The notes under the pieces are model-generated. The model did no database searches, was not told the origin of the DNA, and saw only the letters and a list, made by a program, of their open reading frames with translations. A DNA stretch of 64,000 bases from Psammoneis japonica (taxonomy: Eukaryota): assembly GCA_008632985.1 (NCBI GenBank), contig QPGO01000105.1, positions 62,001-126,000 on the forward strand, written 5' to 3'. Below are positions 1 through 64,000 of this stretch, piece by piece (within the stretch, counting starts at the first letter, position 1; every line of letters begins with the position of its first letter). A program made the translations under genes and the position numbers.

Positions 1-1574
1 GAATAACTTTCTTGTCAATACGAGAGAACGACATTTCTCTTCACAGCTCCCACCCACAGCATACTCAAGACACGTTTCGTAATTATGGTAAGTCGATACA
101 AGCAATGGGGTTGAACAAAGGAGGTGCAGCGAACGAACAAACATCGGAGTTTGGGTTTTGTCACTCAGAAATGGATGACAACAGAGAAAAAGCCCATCTT
201 TTGATTTCTACACGACGAATACACCATTTCTCGCCAAAACCAATGGCCGTGCCTAACAGTACCTTCCGAAATCAACGTGAAGGCCTTCCTTGGACGGAAA
301 CGATGAAGAACAGCTCAAACAAGGCCGAGCATGGGTCGGCAGCGCATCATCACACAAAACTAAAAATCCACGCTCCGGAATAGGAAAAGAGAAAAAAGTC
401 TGCGCGCTCCGCGGTGCGTGTGTGCCGGTGTGTGCAGTCCAGTCAGTGCAGTTGCCGGCAGCCAAAGAGCAGCACGCAAGGTTGATCTTGTGGTGGTGGT
501 GTGGCCCCATGTCACCTTTTGCCCAACACAGCAGCTGTGGGTCCCAACCCTCAAGTAAATCCAAACTGGCATGGCAGGCATGCTCCTGATGAGTGCACAG
601 ACTGTCACCGCGGTGCTGTCACGGGGAATTTGATCAAATCTCGCGCCGATGATGGCAATGATTGCGATGCCAAGAAAGCCATCTGAACCTTCGATTCTGC
701 AAGAACGCACCTGGCACGTGATCAATTGGCATCTGTTCGACAGGCATCTAAGTGCGTTCTCCATGATTTTGATTTTGTGGCGAGCCATTGATGAACATGC
801 CGATTCAGTCGTTCGTGACACGCCATGTCACGTGCCGAGTCTTCATCAACCACTCATTCGTCGGATTTTCGACACCCGCTGAGAGCAAAAGCCGGCAGAT
901 GCACAAAGGCAAGTGATGTAGAATCGAAATGGTGTTGTCATTGTGCCAAAGTCTCACCACTTGTTGTCTCACTCAACTGTCACTCAGACGCAGCCAATTT
1001 TCACAGAGTGTCGATCGTCGTGTGAGCTCATCAATGAATCCAATGTCGTTGTCCTGTCGTCAAACCCGTTTTAGCAAAGCCAATGACAAGAGGAATGTTT
1101 TTCAAGACTTTAACAAAGCAACTGCAGTGCAATCAGCCAGTGTTTTTGAGTGGGAGAGGGTGGGGCGTGGGTCGGATTTTGGAGCAAAAATGCAGAGTGA
1201 AGTTGGCGCACTGTTGAAAAGAAGCAGTCAAACAACGTTGACAAAGTCACACATTGATGACACTCTCCTGTAGAAGAATAAATTTATGCAATGGAAGTGC
1301 CCCCTTGCTTGCACATGCTCTAGATTGATCGCAAAAACACAAAAATGTCAAATGTGAAAACAGGAGTGTGTTGCTTGCAATGAGTTTTCATGGATTGCTT
1401 GGCCCATCTGTGGCATGAAAGAGGTCAAACACAGTTGTCACGAGGCCAGCCCTGGATTAGAGAATAGAACACGGCCATGAAATGGGTCTTGTGTTGATGT
1501 TGTCATCCAATCTAGGTGTCGAGAACACTTCATCGTACAGCGAGTCACGTGTCTTGAATCCCGCATGACCCACT

Positions 1575-3860
1575 CGACTCAACATTTTTGGCAGAATTGG
1601 CTAGACTCTGATCCCCGCTAGGGCCACAAAATGCACAAGATGTGAGCATTGTCAGTCTCCCACCTTTTAAAACAACGTCTTGCGAGAATAGATTGGGTGT
1701 GTGTTGTTCATGGTGTCGGGCATTTGAAAATGGAACCAACATTTCGTGGAGCACCTTTGTCACACGTGAAAGCACGAGGGACAATTTTTAGCCACAGCTC
1801 CACAACTGACGCAACCCTCCACTTGCGACCCCAAAAGTCATCGGGAACTTTGTGCCAGCATGATGTCAGTCGGCTGGAAATGCATTTTGGCAAAAAATGG
1901 GGGGGTTGTGATCACACGTGGAAGCATGACGTTGGGGCCCATGGCAGCAGACTTTTGAGCCCCCAAGCTCCAAAGTGAAAGACCCCATGACAGCACCAGC
2001 CACCCTGACAGCAGCAAGCTGAGAATGCTGGCAGTGTCTGGTGGATCCCTGGCAACACATTTAGAACTGTGGCCAAGTGTTGCAAGAAGGTCAATCTTGT
2101 TGTGGCGGTGTTGCTGCCCCATGTCACCTTGTCCCCAACAGCAACAGCAGACTTGAGCCTCCAAACTCCAAAGTGAAAGACCCCATGACAGCACCAACCG
2201 CAACATGGCAACAACAAGCTGGGCACTTTGGTGGTGTCTGGTGGACCCCAGCAGGCAACACATTGAGAACTGCAGCTGAGCACTGCAAGGTTGCTTGATC
2301 TTGTGGTGTTGTGATCCCACAATGTCATGTTGTCCCCAACAACAGCAGACTTCTTGAGTTTCCAGGCTCCAGAGCAAAAAGGGCCCCTTGACAGTGCCAA
2401 CCAACCCAAAAACTGCATGCTGAGCAAACTGGTGGTGGTGCGTCCAGCACCCAGATGACCTCAGAGGAAACTCTTGAGAGCTGCAGCTTCTTGTGCTGGT
2501 GTTGCAACCCCACAAAATCACGTTGTCCCCAACAGCAGAGGACTTCTTGAGTTTCCAAGCTCCAGAGTGAAATGACCCATGACAGTGCCAGCCAACCCAA
2601 CAAAAACTGCAAGCAGAGCAAACTGGTGGTGTCCTCTGGCAGACCTCAGAGAAACATTTGAGAACTGTGGCTGAGCATTGCAAGGTTGATCTTGCGGTGT
2701 TGTGGCCCCACGACTCAACATTTTTGGCAGAATTGGCTAGACTTTGATCCCCGCTAGAGCCACAAAATGCACAAGATGTGAGCATTGTCAGTCTCCCACC
2801 TTTAAACTCCCACCTTTTAAAACAACATCTTGCAAGAACAGATTGGGTGTGTGTTGTTCATGGTGTCGGGCATTTGAAAATGGAGCCAACGTTTCGCGGA
2901 GCACCTTTGTCACACGTGAAAGCATGAGGGACGATTTTTAGTCACAGCTCCATGACTGACGCAACCCTCCACTTGCGACCCCAAAAGTCATCAGGAACTT
3001 TGCACTGGCATGATGTCAGTCGGCTGGAAATGCATTTTGGCAAAAAATGGGGGGCTGTGATCACACATGGAAACATGACGTTGGGGCCCATGGCAGCAGA
3101 CTTTTGAGCCCCCAAGCTCCAAAGTGAAAGACCCCATGACAGCACCAGCCACCCTGACAGCAGCAAGCTGAGAATGCTGGCAGTGTCTGGTGGATCCCTG
3201 GCAACACATTTAGAGCTGTGACCAAGTGTTGCAAGAAGGTCAATCTTGTTGTGGCGGTGTTGCTGCCCCATGTCACCTTGTCCCCAACAGCAACAGCAGA
3301 CTTGAGCCTCCAAACTCCAAAGTGAAAGACCCCATGACAGCACCAACCGCAACATGGCAACAACAAGCTGGGCACTTTGGTGGTGTCTGGTGGACCCCAG
3401 CAGGCAACACATTGAGAACTGCAGCTGAGCACTGCAAGGTTGCTTGATCTTGTGGTGTTGTGATCCCACAATGTCATGTTGTCCCCAACAACAGCAGACT
3501 TCTTGAGTTTCCAGGCTCCAGAGCAAAAAGGGCCCCTTGACAGTGCCAACCAACCCAAAAACTGCATGCTGAGCAAACTGGTGGTGGTGTGTCCAGCACC
3601 CAGATGACCTCAGAGGAAACTCTTGAGAGCTGCAGCTTCTTGTGCTGGTGTTGCAACCCCACAAAATCACGTTGTCCCCAACAGCAGAGGACTTCTTGAG
3701 TTTCCAAGCTCCAGAGTGAAATGACCCATGACAGTGCCAGCCAACCCAACAAAAACTGCAAGCAGAGCAAACTGGTGGTGTCCTCTGGCAGACCTCAGAG
3801 AAACATTTGAGAACTGTGGCTGAGCATTGCAAGGTTGATCTTGTGGTGTTGTGGCCCCAC
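1575..3860. repeat. Near-identical tandem duplication of a ~1.14-kb block (about 1575-2710 and 2711-3860)
   Basis: CGACTCAACATTTTTGGCAGAATTGGCTAGACT occurs at about 1575 and 2711. Matching ORF pairs are offset by 1149 bp (1912/3061, 2077/3226). Confidence 0.9.
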
Positions 3861-5510
3861 GAAACCTTTTCCCCAAAAGCAGCAGCCTTTTGAGCCCCCA
3901 AGCTCCAAAGTGAAATGCCCCATGACAGCACCAGCTGCCCTGACAGCAGCAAGCTGAGGGCATTGGAAGTCTCTGGCAGACCCCAGGCAATGCTTTGAGA
4001 ACTGCAGCTGAGCATTGTGAGCTTGATCTTGTGGAGCTCTTGTGACCCCATGTCACCTTGTCTCAAGAGCAGCACACACCCAGTTTTCCAAGCTGCTCCA
4101 GAGTTTAAAAGGGCCCCATGACAGCACCAGCCAACCTGACAACAGCAAGCTGGGGACATGAGCAGTGTCTGGCAGACCCCAAGTGACATGTGGAAAGCTG
4201 TGGCCAGGCATTGCAAGGTTGATCTTGTGGCGGCGGTGGTGTGGCCCCATGTCACCTTTTCCCCAACAGCAGCAGACTTTTGAGCCCCCAAGCCCTAAAG
4301 TGAAAGACCCCAAGACAGCACCAGCCACCCTGACAGCAGCAAGCTGAGGACACTGTCAGTGTCTGTCAGATCCCCGGCAACACAAAATTCAGAACTGTGG
4401 CTCAGTGCGAGTGTTTCAAGGTCAATCTTGTTGTGGTGGTGTTGCTGCCCCATGTCACCTTGTTCCCAACAGCAGCTGCAGACTTGAGCCTCCAAACTCC
4501 AAAGTGAAAGACCCCATGACAGCATCAACCACAACATGGCAACAAGAAGCTGGGGACTTTGGCGGTGTCTGGTGTGGACCCCAGGCAACACATTGAGAAC
4601 TGCAGCTGAGCACTGCAAGGTTAATCTTGTGGCACTGTGATGACCCCACAAAATGTCATGTGTCTCCAACAGCAGCAGACTTCTTGAGTTTCCAAGCTCC
4701 ACAGCAAAAGGACCCCATGACAGTGCCAATCAACCCAATGACTGCATGCTGAGCAAACTGGTGGTGTGTGTCTGGCACCCAGACCTCAGAGGAAACTTTT
4801 GAGAGCTGCAGCTGCGCATTGCAAGGTTGATCTTGTGCTGGCATTGTGACCCCACAAAATCACGTTGTCCCCAACAACAGAGGATTTTTTGAGTTTTCAA
4901 GCTCCAGAGTGATGAAATGACCCCATGACAGTGCCAACCAACCCAACAAAAACTGCAAGCAGAGCAAACTGGTGGTGTGTCTGGCAGACCTCAGAGAAAA
5001 ATTTAAGAAAACTGTGCCCGTGGCTGGGCATTGCAAGGTTGATCTTGCAGCGTTGCGGCCCCAGACAACCTTGTTTCTAATGGCAGCAGCAGACTTGAGT
5101 CTCCAACAAACTCCAGAGTGAAAGGATCCCCCATGACAGTGCCAGCCAACCTGACAACAGCAAGCTGAGGGCATTGTTGGAAGTCTCTGGCAGACCCCAG
5201 GCAATTCTTTGAGAACTGTGGCCAAGCATTGTGAGCTTGATCTTGTGAAGCTCTTGTGGCCCCATGTCACCTTGTCCCCAGAGCAGCACACACCCAGTTT
5301 TCCAAACTGCATGAGAGTTTGAAAGGACCCCATGACAGCACCAACCAACCTGACAACAGCAAGCTGAGGACACTGACAGTGTCTGGCAAACCCCAGATGC
5401 TGGAGAACAGTGGCTGGGCACTGAAGGTTGACATTGCAAGGTTGACCTTGTGGTGCTGTGGCCTCACATCACACCTTGTCCCCAATGGTCACAGACTTTT
5501 TCAAAGCTCC
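1920..5510. repeat. Degenerate ~200-bp tandem array (about 16 units) with a 6-unit, ~1.2-kb higher-order repeat
   Basis: Anchor CCCATGACAG (with variants) recurs near 1983, 2180, 2385, 2576, 3132, 3330, 3533, 3725, 3917, 4114, 4307, 4512, 4713, 4921, 5129 and 5328. Unit subtypes recur in order A-F with about 1175-1215 bp offset. A partial unit also lies at about 450-560. Confidence 0.85.
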
Positions 5511-7423
5511 AGAGAGTGACTTGTTCAAACAAGGTTCTTTTGTTGCTGGCTGACAGCAGGTGAATGAAACTTCAAAAAGCAATGTGCTGAGGATGCCAGA
5601 GCAATGATGGAGTTGTTTGGCAGCAGCAAATTGGCTTGAGGAGAATGGAAAAGAAATTTGCAGCTGCACTTTTGAAGCAAGTTTCTCTTTGTTAGAAGCT
5701 GCTGTGAAGAACTGCCGTGAATGGGCAAGCCATCCTCTCATCCATTTCATCTTGATCTGAAGCTCCGGCAAGAAGAGAAGGGATCTCATTGGAGGATTGG
5801 CGCTTGGATGTGAGTCAGAAATGTGAAGCCAAGCTTTGTTGGTTGCACACCATGCAATTTTTGGAAGCTCATGGCCTTGTCAAGCTTTCAAGTTGTTGAG
5901 TGAGTCTTTTTGTGGCTGACCTCTCCAAGACAACAACACAATTGTTGTGATGTGGCATCAATTGTCTGTGCTGACCTTTGCACAAAGTCTCAACATCAAA
6001 TGAGTTTTCTGTCACCAAAGCCTTGGCTGGAGTTGGGTGCTTGGAAAATGCTCATCTCCTTCTCTCCAACAAGCCAGTTGGTGCGGGCACTTCAACAAGC
6101 ACAGCATCCAAATGACCCTCTGCTGCAATCTTCTGCAAGAGACAAACCTTGTGTGCATTCACAGAGCTGACAAGGAAGCCCTGCACAGACAGCGGGCATG
6201 ATTTGGTGTTCACTGGGGCAGAGCTGTTGCAAAATTGTGGCTGCAGCCAGTGACCACCCAGTTGATTTTCAAAATGTCATGACACACCTGTGGAGAGTGC
6301 AACCACACGTGCAAAAAATTTTGTTTCTTGTTGGTTGATCTTCTCATCAAGCACAAAAAACATTGGAGCAGCAATTTCTTGCCCCCCTCCTGTTGCGCCT
6401 CTCTCTCTGTGCCCACATCACAGAAAGAACTCATGAACCTCACACCTGCTGGTTGATGCAGAAGAATTTGCACTTGGCTCATGTCACCTGGGCCGTTGTG
6501 CACATCACAACACTGGAAGCCTCTTTGGGATGCAACATTGTTTTGTGTGTGCTGCTGCCAAATGTTCATGAGAGCTTGAGCCTTTTGCACAGTGCCCCAT
6601 TTTGAGTGGCTGCAATGCCATGGTGGTGTGTGCATGGCATCACAACACAGTCCCACCACACACCACCAGTTGTGGCACATCACCACTGGATGATGTGGAG
6701 AAGGGGTTTGTGTTCTTCACTTCCAAATTTTTCATGCTCGGCATTGTCTGTGGCTTGCAACAGCAACATTTGCTTTTTTGCATGGAGCTGCTGTTGCCAG
6801 CACCAAACAACACATCAGTTGCTGCTGCTGCTGCAAGAGCAATTTTGCTGTCATTTGCAGTTCCTCAAATGCTTGTCAATGTCATCTTTTTTGACCAAAA
6901 GAGGGTGTCATCTCTTCCCTTTTTTTTGTCTCGCATCATGCATGTCTCTGTGCACCAGCAGCCTTCAACCCAAGAGGAGCAGTGTGCTGCACAACACTGC
7001 CCATGACAGTTTCTGCCCTGTTGAGTGTTTTTCTGTGCACACTCAAAGGGGTTTTCATCCTGCTGTGTGTTTGCATGGCAGGGCACTCTGGGGCACTTCT
7101 TTCTTCCCTTGCAAGCAACATCAGAGCACTCAAAATCTTTGGGGCTTTTCTCCTGCGTCTGGTGGGGCAACAATCCGAGATGCGAGCCAGCATGGCAAAA
7201 TTTCCGTCACTGCAGAAAGTCGGATTTGTCCTACGTTGTTAATTGCCTGATGCCAACTCTGCACGCCGGCATGCAGACAACTGATGTTGTGCATTAAACC
7301 AAGCTACAATCTTGCACGTCAATGCCTGAGTTGATTTGTGCAACCCAATCTTGTCACCTGTGCCATGTTTTTTTTTTACCACGTGGTTTGTCCCACTCAT
7401 TTTCATCTCATTCGTTTTTGCAA

Positions 7424-10400
7424 CATGAACAATGGTGCCCCCCTTTGCCGTTGGAAATGATTGTCCCGTGTGTGGCAAACATTTCCTCCCAGCTGGTCTT
7501 CAACACCACCCAAGAACTTGTCTTCCCTGCAAACTGTCCTTTTCTCAAAGCCTTCGTGATGTTTCTTCCCGTCAATCCGACCCCGCTCATGGCGAACACC
7601 CCCAAACTGGAAAATTGCACGAACCAGTGGATGTTGCTGTCTCTCATGCCCCCGGCTCTCCTCCATTTGAATTTGTTGCCACAGGTCCCGATGCCAACGC
7701 AGTTCCAACTCCACAAGGTTGCACCCGGCACAATCCCCGGCCGCCGCGTTCCAATCGTGCACCTTCGCATGTGCCAGAGCTGCAGGGTTCCCACAACAAC
7801 TCCGTTCTTCCCCACGTTGATGATGTCTCAGACTGCCAGTTTCCAGACCCCAAAGAATTTGTTTCCGACACCGAGGGTTCTGCCACCAATGTTGCAGAAT
7901 CTGTCCCTTTTTCTGCACTCGATCAAGTTGGACACCTCTCCACGGACGAGGACCTCATGGTGCCCAAAGCGCACAACTGCGAAACAACATCCATGGTCTG
8001 CACATTGAATTTGTGCTGCTCCAAGGGTGTCCCAATCAGTGCAACAGATGAATTGCTGAGAACTGTGCAGGAGGAATTCTCCAGTGGTGGGTTGTCCGTC
8101 ACTGGACAAATCCCCTCTTCTTGAACTTTCCTGTCCAAGCTCAAGTCAATGTTGCCCAGCGTTGTGCCCCCAGTGCTGCAGTGCATTCCTCTCGAGTCCA
8201 TCTCCATCGTCAACCAATTCAAGAACGACCCGCCTCAGGAGCTCTCTCCCGGCATCCCTGTGCATGACTTTTCCCTCCAACTGCAGGATCTGTTCGACGA
8301 TCCCCTTTTTGCCGATCTTTCAAATCTTGATGTTCCTCCCGATTCACGTTGGTCTCAGGTGCTCTCCAGTGAACCCATGTTGGACGAGAATGGTGATTGG
8401 AAACTTTGTGACGACGCTGAAATGAAGGACGGTGAAACTCACAGCAACTGTTGTCGTGGCTGCATTTTTCCCGCCGTCCCCGGTTCCTTTCATGTGTTTG
8501 TTTTGCATTGCAGTGTGTCGTGTTGTTGGCAACTGGAGCACAACATGTTCCAGCGAAGTGCCGACTCTCTGTTGATGGACTGTGATGTGTGGCAGCTTCG
8601 GCGCCACTTCGATTCTGCATGGTCACTGCATCAAAATTTCATGTGGGGCTGCACCCAGGGATTCCAATCGCACCTTTTGTTTGTCATGCATCACCAAAAG
8701 TGAGAACAAAATTTTAATGTTTGTCTTTCAACTTGTTGATTTGATCACACACAATTGGGACATAAATCGACACACTGTCATCAAAAAAGAATTGATTTTT
8801 TGTTAAATTTTCTGCGCTGTTACCCAAACAAGAGAGTGATCATGTGCAACTCAATTTTCATCACTGAGGACAATTCTTTCATGTTTTTTTTGCAGTCCCA
8901 GGTGATGCTCCTGGGAACACGCCCACGTGTTCACAATGTCACACAACCTCTTTGCATCTGTGTTGCTGTTTTCTTCTGCTGGGTTGCAACACACTCTGTG
9001 ACAAACATCCATTTTCTCCTGCCATGTCATTGTTGTGTTCCAACCATCACCACATTTGTCATCTGCCACCCATTCCAACAGGACTTGATTGCCAAAACAA
9101 CAAACATTCTCGGCAACCTGTGCATTTCCAACCCGGTCAGCATGTCAGCAAGAGGACCTTGACACACAAGAAGGCAGCTTCCATCGGACTGTCTCCCACT
9201 GGCATCAACCATTTGTTCCGCACTCTTGATGCTGATGGATTTCTTGACACACTTCCAAGCTTTGGTCATCCGGCCAAGAGCGCTGCATGACTGTTCGATG
9301 GTGCGCAACAACAAACATCTGTCATCTGCATTGAGGGAGGTTGCAGAGGAATTGTCATCGCAGACAACCCGACAAAGACAGCAGGCTGATGCAAGGAGAA
9401 AATCTCTTGCCAGGAAAAGGAAGTGCGTGCAAGACGATGACTCACTGGAAAAGAGCGCACCTGCTGACGAGGTTCATGGAGAGCGTCTGAGGGACTGTGT
9501 CACCTTGGAACATGTGCATTGGATCAAGGGACGCAAACCCAAACACACCCTGATGATTGTCTCCCATCCGAAAACGAAAGAATGAATTGTCAACCATGTG
9601 TTGGCCAAACACCTTGTGAAGTGTGGTGGAACAAATGTTTGCACGCCAGATGACTGCACTGCATGCCTTGGAACGGATTGAACAGGCTTTTGTCTTGGAC
9701 ATCACTGTGTCTGTTTGTGATTCGACATGAAGATGCCATGGACTGTCGGTGGAACCGGGTGGTGGTCCAAGTGCTGCAACAGTCAAATGCTCCATCAGTT
9801 CTTGGAAAAAGTGCCTGCAGCAATGCAAAGGTTCATCGCTGTTGGTCCAGGAAGCATGACAGGCATGACTGATGTGGCGGGAGTTTTTGCGACCAGAAAC
9901 ACGGCCGGTCACTTGTGCGGCGTTGCCCAACAATGTTGCGCTGTGAACAACAATGCGCTTTTGTGACAATGCTGATCGCCCAGTTGGACTCGGCAGATGG
10001 GAGGTGATTCTTGCGCTTGAATTGCAGACACTAGAAGGACAGATGAAATTTGGTGGTAATTTCTGATGTTCATCCCGAAAACGGGATTCTTTGTTTTGCA
10101 ACCTGTGTGTTTTGGAACGAATCCAAGAGGATGCCATGCTTCAAAACGATGGCGGGCACATGACTTGATGAGAGTTGCAGAGAAAACAAATGGTCCATCG
10201 AATGAGGTGCGACAGAGCCTCCTGGCCTCACGCAGAGGGAACTTGCCCCCCACTGGTGAGTGGAGACATGGCAGTGTACAAGAAAGCGCTCTTGGGATTG
10301 CGGATGTTCTGCACAGGAGTGCATTCAGCCAGATGTGGTCACAATGGTGGATTGCACGAAGTTGTGGAGCGCTTGTGCGAATTGCATGAGACGGCAAGAG

Positions 10401-10700
10401 AAGAAGAGGGAGTCGACAGTGAGGAAAACAGAAGTGTGAGAGCAAGGATGGGCAATGAGTGAGGGCAAATGGATGAGCCCAATGGCCTGGATGGGGCAAA
10501 ATCGACACAGTGCATGCCACATCATGGAAATTTTTAATGGACCAGTGAGTCAAGAAATGCTGCATGTCACAATGGTGCTCTGCTCTTTGTGGGCGGGCGA
10601 GAAGATCGGGGCAGCTTAGAGCATGGTGACCAAGACAGCACTGCCAGGTGTCGCACGCCAGATGAAAAAGCAAAAAGAAGTGTCTGGACCACAGCCCTTG
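7424..10700 (+). pseudogene. Transposase-like ORF1 remnant of the CACTA/Plavaka-like element
   Basis: N-terminal CPVC...H...C zinc-finger-like motif. The segment PV(H/Y)DFSLQLQDLFDDPLFADLSNL resembles the Plavaka/EnSpm transposase N-terminal region. Many TGA stops and frameshifts; the catalytic core is not recognisable, and about 8490-9160 may be foreign sequence. Confidence 0.5.
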
Positions 10701-10899
10701 CTCATGTGAAAATCTGGACAAAAAAAAATCAGCTGGCAATTTGAAAATTGTGTCATGCAACAGTGGGGAGCGCCCCGTTGTTCTTTGCGCGGATCATGAA
10801 ATGCACAGTGAACGGATGATGCAAGGCTGACAAAGACAAAACATGCCATTCAAAAGGAATGTAAAATTCATCAATTGATGTTTGATGGTGAGTGCTTTG

Positions 10900-12220
10900 A
10901 AAAATTTGGCGTGCAACAAAAGGGAGTTTTTAAAAAGGGCCAACGGGCATGCTGGCGGGTGCACACTCAGGACTGGGTTCGGCAAGGAGGGAGGAATTTC
11001 ATTGACACAAAACATGTTGGAGAGTGGGTGAGCAAACATGTCGGCACGAAATGATTCATCAGGTGCATGCATTGCGGCATCATTGCACAAACGAGTTGGC
11101 AAGCGTGCGCACATCTTGTGACCTTCATTGCAGTCAGCACCCATGACACGGCAGAGACAGGATCACACAATGTGGAGATTGCGGGAATGTCCATCGTCAG
11201 CTCAGAGGCGGCAAGGAGAAAGTTCATGGACGGCCAAACAACCAACTGCATTGCAACGGCTGTGTGCCCCAAGACAAAATTCATGATGCACGATGATGTC
11301 GAGTTGGCGTTCGGGAGCAAAATGCAGAAAAAAGGTTTGCAAACACCTCAACGTGGACGCGAGTGACTCTGCAGTTTGGTGGGAAGCAAACAAGGAGAAG
11401 GTGCGGAAAAGACTGAACAGAAGAAGAAACAACAGGCAGGAGGTTTTTAGAAAGAAGTTGGTTGGCAAGTGCTGTCAGGGCTGTGCATGGATGAGATGGG
11501 CCAGTGTTCTCACAAATTGATTCTTGCTCAGAAATGGCTGGATGCGACGGAATGCCAAGCATCAAAGACGTCGAAAAGGGCAGGGCGTTGCCTCAAACAC
11601 ACTTCTGGTTCTTGGAAAATTGCCACTCCCCAGCGGCAGGAATGGAGCACTTTAAAACAGGGGACAGCCAAGGTGTCTGCAATTGGCCAACAACAAGCAC
11701 TGAAGCTTTTGCCAGGCTGACGTATGACAACTGCTACGAAACGGCCGTGTCGGTGGCAGAGATTGAAGAGCAATTTGAACAAGGTCGCGTGGCGCAGCCA
11801 CCGAAACAACCCGTGGCCACCAAGCACACTTTCTTGGGGAAAGGTGCAAAACAAAATCAAGGATAGAACCAGGATGGGATTGACAAGTGCAACAAACTCT
11901 GCGATGCTGTGGTGAAGGAGAGAACGGATTGCGGCAGAGTCGATGCACAGCACCTGCAGACAAAGAAATCGGAGAGCGCTCGTGGCAAGAAAAGAAAGAA
12001 GAAAAAAAAAGGACAGCATGAGTGGATGGGCTGCTCCAAAAAATGATTGGAGCGACAGCAAGGAGGAGGCCAAAAGAAGGAACGATGAGCAAGGGAGCGA
12101 AGAGGAAGAGGAAGAGACTCCAGGAGCAGCAGCAACCGACAACAGCGCTTCGACACAAATGGGATCTCGACGAGGAGGAGTGAACAACAACACACAGAAG
12201 CAACCGAGGGTGCAATGAGG
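10900..12220 (+). pseudogene. Accessory ORF2 remnant of the CACTA-like element, with a probable intron (about 11465-11531)
   Basis: Motifs KTKF..DVELAFGSKMQKKVCKHL..WWEANKEKVRKRLNRRRNN, TTSTEAFARLTYDNCY and K(H/Y)TFLGKGAKQNQG*NQDGIDK resemble accessory ORFs of stramenopile CACTA-type elements (from memory). The putative donor reads GCAAGT, i.e. GTAAGT with TA to CA. Confidence 0.55.
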
Positions 12221-12830
12221 ATGCATGCGGAGTGGTGGTGGCATTTGCTGGCATGCAGCAGGAAATGACGGTGGCATTGATGTCAACCGGGAAATCTGCT
12301 CAGTTCGGGAGCTGCAGCAATGTAGAATGTGAAAAGCGTCCAAGTGTTGCACTGTAAAATGACGGGAATGTTGTCCGTGTGCTTGTTGGATTTAAAGCAG
12401 GGTTTGAAAGCAATGTGAATCAGGGGCTGTCACAAAGGTAAATTGTCGCACGGTGAAAAGTGGACGAGTGTTGCACTTGAAAATGTCGGGAACATTCTCC
12501 GAATGGTCACCACATTTAAATTGTCTTGTGACACATGACAAAAAAATTTAGATGATGAAGCAAGATTTCTGACACCGCGTGTAAAAAATTTAAATTAAAT
12601 TTAAAAAAATTCAGACATGTTGGGCAAGAATGTCACACGCGAGTTCGCACGCAATGTCAGATTGTTGCCCCACCAGACGTGGGCTCAAGCGTGTTTGTGT
12701 GTGTGCGCAAGCAGTTTTCAGAAATTTTGAGTTCTGCCTTTGGTCAGACTTTCACAAAAGAAAAAAAAACAGCAAGTCATTTTGGTCGCCCCCAGAAAAT
12801 TGGTGCAAAAAGCATCATGCATCTCGGCCA

Positions 12831-13797
12831 GACAGGACGCCCACCGTGCGTGGACCTCGCACTGCTGCGCTGTGACATCAATGGTTTTTTGGATCGCGTC
12901 GCATGTCGTGCACGCACATTTCTACGTGTCATGTTCTACGAAATTGTTTCACACTCCCTGTTTTGCGAAGCCAAAGGCTTTCCATTTTCAACATTTGTGA
13001 GAATGAAAATGTGCTGGGTGTGACGTGTTCCAGTCCCAGGTGACACACAAAACGACAATCGATTTTGAATGTAAATTATGTATCTATTAGTGTATGAAGC
13101 ATTTTCATATAAAATACACAAGCGGATTGGCTTTTACAGGCGTCTAGAGTATGAATAATTATGAAGAATTAAATAGTTTTTTGTGCGGTATCTAATTCCT
13201 CATGGTGTGTGTATCATAAACTTCCTCAGTAGACTCAATACTGATTGTACGTCTGTACTGTTTATACGGAAATTTATTTGTAAGTAGAAAAATTACTAAA
13301 AAGCATTGTAGAAAGATATATTTAGTTAACATCCAAATAACGGCAATAATTTCGCCGAAAATCATCCGTTGTGTTACGATTCGTTTATCGCAATGAAAAA
13401 CATTGATGGCACAATAACAATGATTTTGCAACACTCACACGAGTCTTGTTAGCGTTGCAAAACATTAGAATTTGAATAAATCTATACTTTTGGTGGTGAA
13501 AAACCGTTCGTAAGTCAGAGACCGCGCAAAAATCGCGCAAATGTCGTTTTTGTGCACGATTTGGGTCACGTGCGGCTGGAACACGTCGTGTGTTCTTTAA
13601 TGTCTGAAGAATGTGCCCTGGCAAACTGTCAATGATGCACTGCAAGCATGGAGGAGGAGATGCATTCGTAAAATTGCCTCTTTTTCTGTTGGCGATCATT
13701 TGCATTTTCATTGCAGTGCAAACTTGCTGAAGAGCTCGAACGCAGAATTCTGCGGGCCCAATGTCACACGGAGTCTCACCTGGGGCTGGAACCTGTC
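12831..13797. mobile_element. Old, hypermutated MITE (~397 bp without its insert), related to the 389-bp MITE; interrupted by a younger MITE
   Basis: Left part GGACCTCGCACTGCTGCGCTGTGACATC and right part GAGCTCG..CGCAGAATTCTGCGGGCCCAATGTCACACGGAGTCTCACCTGGGGCTGGAACCTGTC align to 15820-16208. Ends are GACAGG...CCTGTC; no clean TSD. Confidence 0.75.
13022..13587. mobile_element. Young 566-bp MITE nested in the older MITE
   Basis: Ends are GACGTGTTCCAG and CTGGAACACGTC, with 4-bp TSD GTGT (13018-13021, 13588-13591). The AT-rich interior has normal TA content. Confidence 0.9.
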
Positions 13798-14635
13798 AGC
13801 AGAGAAGGACAGAAAAAGGGGTGCCACACAGCTTGTGAGGTGTTTGTGATTTGCAAAAGGTTGTTTTGGAGAGGTGCCCATGCAGAGGTTGGAAAGGGGC
13901 TCATGAGCATGGGTGCAGTGGCGGGGGGGGGGGGGGGGAGTGTTTTGCAAGTCAGGGTTTGGGCACAGAGTCAGCTGTGGAGGGAAGAGGTGTGTGGTGC
14001 ACGGGGTTGAAGCACTTGTTGCCCTCAAGTCAGCAAGGCAGGAGCAACAAGAGCACAAAGAAAAGTGGAGCAGGAAGCTCTGGAGTTGCCGGGGTTGTGT
14101 GGAGAGAGCTGGGGGCATGGGCTCAGGGCAAGCAAAGTGAGCCAATGGGAGAGAGGAGAGGCAAACAAAAAGAAGCCAAGACCACCCAGGCAATCAACAG
14201 CAAAAGGCAGAGCAAAGATTTCATCATCTTTGGCTCAATTGTGCCGGCACACCTTTTGACTGCAATCAGTGGCTGCTGGATGCCAACTTGGTCTGCAAGG
14301 ATGCCAACTTGGTGGGCTTGCTGCTGGGCTTTGTGTGCCATCACTTGTGAGTTGTGAGACCAAGAGTTGTCACAAAGACTGATCAATTGGTCCAACTTTA
14401 CAACACTGATTCAACCAAGACAGACAAGCCACCAAAACTTTGAGTTGCAAGACTGAGCTCAAGACAAACACAGGGTGGCCAAAGAAGATGTTTTGTTTCT
14501 CATCTTCAGCACAACAACATCTCATGAAGTCTCGCGCAAGACTTCCTTGAGCAGCACTTTGGAGTCACTGCCCTTCCACCCCAGAGCACTTTCTTCTTTG
14601 ATGATCGTTGGTGTCTTGCTTCTTGTGAGGCTTCG

Positions 14636-14680
14636 CCTGTCACCTGTCGCCTGTTGCCTGTTGCCTGTTGCCTGTCGTTT
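14636..14680. repeat. 7-bp microsatellite (CCTGTYR)n
   Basis: cctgtca cctgtcg cctgttg cctgttg cctgttg cctgtcg; variants are consistent with CG to CA/TG decay of CCTGTCG. Confidence 0.8.
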
Positions 14681-15819
14681 GTTGTGGGGGTGAGATTTTT
14701 CTTGCGCTCGTCTCGTTTCGTGCGCGTTCTTCTTGAAAAGCCTGCTTTTCAAATTGTTGCTTTTGCGGGACTCCATGTTTGCAACTGTGTTATTTTGAAT
14801 GTGCGTTTGTCATGCGCAGCATGTGCATGCAAAATTTTAATGGGGCAGCGGCATGCCGCCTTGGCGTGCGGCAAACATTTTTTGCCTCCATCAAAGACAT
14901 CAGAAAACTCCAACAACACACAAACACAACACCCCAGCTGGCTGGCTAGCAGCAACTGCTTGTGGCAATGAGAGTTGATCTCTGACATCATTGGAGTGTC
15001 AATTGGAGTCTTGTGTGGGAGTTCACTGTCGCTCTTTGTGTGGGTGGTCATCTTTTTGGTCCATCTTTTGGTCCTCCATTTCCACTCATCACTGTCGGGT
15101 TCATTGAGAAATGTTTTGGATTCCTTGATGAGACTGGGTTTGTGCTGGTCATGTCCATTCTGTGGGTTCCTGCATTGACATTTCTTTCAGTGCTGGAAGC
15201 GCATCTTTTCAGGTCCGTGATCTCACTTTGGTCTCTTTTGATCTCTTTCCTCCTTCTCTCACTTCTGCAGATTTTCCTGTTCGTGAGGATCAGACCCCTT
15301 CGATGGCTCGATCACTTTTGGAGTGCTTTGTGCTTTAGACATCGTTGTTTGCCCCAGCTTGTGCTGCTGATGTCTGGCTCATTTCCGTTTTGTGAGCTGT
15401 TGTGATTGAAAGCAAAGCATCTGTGGTGCATGAAAACAATGATTTGACACCATTTGAGCGTGTTTGTCATTGTCAACATGTGGGGGTGCATGGTGATTGC
15501 TTTTGCACGGGGGTCGACTCCAATGTTCACTGCTTCCTCTGTGTTTTTTGAAGTCATTCCCCAAAACCAACAGGCCAAAACTTCCTGACACAGCAACCGC
15601 CGAACAACCAAGATCAAGATGTCGATCATCATGTGTGGCCTTCCATGGTCTTTGTGCTGTCACCGGTTGCTGCGCCGGATTGTCCATTCCTGCATGGCAA
15701 TGTCTCCCAAACAACGGCCTGATCTCCATCCCAGCTCCATAAGAACAGTGCCGATCGCTGTGATGGTTGGCCTTTGCCAATTTGTCATGCCTTTGGTGGC
15801 GTTTGCGGCACAGCCGGCC

Positions 15820-16208
15820 GACGCGTTCCAGGTCTAGGTGGGACCTCGTACTACTGAACTGTGACATCGATAGTTTTTTGAGTCTCGTCGTATGTCGCGC
15901 ACGTAGATTTCTACGTGATTTTTTCGATATTTTGTGTCATTTTACGGTACACTTATTGAGCGATCCGTCCAACAACTTTTGACATTTTTTGTTACAGCGC
16001 GATTCTACAATGTCTTAAGAATCGCGTAGGGCAGGCGAAGTTGCAAAAACGTCGAGTGGTAAGAGGCATAATTGTACCACAAACTTGGCCGTTTATTGAT
16101 GTTGAAGATAAATATATCCATTAATTAAATTCTCGTACTACGGAGCTCGCACGTAGAATTCTACGGGCCCAATGTCACAAGGAGTCCCACCTAGGGCTGG
16201 AACGCGTC
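15820..16208. mobile_element. Young 389-bp MITE (unmutated copy)
   Basis: TIRs are GACGCGTTCCAGGTCTAGGTGGGAC and GTCCCACCTAGGGCTGGAACGCGTC, with 4-bp TSD GGCC (15816-15819, 16209-16212). It retains 29 TA sites and aligns end to end with 63115-63504. Confidence 0.92.
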
Positions 16209-16869
16209 GGCCAGACGTGTGCTGGTGTCCACAATGCAATGCAAGTGCAGCTGCAGCTGGGGTCCGTGGGTTCATCGGCCAGGCAGCGGATCCCGCACAG
16301 CCTCTGCAGCTGGCTCCGAGTCATGCATGTGACTCCAGGTTGATTGATTGTCCCGGCACTCCGTCAGGACATGTTGTTCAAATTGCTGGCCTCGACCGCC
16401 ATCACCGCCCCCTTTTTCATTGTGTTCATGGAAGAGGATGGGACCTTGGATGCCACGCCCCTTTCGATCATCATGTTCATGGCAGAGAACAGGAACGCGG
16501 ACACAATGCTCTGTCATTTCGCCGCCATGATGTGTTCCTCCCGTGTCACCCGACGAATCAGCACATGGCATGGAGCGGACCCGTGCAACCCTTTCAATCA
16601 TGACCTGTGGAAAGCAATGCCTGCTGAATCTCTTGACAAGCGAAAGCCCCTTTCCCAATGCCGCCTCTGGGTTTGATCGAAACGACACTCGCCTTTCCAA
16701 CCCGAGGAGCACTCCAACGAAGGCTCCGACAAAGTCGATCTTGAAAAAGGAAACAACCCCGACCAGTGCAGAAAGGCGGGTCGACTGTCGGGCGTCTCCG
16801 TCTGGAGTCGCCCACCCAGAACGCACCCCTGGAAAGACGCCATAAACGGAGCTACCGGTAAAGGAAAAC

Positions 16870-17778
16870 ATGGTGATAATTCACAACAAGCGCGCTAGCT
16901 CCAAGCTCAGGATAGTTCACGTACGGTAATCTCTCCGTACAAGGTGGATCCACGCCAGAAAGAATTCTGTCCTTTTGAAAAGCTCAGAGTGTTGCGATAG
17001 CGAGCTTGCAGCGTGCTCGAATAAGCACAAAAAACGCTACTCCAGACTTATGGATGTATTTCCTTCTGACTTTGTCGTGTTGGTGTCGGAGCCTCTCAAT
17101 CGATCGACAGCGTCCGAGCATCAAACTTTTCACTGAAACGGGAACTCCCGTTTATCGGTGATGCCTTTGGTAGCCTCCGAACGAACCGTGCTACCAATTC
17201 GTTTGATTACGTGGTATGCACAAACACCGGCAATTCTGTGAGGGACGATTTCTATGATTTGCTTGCTGATATCATAGAGAGTCAGATGCTGTCATCATTT
17301 ACAATTAACCGACAGACGATCGGAAAAACGCAACAGATGACCATCTCGTTACCAGTTCTGATTCGGATGAAATTTATGCATCTCGCGATGAGGTGTATCC
17401 AGGCTCAGATTGTTTCGTCATCAAGAACAGAGCGTTATTGAACAGATGGTGTTTGGTGACGTCTTTGTGAGGTTCCCTCCAACTGGAAACACTCTCTTGG
17501 TACAGGCTGAGCTTATTTTGGGTAGCAGCTCTTTCAAAGCTCTCAACTCTATCGAGCTCAACGCAACCTACCACCTTGATGACAGAAGTTGGAGGGATCT
17601 TGAGGATACAAACATGAGACACTATGTCTTAACGAATATGGAGAACACATACACGAGTCTGCATAATATTTGGCGGATGTGTTGTAAGCTAAAATATGGA
17701 GAGATGCAATCACGTCAAGGCTTGGAGCGTCAATTCAATAGACTGGAGAGACGAAACTTATGGAATCGAAAAGTTTAA
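16870..17778 (+). pseudogene. Disrupted uncharacterised gene, copy 1 (possibly a glycosyltransferase-like domain)
   Basis: Fragments SPYKVD..FCPFEKAQSVAIASLQ, FDYVVCTN, FTINRQTI, GDVFVRFPPTG and TYHLDDRSW are spread across several frames. Normal TA content. Confidence 0.45.
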
Positions 17779-17779
17779 A

Positions 17780-18540
17780 GTCAAGATTGTCCATGTAATC
17801 TCTCCGTACAGAGTTGATCAATGTCAAGAACAGTTCTGTCCATTCGATCAAGCTCAGAGTGTTGCGATAGCAAGCTTGCAGTGAACGCGAACTAATACAA
17901 AGAACGCTACTGTAGTGTTCGCTGCAGAACGCTTTCCACATACGTTGGATGATGTTCCTCCTAACGTTGTCGTGTTGGAGCCTCTCAATCGATCCACGGC
18001 GTCAGAGTTCCGTATCCAAATTGAAAAAGGAACTTCCGTTTCTTGGTGACATCTTTGTTAGTCTTCAAACCAACTGTACTACCAAGTCATTTGACTACTA
18101 GGTGTATACCAATGCAGACATTATTATTCGTGCATTTACGCTTCATCGGCAGACAATCAAAAAGATTTTCAAGGACGGCGCCCATTTGATTTGGATGGAA
18201 TCTATGCATCTCGCGGTGAGCTACATCCAGGCTCCGACTGTTTCATTAGCAAGAAGAGCCTATTTCAGCATATGAGCTATAAAAAGATGTCTTTGTGGAG
18301 TTTCCTCCACTTGGAAACATGCTCCTCATTCAGGCCGGGACTCTTTCCAACTACACCCTCAAGAGCTTTAAGTCCGACGCGCCCAAGGCAACATACCATC
18401 TTGGTGACGACAAGGCATTGAAGAACCTCAATGGCAGCAGAAATACGTCCTGAAGAACTTGGCTAACGCATACACGAGTCTTCCAGATATGTGGCAACAA
18501 TGCTGCAATACAAATAAAAGATAGACACGAGCCTCTCAGC
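17780..18540 (+). pseudogene. Disrupted uncharacterised gene, copy 2 (diverged tandem duplicate of copy 1)
   Basis: ISPYRVDQCQEQFCPFDQAQSVAIASLQ*, YTNADI, GELHPGSDCF and TYHLGDD are colinear with copy 1; contains stops and frameshifts. Confidence 0.45.
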
Positions 18541-18566
18541 CCTGATGCAAATATTCAAAAACTTTC

Positions 18567-20065
18567 TTGGGAAGCCTACATGCTCAAGCGCGGGCGACAT
18601 ATCGAAGGGACAACGTGAGTGAGCCTCTCCTTTTCTTTACTTCCAACTTCCACTTGCATTTCCTACCCGAGGCTGCCGTGTGTATTCTTGTGGGTACAGC
18701 TTGCGGTTTTCTGGCACACTTGTTACCATGGACTAATCTCGACGCAGTCAGTTTTGATGACGAACTCTAAATGGTAGTGCTTCTGCCTCCTATTATCTTT
18801 GTAGCCGCCTTGCAGGTCTCAAAGACACAGTTCAAGAGACGCCGAGGAGCGATTCTACTCTTTTCAGTTCTTGGAACCATTATATCTACCTTTTCAACCG
18901 GTCTGTTGGTACACTACTGTTCCAAGGCCCTATCATCGGTAACAACCTTTCCCATGTTGGATTCCCTTACGTTTGGAGCGTTGATATCTTCGATTGATCC
19001 GGTGGCCATCCTTAGTGTCCTCACAAGTCTGCATCTAGACCAAAAGGATACAATCTTTATTCTTGTGTTTGGAGAGAGTCTTTTGAATGATGGTATTGCT
19101 ATTACTCTTTTCCAGACACTTGTCGATCGCTTTGACGGAAAGACAAATATGGGTCCACAAGCGCGGACGAAGTGTTTGATGCCCTTGCCTCCTTTTTGAT
19201 ATCCATTTTTGGTTCGATTGTTGTGGGCTTGGCTTGTGGGGCCGGAGCATGGGCTTACTTAAATGTTCTTGGAACCAGGATATCACCCGTCATGGAAGTG
19301 GGGAGTTTCTTTTTGTGGGCTCTCATTCCATACTACATTTGTGAAGGGGTCGGCTGGTCCGGTATTGTATCCATTGTAGTGATTGGATTCTTTATGGACA
19401 TTTACATTGCTGGTCCAAAGACACCCAAAGCTCCACCTTCACTGTCACCATCAACTGATTCGTATAAGAACATGAACGACGAGAACAATCCTTCCGCGCA
19501 CGAGACGACTATATCGACCATTGCTTCCTTCGAGTCTGAGAAATCCGTGGCACCGCTAGCAACGACGGAACGAGTCCACCTTTCCGCGACAGCCGATAAG
19601 CATGTACGGTTTGTGGCGCATTTAACGTCTCAACTTGCAGAGAATGCTATCTTTGCCTATCTGGGTTTGTTTCTATTCAGTAGCAACTACGATTGGGAAC
19701 CGAGACTCATCACGATTGCCATTTTCTCTTGCGTGTTTAGCCGAGCGCTCATGGTGGTGGTCGTTTCAGCATTTATCTATCAACTGTATAAACTGCGAGG
19801 ACGAGTTACAGATGGCTCTCCTACCAAGAGCAGCAAAACAGCGCTTGCGCTGCGCAACCCTCGAACGCAAGCAGTTCTCGTCTTGGCCGGCCTTCGCGGT
19901 GCCGTATCACTAGCTCTGGTGGAGAATGTGCCCATTTACAACAACACCTCGGGAGAAGGGTGCGAGTTCAAACAGGTTGCGAAAATCTCAAGCAACAGGT
20001 TCAGTAAAGCTTCTCTGGTTTGGGATTGTAGTAGGAATAACATTTTAGATTTTGCATGCCGGTAG
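18567..20065 (+). pseudogene. Na+/H+ exchanger (CPA1/NHE family), disrupted
   Basis: Hallmark motifs LPEAAV, LLPPIIF, FGALISSIDPVAIL, LVFGESLLNDG, AENAIFAYLG and AGLRGAVSLAL. In-frame TAA at 18768-18770 and a frameshift near 19160; no clear N-terminus. Confidence 0.8.
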
Positions 20066-20448
20066 TACATTTCTTGCATTCTTCATTTTTTCGAGTCGGT
20101 GTTGCGACATTATAATACAACATGTCGACAAAATAGGTCCTGACGAAACGATTAGAGTACGAGAAGAGTACATACTAAGTAGTTTTTTCAGATCCGGCGT
20201 TGCGAATCTTCCTCGCCGCTTTCGCCAGTGACAAGCTGACGTAAGGAAGGTACTTAGAAAACAAAAAGGAAATGTGAAATAGAAATACGTCGTTTTGCTT
20301 GACGTTTCACGGCTGCAAGCCAGTGAAACGATTTACATGAACTCCCGTCTTGGCAGCCTCGGCACATTGTCGCTCCCTGTCGCACAAAGCTACCGTATGG
20401 ACTATTGAGATCGATCCTCGACGATTCCTAGCCGTTGAAGATAGAGAC

Positions 20449-21504
20449 CTACTCTTTCTTGCATGGTCTCCAACGGGCCGCATTGCATACAGCCTCGTGG
20501 TTCTGATGCCAATCCGTGGCAAGGCAATCATCACTGCAATACCATGCAATGTAGCATCTGTTGCATACCTTCATATCCTCGGATTTTTTACCACAAGCGC
20601 GACATTGAGGAACAACTTTTTCCATCGAGCAAATCGCACGACCGGCCCACTCTTTAGCAAGACAGTCATCATGGCGTTGGATTGCTTTCTTCATAACGTC
20701 GTCGCCGTCAGCAGCAAGCACTGCCGACGGATTCAAGGCGGACAACATTGCCACTAGTGCACATCCAAGAAGATTGATCCCTCTTTCATTTGGGTATGTC
20801 TCCACACACGCCAGAACAGTTGGGACGCCTCCGCATGAAATGACTTCTGACACGACGACAGTCTCCGAAACAAGCAGTCCGAGTGCACGAATCAGAGCCA
20901 TTGCCGCTTCAATGATGCTCGTTTGCATTTCGCCATCCGTGACGTGGTTCCGCAGCAACAAGACTGATTCTGTAACCCCCCCATACTCTTGGATGGATTT
21001 GGCTGTCGTTTGGTCGTAAGCCATTGAGCACAACAATCCCAATGCATTGCGAAGAGACAGACCGGCACCTTCGTTCGGGAGATCTGGGAAATACTCACGC
21101 TGACCTCTCAGAGCGCTTAGAATGAGAGGAATTCCGCCAGCCTGTGCAATGACCTGTTTGATTTCTAAATCCTCTTTGTAGTCCATCGAAGCAACAGAGG
21201 AAAGAAAGAAACAACCGAAAAATAAGACGCCGCTGTAAGCAGTTTCTTGCATTAGATTGAGAACCGTACTGATGCCTCCAAGCTGGATGAGCGCACGACT
21301 GGAACCGCTTTTGTCGCTGACAATGACTTTCATGATATCCGCCAAGACGTGGACGGCCCTGATGCCGTCTTGTTCGGATGACGTATTACTCGGCAGATTG
21401 GAGACAAGCTCTGAGATTCGCTCGTGTACGCGATCGTCTTGCTTGGGTGCGCTGGTTGCCTGCGGCTTTGCTTTAGCTCTGTTGCGTCTGCTCTTTTTCC
21501 CCAT
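20449..21504 (-). CDS. Armadillo-repeat-like protein with a C-terminal MYND zinc finger
   Basis: Intact 351-aa ORF with ARM-like GGI/GGV helical repeats and C-terminal CRAC..CNRC..YCSDDC..DW..HEAVC (MYND pattern). Confidence 0.85.
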   Translation of the reverse strand: MGKKSRRNRAKAKPQATSAPKQDDRVHERISELVSNLPSNTSSEQDGIRAVHVLADIMKVIVSDKSGSSRALIQLGGISTVLNLMQETAYSGVLFFGCFFLSSVASMDYKEDLEIKQVIAQAGGIPLILSALRGQREYFPDLPNEGAGLSLRNALGLLCSMAYDQTTAKSIQEYGGVTESVLLLRNHVTDGEMQTSIIEAAMALIRALGLLVSETVVVSEVISCGGVPTVLACVETYPNERGINLLGCALVAMLSALNPSAVLAADGDDVMKKAIQRHDDCLAKEWAGRAICSMEKVVPQCRACGKKSEDMKVCNRCYIAWYCSDDCLATDWHQNHEAVCNAARWRPCKKE

Positions 21505-22049
21505 GGTCGAATCGATTTACTTCGAAGAGCTGCAGTACTATACCGTTGTGCAGAAGTTGTGAGTTGCAGTGGATGGAGAACGCTGAGAGAACGGCGTTGC
21601 TGCACCCATGCATGTCATTGTCGACCGGCAGCGCTGAACAGCGCCACACACCGCTGCGAACCAGGATCGTACAAGCTCCGGTACAAATCTACGTGCGCGT
21701 GGAACGAACACCGTTAAAATTTGTACTTTTTTTACGGCAGTCTATGTAGGGCTTCTGACGGGACGAACTTATAATTTATAAATATCAATTCACAGATATC
21801 ATATATACCTCGAAGACGAAACGTGATGGAGGGGGGAAAACAGACGGCACGACACATGATGGATGACTGCCGTACAGTACAGCACGTAGGAGGGGGCCCT
21901 GTCGCTGGAAAAGTGCGCGTTCAGGCCTGAATCAATTGATTGGGAGGCTCAATCAACAGCTCGCGAGTGCTGGAGCTCTACGTGGCTGGCTGCGCAATCA
22001 ACCCCGCGCGACCCACCAATCAACACGAAAACACAAGGTCAAGGCTGCG

Positions 22050-23390
22050 AGCCACTCTGAGCGCAATGGCGAGGGGTTTCTCGATACGCCGGACCAGACA
22101 TTGGCAAGAGAAAGGTGGCAAACCCTGCCCTTGTTGCACTCCATCATGCAGAAAGGAAGTGCAAAAGCAAAGAGATTGTGTGGCAGGACAAAATTGCAGC
22201 ACAACACATGGAGAAGCGCAGTGTGGATGGTTCCGGCGCCGGCATGGATGACGCTGAAGGATGGCGCATCCGTTCCCCCAAGTGTCGATGCACCCCTCTT
22301 GAATCTGTGCAGGATGTGATGGAGCAGTTTGAGCAGAACCGATCGTGGCACATCAGTGGGAAAAAATTCAACCCTGACACTTTCGCACGCTGCGAGCTGG
22401 GGAACACCAGGCTGCCTGCAATTTTGCCACCGTCAAGCCAGCCGGCACTGCATGCACTGGAGCAACTCCAATGCAACCTGAGGAACAAAGTGTCACTCTC
22501 AAGACAGTGCCACATTTTGGAGTGGGTGGCTGCTCTTTTTTTGAAGAAGATCCGAGTGATCCTGCTGCGCCGATGCTTTCTGTGTGTGAAAAAAGTGCAA
22601 AAGACAGGCCTGTTCCAGCTCCAGGTGCTCCGCGCGGGTTCGATTCCCATCATTTGGAAATTTGTGCATTTAGCGCAATTGACTTTTTCCAAATCCGTTT
22701 TTTGCCAAATCGAAGGGTGAGTGTGCACTTCACATGCATTTTCGGGTGTACACTCACCTTTCGATTTTCGAAACGATCAAAATTGAACGAGTTAATTGCG
22801 CTAAACTGCGCAGAAAATCGGCCTCTTGCGTGATGACAAGCAGAGCACCTGGAGCTGGAACAGGCCGACATTGCTTTGCAACGTGGCTTTGTGGAGTGCA
22901 AGGTCAATCACTGTGCCTCCAATGAGTCCATGCCTTGCCCCAAAAATGCAGCGGCATGTCAAGAACCAATGGATGTGAATGCCCCCATTGTCTTGGACGT
23001 GCCAAAAAGAAAAACATTCCGAATTTGTACAAGCGTGACGACAAGACGTGTGCGACGGCGCTTGTGCGGGCGTTTGAGGACAAGTTTGTGGACAAAGAAG
23101 ACAATCGTGTGCATTCTCCTTGCATGCTGTGGGATGACAAAAGCAGGAAAAAGGCAGAACAGAAAGGGAGCCAAAATTCAAAATTCAATTTGTGGTGCGC
23201 GGCACACTGTGCAGCTCGCACTCTGCCAAAAGACAACGACCCGGCAACTCTAAAACAGAACCTTGCGGATCTGAGGAAACTTGGTGCCACCCACAAGACC
23301 AGCACTTCATGGTGTGATGCAATCAAAGATTTGCAATGCATGGTGCTCTTTTCTTGTGGACCGCAAGAAAGTAGAAAGCAAGCAAAATGA
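22050..23390 (+). pseudogene. Unknown accessory gene of the YR element, interrupted by a MITE
   Basis: Removing MITE 22607-22866 plus one TSD joins ...LSVCEKSAKD to IALQRGFVECKVNH... in frame. Continues after a frameshift into 22935-23390. Confidence 0.5.
22607..22866. mobile_element. 260-bp fold-back MITE of the same TTCCAG-TIR family
   Basis: Perfect 24-bp TIR GGCCTGTTCCAGCTCCAGGTGCTC, with 4-bp TSD GACA (22603-22606, 22867-22870). Internal inverted repeats TTTAGCGCAATT/AATTGCGCTAAA and AAATCGAAGGGTGAGTGTGCAC/GTGTACACTCACCTTTCGATTT. Confidence 0.92.
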
Positions 23391-23453
23391 GCATGTGCAC
23401 CCAGCAACAGAGTCACACTGCTCAGCAACAGAGTGTTTTGTTTTTGCCAATTT

Positions 23454-24900
23454 TCAACTGCCACTGGAACATTGTTCAGAAGCACCTTTGTCCATGGTGT
23501 GGACGGCGGTGTCGGTGTCAAACACCCACGTGTCCCAAATCGGGTCACGATTGTTGTTGCAAAGGCGCTTCTCTCGCCCAATCCTCTCACCTTCGGACAT
23601 GCACAGAAGTGGATTTTCCAAACCGCGCCACCTGCCAACATTTCAAATTGTGACAATGTTGGCACCACAGCAATGAGCCCACTGTGCTGCAGATCTTCTA
23701 ATCGAGTGACTGGAGCACACACCAAGACCAGCAGCCTTGAACAACTTCTTCAACTGTTTCACAAATGTTGAAGACCCAACCTTGCTCACAATCGGACCCG
23801 TCAACTTTCTCCACCACGAAGCTCCCAATGTTTCATCAACCAATGGATGGGGCAAAACCTCAAATCCTTGGTGTTGGCACAGAGCCGAACCTTGCACACT
23901 GGATGCTGAAGCTTGGGCCACACAGGTCGAGATTTCCAATCTGTGAATCCAACCATGACAGACCGTGGGAGCCCCTCCTTGAGACAGTCCCTCGAATCTG
24001 CAGGCAGCTCCAAGTTCTCAAAGTGAGGACAGAACTGAGTTGCATCTGACGAGCATGCAATCAAACCCATCACCAACAAAAAGCAAGCCCAAACCTGCAC
24101 ATGAGTGTTGCAGTTCCTGAAGATCTTGGTCCCAAAACAAGCGTCAAACAGCCTTGGCAGTTCTTTCTCAAACTCAATGACCCATGCCTGTGCTGGGACT
24201 GACTGTCCTTCCAAGTCTTTCATGAGCTTCTTGGCATCAGCATTCCTTTTGAATGGACCATGGCCAAATTGAATGAGAGTGCCAGATGTTGTTCCAAGGG
24301 TTCCTCGTGTGGAGCTGCACTTGTTCTTGCGGCCATCTGCTCCATGAATCGCGCTCTTGCTTGACATGTGCCTGATGCAGCTGCACACCAGTGGATTTGC
24401 AGGAGCAAGGATTTTTTCAAGTTGGCCTTGGGCTGGGTTGCTCACATGGCTTAGAAACTGTGCACATTCGCTCTCAGGATGAAGCAAGAGGACAAAGCAC
24501 TCGAAATTGTCTTGGCAAGTGACACGCCACGAGCCCAAGTTGATGTTGTGAGGAGCATGATGTGGGAACTCTGCGGTGTCCACAAGTCTTTCATCAAGCT
24601 CAGTTCTAGCAGTTTCTTCATCCTGATGTCCCACTTCTCGACCGAATCGATGGACTCGCGAGTCAATTTCACGTTTGGGCTTCTTGCCGGGAGTCGTCAT
24701 GACATGGCACTCTCATGTCGAACCCAACGGTTGCTGCTGTTGTCGAAACAATGGCAGATGCGGAATTCTTTCGAGCCCGTTGCCGGCAGTGGCACATTCT
24801 TTTTGGCCTTGTTCTTTCCTTCACTCGATTTGTGTTTTGGTGTTCCAGCTGCAGAGTGCGCCACCTTCTTGGCCCCCGTTCGTTTCTTTGTTTTTCCCAT
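23454..24900 (-). pseudogene. Tyrosine recombinase/integrase pseudogene
   Basis: LIA(C=R)SSD at 24053-24055, DLRFCPIHWL, HSIRRSAAQWA (HxxR, 23694-23708) and GRW...LL(C=Y)M (23601-23603) give the R..HxxR..W..Y catalytic series. Internal TGA stops and frameshifts. Confidence 0.8.
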
Positions 24901-25445
24901 CGTCGTGATGCGAAACAAAATCGAAAAAACACGAGAAAAATGAATCGAGCGAGGCTCTTGACGCAACACACTGGGACCCACGCAAGGCTGCAGGAGCACG
25001 CCAGAGCCTGCTGAAATTCCACTAAAACTGGGTCACGAGTGAAAGTGGCGCGACCACCAAAGATTCAGTTTGTCGGAGCTCGACGCGAGTGCGCGATTTC
25101 CGGTGAGAAAACCGTTAATCAACGGCAATCAGCCCCCCATCAATCAAGAAAAGTGCGCGAAACGCGCACTGACTTTTTGCGCGCGCGGCTCCATATCTGC
25201 GTCTGTCCACCATTCCACTTCGTTGAAACATTTTCAAAAATACAAATCTTGATATTTGGTAATTCAAATCCATTTTCAAAGCGCGCTGTCGTGATGCTCT
25301 GTAGAATTTGTGCTGACTTTCACATCCATGGCATTCGGATCCCATTGTGACGTACAATTCTACGCGTGGCGTCGTACTCGCACCGCGACAACACGAGAGG
25401 CGCACCTGCCAATTTTTTTTCATTTCAGTCCAGCCTCCTTTCACC

Positions 25446-28400
25446 ATGGGCCGGTGGTCGTTGGCGCTGTCCGTTCTCTTGGTTCTGGCACAACATCATG
25501 AGTCATCAGATGCTTTTGTACCACCAATTCTAAAGTCACGTTATCAGAATACTCGATTATGGATTGGATCCTCGATTTCGGGCGGCAATGATCCTGAGGA
25601 CGATGAGAAAAGAAGATCGAAAAAGGAGGGGCCTGAAAAAACAGGTGGCAGAGGCGGTACTATGGTGGTGGGATAAAGGGATTTCCACAGAATGTTCCAG
25701 TGACAAAGCAGGAGACCCATACAGACCTACAGACAAACGCAGCAAACGATCTTCCAATAATGCTGATCGGCAGGCTTTCAGTCCACTCGGAGGAAACGCA
25801 GCCTTTCCACCAACATTTAGCCGAGAAACACCTCTTTCAGGCACCGGTATGCCACCTCAGACACGTAATACTGGCATACAGCAACAACCACCTGCTGATG
25901 TTTCGGGTCAATTGACACCTCTCAATCAATTTGAAAAAGGCAATCCCTTTTATGAAGTATCCTCGATTGATAACGTAACAGACGAAGAGGTGGCGGAAGC
26001 ACTCGAGTATTTTATCAAGAATGAAAAAGACAATGAAGATTTCAAGAGAATGACCTTTGAAGAGCGTATTGCCTTTGCAACGGCGGCTGTGCTAGACAAG
26101 TTGCCCGATACTATGCAACAACAGCAACAACAAAGATTGTCAGAACAGCAAAGTGCGGATACTACACTCTCGGCAGATGGTGATTGGCCACAAACGACGG
26201 GTCCAGCAATTCCGTATGGAGAATCCGCAGCAGATATTACAGATAATGACGAGTCGGATGCCATTTCAGAGGAAACCATTCATGAATTACTAAAGCTGGT
26301 GAAACAGAGTGGAAACGAACCAGACAAGCCCTTTATGGATGCCTTGTACAGCGCACTCGGGAGCTTGCAAAAGAAATCTTCAGAAGAATCAGAGGAATCC
26401 GATATGCTTCGTGACTTTGCCTCTGATCAAGTAAAGGACCTTATGAAAAAGGGAGGTTCATCAGAGCCTGATGTGAAGCCAGAAGAACAAGAAGCTTCGG
26501 CTCCAGAACCAACCGGATCGGACACGACGGAGGATTCAGGATCTGGTATGCTTCGTGATTTTGTATCAGACGAAGTAAAGGAACTCATGAAGGAGATTTC
26601 AGAGTCAAACGAAGATCCCACCGGGTTGGAACCAACGCAAGAGGAATCCGGATCCGGTATGCTCCGTGATTTGGTATCCGATGAAGTAAAGGAACTCATG
26701 AAGGAGATTTCAGAGTCAAGCGCTCTTGATACGCCGCCAGAAAAGGAGAAGGCAGGAGCAAAGCCCGCGGGTAAATTTCCAGGACCAGGCGGCTTGGGTG
26801 GAATTGGTGGGCTGTCGAAAGATACTCTGTCGTCTGCAAAGGAATCAAAAACGCCAGAGACTTTAGAAATCAAGAGTCCATTCGGAACATCCCAGAGTAA
26901 ACCGCCCGCACCATTTTCACCTGGACAAGGGCTATCGGGTGATAAGGATGGGTCCGAGAAGAAGAGCCCGTTCGGACCACCAAGCGGAGGTATAAAGCCA
27001 CAACCACAGTTTCCCTCAGGACCAGGTTTGTCGGGCGACAAAATTGGGAACAAGAGTAAAAGCCCTTTTGGACCACCAACTGGCTTGGGTGGCGGTATTA
27101 AACCTCCTTTGTCATCTGGACCGGGTTTGTCTAGCGATAAGACCTCTACCGGAGGTATGAAAACGTCACCGTTTCCTTCAGGTCCAGGTTTGTCGAGTGA
27201 TCCATCTGACATAAAAGGTTCGCCTTTTTCATCGGGCCCGGGTTTGTCTACTGGAAAAGACTCTACCGAAGGCAGCAAGCCATCACCATTTTCATCGGGG
27301 CCGGGCTTGTCAAGTGACAAAATCAAAAACGGAGAGAAGTCTTCTGGACCACCAGCTGGCTTAGGTGGCGGTATAAAATCCCCTTTGTCATCAGGACCAG
27401 GTTTGTCTAGCGATAAGACCTCTACCGGAGGTATGAAACCGTCACCGTTTCCGTCTGGGCCAGGTTTGTCGAGTGATCCATCTGACATAAAAGGTACACC
27501 ATTGTCATCGGGCCCGGGTTTGTCTAGCGAAAAAGACTCTACCGGAGGTACCAAGCCATCGCCGTTTTCATCGGGGCCAGGTTCGTCTAACGACGAAAGC
27601 AAAAGCGGAGAGAAATTTGCTGGACCCTCGGCTAGCTTAGGTGGTGGTATAAAATCCCCTTTGTCATCAGGGCCCGGTTTGTCGAGCGATAAAAGCTCTA
27701 CCGGTGGTTTCAAACCGCCGCCGTTTCCGTCAGGGCCAGCTTTGGCGAGTGATAAACCATCTGACCTGAAAGGTTCTGTGAAGCCTTCACCGTTTTCATC
27801 GGGGCCAGGTTTATCTAGCGAAAAAGACTCTGCCAAAGGTACGAGGCCATCGCCATTTTCATCGGGGCCGGGTTTGTCAAGTGACAAAATCAAAAGCGGA
27901 GAGGAATCATCTGGACCACCAACTGGCTTAGGTGGTGGTATAAAATCCCCTTTGTCATCAGGGCCCGGTTTGTCGAGCGATAAAAGCTCCACCGGTGGTT
28001 TTAAACCGCCGCCGTTTCCGTCAGGGCCAGCTTCGGCGAGTGATAAACCATCTGTCCTAAAAGGTTCGGTGAAGCCTTCACCGTTTTCATCGGGGTCAGG
28101 TTTGTCTAGCGATAAAGACTCTATCGACGGTACCAAACCACCACCATTTTCATCGGGGCCGGGTTTGTCTAGCGACGAAAGCAAAAGCGGAGAGAAATCT
28201 TCTGGACCCTCGGCTGGCTTAGGTGGTGGTATAAAATCCCCTTTGTCATCAGGGCCCGGTTTGTCGAGCGATAAAAGCTCTACCGGTGGTTTTAAACCGC
28301 CGCCGTTTCCGTCAGGGCCAGCTTCGGCGAGTGATAAACCATCTGACCTAAAAGGTTCGGTGAAGCCTTCACCGTTTTCATCGGGGTCAGGTTTGTCTAG

Positions 28401-31400
28401 CGATAAAGACTCTATCGACGGTACCAAACCACCACCATTTTCATCTGGGCCGGGTTTGTCTGGCGACGAAAGCAAAAGTGGGGAGGAATCTTCTGGACCA
28501 CCAACTGGCTTAGGTGGTGGCAACAAATCCCCTTTATCATCAGGGCCCGGTTTGTCTAGGGATGAAAGCTCAACCGGAGGTATGAAACCGCCACCGTTTT
28601 CGTCAGGGCCCGGTTTGTCGAGCGATAAAAGCTCTACCGGTGGTTTCAAACCGCCGCCGTTTCCGTCAGGGCCAGCTTCGGCGAGTGATAAACCATCTGA
28701 CCTAAAAGGTTCGGTGAAGCCTCCGCCGTTTTCATCGGGGCCAGGTTTGTCTAGCGATAAAGACTCTACCGACGGTACCAAGCCATCACCATTTTCATCG
28801 GGGCCGGGTTTTTCTAGCGACGAAAGCAAAAGCGGAGAGAAGTCTTCTGAACCTCCAGCTGGCTTAGGCGGTGGCACTAAACCCCCTTTGTCATCAGGAC
28901 CAGGTTTGTCTAGCGATGAAAGCTCAACCGGAGGTACGAAACCGCCACCGTTTTCGTCAGGGCCCGGTTTGTCGAGTGATAAACCATCTGAACTAAAAGG
29001 TTCGGCTTTCACATCGGGAGCGGGTTTGTCTAGCGAAAAAGACTCTACTGAAGGTACCAAGCCATCACCATTTTCATCGGGGCCGGGTTTGTCTGGCGAC
29101 AAAAGCAAAAGCGGAGAGAAATCCTCTGGACCACCAACTGGCTTAGGTGGTGGCACTAAACCCCCTCTCTCATCAGGGCCCGGTTTGTCTAGCGATAAAA
29201 GCTCTACCGGAGGTATGAAACCGCCACCGTTTCCGTCAGGGCCTGTGTCGAGTGAGAAGTCATCTGTCGAAAAGAGTTTTGGAAAGCCTTCACCGTTTTC
29301 ATCGGGCCCGGTTTTGTCTAGTGATAAAGGCTCTGCTGGAAGTAACAAGTCATCGCCTTTCTCGTCAGGACCCGGTTTGTCCAGTGGTACAGGTAAGAGC
29401 GACGAAAGCTCCGCAGGACCGGCAACTACTGACCAGACGAGCGCTCCAGATTCGTTAAATGATATAAGCAAGTCCGGAGATGGTGCTACTGCATCTCCGT
29501 TTGGCCTCAGTGGCGGCATTAAGTCACCTCCATTTACGTCCGGGCCAGGCTTTTTGAGCAATAAAACCAAGAGCGACGACAAAGCATCTGGAACTCCAAC
29601 TGGCCTTAGTGTCGACAAGCTTGGCGTTGGACAAGGCTCTGATGAGAAAGCCGCGCTTGATAAAGGCTTGATAAAAGAGGATGAGTCGTCAAGGAACGAC
29701 GATGATGAACCGGAGACTACGGCATCCGGCGAAAAGAGTGTTGGAAAGCCTTCACCGTTTTCATCAGGGCCAGGTTTGTCTAGCGATAAAGGCTCTACAA
29801 AGCCACCACCGTTTTCATCAGGGCCGGGTTTGTCAAGTGACAAAAGCAAAATCGGAGAAAGATCATCTGGACCTCCAATGGGCCTAAGTGGTGGTATAAA
29901 GCCGCCTCTGTCAGCAGGGTCAGGTTTGTCTAGCGACAAAAGCTCTACGGGAGACATGAAACCGCCACCGCTCCCGTCAGGGCCCGGCTTGTCGAGTGAT
30001 AAACCATCCGACCAAAAAGCTTCACCGTTTTCGTCGGGGCCAGGTTTGTCAAGTGATGATGGTCCAGCTACTAAGCCGTCACCTTTCTCATCGGGGCCGG
30101 GTTTGTCAAGTGACAAAAGCAAAAGCGGAGACAAATCTTCAGGACCTCCAGTGGGCCTAAGCGGTGGTGTAAAGCCCCCTATGTCATCAGGGCCTGTTTT
30201 GTCTAGCGATAAGAGCTCTACCGGAGGTTTGAAACCACAGGCGTTTCCGTCAGGGCCAGGTTTGGCGAGTGACAAGTCATCTGGCGAAAAGAGTTTTGGA
30301 AAGCCTTCACCGTTTTCATCGGGGCCGGGTTCATCGACCGCCGGAGGAACCAAGCCATCACCGTTCTCGTCAGCAACTGGTTTGTCCAGTGGAACTAGCA
30401 AGGGCGCCGAAAGCTCCACAGCACCACCAGCTGACCAAAAAAGTGATAAAACCGAGTCCGGTGATAGCGCCACTGGATCTCCGTTTGGCCCCAGTGGTGG
30501 CATGAAGTCAACATCATTAACTTCAGGGCCAGACTTGTCGAGTGGTAAAACGAAGAGTGCCGACAAAGTGTCTTCTGGACCCCCAATCGGTCTAAGTGGC
30601 GGGTTAAAGTCTTCGCCATTTTCATCCGCGCCAGGTTTGTCTAGCGATAAAAACTCAACTGGAGTGGTCAAGACACCACCGTTCTCGTCGGGACCAGGTT
30701 TGTCGAATGATACGAAGGATAGCAAAGAGAGCTCCACAGGCTCTCCGTTTGGCCTTAGCAGTGGCATGAAGTCGCCACCGCTAACGTCGGGACCAAGCCT
30801 TTCGAGCGATAAAACGAAGAGCGGCGGAAAGTCTTCCGGACCTCCAATTGGTCTAAGCGGTGGTATGAAGTCTCCTCCGTTTGCATCGGGGCCCGATTTG
30901 TCGATCGATAAAAGCTCTTCCGGAGGAACCAAGCAATCACCTTTCTCGTCAGGACCAGATTTGTCAAGTGATACAAAAAAGAGTAGCGACAGCTCCGCGG
31001 GACCACCAACTGGCTTCAAGAGCGGGTCAGATTTGTCCGGTGACAAAACCACGTCTAAGGATAGCTCTGCTGGATCTCCTTTTGGCCTTAGTGGCGGTAA
31101 CAAGTCACCAGCGTTTACTTCGGGGTCAGGTTTGTCTACCGGTGGCGATAAAACCACGACCGCCAAAAGTTCTGACACACCTCCAACTGGCCTCAGTGGC
31201 GGCATAGAGACCGGTCTTTCGAGCGACAAGTTGGGCAAGGGACAAGGCTCTGATGAGAAACCGCTGTCGGCGACCGATGTTGAACCGGAAAGGACGATGT
31301 CAACAGAAAATACTGCTGAACTGGAAATGTCGTCTGATTTCGAGGATACAGATGGTGAAGCGTCCTCCATTGATTTGGAACCAGAACTTTCGGAGGTAAT

Positions 31401-33599
31401 AGATGCTGGTCCTTCGTCAACTGAAATTGTGGACGCAGAGATATTGTCAGAATCGACAGAAACGGACGAAAAGGATAGCTCGCATATGGACCTTTCAGCA
31501 GCTAAAGAAACTGACGCCGAGGAGGACGAAGAAGCGGAAGTCGAAAGTGTACAACCAGAGCTTTCCTCTGAGGACAACGATAGTTTGAATTCCTCCGAGA
31601 AGGACAAAGCAGGCGACGATGGTTCGGAACCGGAGCTTTCCTCAGAGAAGAGCGACACAAAAGAAGACAAGGTAGGATCAAAGATTTTCGCGGACGGGGA
31701 CGAAACAGACAACGGTAATTCTGACGCGGACGAAGAAGCGGAAGACGCCAGTGTAGGACCGGAGCTTTCTGTGGAGGATGAAGAAGCGGACGTTGGCGAT
31801 AACAGTGAGCAACAAGAGCTTTCCGCCATGAAAACTAAAAAGGAAGAAGATCGCGTGCAACTTGAGCTTCCCGTAGATGAGGACAAAGCTGACGACGATT
31901 CTTTGAAAAGTTCTGTTTCGCTTGATTTGAAGGACAAAGACGACGCTCTATTGACTGATAAGTTCGAGCCTGAACTGACAGAATCTGTAGTCGACGGTGG
32001 AGAAAGTGCAGATGAAGGCGAAGATCTGCCAGAACCGGAGAGTTCACCGCCAGAGATTTCTTCCGAAGCAGTCGAGAAGAAAACCGACATCGGATCTTCG
32101 ACACTAGAATCTCTAGACGAAAAAGCATCACGCAAGCTTGCTGCTGGCGCCAAAGCTTCAGATGACGGCAAACCAGAAGCCCTCACTTTTTTCATGGATC
32201 AAGCAAATTCGGAGGATGATTCACGCATGAAGCAAGACGTTGCAGAACGCCTTGCGCCTACTCTGGCTGCTGCTTTTCGGGCAAGCGCTGACTACGACGG
32301 CGCCCGGGATAATTTGTTGAACGCACAAGACAAGGCAGAAAGGCGTATAAGTCAGAGTGAATTTTACAAACGAAAAGCAGCTGAGAAAATAGCTGAGTTG
32401 GAACGGGAATTGGAAGGAAAGCTCAAAGAGACGCAGGAAATGGTCGACAAAGAGGTACGTTGTAATCAGTCTGCCGCTGCTTGCCATTAGCGGTTGATTC
32501 ATCCTTTTAATCCCTATTGTCTTCTTGTTATTGCTAGATTGTGAAAATGATTCAAATGCTTCAAGTAGAAGTCGAATTGGAAGGACAGCGAGAATCTCAA
32601 ATCATGGACTTCATGACCTCACTAGAAGACTCGATTATTTCTAAAGAAGAAGATATCAACTACTACTTGGACATTGAAGAACAAATGTCAGAGCTCTACG
32701 AGAAGCTTGAGTCTAGTCCTGGCGCAACCCAGATCTATGAATTGATGGTTGAAAAGCGCAATTTGGCTGCTGCTGATAAGAAGATCCTGGGCACCTTGAA
32801 GGTATGCAGAGATGAACTAAGCGAAGTTCTCAAAGATGCTCGCGCTCGCGCAGAACGCACAATAATGGTCAAGGACAGTTTAGTATCACCCCTAGAGATG
32901 GAAGGTCTTGAGTATGAATGGGAAGACGTAGAAGATGTCGTCGAACTCCTCGACGAGGCCACAGATAGTGTGATTGACTCAGAAGTGAAAATGCAAGAGA
33001 TTCGTGAGCGCGTTAACGCAGCTTTCGGGGACAAGTCCAAAATACGAGGAGAAGCCGTTCCCAAGATGCTACAGAAGACGGGATTTGGAATCTCCAGAAC
33101 TGGCAAGACTAATGCACTTTTCGAAACCACTCATGACGTAGTGAACTTGAGTGACTTGGAGGATAAAAATGAGGCAGAGCTGCTGGGTGTTCTTGGAAAC
33201 GCACTTGGAAAGACTGCTACGGGAGCAGCCAAGGCAGCTGCATTTGGCCTCAAAGCTATATTCGACGCAGTGACCGATGAGGAAGTTTCTGAAGCGAGAA
33301 GGGAAGTAATCGAGAAATCATCAGAGGTGTCTGGAGCAGCTAAAAACATAAAGTCACCCAAGGACCTTGCAAGGGGTGAAGTGTTGAAGGATTCTGCTAA
33401 GTCGACTGGAGAGGTGTTGGGGGCGGTTGGAAAGACAGGAATGAAGATAGTGTCCACCGTTGGAAAGAAGGAATCGGCGCAAGAGGCTTCTACTGCACTT
33501 AAAGAAACCACCCAGGACCTTCGTTCTACTATCAATGCCGTCGCTGCCTTGACTGCGAAATACTTGAGGAAGAAGAAAGATCGCGAGGAGGAAAAGTAA
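25446..33599 (+). CDS. Very large (~2700 aa) putatively plastid-targeted, S/G/P/K-rich repeat protein with acidic region and C-terminal coiled coil
   Basis: Leader MGRWSLALSVLLVLAQHHESSDAF-VP (signal peptide plus ASAF-type motif). An unresolved frame change near 25660 (frameshift or small intron) leads into the 2308-aa ORF. A phase-0 GT-AG intron at 32455-32537 joins it to ORF 32538-33599. Confidence 0.8.
26990..31150 (+). repeat. Coding tandem repeats: about 50 copies of (S/P)P(F/L)SSGPGLSSDK, in part as 97-aa (291-bp) super-repeats
   Basis: Hand count of about 50 motifs in the translation. AAAAGCGGAGAG blocks at 27601 and 27892 are 291 bp apart. Confidence 0.92.
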
Positions 33600-33873
33600 A
33601 CCCGTTTTTGATAGTACTGCGAGAGCGAGATTCTTCATCATGAACTTCCACTGCACGCATTAATAATGATTGGAGCGGCATGATTGGCTCCAGCAAGACA
33701 TAACATTGACGATCCAGCTAGGGAATCAATTAATGACCAAACAAAGCACATCCTGTAGACATAAAGAAAGTATATTACTAATCATGAAGCAAGTATGACT
33801 AACAATCATCGATCTTGCTGTGCAATGTCGCTTTGGGCGGCGGAACAAATTCAATAGCGCTCGTGTCGCACTT

Positions 33874-35341
33874 TTACGACTTCTCTTTCATCAAAGCCCT
33901 GCAAATGGCAACGTTGTCTTGAGCAGCGTTGACAATCTCACTTCTGTCTCCGAGAATTGATTTTAGCACCTTACGTACAGCGGCAAACAATGAAAAGACT
34001 CTGTGAGAAGCACGACCTTGAGCAATGACGGTGAGGAATTCCGAATGACAGCACTGCGCTTACCAAAGCAGACTGCTCCATTGTTTCCTGCATATGAGTT
34101 TCGCCTCCAGATAGTTTGGCGAGGCTCAAGTTTAGCTTTGTAATGTTGTGCTGTAAATCCGCAGATTCTTGTTCATCGCAAGCAGAGTCAGAACGACCAA
34201 TGACGCGTTGGATAACTAGCGCCTTTCGCAAAAAGGACAAGGCCGACTTTGAATCTCCCTTGAGAAAGTGAATACATCCAATATTGTTTAGAATGCAAGG
34301 AATAGTGGAATCGCTGCTCGACCAACAGTTTCCTCCTTCCAACAGTGCAAGCGCTGTATTGAGAGTCGAAAGGGAATCATCGAATTCACCGTTTGCGTAC
34401 AAGGCAACGCCCAACTCGTTGAAAGCATCCTGCATTTTGCAGTGACATGAAAGACGCTATCCATTAGAGTTATGCTCACGTGCAAGAAGAAGCTCTTATA
34501 CACAAGAAAATTTACATACCAATAGTTCTGTGCTTTTGGATCCGAAACACTTTTGTTTCGCCAAGAGATATCCTTGGAAGCAATCAGTGGCTTGTTCGTT
34601 TTGACCACGCATGAGGTGAAGAACCGCCTCGTTTTTCGTTTCCATTGCAACAAAGAGATCTCCTTCGCCTCTCTTTTCTGTTTCCTCCCTCACGGTTGTC
34701 TCTACAATCTCCAAGCCTTTTGCGAAATCTCGCTCCTGAAGATAGCAAACGGAAACACTGAGAACTCGCATTGATATGATTCGAAGACACACCTATGCAG
34801 TCATCCACTGTACCTTGAGTATTTTGAGAAGCTCCAACTCCTTCCTTGATAAGTGTTGTTGATGAGACGTTCCATCTTTGCTGTTGCGCTTTACCTTCTT
34901 GAGACGTTTCGTGGATAGATTTTGTTGAAGACCGGTATGAGAACTGATGTCAGGCGCTTCAATATTCTCCTGATGCCGTGCCAAATCCATGGCGGCATTG
35001 ACTAGCTTTTCATGTTCAGACGTAGTAATACTTTGAGACTCGTACGAAACCTTACCAATCAAAATGTTGGAAACTACGCGCTGTTTCCACATTTCTGTTG
35101 CCTGCTCCAAGAATAGAGCTCCAGCATCTTGAGAATCGTCACCAAGTCTACCAAGAGAAATGAGTTGGAGGCCTTCCAATACACAAAAGGAAAGAGAATC
35201 TCTCGAAGTGGCGTCAAAGTCATTGACACCGACGCAGCAAGATGGCAACCACTTGCACATGAGTGAGCCATCATCTTCTTGGTTCGCCTTGGCGTTTACG
35301 ACAGACGTGTTGACGGACAAAACAGCATCGCCTTCGTCCAT
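33874..35341 (-). CDS. TPR-repeat protein (kinesin-light-chain-like repeats), 4 exons
   Basis: Exon peptides AFNELGVALYANGEFDDSL, ILNNIGCIHFLKGDSKSALSFLRKALVIQR and VLKSILGDRSEIV. GT-AG introns near 34810-34740, 34518-34436 and 34063-33970. Confidence 0.7.
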
Positions 35342-35898
35342 CTTTGCTTGACAATTCTCTTCACGTTTCCTTCTGAACGATCTATCCAATACAGTACAAT
35401 AGTTCTTCTTATGTTTACCTCTCTGATATGTTCTTTTCTTGTACCGTAGCAACAGAAGGTGGAAAAAAAAGAAGCGGCGAGAGCAAAATGTGACCAGCTC
35501 GCGACGGAATTCAAAACGGCTGTCACGCTTTCTTCAGCTCTTAATAAGTCTAAGTAATTTTCCTTTCGTATATTATTTATTGTTCTGTTTGTCATTTAGT
35601 TCATATACGAATAAGAACAATATTTCCGTTGTTATCAATTTTTTTCGAGACGAGTCACAGCAGCGGGCTCAAACGTTAAACGGATAATACTAACCTAGAA
35701 GGGTGGATATAATATATAAAATTGGAAAGATACTGACGTCATCGAAAGATTTTCTGCCGCCACGCTGTTGCGGATCGAGAAAGGATTTGATGACAACAGC
35801 AACAGTCGAGCGTTGTTGTTGTGGTCGCTATTTCGAGAAGATACTTTCAACAAGGTTGCCCAGATACAACAAAGACTCTGCTATAGCGGTGTGTAACC

Positions 35899-37113
35899 AT
35901 GTTGCGCTGCTTGTTCCTTGCTGCTACAATAGCGGCTTTATGTGAAGCCTTTGTTCCAAACCGTGGTGGGTTCACCACGAAAGCGACTAGAAAATCGTCC
36001 TTGTCTATGAGTGTTTCGACGCTGATCGTTCAAAACAAGGGTGGTGGCCACGGTGAATTGGGTAATTATTCCATCTCTGTAAAGTAGTCTTGTTGCTATT
36101 GGTCTTGAAAAGAAGTTGTCTGAAATCATTTTTTTGTTTTTGGTCCTCGTTTTTGGAAATATAGGTTACCAGCTGGCCAAAAATCTCGCCAACAATCCCG
36201 AGATTACATCGGTTACCATTCTCCAAGACGATGCGTGCAAAGACGATAGTGAACCATTCAAATCGTATGCCTCCGACTTACCCAGCGTCAAGGTTGTCAA
36301 AGCTCCGCTTGGAAGTGATGACATGAGTGTAGACCAACTGAATGGTCTACTTGGTGGTGAAACGTTTGATTTGGTGTGGGACAACTGTTCCAAGGGTCCC
36401 GTGGGTGCCGGCAAGGCCATTTGTGACGCGGCCAAGAATACCTGGGGCACCAAAGTGTTTACCTATGTCTCGAGTGCGGGTATCTATGTCCCCAACGACT
36501 CTACAACCTTCCCCATGCAAGAAGGCTCGACACCTATTAAAGACACCGCTGGACAAGCTCAGTTTGAAGCCTATGCCGTCGAGATTGGATTGCCACTTGT
36601 TTCCTTTCGGCCTCAATACATTTATGGACCAAAATCCAACAAGTACGATTACATTGATTGGTTTTTTGATCGCCTGACGCAAAATCAACCCCTACCTATT
36701 CCCGGTGATGGTAATCAAAAAGTGTCCCTCACAAACTCCGAGGATGTGGCGTCGCTCTTGGCCAGTGTCTTGAACAATCCACAGGCTGCCATTGAGCAGC
36801 GTATTTTCAATTGTGGCACGGACGACTTGATTAGTTATAATGACGTGGCCAAACTTTGTGCCGAAGCGGCAGGCATTGCCAATTATGAAATCCAACACTA
36901 TGATGCTGCACTGGGAAAAGCCAAGTTTCCCTTTCGCTTGACAGACTTTTATGTCGATCCACAAATGGCAAAGTCGAAACTTAACTGGGAGGGACCAAGT
37001 CACAATTTAAAGGACGATCTGAGTTGGTACTATGAGGGATACAAGGTTCGGAGTTTTGGTAAACAAGTTGATTTTGGTGCTGATCAAGAAGTGTTGGTGC
37101 AAGAACAAGAACC
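35899..37113 (+). CDS. CSP41a: Plastid-targeted CSP41a-like stem-loop RNA-binding protein (NAD-dependent epimerase/dehydratase fold); 3' end runs into the gap
   Basis: Leader MLRCLFLAATIAALCEAF-VP. Intron 36062-36164 joins LIVQNKGGGHGELG-YQLAK. Motifs YVSSAGIY, FRPQYIYGP, DWFFDR..PIPGDG, IFNC and FPFR..FY. Confidence 0.85.
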
Positions 37114-37898
37114 NNNNNNNNNNNNNNNNNNNNNNNNNNNNNNNNNNNNNNNNNNNNNNNNNNNNNNNNNNNNNNNNNNNNNNNNNNNNNNNNNNNNNNN
37201 NNNNNNNNNNNNNNNNNNNNNNNNNNNNNNNNNNNNNNNNNNNNNNNNNNNNNNNNNNNNNNNNNNNNNNNNNNNNNNNNNNNNNNNNNNNNNNNNNNNN
37301 NNNNNNNNNNNNNNNNNNNNNNNNNNNNNNNNNNNNNNNNNNNNNNNNNNNNNNNNNNNNNNNNNNNNNNNNNNNNNNNNNNNNNNNNNNNNNNNNNNNN
37401 NNNNNNNNNNNNNNNNNNNNNNNNNNNNNNNNNNNNNNNNNNNNNNNNNNNNNNNNNNNNNNNNNNNNNNNNNNNNNNNNNNNNNNNNNNNNNNNNNNNN
37501 NNNNNNNNNNNNNNNNNNNNNNNNNNNNNNNNNNNNNNNNNNNNNNNNNNNNNNNNNNNNNNNNNNNNNNNNNNNNNNNNNNNNNNNNNNNNNNNNNNNN
37601 NNNNNNNNNNNNNNNNNNNNNNNNNNNNNNNNNNNNNNNNNNNNNNNNNNNNNNNNNNNNNNNNNNNNNNNNNNNNNNNNNNNNNNNNNNNNNNNNNNNN
37701 NNNNNNNNNNNNNNNNNNNNNNNNNNNNNNNNNNNNNNNNNNNNNNNNNNNNNNNNNNNNNNNNNNNNNNNNNNNNNNNNNNNNNNNNNNNNNNNNNNNN
37801 NNNNNNNNNNNNNNNNNNNNNNNNNNNNNNNNNNNNNNNNNNNNNNNNNNNNNNNNNNNNNNNNNNNNNNNNNNNNNNNNNNNNNNNNNNNNNNNNNN
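37114..37898. other. Assembly gap (785 N)
   Basis: Run of N. Confidence 1.
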
Positions 37899-38010
37899 GA
37901 GCCGAAACGAAAATCGTTCGTCCTTCGTCATCATCGCTGGTAGCTTCTATCAGCAGCAAATTGGCAACACTCTCGCTAAGCACGAATCGAACCACGACAA
38001 GAAAGAGAGT

Positions 38011-39353
38011 ATGAAAATTACAGAATTGATTCGATCGAGTTTCAGGGATTTGAATGCCTCGGGTTACACTGAAGAAAGTATTTCTGAAATTGTATGCTTT
38101 TTGCAAGAAAGCATGTCGGTACCGGCACGAACCTATCACGTTATGGACCATGTGCTAGAAGTAGCAACGGGGCCGGGCAGACATGCCATTTCCCATTGGC
38201 CGGTCTCTTTCATGATGTTGTCTACATTACCGATGGTGCGGGAAGCAGCGCTTTGACTCGAGCTCAAGCAGCATTCCTCAAAGATGTAGCAACGAGCGAA
38301 GCAAGACCGTGTTGGAACAACAACAACAAGGCTTTTGATACAAAGGATGCAGAGTTGAGAACTCTCGTGATGAGTTTGTTTGGTTATAATGTCGATCAAC
38401 TGAAAAAAGACACACCACCGGCGGGTTGGAATGAATTCTTGTCGGCACTGATTGCTGCTCGAGTCTTGCGACCGTACCTGAGCACGGCACAAATTGCACA
38501 AATCGTAATATGCATCGAGGCAACCATTCCCTTTCGCCACGAGAAATAATGCAAGACTTGTACGAGCGACTCAAACAAGTTGTGGAGGACACGACGATAT
38601 CCAACTCCGCGATAAGGAGTGTGTGGAAACCATTCACATGGCTACGGCCGTGGCAAACGTCGATGTGGACAACTTTGCCTATTCCAACCCGGCACTCTTT
38701 CTCGACAAGACATGGGCGTTACTACCGGAAATGAATGCATGTTTGCGAAATCCAAACTATTCTTGCTGGGACTATCGAGAAGCGATTCGAAAAATGCATG
38801 GCTTTTTCTCTTTCTTTCTCAATCCTGAGCTTGTATTTCACGGCTTTCAGGGTCGCCACGCGGACGTGCTCAAGCAAGACACTGTCAAAGCCACGCGCAA
38901 TGTGGAAATTGCAAAGCGATATCTCACTGTCAAGCTGACGAGTGCCACTCTTTTGTGCGCCATGTCGGTGTTGGTACTGGAAATGTAGACTTGCCATTGA
39001 ATCAACTCGTTGGTCCCGATTGGTTGGCGCTAGCGCCACAATCAAGAGAACATCATTTCATGACGAGATTGATACTGACGTGTATGGTGTGTTATGCAAT
39101 GGTCGTGTTGCCAAGACGGAGTTTGATACAAGAGAATCTCCGCTGGCGGCGCTGCTGTTTGAAGCCTTGCAAGGAAGTAATGGCGTGCAAGAAGTTGTGA
39201 CGGATGAATCCTTCAAGGCAGTTCTTGTCGCGACATTTCAAGAGAAGGTGCACGAGGGGTCTTACACCGAGTACCAAGCCATGTTGTGGATTTGGTGATG
39301 AAACACATCTCCACACCGTCAAGGACGATTTGATACGATCCATGAGAGAGTAG
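38011..39353 (+). CDS. Hypothetical HD-domain-like protein (several frameshifts, probably sequence errors)
   Basis: RTYHVMDHV, LAGLFHDVVY, GWNEFLSA, IEATIPFR and NVDVDNFA..FLDKTWALLPE occur in successive overlapping frames. Confidence 0.6.
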
Positions 39354-39610
39354 GTTGTAGCGGTTCATTCTTGGGGGAAACTATTGTAATAGAGATGGGA
39401 GTAAGACTAATTTGCCATCCATCATCTTATAGCACTTTAACATGGTTCTTGTCCTGTAGCTAGGGCTGAATGTCAACAACCACTAAAATATGTTGTCAAA
39501 TGCATACGAACGAAGCAAGTTTAATGAGCAATCAGAATTCTAAGTAAAATTCAATATTCTTGTTGCCTTAGCTCCTTCAAAAGTGCTAATCAGAAATGTT
39601 CCGAGCAGTT

Positions 39611-41535
39611 CTATACTTTTTGTTGTTGTTTCAATTCCTTCAATATCCCTTGACATCTAGCGGTTGAATTGCAAGATTGGCCAAGAAGCTAATGCTCATG
39701 AGACCGGCTGCGACGTAGCATGTCGAGTCATAAAGAAACGGGGTAGGATCAATAGTGTCGGGTGGAACCAATTCCATGAGTCGTTTAATCTATAAATAGA
39801 AAAAGAATGAAAACAGTTAGAACGCGGTACCAATCGAAAGCTCGAAGACACTCACAAACAAACGTTCATACTGTTATTGTCTTGGCTTGTACCAAGGTTT
39901 CAATCGTTTCTGTATCATCCAACTACACCCAAAAGCCTCTTGAAACGCGTCCTTATCTTGTACTTTTGTCAACAAGTCGTCGGTCGCATGCTGCACGGAT
40001 TGAGATCTCAGGTAGGCCAATCCCATGGGCCCGGCTACCGCACTTGATGCCCACGCCGTCAGTGCTTTGCCGTGGATGGCTCCGGCATGTTTTTGCCCAA
40101 ACAAGTCGGCAATGTAGGCGGGCAAGACGGAAAAGATACCACCATACCATGTAATGGCCAAAACAGATCCACCATAGAAAAGTGCCAACAACGGAACGGC
40201 ATTGTCCGAGTGCACAGCCAAATGACAAAGAGACGGCGCCAGTCCCACCATGGGAATGCCCAAACCAAAAATTGCATAGGTATTTTTTCGTCCAATGCTA
40301 TCCGACAGGGCACTCCAACCAAACCGACCCACCGCCATGCCAATACCAAGTGCACTGACATATCCCGTGGAAAAGGAGGCCGTGACAATCTCGGGTGACA
40401 CAACGCCAGCCCAAATATCCGTCAGCATGAGTTTGGACGAACTCAGCAACGCCAAACCGCCCGTGGCATTGCCAAACACAACCAGCCACAGCAGTGGAAA
40501 TTGGCGTGTCGAGTATGTGACATAGTCAACGGGTAAGCCAATGTTGAAGTTTTCATCTGAGTCGTCGATTTCATTTCAGAATTGCTCATCCTTTTTTTGG
40601 GTTTCCAATCGGGATGCGGCATTAGCATGAATCGACTTCCCAACAATCCCAAAGCTCCGTACAGTACGCCCAAGGTGCCCAGTGCCTTGGACGTACCCGT
40701 GTCTCCGTTCCTATGCATATACACCAGGACCTGTTGTAATGTGTGGTAATTTAGCAATATCCGACTCGGTCGCCACGACAATGGCTTGCCGTGCCGGCAT
40801 CTCCAAACATGTCAGAATTATTCGAGGCAATGATTTGCGATCCGTCCGACAAGGTTTCCAATTCAACTTGTGCTACTGTACCCATAAAATCAGGAGCCAC
40901 GGCAAAAAAGTCTTGTAGGGCATGAATAATGCTTGGAGCCACGGCGGCACCGGCACCAAAGGCACTCATGGCAATCCCCGTGGCTAAACCACGTCGGTCG
41001 GGAAACCACTTTAATACTGTCGAAACCGGAGCCATGTACATTAAACCCCATCCAATACCACCGAACAAACCATATCCCAAATATACCAATGGCAACGAAT
41101 GTGTCTCAACTCCACGCCGTCATACACAGCGCCGACGCCCAAAAGAGGATCCCACCATGCCGGCTTGCGTGGTCCACGTGTTCTACCCATGAACCAAATG
41201 TACCGGTGGTAATTCCCAAAACGACGGCAGCCGTACTAAACACGGGCAATACTTGGGAGTGTGTCCAATCCTTGGGTGCACTCGTAACAACCCCAATGTT
41301 TGTACCATGCCGGGTGTCCACATGCTGTACACATAGACACTTCCAATGGACAAGTGTACCGCATTGCCGGTGGAACGGCTTTCCATCGTTGGAGGAATCG
41401 TAGTCGATTGGGAGCCGTCGATGATTCTTTGGAAAAGTTGTTTGTAGAAAAGGCAGCAACTTGTTGGAAACGTGGTGGAAAAAACCAACACCGTCGTCGT
41501 ACTACTACTGTACGACGCAACAAAAACAACGTCAT
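39611..41535 (-). CDS. MFS transporter, oxalate/formate antiporter (OFA/YhjX-like) family; frameshifted in the assembly
   Basis: YGLFGGIGWGLMYMAPVSTVLKWFPDRRGLATG, GRFGWSALSDSIGRKNTY and YGGIFSVLPAYIADLFGQKHAGAIHG. Intron near 39790-39870; start position uncertain. Confidence 0.85.
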
Positions 41536-41819
41536 GGTGAAAAATGTCACCACACGCACGACATGAAGTGAGAAAAAGTGAGACGGAATTTTTATAAGTT
41601 ATTCACTTCTGATCATTTGGAATGTTCATGTTGAAGTTCGGGGTTTTCATTGTATCTTGAAAGGGAGCATGTGCTTCTGTTTTTCCCGTTTTTGCTAGTT
41701 GCTACGTTCCAAATTCCAGATTCCCAAATCTTTTGATTCGCGGGTCGAAGAAACTCCCTCCAACACCAAAAAACACACGAACGCAACCGCACAAAAAATA
41801 CACACAACACACAGCATCA

Positions 41820-44800
41820 ATGAATTACCTTTGTTGTTCTTGTGCTGATTCAGGTAGTCGTCCATCTTCACCTTCACCACCAACCACCATGACATCCAGC
41901 AACAAGGAAGATGAATTGGAATCGATTGAACGTGAATTGTCTCAAGTCGAACGTGGATTGCAAGATGACACACCTCCTGCGGGTCGTGCCGCGTTTAATT
42001 CCATTCAGTCGGCTTTGGGAGAAGTTCGTTCTCATTTACAACGTATCCCTTCGAATTCGACAAGAGGACGTGAATTATCCCAACGACTGTCGACAGCGGA
42101 ATTGGCACATTCATCACGCATGCCATTAAATATGCTTCATGACGAATCATCGGTACAAGAACGACGTCAGAGTACGCGTGAACGATTACTCAATTCGTTT
42201 CGTCGTAATAAAACAATTACAAAAGATGATGAACAAGAAGAAGAAGAACACGTTCATGCTTCAACTCCAGCGACACATCGTCGTCGATCGAGTATGCTCT
42301 TGGCAAGTCGTCATCGTGCTAGTCAAACACAAGGCTTTCAACTCGAAGATGCAAATGGCAATACGAGCAATGCCATGTTGTTATCACCCGTCAGTGAAGA
42401 AAAAGAATTACAGTCCTCCCGTAAAAAGCAGGAGGATGACGATGAGAAAATGCCATCTTTTCAACAAGTTGTCGAACCACAAATGCTCTTGTCGAAACAC
42501 CAAGAGCGTTTTTTATCGTCATCCAGTTCCTTATCGGGATCATTACGAGAAACAACATCCAGTGATTCCATTGTCTATTCGTGGGGCGGTCCTGGTGTAG
42601 CGAGTCTCCATGATGACGATACGGAGCACAAGGATGCCATGGCTGCTCAAGTTTCCAAGGATTCCAGAATTGGCCGTCCCGGTGCACCCGCTGTCTTGTC
42701 GGTTGCCACATCTTCGAACCATACGGCTTGTGCCACGGCACGGGGACAAGTCTATACATGTGGCATTAATATCGATGGAGCCGTCAATCCCTCCACCAAA
42801 ACAAATCAATCACCAAGACCAACCTTATTGGAATCCTTGGGACAAACGACACGTATCGTTCAAGTCAGTTGTGGTTTCAACCATACCGCGGCGCTATCGG
42901 AGAATGGATCCGTTTTGACATGGGGTGGTAATCAACACGGTCAACTCGGTCATTATCGTCGTGCATCGGAAGAAACTCTTAATACATCCTTTTGTTCGCC
43001 AAAGGGTATGTTGTTGGGTGGTGGTGGTAAACGTGCTGCAGCCGTGGCGTGTGGAGACGGATTTACATTGGTATTAACGACACGCATGTCTGTCTTGGCG
43101 TGCGGCATTCCCGAATTGCCGGATACTCTGCTACAGAAAGTGAGAATATGCCACGATCCATTCCCTCCGTGGAGGGATTGCCCATTTGTAGTATTGCAGC
43201 AGGCAATCATCATGCCGTTGTCACGACGGTTCATGGGAGTGCCTTTGCGTGGGGCAAGAACCGCCATGGTTGTTGTGGACGACCTCATCCTGAAACCATT
43301 TCCTTGCCGTACCCATTCACATGCCAACATCAAGTAGTGACACTACTCCAAATAAGAAAAATATACAAGAGGAACCCTTTGCCAATTGGCGCAAATGGGA
43401 CGATCAAGCCATTTCATTAAAAATGACGTTGCCATTGTCCATGCGGCATGTGGTGACGAACATACCGTCTTGGTGACACGGTCGGGACGGTTATTGTGTT
43501 GTGGAAGCAATGAACGTGGACAATTGTCTGCAGTTATTGTTTCCAAACTTGATATGATGATGAATCGAATGCCATTATTACAAGCGTCCAACCCATTGAC
43601 CATCCTACGGAGGTTGTAAATTTGTCACGGCCGAAGCGGGAGACAACCATACGCTCTTGTTGGATAATGTCGGAGATGTGTGGTTATTGGAGGAGAAGAA
43701 CAAAAAGGATTGGAACGGGTCATTCAGGTCAAAATGTTTTGGCGATTGCGGCTGGTGGCAAGGCGAGTATTGCCGTGGCCAATAATGCCACACGGGGAAA
43801 AGCACTCCGTCGGCAGTTTTCCGTCACGCTGGAACCCTTGGCCGTGTTGGATGAGAGTCACACGGCCGAAAGCATGGAGGCCTTGTTGGAAACCGTGGCG
43901 GACGATGAAGCAAATAGCGACTTGAGTCCCGCCGGCAAGGAACTGGCGAGTCGAACACAAGAACTCTTGAGTAATCCTGCCAGTCTCAATAGTCTCTTTT
44001 TGAATCCGGCCGAACTCGATCACTTGTATGAAAAGCTAATGTCCACGGGCAATTCGAATTTTCAACAAGCCATTGCCAAGGCTATCGAAACTGGAATCAA
44101 AGAGGGCTTGGAGAAACTCCGGCCAGACAAGGCGCGCATGATGTATCCCGAGACGGTACGGTGCCTCTTGTCGTACATTAAGTTTTTCGATCGAAAAATC
44201 GAATCCAACAGTGATATTGTCTTTGATCGCTTGGGTGATTGTATTTCGGATCTCTGTGAAACCATGTTGAGTTTGCCGTTTGAAGGGTACACGGCGTTGC
44301 TGACGTGGGCCACGTCTGTTTGTTATCCTCGAGAGTTATTTGTCAAAATGCTCGTTCGTCCTCTTGTGGTGCAACTCGATGCCGCGCTCTTGATTGAGGT
44401 GGATGAGAATGGAGTTCAGCACAAGCACCTGTCGCGTCGTGCCATTCCCGTGATTGTGGCCGTGTTGCGTTGGTTCCATTCCGCGTCGGAACGAATTTCC
44501 GGGGTTGCCTTGCCACAAGACTTTTACAGTTCCGGCGTTAGTGAGATTCCAATGGAAGCTCTCTACGACGATTTGGCGCGTTACAAAAAGGCCACCAAGA
44601 ATCAACGCTCGACTCATTTCTTTCTCTGTGCCAGTCCATTCTTAATGACACCAGGGACCAAGCGTGATTGCTGCAGACGGAGAATCAGATTGAAATGTTC
44701 AAAATCATGACGCAAAACATGACCTTTAACGAGGAAGAAGGAGCTTATACGGTTGACCCCTTTTATGTTTGGAGATTGAACGAGATCATCTCTTGCACCA

Positions 44801-45807
44801 AACGCTGGAAAAGATCAAGGTGGCCAAGCCGTCCGAGCTTCGCAAAAAGCTTCGTGTGTCCTTCAAGGGAGAGGAAGGCGTCGATGCCGGTGGAGTTACC
44901 AAGGAATTCTTCCAACTCTTGAGTGAGGCGCTTTTTGATGTCAGTTCAGGTCTTTGGACGAGCCGGTTTGGTTCAGATATTACTTGGTTCAACTCGGATT
45001 GCACGTGGGATCTAGAAAGCTACGACTGACGGGTGTCTTGGTGGGACTAGCGCTGTACAATGGCGTCCTGGTGGATGTGCACTTTCCGGAGCCGTGTATC
45101 GCAAGTTACTGGGTCTGCCGCTTGGTTTAGAGGATTTGGTAGATGAAGAATTAAAGAAGGGCTTGCAACAGCTATTGGACTTTGAAGGCGAAGACGTGGA
45201 GTACATTTTCTGCATGAATTTCGAAGTGACGTGGTCCAATCTCGGCCAAGAGCAAAAGTTTGAGCTGAAACCTGGAGGTGCGGAGATTCCCGTCACCAAT
45301 GACAATCGAGAGGAGTACGTTATGTTGTATGTCAAGTGGCTCTTGGTGGACAGCATTCAACCGCAATGGGACGCGTTTGAAAAGGGACTTCACCGTGTCA
45401 TGGAGGGGTCAAGTCTTAACTTGTTTCGTCCCGAAGAGCTTGAGTTGCTTGTGGTCGGCACACCTGAACTCGATTTTGATGCGCTCCAAGCCAATACCGA
45501 GTACGAGGGAGGTTACGACAAGGACTCGCCGGTGGTTGTGAATTTCTGGCGCTTTGTCAAGGAGTCGCCGCTGGAAAGTCAAATCCAATTCCTCAAGTTT
45601 GCGACTGGAAGTAGTCAAGCACCCATTGGCGGCCTTGGCGAACTACACTTCAAAATCCAACGCGCGGGTCCTGACTCACCGCAGCTGCCCACCTCTCACA
45701 CGTGCTTCAATACGTTACTGCTTCCTGACTATGGCGACAACAGGGAGAAACTCGAGCGCCTACTGGGAAGAGCGATATTGGAATGCGAAGGATTTGGTTT
45801 AGAGTAG
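41820..45807 (+). CDS. RCC1-repeat plus HECT E3 ubiquitin ligase (HERC-like); frameshifted in the assembly
   Basis: RCC1 repeats (VSCGFNHTAALSENGSVLTWGGNQHGQLG, AACGDEHT) and a HECT domain (LRVSFKGEEGVDAGGVTKEFF, FRPEELELLVVG, LPTSHTCFNTLLLPDY, GFGLE*). Confidence 0.92.
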
Positions 45808-46011
45808 GAGCGTTACTACATAGGACTATCTCAAGAAAATAGATACCCTGTAGTTGTCGACTCGTTGTTGCATAAGTGAAGAGAAGGAGCAAAGTGGCAC
45901 GGGAAAAGCCACAGCCGACACAATAGGTCCGCCCCGGACCAAGGGAATAGCATTACTCAATTCGCACAAACCCATCGCCGTCATCCAGTATTCCCACCAC
46001 CCAACAGCATC

Positions 46012-48689
46012 CTAATTCTTTTTGCGACGACCGGCTCGTAGTCCATTGGTCATCTTGGCATGCGGCTTTTTCGGGCTACTGTCGGAGTCCACGCCGGAGG
46101 AATCCTCATACCGTTTGGGAGGTTGTACGTGCCTGTACGACGACGACCTTTTCTTGGCGGCTTTCGCTCTACTACTACTCGTCGACTTCTTAGCGACAGG
46201 TGGAGACGTATCGAATCTCATCACTGCTCTCCTTGGCGGCGGCACGGGATGCTCTGGCATGTCTTTTGGGTGGCAGACCTTTCTTGGAAGACTTTGTCGT
46301 CTTGGAAGCATTTTTCGCTTTGGCCGGTGGAGAGTTCGTACTCGACTCGTCATTGTCGGTTTTCGCTTTCCCTTTAGCACCTCGTTTCGGAGGCGGAGCT
46401 TTCTTGGGTGATGACTTTTTCTTACTAGCGGTAGACTTTGCTTCTTGGCGGGTGGGGACGACGCACTCGACTCGTCGTCGTCACTGCTATCCTTAGTTGG
46501 CTTTTTCGCTTTGCCTTTGGCAACTCGTTTCGGAGGCGGGGCTTTCTTGGACGACGACTTCTTCTTTGGAGCGGAAGGTTTCGCTTTCTTGGCGGGTGGT
46601 GACGACGCACTTGACTCGTCATCTTCACTGCTCTCCTTTTTCGCTTTTCCTCTTGACTTTTTGGAAGAGGATGCCTTTCTCTTGGTAGTCTTGACTGCTG
46701 GAGGAGAACTCGACGACTCGTCGTTGTTGTCACTACTACTGCCACTGTCCGATTCATCATTGGTTTCATTTGTTTCTTCTTCGGACGATTCCGCCATACT
46801 CGATTCATTGCTCTTGGTTGTTGCTTTCGTCGATTGAAGGAATTCATCGTGTTGCTCGTCCCAAATGCCTTGGCTGCATCGTCGTCATTCATCCAACCAA
46901 ACATGGAATCATTCAATCGATGATAATCCACCTTACGACGATTGCGCTTACCCTCGATAATGTTGGACTCGTCCAGTGTCCCAATATCCACTTGACGAGA
47001 AGATGCCGAGGAGGAGGAAGCGTCATTTGAGTCGTTGGCTCTAGCACGACTGGAGCGCGTCCTGCGTCGACGACTGTCGTCCTGGTCGTCGTCCTTGGAT
47101 GACGCGTCCTCCTCTTCTGATCCAACCGATAAGGCATCCAATTCGGTTCGATCAATTTCATATTCCACACTCGACATGTCTTGCAAGGTAGCATTGGTCG
47201 AAACGCTACTATCGTCAGTGTTGTCGCGCTTCTTCTCCGTTTCAAAATGCTTCAAATCAAAGTCGTCATCATCGTCATCGTCCTCCGACTCGTCCATATT
47301 CGAATTATTATCATCGGTCGTTTGTTCATGATTGTCAATTCCCAATACAGACGATACGAGTGCATCCGTTTCAGCATTGTGTTTACCACTCTTGTACAAT
47401 TGTGCAATTTCCAAATGATGCTGAGCCTTGGGAAAGACATCTGAAACTTTTTGCCATGATTGAACCGACAATGCATCATCCTCGTCCATTGCTTCACCAT
47501 GCCGCGAATGATGATATTCCGTTTCGACATAATGCAACATGTCAGCCAAGGCTTGACAGAGGGACAAAACCAATCATCGTCTTCTTCTGCATCTTCAGAG
47601 ATACGCGAGGGACGACACAGTCTTGATGGTAGGCACGAAAACATCCGCATCCATCGCACAACAACAAGTCATTTTCGTCGGTCGCATCTCCACGAAAGCA
47701 AACACAACAACGCAAATCATCCAATGAAATCAAATCATCGTCATCGTCGTCATCCTCTTGTTGAGTAGTAGCTGTAGCTGTAGTGCTTGACTTGTTGCGC
47801 GTCACTACTACCTCAGACGGAAGAGACGTAGTATTGCTACTGTCCTTTTCCGCATTCTCGTCATGTTGTTGTTGCTGCTCGAGTCGCGGAATAGTTCGTA
47901 CAGCATGATGTGTCCCGTAGGGAAAACACTTGGTCAGTAGCGCTTGTCTCGTTTCTTGTGAAAAAGCTTCTTGTTGAATCCACTCCATCAATACCACAGT
48001 ATTGTGTTGCTCTCGTCCTCGAGAATACCTTGAAGAGATTCAAATTGCATTCGTAGTTTGCTCTGTGCACTGTACAGTTTGACAAGACTTTGAGACAATT
48101 CTTGAGAACCGTGATGTAAAAATTGTCGTGCACGATGCGTCGATGTGTAGGCATTGAGCGTAAATTGCGAATGACGAACATGCTGCAGCTGTTGTTGAAT
48201 GACGTTTTTGAATTTGGTAGATAATTCCTTCTTCCAAAGAGTGGCCTTTTCATGACGTGTCGTGTATTCAAACTGCAATTGCAAATCGTCTAAAGTATTG
48301 TTGTTGTTGTTTTCAGGCGGAGGCGACGGAAACAACGCTTGATACGGATTCTTCTTTTTGTTGTTTTTCTTCTTTTTGTAGTCGGATGATTGCGTACAAA
48401 TCAAACAATACCAATCACCACGGGGAATGGCCAAGAGAGGAACAAAATGACACTTTTGATGATAGGGACGATCGCATCCGTCACAAAACACGATATTGTT
48501 GCATTCATCGTACAGCTTGGTGGGGAGGAGCAGCGGGAGATCCTCATTTTTTGAGTCTGACGAAGAATCAATAAAAAACGCTTCACGATCCGCATAATCG
48601 ACAGAGCAATTACATACACAACATGCGACAATTTCTTCTTCTTCTTCTTCACTATCACTGCTAGTAGTAGTTGCGGTGTTGCGTGACAT
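46012..48689 (-). CDS. Double PHD-finger chromatin protein with a HAT3.1/PRH-like motif and K/S-rich tail; frameshifted in the assembly
   Basis: PHD1 is CCVC..FCDGCDRPYHQKC..WYCLIC and PHD2 is CCVC..LLCDG..YHQDC..WFCP. Motif KRNRRKVDYHRLNDSMFG. C-terminal end uncertain. Confidence 0.8.
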
Positions 48690-48889
48690 GGTCAATGTGC
48701 TGTTTGTGTGTGGTCATTGGCTCTCGTCGTTGTGCGTTGTGCGGCGTCGTGTTGCTTGGCGGCAGATTGCTGCTCGGTACAAAAGAAGCGTAGAAATCTA
48801 CGAGGCGAGGTGAGTGAAGTAAAACAGACAGAAACCAAGAGATGAGCAAAACGCATACCTTATAACGGACAAACTAACAATTACAAATG

Positions 48890-50000
48890 TTCCAACAGCA
48901 AGGCGGGCCCTGCACACGTTCACCCTTGCAATCCTGTCCCTTCTCTCTCTGCTTACAAGCCTCCCTCTTCACTCCCTTGCTTGCTCCTCCTCACCCCAGC
49001 AATGCTTGGCCCCAGCAGATCAATTCTGCCTCATGCTGCAGCACAAGCTGCGCCTCCCTGTCTCACCCTGCAACCTGGCTGAGCTCCACATGATTTTGAC
49101 TTTCTGGCAACAGCACTGCCGACTCCTGCCGTGATCACACTTTCAGCTGCTGGTCCCTTGGACACAAAACTGCCTTGTCCAAATGCCCTCTGAGATGGCC
49201 TCTTCACCACATTTCAAACACTGGCTCCCCTCTCTGGCATCTGCACACTGACTCTTCTGCGCCGTCATCCACCACAAACATGCCACCCTCTCGTGCCTCA
49301 CTCACCCCTCAAACACCCCACTGATGCAGACATTCAGCTCAACCCAGCAATGTTGCCATCCACAAACCTCCTCCACTTCACTGCTGCTGGCTTGGTGCCT
49401 GCCCCCACTTTCAACCCTTGTGTGCCAAGGCGCGCCACATGAGCACCAAGCAGAAGTTAGTGGAGCACACAAAGCTCAACATGAAGCAAACCTCACTTCC
49501 ACCCCAGATGATGCCGGCATCCACCTTGTTCCCTTTGCCGCTGACCACTTGGTGGGAGCTCCTTTGTGCTCACCCCGTCTCCGTTTTGCTCAGAGCCGAC
49601 CAAGAACCCCTTGCCCCTGCTCCACCCACCCCTCCTTGGACACCACTGAATCCTCCTTTCAACAACATCCAGCTGCCCATGCCACACATGCCTGCACCCA
49701 ACTGTTGCCATCTGCCATCCTCCTGGCTGCCACCGCCACCTGGAAAAATGCCTGTGTGCTGGTGCACGCTTTGGCAACTTGCTTGGCCCATCATCCCTTG
49801 TGCCTCTGCTGCTCCTTCACAATGGGGCCTTCAATCCTCAGCTTTGTGATTGCCAAGTCTGTTGCTGACCAACTCTCCCACCACTCCACCATGTTGCAAC
49901 CCAAACTTGCTCACCCCACCCTTGGACCCATCCTTTTCTCCACCTGCATGACTCACAGTCAGCTCCACCCATGCTCCATGTCTGTCCCTTCCCCCGGCGC
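48890..50000 (+). mobile_element. 3' remnant of a non-LTR retrotransposon with restriction-like endonuclease (CRE-like)
   Basis: HKLRLPV, DS(C)RDHTFSC..KTALS (resembles the DxxGDHxFxC zinc knuckle), PTDADI and LVPFAADHL.G occur in the order expected at the C-terminus of RLE-type LINEs; heavily decayed. Confidence 0.5.
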
Positions 50001-52750
50001 CACTGTGGGATGTTGCAAGTGAACTTCTCACACGTGTGCACAGGGCCCTGCTGCTGCTCCATGCTGCTCTCTGCTGGCAGAGAGCAGGTGGTTTCCCTGG
50101 CCAATGCCACGCTTTGATGTTTGGTGGTGGCACTGCAATGCCATCTGTCTTGAGTGCACACATGCTCCATTCCCCTTTCTAGATCTGCGAGTGTCTTGCA
50201 GGAGCAACAAATCAAAACTTGATTGGACTGCAACACAAAACTGTCACATGCAGTGGGGTCAAAAGATGTGGCAAGCGACACATGATGGGACACTTCTTTT
50301 GGAAGAGAGATTTGCGCCTTGTGCAGGAAATGGCATTGAGACATGACAGCAACACAATGTCACATTGTTGATTTTGATCAGAAAAGCCACTGTGCGTTGT
50401 GCACTGTTGTCAGAGACAAAGGCCAAATGATTGTTTCACACAAACATGGGCTCCCTCTTGTCATTTCATTGGAAAACATTGCGCACTGATCCAGGTCAAC
50501 CCGAATCATCCAACTCTCTTTCTTGCCATTGTTCTGCAAAAGCAAAGGCATCATGGGCTCTGCCCACTGCCAAACGTCTTGTTGGCTCCCACCATCACCA
50601 TTTGTGTGAAATTGTGAATGCGATGGTCTCGTTCAGCTTCTGCGACAACCTCCTGCTTCCAAATTGCATTGGTGATGCAGCAGCGCTCCTTCCTGGACCA
50701 AGGATGCAATTCGTTTGCCACCATGTCACGCAACATCAACACCACCGTGGGTGTCTGCCTTGTTCTTGCAGCCAGGTGCAGGCCAAGTCACAGAACCTGT
50801 CACAGCATTGCAAAACTTCTTGTGGCAGATCTGATCCATTCCAATGTGAAGAACCAACATGACAAATGCAACAACTGATGCTGCAATGAGTGGTGGATCT
50901 TTCACTGCCCAGTCAAAAAAAACTTTTGCCAAATTGCAGATGCCGCTCCAACTGGTCATGCCCAAGTCCTTTGCAAAGTGCAAGATCATGCACAAAAGAG
51001 GACCTTTCAACTCCTTGGCCACAGTTTTGCAAATCAATTGAGTCAGTTGGAGTTTGGTGTCAAGTTGAAACAAAGAGTGGTTTGAAGCCAGAAGAGGCAA
51101 ATCCAAGTCAATGTCAACCCACTTTTGGACATGTTGCATGGCAAACAAGGGAACCTTGTCCTCATCAACTTTGGCTGGCAAAACTGGACACTTCTTCATG
51201 GGGAGCTGGCGCCGCAAGTCACGGGTGCATTGCGTGGTGAGATTCATCAAAGCATCCTTGATGGTGGAGAGTGTGGTGACCACATCGCTGTTCAGGGTGC
51301 ACTTGGCACCCCAGGGGTCAAGCTCCATGAACAGAAAAATTCCACCCTCTGGACCTGGGGCTTGTGACCAGGAGCACAAGCGTCAACTCCTTTGTCCAAA
51401 AACAATTGCGGTGCTCCAACATTTGGGTCCTCATGTCCGGGCACAGGTTCAAAGCATGGAGGTGCACCCACACTTCATCTTTTGCTTGAGCAGCACCACT
51501 TTGCCTTCTTCATGTTCTTCCTTGTCTTTGCTCACAATGGAGTGCTGGCAACCAGTCACTTCCTCAATGATGATGTCAGCCACTTGCAGGGCTGGGTTCT
51601 GGGGACGGGCTTGCTGAGTGAGGTTCTCAAAAAATGCATCTGAGCCTTGCGGTCTTCACGCTCCTGCTGCTTGATGCACTCTGCAATGGCTGCTGGGGAA
51701 GTGGCTGCCAGNCCAATGAGAGTTGATGCATCACGGCGACGTGTCACAGCCTTTGAATGTCACAAAGGGCGTGACAAAAACAACCTTTTGTCTGCATGCA
51801 CGCTGCACAGGTTCAAAGCATGGAGGTGCATTTACACTTCATCTTTTGCTTGAGCGGCACCACTTTGCCTTCTTCATGTTCTTCCTTGTCTTTGCTCACA
51901 ATGGAGTGCTGGCAACCAGTCACTTCCTCAATGATGATGTCAGCCACTTGCAGGGCTGGGTTCTGGGGACGGGCTTGCTGAGTGAGGTCATCAAAAAATG
52001 CATCTGAGCCTTGCGGTCTTCACGCTCCTGCTGCTTGATGCACTCTGCAATGGCTGCTGGGGAAGTGGCTGCCAGCGCCTGCTGACATCTGTGTGTGTGA
52101 TTGCCAAGCATCATGGCATGAGGAGGTGAGTGTGGCATGCCTCCACAACTGGGCTCTGGATTGTGCAAAAGAGCAGGAGAATTCACAGGGGCCTGGCAAT
52201 GCACATGAGCTGGATGCTGTGCAGGTGGCTGCCAAGCAGCAGGGTGGACAGCCTCTCCAGTGGCGGCAGCTGGAGGATGGAAAAGGGGCTGCCTTGTTGT
52301 GGCGGCTGCAGGAGACACAAGAGAGACAGCCCGGCGGTGGAGTTGAAATCCGCAGTTGGCACTTTAAGCCCAGCAGCCCTTGCCTCTGGGTTGAAACTGG
52401 CAACATCATCGCATCTCTTCCGCGGTCTCTTCCTCCTCATGGCAGAAGAAGACTTGGCCTTTTTTGCCAGAGGTTGAACCGTGTTCTCAAAGACACTCTG
52501 TCCCTTGGCAAGCTCTTGTTGAAAGATGCCATCGAGCAGCTGGGACGAGCAGTGTGACACAACAATGGGCCGACTGAGTTGGGTTCTGTGCCGGCAGCTT
52601 TGCGCTCATTGTGAGATGATGATGTGGTTCAAGTTCTCAAGAGACTCACAAAAATGATCAGTCATGTAGAGGCTGCATCTTTTTCTTTTTTCTACGTGGA
52701 TCACGCCAGCCTGTCGAAAATTCCAAATCTTTTTAGTTTCAGCGCGCCGC
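48890..52750. other. TpA-depleted (hypermutated) repeat domain 3
   Basis: Only about five TA dinucleotides by eye in 48901-52620; normal TA content resumes on both sides. Confidence 0.9.
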
Positions 52751-52978
52751 CCAAATTACAACTCTCAGATTTTCTTATGACGTCAGCATTACATCAGCAT
52801 GGCATCAGCACAGCGCGCGCGACGCGAGCGCAACGACAGAAAAACGAAGAACGACGATGAACCGCCGCACCAAGCACCAACGAACCAACGACCATGAAGT
52901 GAAGAACGACATCAAACAACAACGACGTCCGGAATACTGTACCACTCACTCTTGCATATCAATCGATAAGGAGACACC

Positions 52979-54181
52979 ATGACTGAAGTCTTTGAAGGCA
53001 CTGCACTCGTTGGGGCTCAGGTTCCCCAGCGACGATTCATGAGATTCACTTTTGCAAACTTTGAAAATCTTCCGCAGAAACGCGGAGAGTTTGTCAGCTG
53101 CCCATCGCTTCCTTGCCACGGTTACATATGGAACCTTAAGCTATACCCACGTGGATGCTGCTCATCAAACAAGAATGTGACACACTTGTCTCTCTTTTTG
53201 AGCCGTAAAGACAAGCAGGCCGAAATAATTCAGACAAACGTGTTGTTTCGCACGGGAGGAAAAACCTTTACTTTCAGACCATATACATGGCGCGTAAATG
53301 GAGACACGGCGGGTATATGCGATTTTGAAGCCCGAGAAAATGTCTTGAATCCAGCCAATCGACACCTCGAGAATGGGGCTCTCTCGGTCGTGGTTGGTTT
53401 GGAGATTATTCCGGGATCACGCAAAGTTTATTGGGAACCCCCAAACACCGTTACGTGTGACATTCTACAGATTCACGAATCACATGATTATTCCGATATC
53501 ACCTTTGCTGTCGGAGGCGAGACGTTTCGTGCTCATAAAACCATTCTAGCAGCACGCGTTCCCGGGTTTGCAAAAACATTCGAGTGTGAATCCAACGAAG
53601 ACGATGAGAAGGATGAAACGATTGTGATAGATGATGTCGAGCCTTCTTTCTTTTCGTGTTTTCTCCATTACGTATACACAGGCGAGCTTTCCCATGAAAT
53701 CTACTCAGTCGACGATGCCACGGAACTGCTGGATCTTCTGGACCTTGCGGACAAGTTTGACTGCAATCGTCTCAAACTCAAGGTTGAATCCGAAATGGTT
53801 TTTGCATCCCACACGAAAGAATCATACTTTACAGAAGGCAACGTGTTGGACTTGATCGTCTACGCGGACCGTAAGAATTGCGCCCTCCTCAAGGAAGCTG
53901 CCATTGGCTTTTTCATGGCACACAGTGAAAACTTGATGCAATCCAACGCATTCAAGTCTCTTGATTCGCCCGATTTGCTCCGCGAGATCATGACGACCGG
54001 GTTGCGCCTCCGGGACCAACAAGACAGGGACAAGAATGATGTGGACAACATGAGCGTTGCTGCAATGCTTGCCAGGCTTAAGGACATGGGACTTGACGTG
54101 GATGGTTCTCGCGAAACTCTTGCGAAGCGTCTCAAAGCGAGAATCTTGGATCGGACGAACAATCCAACAATGGCGGGGTAG
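52979..54181 (+). CDS. MATH plus BTB/POZ domain protein (SPOP-like)
   Basis: Intact 400-aa ORF with MATH (CHGYIWNLKLYPRG..LSLFL), BTB (SDITFAVGGETFRAHKTILAAR, FLHYVYTG, ADKFDCNRLKLKVE), ADRKNCALLKEAA and C-terminal LDVDGSRETL. Confidence 0.92.
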   Translation: MTEVFEGTALVGAQVPQRRFMRFTFANFENLPQKRGEFVSCPSLPCHGYIWNLKLYPRGCCSSNKNVTHLSLFLSRKDKQAEIIQTNVLFRTGGKTFTFRPYTWRVNGDTAGICDFEARENVLNPANRHLENGALSVVVGLEIIPGSRKVYWEPPNTVTCDILQIHESHDYSDITFAVGGETFRAHKTILAARVPGFAKTFECESNEDDEKDETIVIDDVEPSFFSCFLHYVYTGELSHEIYSVDDATELLDLLDLADKFDCNRLKLKVESEMVFASHTKESYFTEGNVLDLIVYADRKNCALLKEAAIGFFMAHSENLMQSNAFKSLDSPDLLREIMTTGLRLRDQQDRDKNDVDNMSVAAMLARLKDMGLDVDGSRETLAKRLKARILDRTNNPTMAG

Positions 54182-55081
54182 AACAGGAACATGTTCCAAC
54201 AGGGGAAGATTTCACATGCATTGAAAGGATGGAGTTTGCTTGCTTCTTTCATCTGCACCGAGTTGGACTCGGGAGCATCTTGATGTTTTTTGTACACCGT
54301 AGCTTCTTTGAACGCGGCTGCTTTGTATAATAGAGTAGGGTACTCTAGAATACCACGTATAAGTAAAATGCTCGTAGACAATCACCCTATTGTACTTGCG
54401 TGCAAACAAAGAGTTGCTGATTTTGCGAACCTCAACGTGAAACAGCCCAAGGAATACATACCCTCCTTCTCTAACGAAAGACTAGATTACAACTTTAGAC
54501 AGACGTGAGACTACTATATCTCTAACCAATGGGCGACGACCGGTTCACCTAAAGAGTGGTAAAGGCTGTTCAAATACCTAAACGTCTATGGTAGTCTGAT
54601 CTGGGTCGACGAAAAGGTCCATTTCACTCTCCATGGAGTTGTACCGGTAGTCGTGTTATTCTCGTGTAGTATATCCGCCTCGTTGGATGGAACACAATCA
54701 TCGCCTTGACCTTGTGACAAGTCTATAGCAGATCTTGTTCCTTTGCTCTATCAGTAGATCCTCTTTGCTCAGGTGATGAAGTCAAGACAATATCCCAGTC
54801 TATCAACGTGGTGGTTATATAAACCATGTCTTCGCCGCAGCTCGAGTCTCATTAAGAAAGATCCGTACACTTTGTTTGTGGCGCTCGACAAGATCAAGCG
54901 TCTTCGAGAATGTTGTACTTGGACGATGAAGAGACCTTTGATCATGTCAAGAAGGAAATATACGGTGAAGCGCACTTTCCGGCTACTGCCAACAAGCTGA
55001 GCAATGCTATTATGATTGGTTCCGGCTGGAACAGTCTTGTGGATGCGCTCAAGGAGCAGCGCATGATTGAACGCATTGTTG

Positions 55082-55763
55082 TCATGGGAGTGGACTCGGC
55101 TTCCAAGATAAGTCGTTTTCCTCCTCTTCTTCGCTCATGATAACATCCTCATCATTGACTCGTGCGGTACTCTTTCTCTTCTTGGCCCACTCCTTAGCAA
55201 ACGCCTGTGCCTCGGCACGCGCGGCACTCTTGCTCTTCTTGACCCACTCCTTAGCAAGAGACTGTGCCTCGGCACGCCATTCCTTTTCAGACTTCTTCGC
55301 CTTGATGGACTCCTCCTCGACTTGCTCTTCTTCAGAGACGTCGCTGTTCTGCTCAGTCATATCCTCGTCGTCACCTTCCTCCTCCGCTTCGCTCATGATA
55401 ATATCCTCGTCCTTTTCTTGTGTAGTACCCTGCCCGCTCTTTAGCACGAGCCTGTGCCTCGGCAAGCTGTTTCTTCTTCGATTTCTTCGCCTTGGTGGAC
55501 GATGTGGAGGGCCTGTTCTTTGCGGTACTACTAGCCGGGAGAGCTTTTGGGTAGAACGTGAAGGGGAGTCGCACTCTTTCGAGTGGGCGTGGTGCGGCGA
55601 CGCTTTGTTGGACAACTCGCTTCAGGCGGCGACTTTCCTTTCCAAACTCGGCAGCGACCCTGTCCTGTATCGCTTTCTTCTGTGCCGCTGTCATTTTCTT
55701 TTTCGTCTTCTCAGCGGCGGTAGACGACTCCGTGATAGAGTCACTCTTGTGTTTGGGTGGCAT
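55082..55763 (-). CDS. Hypothetical low-complexity charged protein (frameshift near 55430; internal 60-bp duplication)
   Basis: Overlapping ORFs 55371-55784 and 55082-55615; RAEAQ..AKEW repeated twice. Confidence 0.45.
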
Positions 55764-55997
55764 GGTGGTGACCTTGAATAGCAATACTGTAATAGCAATA
55801 ACAACAAACTCGAGCGGTTGTCAACAACAGACAACAACAAAAGTCGATGTGATGCGGGTCAGTCAGATTTCTGCGAAATCCAACAATCACTCGCTTTCAT
55901 TGTGTGTAGGGCCCTATGTCGGAGGGAAGTTTCGCCAAATCAAATCTCTGTAGAATTCTACGTCCATCGCGCGTACGTCACAGCATTCAGAATCTAT

Positions 55998-57150
55998 GGG
56001 CACAACATCGTACGAGCGATGGTGGTGTTCGCATAACATAAATTTATATTAATCCCGAATATAGAAGATAAATCATAAATTTCAGAAAAATTCAGAAAGA
56101 ACCAACACCACACAACAACGCCGCTCGCCAATGGCAGCATGTCGACGACGTCGTCCGGAACTGCCGACGACTGTTTCAGGAGAGCCACTTATCGATGTCC
56201 ATATTAATAGACTTGGGAATTCTCTCACCCTTTTCGTTGGCATTTGGATCGGGCGTTTCACCACAGACATGGACAGGTTCTGATCCATGTGCTCCGGCAC
56301 CGAGATACCAAGCTACCGTAGAGCCGACCGGCCCATTCGATCCAGTATCACCTTTGACTTCGGGTACAGTTGCAAAAGTGACTTGACCACTTTGTTGGAT
56401 GCTCCACAAGTGGCTGTGTAGTGCAGTGGGAGTGCTCCATGCTTCGCGTCGTGCACAATCACGGCACGGGGTGGAACTTGTTGAGGAATGTCTGGAGAAG
56501 GCATTTCAGGAAGTAAGAATTCAGATGCAATAAACCCTGGGGATAGGTGGATACCAGAATATCAAAAATCCGATCAACTTTCTTGCCGGGTGGCCTCTGA
56601 CACGCCCAGTGAAGAGGCAGACGTCCTTTGGAATCCGCAACACGAGCAGCCTGCAGCCTCTGGACCCAAATGACAAAGAGCCGCAATGACTAAATATGGT
56701 GCAGAGAGGATAGCAATTCGATACAGCAAGTGGGTTCAACAATATGCTCAAGGAATCCACCCAGTACTTCCTTTTGAAGAAGCGAGTAGAACTTAGAAAT
56801 GTCGATTTGCCTCTGATGAGTTTTTGAGAAACATGAGCCTGCAGTTGTCCAGGACAATATCTTCTTCAATTTGCTCCTGTAGCTAAATTATTTTTGACAT
56901 GTGCTCAATGATAGTGTTATCAACTAGTACGCAAAATTAATTTAGCTACTGACTTGCAGTTTTCAAGAACGGGGCCGCATCGGCTCTTTGCCATCGTCGT
57001 TTGTCGTCTTGTCTCGTGTTTCAGTGCGTGGGCGAGCGGGCAAAAACGATCAGTCGAACTAGTCAAGTTTCTGCGAACACCAAATTTATTAATTTTTTCA
57101 ATTCTATATAAAGTTGATTATGGAACGGTTTTCTACGGGATGTTGTGCCC
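55998..57150. mobile_element. Candidate non-autonomous TIR element (PHIS/ISL2EU-like termini) carrying an ankyrin-like gene fragment
   Basis: GGGCACAACATC at 55998 and GATGTTGTGCCC ending at 57150. Flanks CTAT and ATAG fit an AT duplication within a CTATAG site. AT-rich subterminal regions. Confidence 0.55.
56180..56880 (-). pseudogene. Ankyrin-like repeat gene fragment
   Basis: DSKGRLPLHWACQR and DAKHGALPLHYTATCGASNKVVKSLLQLYP lie in different frames. Confidence 0.6.
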
Positions 57151-60079
57151 ATAGAATCGTCGGAATTTGTGCACCACACACACCATCACTGAGAATCATC
57201 TTTCATTTGAAGACGTAGCTAGCAGCTATAGTTTTGACTTCAAATTAAGTGACACGCCAAACAAAGAACTACAGTCCATCATTGTCGTTTCAGCCAAGAA
57301 CAATGACTGGTGCTTTGGAAACCCTCATTCGGAGAGCATCGTTTGTCCTTTTGCTTCCAAAAAGAAGAAAGTCTTGACGGACAGCTCCCCCCATGCTCAC
57401 CAAGTTCTGGCGACTCGGACCGTGACTGTAACGGGAGCCATGTTTACCGTCTTTCCGTGCCTTTCGAAACATTAAAGGAGACATCAATTTGGTGGCCTCC
57501 AGGATTGAACGAATCTTGACAATGACATTTTCCATGGACATTGGTGTGGTCAGCTTCAATCTCGCCTTGGGTCGATTTGACTGGAGTCTTTTCCTTTTGA
57601 GTCCCATACACTGCTCTGATTGGGATTGGAAGAGCAGCGTGTTCTCTGCACTTTGTTGCTCTGTCAAATGATTTTGATGACAAGAAAACGTGGCTTGGGC
57701 TTCTGGTCAAAGATGTGAGTGCTTTGGTTGGTGACATGCTGCGTGACGGCTCGATTGTGACCTTTTGTGCGGGGGGCTGATGCGCAGAGGGTGACATTGG
57801 GGACTTGTTCTGTTGCTGACGCTTGCCACTGTTGCGCTCATGTTGTTGGTCTAAATTGAAATCCATGAATGGTTCTCTGCAGGTGACTTTTCGCCCGACA
57901 GCTCCGCCGAGCAGATTTGTGGCTCGTTTTTCATGTTGCTCAACATTGTGGTGGCAGTGTGAATCATTGGTTCCATTGCCTTGCTCATTTTCAAGAGCAA
58001 CAAAAAGATGGGAGAATGCAGGGACAGTTTGGAGACACTTCACGATTGCAGTGAAATGTGCCATTTTGATGACTCGTTTGAAAAAAATGCTGGGATCGCA
58101 ACTGCGACTTGAGTTCAACAATCGAGAGATTCATTTCTGACTTGTTTCTCTTGGTTGGCAGCTTTGCTTCCTCAGATGCTTCCATCCAAACCAATGCTTC
58201 TCTGACTGAACAGGAATTTGACCAGAACGAACATTTGCATCATCGAAAACTGCAAGCTGGAGACTTGCAGTTGATGAGATTGGCTTTTTTACAGAGTCGT
58301 CCCAGGTTGATTCAATCATCATCACCAGGCCCTGCCATGTCTTGAGATGCAGAGGAACCTGCAATTGATTGAATGCGTTGAGTGCCAGTTGTGTGACACC
58401 CATTGTTTCATGTGATTGATGCTGTGGAGGTTGATTTTGATGGCACAAGCAATTGGAGGTTGCAACGTGGACGTTGCTTCACCTGCACAACAGCCACACT
58501 GAACCACAGGGCAATGTCGTGGTTGTGTCAGACGATTCTCGAGATCCTTTAATGATCTGAGGTGAAAAACCATTTTGTTGTTTCCATTTGAAGAGCAGCT
58601 CATTGAAGAGTGCAGTGGAGACTCCAAGTCTTGTAAAATGAGCAAAAACGACCAAGTTGTCGGTGGCGCATTGTCTCAAATGCTTGGCATTTTACTCGTC
58701 CTCCTTCCAGAAAGTGCAAAAGGTGAATCCATCCTTAAAGAAGAACTGTCTTGATGGGGCAAGTCCTCTGAGGTGCCCAATGTTGCTTTTGGGTGAGGAA
58801 ATTGACGACAACATTAAAACATTGACCTCATGGCACCAGTCCAAAAAGCATCCATTGACAAAAATGATCAAGCAGTTTTGACGTTCTTTTTGACACAACC
58901 CCAATTCAATTGTCCTGGATTGTCATCAGGAAATGTTTGGAAAGAATTGGTTCATTTGAGGCATGTCAGATGGTGTTTGCATGTTCATTTCGTGTGCTGT
59001 GAATGGATCTGGTGAGCATCTGGTGCACCCCGAGACAAAGACAAGCCCTCTTTTTCTCCACAACCATGGTGACTTTTTGAGTGCCATGATGCCATTGCTG
59101 AGAAACTCGGACTCAAAACAAGGGATTGTTTGGGGTTGGAACGAAGGTTCCCAACACAACACAGTCAAGCTGAACCTCAAAATTCAGACTTTGTTGGCAT
59201 CAATTTTAAAATCAAGCACGTCAATCTGCACCAAAGGGGCTCGCTGGTGTTCCTGGAGGCGGGCTGGACAACATGCACACATTCAGTCAAAAGCTCCAGC
59301 ATGCTGGACATTCAAGAGCAGGATCAGACCGGGCCCTTGCAGGGAAAGAGAGCTCCCTGGGGTTGAAATGGACAAGATGCATGCATTCAGTTGCAAGCTC
59401 CAGCACACTGGGGAAGAGCGGGATCAGACCGGACCCTTGGAGGGCAAGAGCTCCACCACCCTGGGCATTTGGAAGCAGAGTCACCAATTGCAGACATTGG
59501 CAACCGCAAACTCAACCCTGTCTTTGATGTCACCCAGCCCAAGGCAGGCATTTGAGAGCACAGCAACCACTGTCTCGACACAGGACAGTGGGAATGGCAC
59601 GGTCTTGGCCAAATCTTGGCATGCAATGGCATTTGCGCGCAAATGTTCCAAAGCTTCTGCCTCTGCTTTGTGACAATGGTCAATGGTCTGTCACACCTCT
59701 TTGTTGAACCCTTGACAGTGCAATTTCATTGACGCCCAATTGCTCTGGTGAGAAGTTTTAGTGTGGGTGAATGCTTTCTGTGATTGGCATTGTCTCCCAG
59801 GGTTGTTCCACCTTTTTTTGCCATTGCAGCTTGCATCATGGTGGTCGATTGGGATGTTGTTCCAACCGGTGCAAACATTGCATGATTTTTTTTGTGTTCG
59901 GCCTTTGCTTGATGCTGTTTTCTGCCCCAATGCTGGCGCGAATGTCCATGGCATCCTTGGTGGCATGCTGTGCAATTTCTGTTTTCACTGCATTCTGCAT
60001 GTTGGATCACTCTGGTTGTGGCCTGGAGACTGTCTCAGGCAACGCAAACCACCTCCACTTCCAATTCCTTGCACGCAAC

Positions 60080-60560
60080 AACTTTGTGGGGATTCTGTTC
60101 TTAGACTTTTGCTCTTTGACCATGAAGAGAGACAAGGCTCTCCGACTTGCGGAGAAACCTGTGACAGCAGCAGTGACCCAACAGCCAGAAAGCAGGTGGG
60201 GCAAGAGCAGACTCGAGAGGGGATTTTCTCATGGCCAGAGACTGCCTCAGGCAACATGCATGCAGTGTCTTTGTGGGGATTCTGTTCTTGGACTTTTGCT
60301 CTTTGACAATGAAGAGAGACAAGTGACAAGGCTCTCCGATGACTCATGGAGAAACCTGTGACAGCAGCACCAACCCAACGGCCGCAAAGCAGCTGAGGCA
60401 ACACACTGCTTGTACAATGCTCTCTAGAGAGCAGACTAGAGGGGAATTTCTCGTGGCTGGAGAGACTGCCACAGGTGACGGAAACTGCCTCTGCTTCCAC
60501 TGCCTTGCACACAACATCTTTGTGTGGAGTCTACAATGTTCTTAGACCATTTTGCTTTGA
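60080..60560. repeat. Tandem repeat, ~187-bp unit, two copies plus a partial third
   Basis: CTTTGTGGGGATTCTGTTCTT(A/G)GACTTTTGCTCTTTGAC at about 60082 and 60269; a degenerate third copy near 60518. Confidence 0.8.
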
Positions 60561-60899
60561 CTGGCAGCAAAACTGCCACAATGCTCTGAGAGCACACTCT
60601 GTCACAGAGCGGGGAATTTCTTTGTCCTTGTCCAATGGCATCTGCCCATTCTCTCCAGCAGTGGGCGGTGGCATTGTTCACACACATGTGATGTGTGAGA
60701 TCACTCATCTCTGTTCTTGTGCATTTCCTTGGCAGTGCCAAACTTGCACATGTCTGGTTTGTTTGTCAAGAACAAGAATGACACATCTGGATTGTTGCTT
60801 GAGTTTGCCAAAACATTGGGCTACAATGCCAATGGCATGTCGTCCTGGTGGAGCAGACAGCGTCCGGCCCCATTCCAAGCTGTGCAGCAATGTTCATTT

Positions 60900-61700
60900 C
60901 AGGTTGCATGGCATTGAATGAAGCAGTGACATCCGTTGGTGAATGCAAAGCCTCTCCAATTTCCTGCAATGTTGTTGTCGGGCTCCTGCAACCTCACAAA
61001 GAGAGCCTTCTCAAGTTTGTCAGTGCCTGCAGCACGATTGTTGGGATCTCCGTCAGTTGGGTGCATTCATCAAGACACAGCCACTCCAATCTCGCAAGTG
61101 ACTCAAGCTCCCTTGGCAGCTCTGTGATGCCAGAGCAGCATCTTAGATCCAACATTTCAAGATTCACCAGATTCCCAACAGCTCCTGGCAACACTTCAAG
61201 ATGCGCACACAACTGTGTCAAATTGGTCAACTGAAACATTTCATTCGGAAGAAACATCAATCCATGACAACCATGCAAATCAAGGGAAAGCAGCCCACAG
61301 AGATTTTCAATTTCTCTTGGCAGCTGTGCAAGGGACTTGCAATGACATGATTCCAAGCGTTCCAGTTCTTGCAATTGTCCGATCTCCACAGGCAGTTGCT
61401 CAAGACTCGTGCAAAAACCAAGACACAGCTCACAAAGTTGCTGCAATTGACCAATTTCTGGAGGCAAACGAGCAAGATTCTTGCAGCGCAATGCTGACAA
61501 ACAAGTGAGCCGAGTCAACATGCCAATTTCATGCAGCAATTCAATCAAACTGCTGCACAGGGCCAGCCCAAATTCTCCTGCCATGACAAACTTTCATGAC
61601 CACTTTCGATTGCAGTGACACGCCTCATGTCCTCTTGCGTTCACCCAGTTGCCTGAGAAAGAGCTTGGAGAACTTGATCAGAAGGATCCACCTCATTGCC
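60900..61700 (-). pseudogene. Leucine-rich-repeat protein pseudogene (LxxLxLxxCxxLxxLPxEIG repeats), hypermutated
   Basis: ORF 60994-61584 has about seven 24-aa LRRs and no Tyr; LCELCL and LEWLCL occur where LYL is plausible. Confidence 0.8.
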
Positions 61701-63114
61701 ATGTGGTCGTTAGAGTTGCTCTTGATTTTACTTTGGATTGAAGGCAAGAAACAAAGTGGGGTGGCAGGCGCAGCAGCAACGGAGGCGCGCCATGGGCTGC
61801 TGTGCTGTGCTGCACGCATGAAGACGGATCTCATGAATTGACATTGGTTGATTTGCTGAATCTTCAATTCCTCATGTGGACATCAAATTTGAGTGCATGA
61901 TTGTCTTCATCAACCAAAGTGAGCAATTCTTGGTCCATTGGCTGTGCTTCTGTGGGTCAGCCGTGTGGCCATGCTCCTCAGACGCGCAATGACCGTGTGG
62001 CATCTCAATGACTTTGACACACTGCTGGACCCTCGGTGGTGGATGGCAGATGCTGGATGACAGCAGATGGCAGATGGGTGGCAAATCATGGCAGATGGCA
62101 GGTGCATGGTGTGAGCTGAATTGCGGGGGTGCAGCTTTGCCATCAGAGGAGGGCCAAATCTGCATCAAAAGGCAGGAGGGGCAAAATCTCAATGCTTTCT
62201 CAAAGTCATTTTGAATCCCATGACTTCTTCCTCCAGACCACACCAGAAGCTGTTGAAACAAAGAGCAGTGCGTGGTTGCTTTTTCTTGACAATTTGTTCT
62301 GCCACACTCTGTGCCAGCCATGTGCCAGCAACAGGAGCTCACACCCATCTTTCACACAAATGGCATGACCATGCTTCATCCTCAAAAAGGGGGGTGATGC
62401 TGTGCTCTGTTTCTTCAACCCCACATTGTTTGATGTCACAACTTTGAGAGCCAAGGTGAGACATCTTTCATGCAGCTTGGCCACTTGACTCTTTTCTTGT
62501 TGTCGTCAGCGGGACAACTCACCTCCAACCATGAAATGGGCTGAGTTGGCAATTGTGTCCATCAGAGATCCAATGTTGACATCTGCAGACAATTTGGCTG
62601 ATTTTGCACACATTGGACTCAACTTCATGGGGCTGGCAGGGGTGAAAGCAGGGTCATGTTTTTGATGAACAAGGGGTTTGAGATGGAGGGCAAAGTGCGA
62701 AGCTGGGGTTTGCAAGCCAGCATTGGAAAGCAATGCACCCAAAAGCACTGAGAGCATGCTCCAGGATTTTTTGCATCTCAGCCCATCTCTGTGACTGCAA
62801 AGCATGCTTGCTTGTTGGCTGTTGCCCCAAGCAAAACCAAATTGTTGACATTTCACATTTTGGCTCAACTGCAGCAACCAGAGTCGCGCGACTCTCTGGC
62901 ATCAATTTGTTCAAATCCAAGCATCTGCACTTGATTGTTGCAACCTGAGTTCACACTCAGGTGCATTTCAAAGAATTCTTTGAAGCATTTGCATTTGAGG
63001 CTTTCATGCAGTGTGTTGCACACATCTGGTTGCCAGGGCAATTCAAAGAGTGAGAAGTTCACAAATCCACTTGGTCTGCTGTGTAAAGTGACTTGTGTGT
63101 TGCACTGTTCTTTT

Positions 63115-63504
63115 GACGCGTTCCAGGTCCAGGTGGGACCTCGCACTGCTGAACTGTGACATTGACAGTTTTTTGAATCACGTCGCATGTCATGCATGTA
63201 GATTTCTACGTGATTTTTTTGACATTTTGTGTCATTTTGCAGTGCACTTGTTGAGCGATCCATCCAACAACTTTTGACATTTTTTGTTGCAGCGCGATTC
63301 TACAGTGTCTTGAGAATTGTGCAGGGCAGGCGCATTTGCAAAAACGTTGAGCAGCAAGAGGCTCAATTGCACCACAAACTTGGCTGTTTGTTTGATGTTG
63401 AAGACAAACACATCCATCAATGAAGCTCTCGTGCTGCGGAGCTCGCACGTAGAATTCCATGGGCCCAATGTCACACGGAGTCCCACCCAGGACTGGAGCC
63501 CACC
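63115..63504. mobile_element. 390-bp MITE, hypermutated copy of 15820-16208
   Basis: Aligns end to end with 15820-16208; 4-bp TSD TTTT (63111-63114, 63505-63508). Differences are dominated by TA to TG/CA and CG to TG/CA. Confidence 0.92.
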
Positions 63505-64000
63505 TTTTCATGCTGCGGTGCTCCTGATCAAATTTCTCAGGAACTTTTGTGAGCAGTCTTTCTTTTTGGGGCTGCAACAACGCCGTTGCCAGCTGCTTTG
63601 GGCAAGCCTCAAAACCAACCCTTGTTACTGCCGATCAAACACGTCGCCATGGAAGTTTCTGTTTGTGTTCCTTGGCAATTGCCCCTTCAACAAATGTGTT
63701 GTCTCACCTGTCAACCTCACAGCATGTTGGCAAAGACAAAGAAATGGCTGCAGGATGGTGTGCCAAAGCCAAACACCAGCCCATCACCAAGCTCTGCATT
63801 GTCTTTGCTTGGCTTGTCCTTTTGCCACCCTCCTTGCTGGCACATCATCTGCATGAAACTCCTGGTTGCTGCTGCATTCCATGACAACCCAAACTGCAAT
63901 CTGCATGAACAGCTTGTGAGCAATGGGCACACTCTGCCAAGCTGCTCTTCTGACACGCCGCTGAGGCACAAGCAGCTCACAACACTCAAAGAGCCAAAGA

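Follow-up and report, generated by a model that had tools for sequence, protein, structure and literature searches.

Probable in-place TpA-to-TpG/CpA hypermutation of transposon-bearing blocks in the genome of the diatom Psammoneis japonica

TA-depleted blocks and host genes

The window, i.e. the whole stretch of 64,000 nucleotides analysed here (Psammoneis japonica contig QPGO01000105.1, positions 62,001 to 126,000), is scaffold sequence with a 785-N gap. Every host gene in it (those for a Na/H exchanger, an RCC1-HECT protein, a MATH-BTB protein and others) lies in DNA of normal composition, and the four gene-bearing stretches (32,888 bp) carry 1,234 TA (O/E 0.51-0.63) and 1,902 CG (O/E 0.95-1.07). 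Nearly half of the window consists of TA-depleted DNA: six stretches in four blocks, in total 29,108 bp (29.1 kb), hold 118 TA (O/E 0.00-0.08) and 770 CG (O/E 0.27-0.78), with TG and CA at O/E 1.3-1.9, and the CG loss differs between blocks independently of the TA loss. This extent accords with an earlier note made from the same sequence, which put the signature at about 30 kb. The depleted domains, together with one reading frame in the last of them, are as follows (no strand is assigned to the domains).

261-13017, domain D1a, TA O/E 0.08, CG O/E 0.43
13588-15819, domain D1b, largely single-copy, TA O/E 0.06
16209-16842, domain D1c, 0 TA in 634 bp (O/E 0.00), CG O/E 0.78
21980-25022, domain D2, 11 TA in 3,043 bp (O/E 0.06), CG O/E 0.65
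48955-52666, domain D3, 4 TA in 3,712 bp (O/E 0.02), CG O/E 0.27
57271-64000, domain D4, continuing past the end of the window, TA O/E 0.06, CG O/E 0.37
60997-61593, minus strand, LRR-type reading frame in D4 without Tyr (Pfam LRR_14, E 6.2e-21)

At the TA density of the gene regions approximately 1,090 TA would be expected across the depleted DNA, which excludes chance as the cause of the depletion; relative to the neighbouring genes the loss of TpA is about 90%. As computed from the counts, the TG+CA surplus of the depleted DNA (≈69 per kb) roughly equals its TA shortfall (33 per kb) plus its CG shortfall (31 per kb). The effect also reaches the reading frames of at least 90 aa, in which Tyr makes up 0.09% of residues in depleted DNA vs 1.6% in normal DNA. 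The edges are sharp: to the right of D1c the next 100 bp hold 9 TA, and this edge is a structural breakpoint, the match to a related contig ending at 16844.

The depleted DNA is of mixed copy number. D1a includes tandem repeats (1575-5500), and its part from 7043 to 13000 is moderately repeated, with a summed contig depth of 660-2,437 vs approximately 65-140 for single-copy DNA. D1b has a depth of 70-114, which is the single-copy level, and one 1,711-base contig agrees with it except for 1 letter. A purely repeat-triggered process therefore fits poorly, since ≈1.7 kb of TA-free DNA (13.9-15.7 kb) looks single-copy. Among the 145 reading frames of at least 90 aa in depleted DNA, Pfam found no transposon or viral family and no viral hallmark, and the LRR frame was the sole strong match. 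Specifically, no Pfam family was detected in the frames of at least 90 aa in D1a or in the reading frames of D3, and a word-based homology search gave no homologue for the D3 frame at 50729-51382. The confinement to transposons and repeats stated in the earlier note thus stands in part: one block carries a recombinase remnant (see below), there are several MITEs, and 7-13 kb occurs in multiple copies; on the other hand, ≈1.7 kb looks single-copy, 48955-52666 is without recognised content and one block includes the LRR-type frame.

MITE copies and the polarity of the changes

Five MITE or MITE-like elements lie in the window, all listed on the plus strand.

12826-13796, plus strand, old hypermutated MITE-like element C, in two halves (12826-13017, 13590-13796) with a younger insert between them
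13022-13587, plus strand, young TA-rich MITE of 566 bp nested in element C, ends GACGTGTTCCAG, target duplication GTGT
15820-16208, plus strand, MITE copy A, unmutated, young, very high copy, 29 TA (O/E 0.96), 29 CG, target duplication GGCC
22607-22866, plus strand, small MITE of 260 bp, related family, 27-nt terminal repeats (96% complementary), target duplication GACA, TA O/E 0.23
63115-63504, plus strand, MITE copy B, hypermutated in place along with its flanks, 4 TA (O/E 0.15), 16 CG, target duplication TTTT

The elements at 15820-16208, 63115-63504, 13022-13587 and 22607-22866 are short and non-coding and have terminal inverted repeats and 4-bp duplications. Element C aligns at its ends with copies A and B, and its two halves have TA O/E values of 0.17 and 0.14. 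Other contigs connect 13017 directly to 13588 without the insert, which itself has 47 TA (O/E 0.80) within TA-free DNA and a summed depth of 26,000-62,000. For copy A, with a summed depth of 146,006, a second copy of the flanks was found without the element. These two intact MITEs inside depleted DNA correspond to ≈900 and ≈2,000 times the single-copy depth. That abundant recent MITEs remain unmutated within the blocks suggests that the mutator would be episodic or slow relative to MITE activity, and "repeat-targeted", as the earlier note had it, goes beyond the evidence if taken in the sense used for RIP (repeat-induced point mutation).

In a global alignment copies A and B are identical in 336 of 390 columns. 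Of the TA sites of copy A, 28 align gap-free and read CA (15), TG (8), TA (4) or GA (1) in copy B; the 29th adjoins an indel and reads TG, so the count of 24 out of 29 given in the earlier note is reproduced. Its figure of 13 changed CG sites is reproduced as well, the 29 CG of copy A being TG (9), CA (4), CG (15) or CC (1) in copy B. Changes in the reverse direction from A to B are nearly absent (21 of 22 TG and 20 of 21 CA of copy A are kept). Other differences are few, as had been claimed, and consist of five A>G/T>C changes outside TpA, three C>T/G>A changes outside CpG and eight transversions; 23 of the 28 A>G/T>C changes in the pair fall at TpA, and 23 of the 28 gap-free TA sites have changed.

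Five independent tests agree that, as judged from the sequences, TA and CG are the ancestral states. First, copy A has CTAGG in both terminal repeats, while those of copy B read CCAGG and CCTGG, such that its arms mismatch each other at the former CTAGG. Second, an internal direct repeat, CTCGTACTAC, occurs twice in copy A and the corresponding copies in B read CTCGCACTGC and CTCGTGCTGC. Third, one site differs three ways, with CGATAG in copy A, TGACAG in copy B and CAATGG in element C. Fourth, where tandem copies in D1 differ at two adjacent positions, the difference is a CA/TG swap in 12 of 32, 3 of 3 and 5 of 8 cases; a coding repeat from the normal region gives 0 of 7. The fifth test is the recombinase remnant, in which Tyr is replaced by Cys, Ile by Thr, Val by Ala and Arg by Cys at conserved columns. 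The tests bear out the earlier note in its proposal of a strong A:T-to-G:C mutator that acts at TpA in particular domains and is separate from CpG decay, and they run against TG/CA as the ancestral state.

A recombinase remnant and the context of the mutated adenine

Domain D2 contains one recognisable transposon gene.

23475-24891, minus strand, decayed tyrosine-recombinase (Crypton-like) transposon gene in three frame pieces

A phmmer search against 1.8 billion proteins gave 146 hits (best E 9e-67), and by tblastn the remnant covers residues 5-472 of its closest relative. The structural model of this relative (pLDDT 84.9) matches Cre recombinase (E 4.5e-6, TM 0.61 on the target), and in 31 sequences R277 and R399 of the R-H-R-Y residues are invariant and H396 and Y431 nearly so; by fold and by R-H-R-Y residues the element at 23475-24891 is thus of the tyrosine-recombinase kind. 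Pfam Phage_integrase was matched only below the cut-off, in 4 of 12 sequences, and a sequence search of the PDB with the recombinase profile returned nothing relevant. Pfam detected no RT domain, which would make the element a DIRS/Ngaro type, among the D2 frames. CryptonS elements have been described in a diatom (PMC3212892). Tyr-free relatives exist among the matches of the remnant.

The remnant frame has 0 Tyr in 303 aa. For the comparison of Tyr columns we used 12 of the 146 hits and, as reference set, 22 of the 146, taken as the longest good matches. In the six columns with Tyr in at least 6 of the 12 homologues the remnant has Cys (TGY) four times and Phe twice; where all 12 homologues have Tyr, it has TGC (Cys). 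Moreover, an Arg present in 12 of 12 homologues appears as Cys (TGC), two conserved Ile as Thr (ACA) and two conserved Val as Ala (GCA), i.e. the changes TAY to TGY, ATA to ACA and GTA to GCA. By-eye comparison of the translated C-terminal piece (23475-23801) with its relatives suggests that the conserved Tyr of Y.AEG has become Cys and the Arg pair of the RRCG motif His and Cys; one Arg appears as a stop.

Measured against the gene region, 1.2% of TA remains in the context TAT, 7% in TAC, 11.6% in TAG and 21.5% in TAA; these percentages are rough because the gene region is an imperfect baseline for ancestral non-coding repeats, and some remaining TA may be new mutations instead of survivors. 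Sorted by the number of strands with a 3' pyrimidine, 98 surviving TA comprise 56 with none, 35 with one and 7 with two, vs 208, 650 and 376 for TA in normal DNA (the 3'- and 5'-neighbour counts leave out 261-1799, a partly depleted edge). For 18 of the 23 events in the polarised MITE pair, a pyrimidine lies 3' of the A on the strand that mutated; the informative sites are 10 to 1 in favour there and 5 to 1 in the recombinase gene. Five extra events of unsure polarity give 2 for and 3 against, and the overall ratio is 17 to 5. Judged from these comparisons the mutated A tends to precede a pyrimidine (5'-T[A]Y-3'), and such a bias suggests an agent reading one strand at a time. Along the MITE, TA sites with the same strand outcome tend to be neighbours (7 runs, permutation p = 0.03); pooled TA and CG outcomes show no such grouping (p = 0.57), which indicates two processes. 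CpG retention is 37-59% in all four 5'-neighbour contexts.

Candidate mechanisms and known systems

We consider it likely, from the patterns in the assembled DNA, that the diatom blocks underwent in-place TpA to TpG/CpA hypermutation, near completion. The targets would be old transposons (MITEs and the Crypton-like element), other repeats and intervening DNA, in which an A following T would be changed to G on either strand, giving TpG or CpA. A second, partly independent process converted CpG to TpG/CpA in the same blocks, as 5-methylcytosine deamination would, and the blocks stop sharply beside the untouched host genes. The chemistry would be adenine deamination in DNA to hypoxanthine, which is read as G, and the role would be genome defence.

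An improbable alternative for the TpA changes is error-prone patch repair, in which 5-methylcytosine deamination creates a T:G mismatch and a Pol-eta-like polymerase miscopies T at WA, giving A to G. The hotspot of Pol eta is the WA motif, CpG and TpA decay share the same blocks and three of the five non-TpA A>G/T>C changes of the MITE pair are at ApA; however, ApA is not depleted (AA O/E 1.27 in depleted vs 1.20 in normal DNA, 261-1799 included), the TA loss is near-total in D1c where the CG loss is mild, and TA and CG outcomes are without mutual strand coordination. The TpA process of Bigelowiella natans, discussed below, likewise has no reported CpG component, the term "CpG" being absent from the preprint text available.

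If anything less probable is a primary lesion on thymine, whereby the T at TpA would be modified, for example by a TET/JBP-type enzyme that hydroxylates it to 5-hydroxymethyluracil, and through mispairing with G would become C; the motif on that strand would then be R[T]A. By these data either base of the A:T pair could be the one hit, CpG and TpA are both pyrimidine-purine palindromes in which the change amounts to one 5' pyrimidine replacing the other, and in dinoflagellates 5-hydroxymethyluracil is located at TpA and TpC. There is no evidence of such a modification here, and the CpG loss is without a matching 5'-neighbour dependence.

That the original was TA-free and the TA-rich MITEs arose by RIP-like C-to-T changes at CpA/TpG is very improbable. 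Copy B and element C do have the same derived state at 3 of 4 TA sites of the three-way alignment, against copy A, but this agreement could reflect common descent or a context-set outcome instead of independent hits. All five polarity tests contradict the reversal, which would also require T-to-C changes that make 13 new CpG; the TA-rich copies are intact and very abundant with matching terminal repeats; and 29 kb at TA O/E <0.1, with a Tyr-less recombinase gene, is implausible as a native state.

We give equally little credence to a sequencing or assembly artefact, or to RNA-level editing followed by reverse transcription: although the scaffold has its gap and the sole matching run may be the assembly's own source, contigs built from the reads agree exactly with long pieces of the depleted sequence, with a high word depth (0 mismatched letters over 399 and 1,189 bases, 1 over ≈1,690), and the changes lie in DNA transposons and single-copy flanks, on both strands and with sharp borders, which excludes an RNA intermediate and base-calling bias. 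The public sequencing runs containing the window come from one study with three runs, and no RNA run is listed among them. In one of these (X2) there is no coverage over 5600-15219, which is not readable as transcriptional silence. Foreign DNA with a native TA-free composition was considered and rejected, as was biased gene conversion, which is not TpA-specific.

To our knowledge, before 2026 no cellular process was known to aim A-to-G changes at a cell's own chromosomal DNA. The earlier note knew of no description of the process; a 2026 preprint on the chlorarachniophyte B. natans has reported de novo TpA to TpG/CpA hypermutation of integrated giant-virus and virophage DNA in mutation-accumulation lines (Mettrop et al., bioRxiv 10.64898/2026.01.13.699255). 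Two viral inserts gained 231 de novo mutations there, of which 230 are A>G/T>C; according to the preprint these all lie at TpA and arose in some lines only. An ADAT2-like deaminase is proposed, and coding sequences poor in TpA show an excess of reverse transcriptase and DDE endonuclease domains (10.64898/2026.01.13.699255). The two cases share A:T-to-G:C transitions at TpA that give TpG or CpA by strand, discrete blocks, at least in part of non-host DNA, with the host genes spared, a rise of TG+CA as TA falls, and inconstant activity (some lines only there, young insertions spared here). They differ in that the host here is a diatom (a stramenopile) and not a rhizarian; in that the targets are MITEs, a tyrosine-recombinase element, repeats and single-copy DNA, with no viral gene found; and in that we see a fossil, in standing sequence alone, near saturation (TA O/E 0.00-0.08 vs 0.45 in their viral insert). 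The strong CpG decay, the 3'-pyrimidine preference and the strand runs found here are unmentioned in the available preprint text. The likeness suggests that the same kind of regulated, locus-targeted mutator could have acted in both. What we document here is the pattern, its polarity, its limits and its context bias in a target that is in part transposon; added here are the T[A]Y preference, the affected single-copy DNA within blocks, the untouched young high-copy MITEs and a CpG decay that is partly coupled. Our literature searches, which included diatom transposon papers, did not find TpA hypermutation reported in diatoms. A metagenome scan with the HECT protein yielded only 2 loci (11.2 and 1.7 kb, TA O/E 0.42-0.95), too little DNA to judge other diatoms.

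RIP of ascomycete fungi converts CpA to TpA, which raises TA, and requires duplicated sequence and a premeiotic stage. As in RIP, the changes here are transitions tied to a particular dinucleotide; they affect both strands of limited segments, and transposon genes are ruined; unlike in RIP, TA is destroyed, single-copy DNA is hit and the most repeated short elements are spared. The direction is thus the opposite of RIP, as the earlier note held: the polarity tests run against C-to-T change at CpA. As to a duplication trigger, 7-13 kb is multi-copy, yet 13.9-15.7 kb is depleted as single-copy DNA and the MITEs at very high depth are intact. APOBEC3 and ADAR leave footprints on cDNA or RNA of animal retroelements, with a single strand marked, and ADAR favours a 5' U with a reported 3' G preference. 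They have in common with our blocks clusters of deaminase-type transitions in mobile elements, but here the marks are found on both strands, in DNA transposons as well as in the DNA beside them, and a 3' pyrimidine is favoured instead of G. Finally, diatom transposons carry DNMT5-dependent CG methylation, and diatoms also have a DNMT4 that is related to fungal RID (Hoguin et al. 2023, PMC9998398). The CpG decay that methylated transposons undergo resembles our observations in that CG is converted to TG/CA in transposon-bearing blocks (compared with CG O/E of ≈1.0 in genes), but it accounts for the CG half of the pattern only.

Returning to hypermutation by A-to-G change at TpA, we entertain, as a tentative conjecture and not as our expectation, that diatoms share with the chlorarachniophyte a single-strand, T[A]Y-specific A-to-G DNA editing defence, which would be old and possibly SAR-wide, would act episodically on silenced mobile DNA alongside CpG methylation and would have an unrecognised DNA adenine deaminase as effector. 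If so, nearly every TpA would be erased over time, and thus all Tyr codons and two of the three stop codons in invaders. The sole earlier report concerns a single rhizarian alga and two viral inserts in its genome. With the same signature present, and at saturation, in another group of algae that is unrelated and ecologically dominant, the process would seem widespread and no longer a curiosity. It would also give a cheap genome-wide marker, a TA O/E near zero together with a TG+CA excess, and a sharper specificity, one-strand T[A]Y, with which candidate deaminases could be tested. Since hypermutated transposons lose Tyr codons and TAA/TAG stops, gene prediction yields long spurious reading frames, and the elements escape domain libraries; a transposon match among the 145 frames of depleted DNA emerged first in the full search of 1.8 billion proteins.

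Extent and direction of TpA loss

TA dinucleotides were counted per 250 bp across the window, which splits cleanly into two kinds of DNA, and observed/expected ratios (O/E) were calculated for each stretch. Six stretches (29,108 bp in all) are depleted of TA, with TG and CA O/E of 1.3-1.9.

TA and CG O/E in the depleted stretches
261-13017: TA 0.08, CG 0.43
13588-15819: TA 0.06, CG 0.39
16209-16842: TA 0.00, CG 0.78
21980-25022: TA 0.06, CG 0.65
48955-52666: TA 0.02, CG 0.27
57271-64000: TA 0.06, CG 0.37

In the four normal stretches (32,888 bp in all) TA O/E is 0.51-0.63 and CG O/E 0.95-1.07. Per kb, TA drops from 37.5 in normal to 4.1 in depleted DNA and CG from 57.8 to 26.5, with TG+CA up from 141 to 210, a gain (69 per kb) that matches the TA and CG losses (65 per kb). 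The edges are sharp, e.g. 16209-16842 has no TA and the following 100 bp has nine, and at the left edge of 48955-52666 dense TA ends at 48954, after which TA first recurs at 49458. The erasure of TpA in the window is real: contigs from public reads agree with depleted sequence at every one of 399 and 1,189 bases, and with one other letter over about 1,690 bases. This agreement rules out assembly error, with the proviso that the assembly may itself have been built from this read run, so that platform independence is unproven. Two 271-bp copies (98% alike) lie on either side of a single N at 51712, within 51441-52075, and may represent an assembly duplication at a closed gap.

The same changes are seen between two copies of one MITE (389 and 390 bp), the TA-rich MITE A (15820-16208) and the hypermutated MITE B (63115-63504), which have the terminal repeat GACGCGTTCCAG... 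in common, are flanked by 4-bp target duplications (GGCC and TTTT, respectively) and are identical in 336/390 columns of a global alignment. The 28 ungapped TA of A read CA (15), TG (8), TA (4) and GA (1) in B; the 29th adjoins an indel and B reads TG there too. The 29 CG of A read TG (9), CA (4), CG (15) and CC (1), whereas 21/22 TG and 20/21 CA are unchanged. Other changes are five A>G/T>C not at TpA, three C>T/G>A not at CpG and eight transversions. Our re-alignment reproduces the counts in the earlier note, i.e. 24/29 TA (including the one beside the indel) and 13/29 CG converted to TG or CA.

Further MITE-like elements in the window are as follows.

12826-13017 and 13590-13796: element C, an old MITE-like element in two parts
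13022-13587: TA-rich MITE of 566 bp, nested in element C
22607-22866: MITE of 260 bp

MITE A, the nested MITE and the 260-bp MITE have a common terminal motif (..GTTCCAG..CCAGGTG..) and 4-bp target duplications; no autonomous partner for the MITE families was seen within the window.

Five concordant tests securely point to TA and CG as the ancestral states, as judged from sequence comparison. First, both terminal repeats of A have CTAGG, while the arms of B have CCAGG and CCTGG and are unpaired there. Second, the internal direct repeat CTCGTACTAC of A reads CTCGCACTGC at one place in B and CTCGTGCTGC at the other. Third, CGATAG in A corresponds to TGACAG in B and CAATGG in C. Fourth, double differences between tandem copies in the block 261-16842 are adjacent CA/TG swaps in 12/32, 3/3 and 5/8 cases, compared with 0/7 in a coding repeat in normal DNA. 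The fifth is a recombinase remnant without Tyr (see below). A contrary point is that B and C have identical derived states at 3/4 shared TA sites, which may reflect common descent or a context-fixed outcome.

The remnant lies in the block 21980-25022. The frame 23804-24712 (minus strand), run in a full phmmer search, yielded 146 relatives (best E 9e-67), and residues 5-472 of the closest relative map by tblastn to 23475-24891 (minus strand) in three frame pieces. The AlphaFold model of this relative (pLDDT 84.9) matches Cre (E 4.5e-6), XerH and lambda integrase, and R, H, R and Y are kept in the family. Because of these relatives, the Cre-like model and the kept residues, we assign to the block a predicted, now dead, Crypton-like tyrosine-recombinase transposon; a diatom is among the reported hosts of CryptonS elements (PMC3212892). 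Tyr accounts for 0/303 residues of the remnant and for 2.6-3.7% in 12 relatives. At the six columns where at least 6/12 relatives have Tyr, the remnant has Cys (TGY) at four and Phe at two; its codon is TGC at the 12/12 Tyr column and also at a 12/12 Arg column, and two conserved Ile read ACA and two conserved Val GCA. Five of the 146 relatives (P0208, P0224, P0266, P0273 and P0323 in the phmmer list) also lack Tyr, and in a sixth it makes up 0.57%. Of the positions that these six cover at Tyr-majority columns, 11/14 are Cys or His, compared with Tyr 107, Phe 21, Trp 13, His 5 and Cys 1 in 22 reference members. Other hypermutated copies are thus present in public data, and the Tyr-free relatives are evidently gene-caller predictions from such copies.

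Context of TpA loss and decay of CpG

Relative to normal DNA, the density left is 1.2% for TAT, 7% for TAC, 11.6% for TAG and 21.5% for TAA. The 98 surviving TA are found in TTAA (26), CTAA/TTAG (22), GTAA/TTAC (18), CTAC/GTAG (13), CTAG (8), GTAC (4), ATAA (3), ATAC (3), ATAG (1) and ATAT (0). Sites were classed by the number of strands with a pyrimidine 3' of the A.

Survival of TA by number of strands with a 3' pyrimidine
None: 56 survivors, 208 in normal DNA, rough survival 32%
One: 35 survivors, 650 in normal DNA, rough survival 6%
Two: 7 survivors, 376 in normal DNA, rough survival 2%

Polarised events served as a test of this 3'-pyrimidine hypothesis, which was drawn from the survivors. 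Among events between the two MITE copies, the pyrimidine is on the mutated strand in 18/23 and on the other strand in 9/23; informative sites divide 10 to 1 in the MITE pair and 5 to 1 in the recombinase gene (combined 15 to 2, p = 0.001). Five further events of uncertain polarity divide 2 to 3, giving 17 to 5 (p = 0.008). The product trinucleotides are consistent, with the largest gains for TGC and TGT, an accounting that depends on the gene region as baseline. All four surviving TA in B are in TCTACR/CGTAGA inside palindromes, where 4/8 sites are kept compared with 0/20 elsewhere (Fisher p = 0.003).

TpA loss and CpG decay are two processes. Outcomes at TA are clustered by strand (7 runs, p = 0.03) and this clustering vanishes when CG and TA outcomes are pooled (p = 0.57); CG retention is 37-59% in all contexts without a comparable neighbour effect, and CG loss varies widely among blocks while TA is uniformly low.

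Timing, targeting and known cases

Read-derived contigs were placed on the window at 80% likeness and their summed depth was used as a measure of copy number.

Summed depth of read-derived contigs
Single-copy DNA (baseline): about 65-140
7043-13000: 660-2,437, multi-copy
13022-13587 (nested MITE): 26,000-62,000, very high copy
14258-15700: 70-114, single-copy
15820-16208 (MITE A): 146,006, very high copy

The nested MITE and MITE A families are at roughly 900 and 2,000 times single-copy depth. These two elements, the most abundant ones, have stayed intact (TA O/E 0.80 and 0.96, respectively), and 14258-15700, which matches one long contig, is TA-free although single-copy; depletion therefore extends to DNA that is single-copy today. 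A rule by which more repeated DNA is more mutated does not fit. Within 15305-15351, five TG of the window, all on one strand, read TA in a short contig piece whose depth is high in two runs.

Both TA-rich MITEs lie within TA-free DNA, the nested one interrupting the hypermutated element C, and a related contig has the flanks of MITE A without MITE A, its match ending at the depletion edge (16844). The mutation thus predates both insertions, and hypermutation has not yet touched either MITE, which fits an episodic or slow process. This second copy of 15587-16844 has 24 other letters where MITE A sits and differs by about 11% from the window; since both its ends pass into unrelated sequence it may represent a paralogous locus and not the other haplotype. 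Among 21 listed differences, nine have TG/CA in the window and CG in the second copy (one is the reverse) and only one involves TA in that copy; CpG decay thus continued after TA was exhausted.

According to a preprint on Bigelowiella natans (Mettrop et al., bioRxiv 10.64898/2026.01.13.699255), 230/231 de novo changes in two viral inserts are A>G/T>C, all on TpA and at a rate about 1,000-fold that of the background; 124 TpA-poor clusters are present genome-wide and an ADAT2-like candidate enzyme is proposed. The process is likewise non-constant there (only 11/15 lines mutated), as with the young MITEs spared here. The preprint text available to us makes no mention of diatoms, CpG or trinucleotide context, in contrast to the diatom host, CpG decay and T[A]Y preference here, and no report of diatom TpA hypermutation was found in the literature searched, including a term search of diatom transposon papers. 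The reading that fits the window best is that the TpA-directed hypermutation recently seen in the chlorarachniophyte also acts in a diatom, with CpG decay alongside; its mechanism and targeting here are inferred. What is new is that T[A]Y is preferred, that outcomes run by strand, that single-copy DNA is included and that young MITEs are spared. Candidate triggers are chromatin state, homology with spreading, and foreignness. Diatom transposons carry DNMT5a-dependent CG methylation, and diatoms also have a relative of fungal RID, DNMT4, to which no function has been assigned (Hoguin et al., PMC9998398); a link between DNMT4 and TpA hypermutation is a lead only.

Host genes and other reading frames

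The normal DNA carries host-type genes: Na/H exchanger, MYND/ARM protein, TPR, MFS, RCC1-HECT ligase, PHD fingers and MATH-BTB. In 145 reading frames of at least 90 aa from depleted DNA no transposon or viral Pfam families were found, and the sole strong Pfam match was to LRR.

41661-45804, plus strand: RCC1-repeat and HECT ubiquitin ligase (HERC-like), several exons, HECT domain 65-82% conserved across diatoms
60997-61593, minus strand: LRR-type frame (Pfam LRR_14, E 6e-21) within TA-free DNA, without Tyr

Identity of the HECT domain (45016-45804) is 65-73% with named proteins of diatoms (Fistulifera, Thalassiosira, Nitzschia, Skeletonema and others) and 56% with brown-algal proteins; the best match to an unnamed protein has 82%. 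The MATH-BTB search likewise matches diatoms, and neither query found a near-identical protein on record. The window is therefore diatom DNA and does not derive from Bigelowiella natans. The LRR frame may belong to a host gene family and have been hypermutated, or it may be a piece of a mobile element. Finally, 25534-32487 (plus strand) is open as one frame of about 2,300 codons without a Pfam family; it consists of tandem repeats with a unit of about 291 nt (87% matches), and on the opposite strand about 1,900 codons are open as well.
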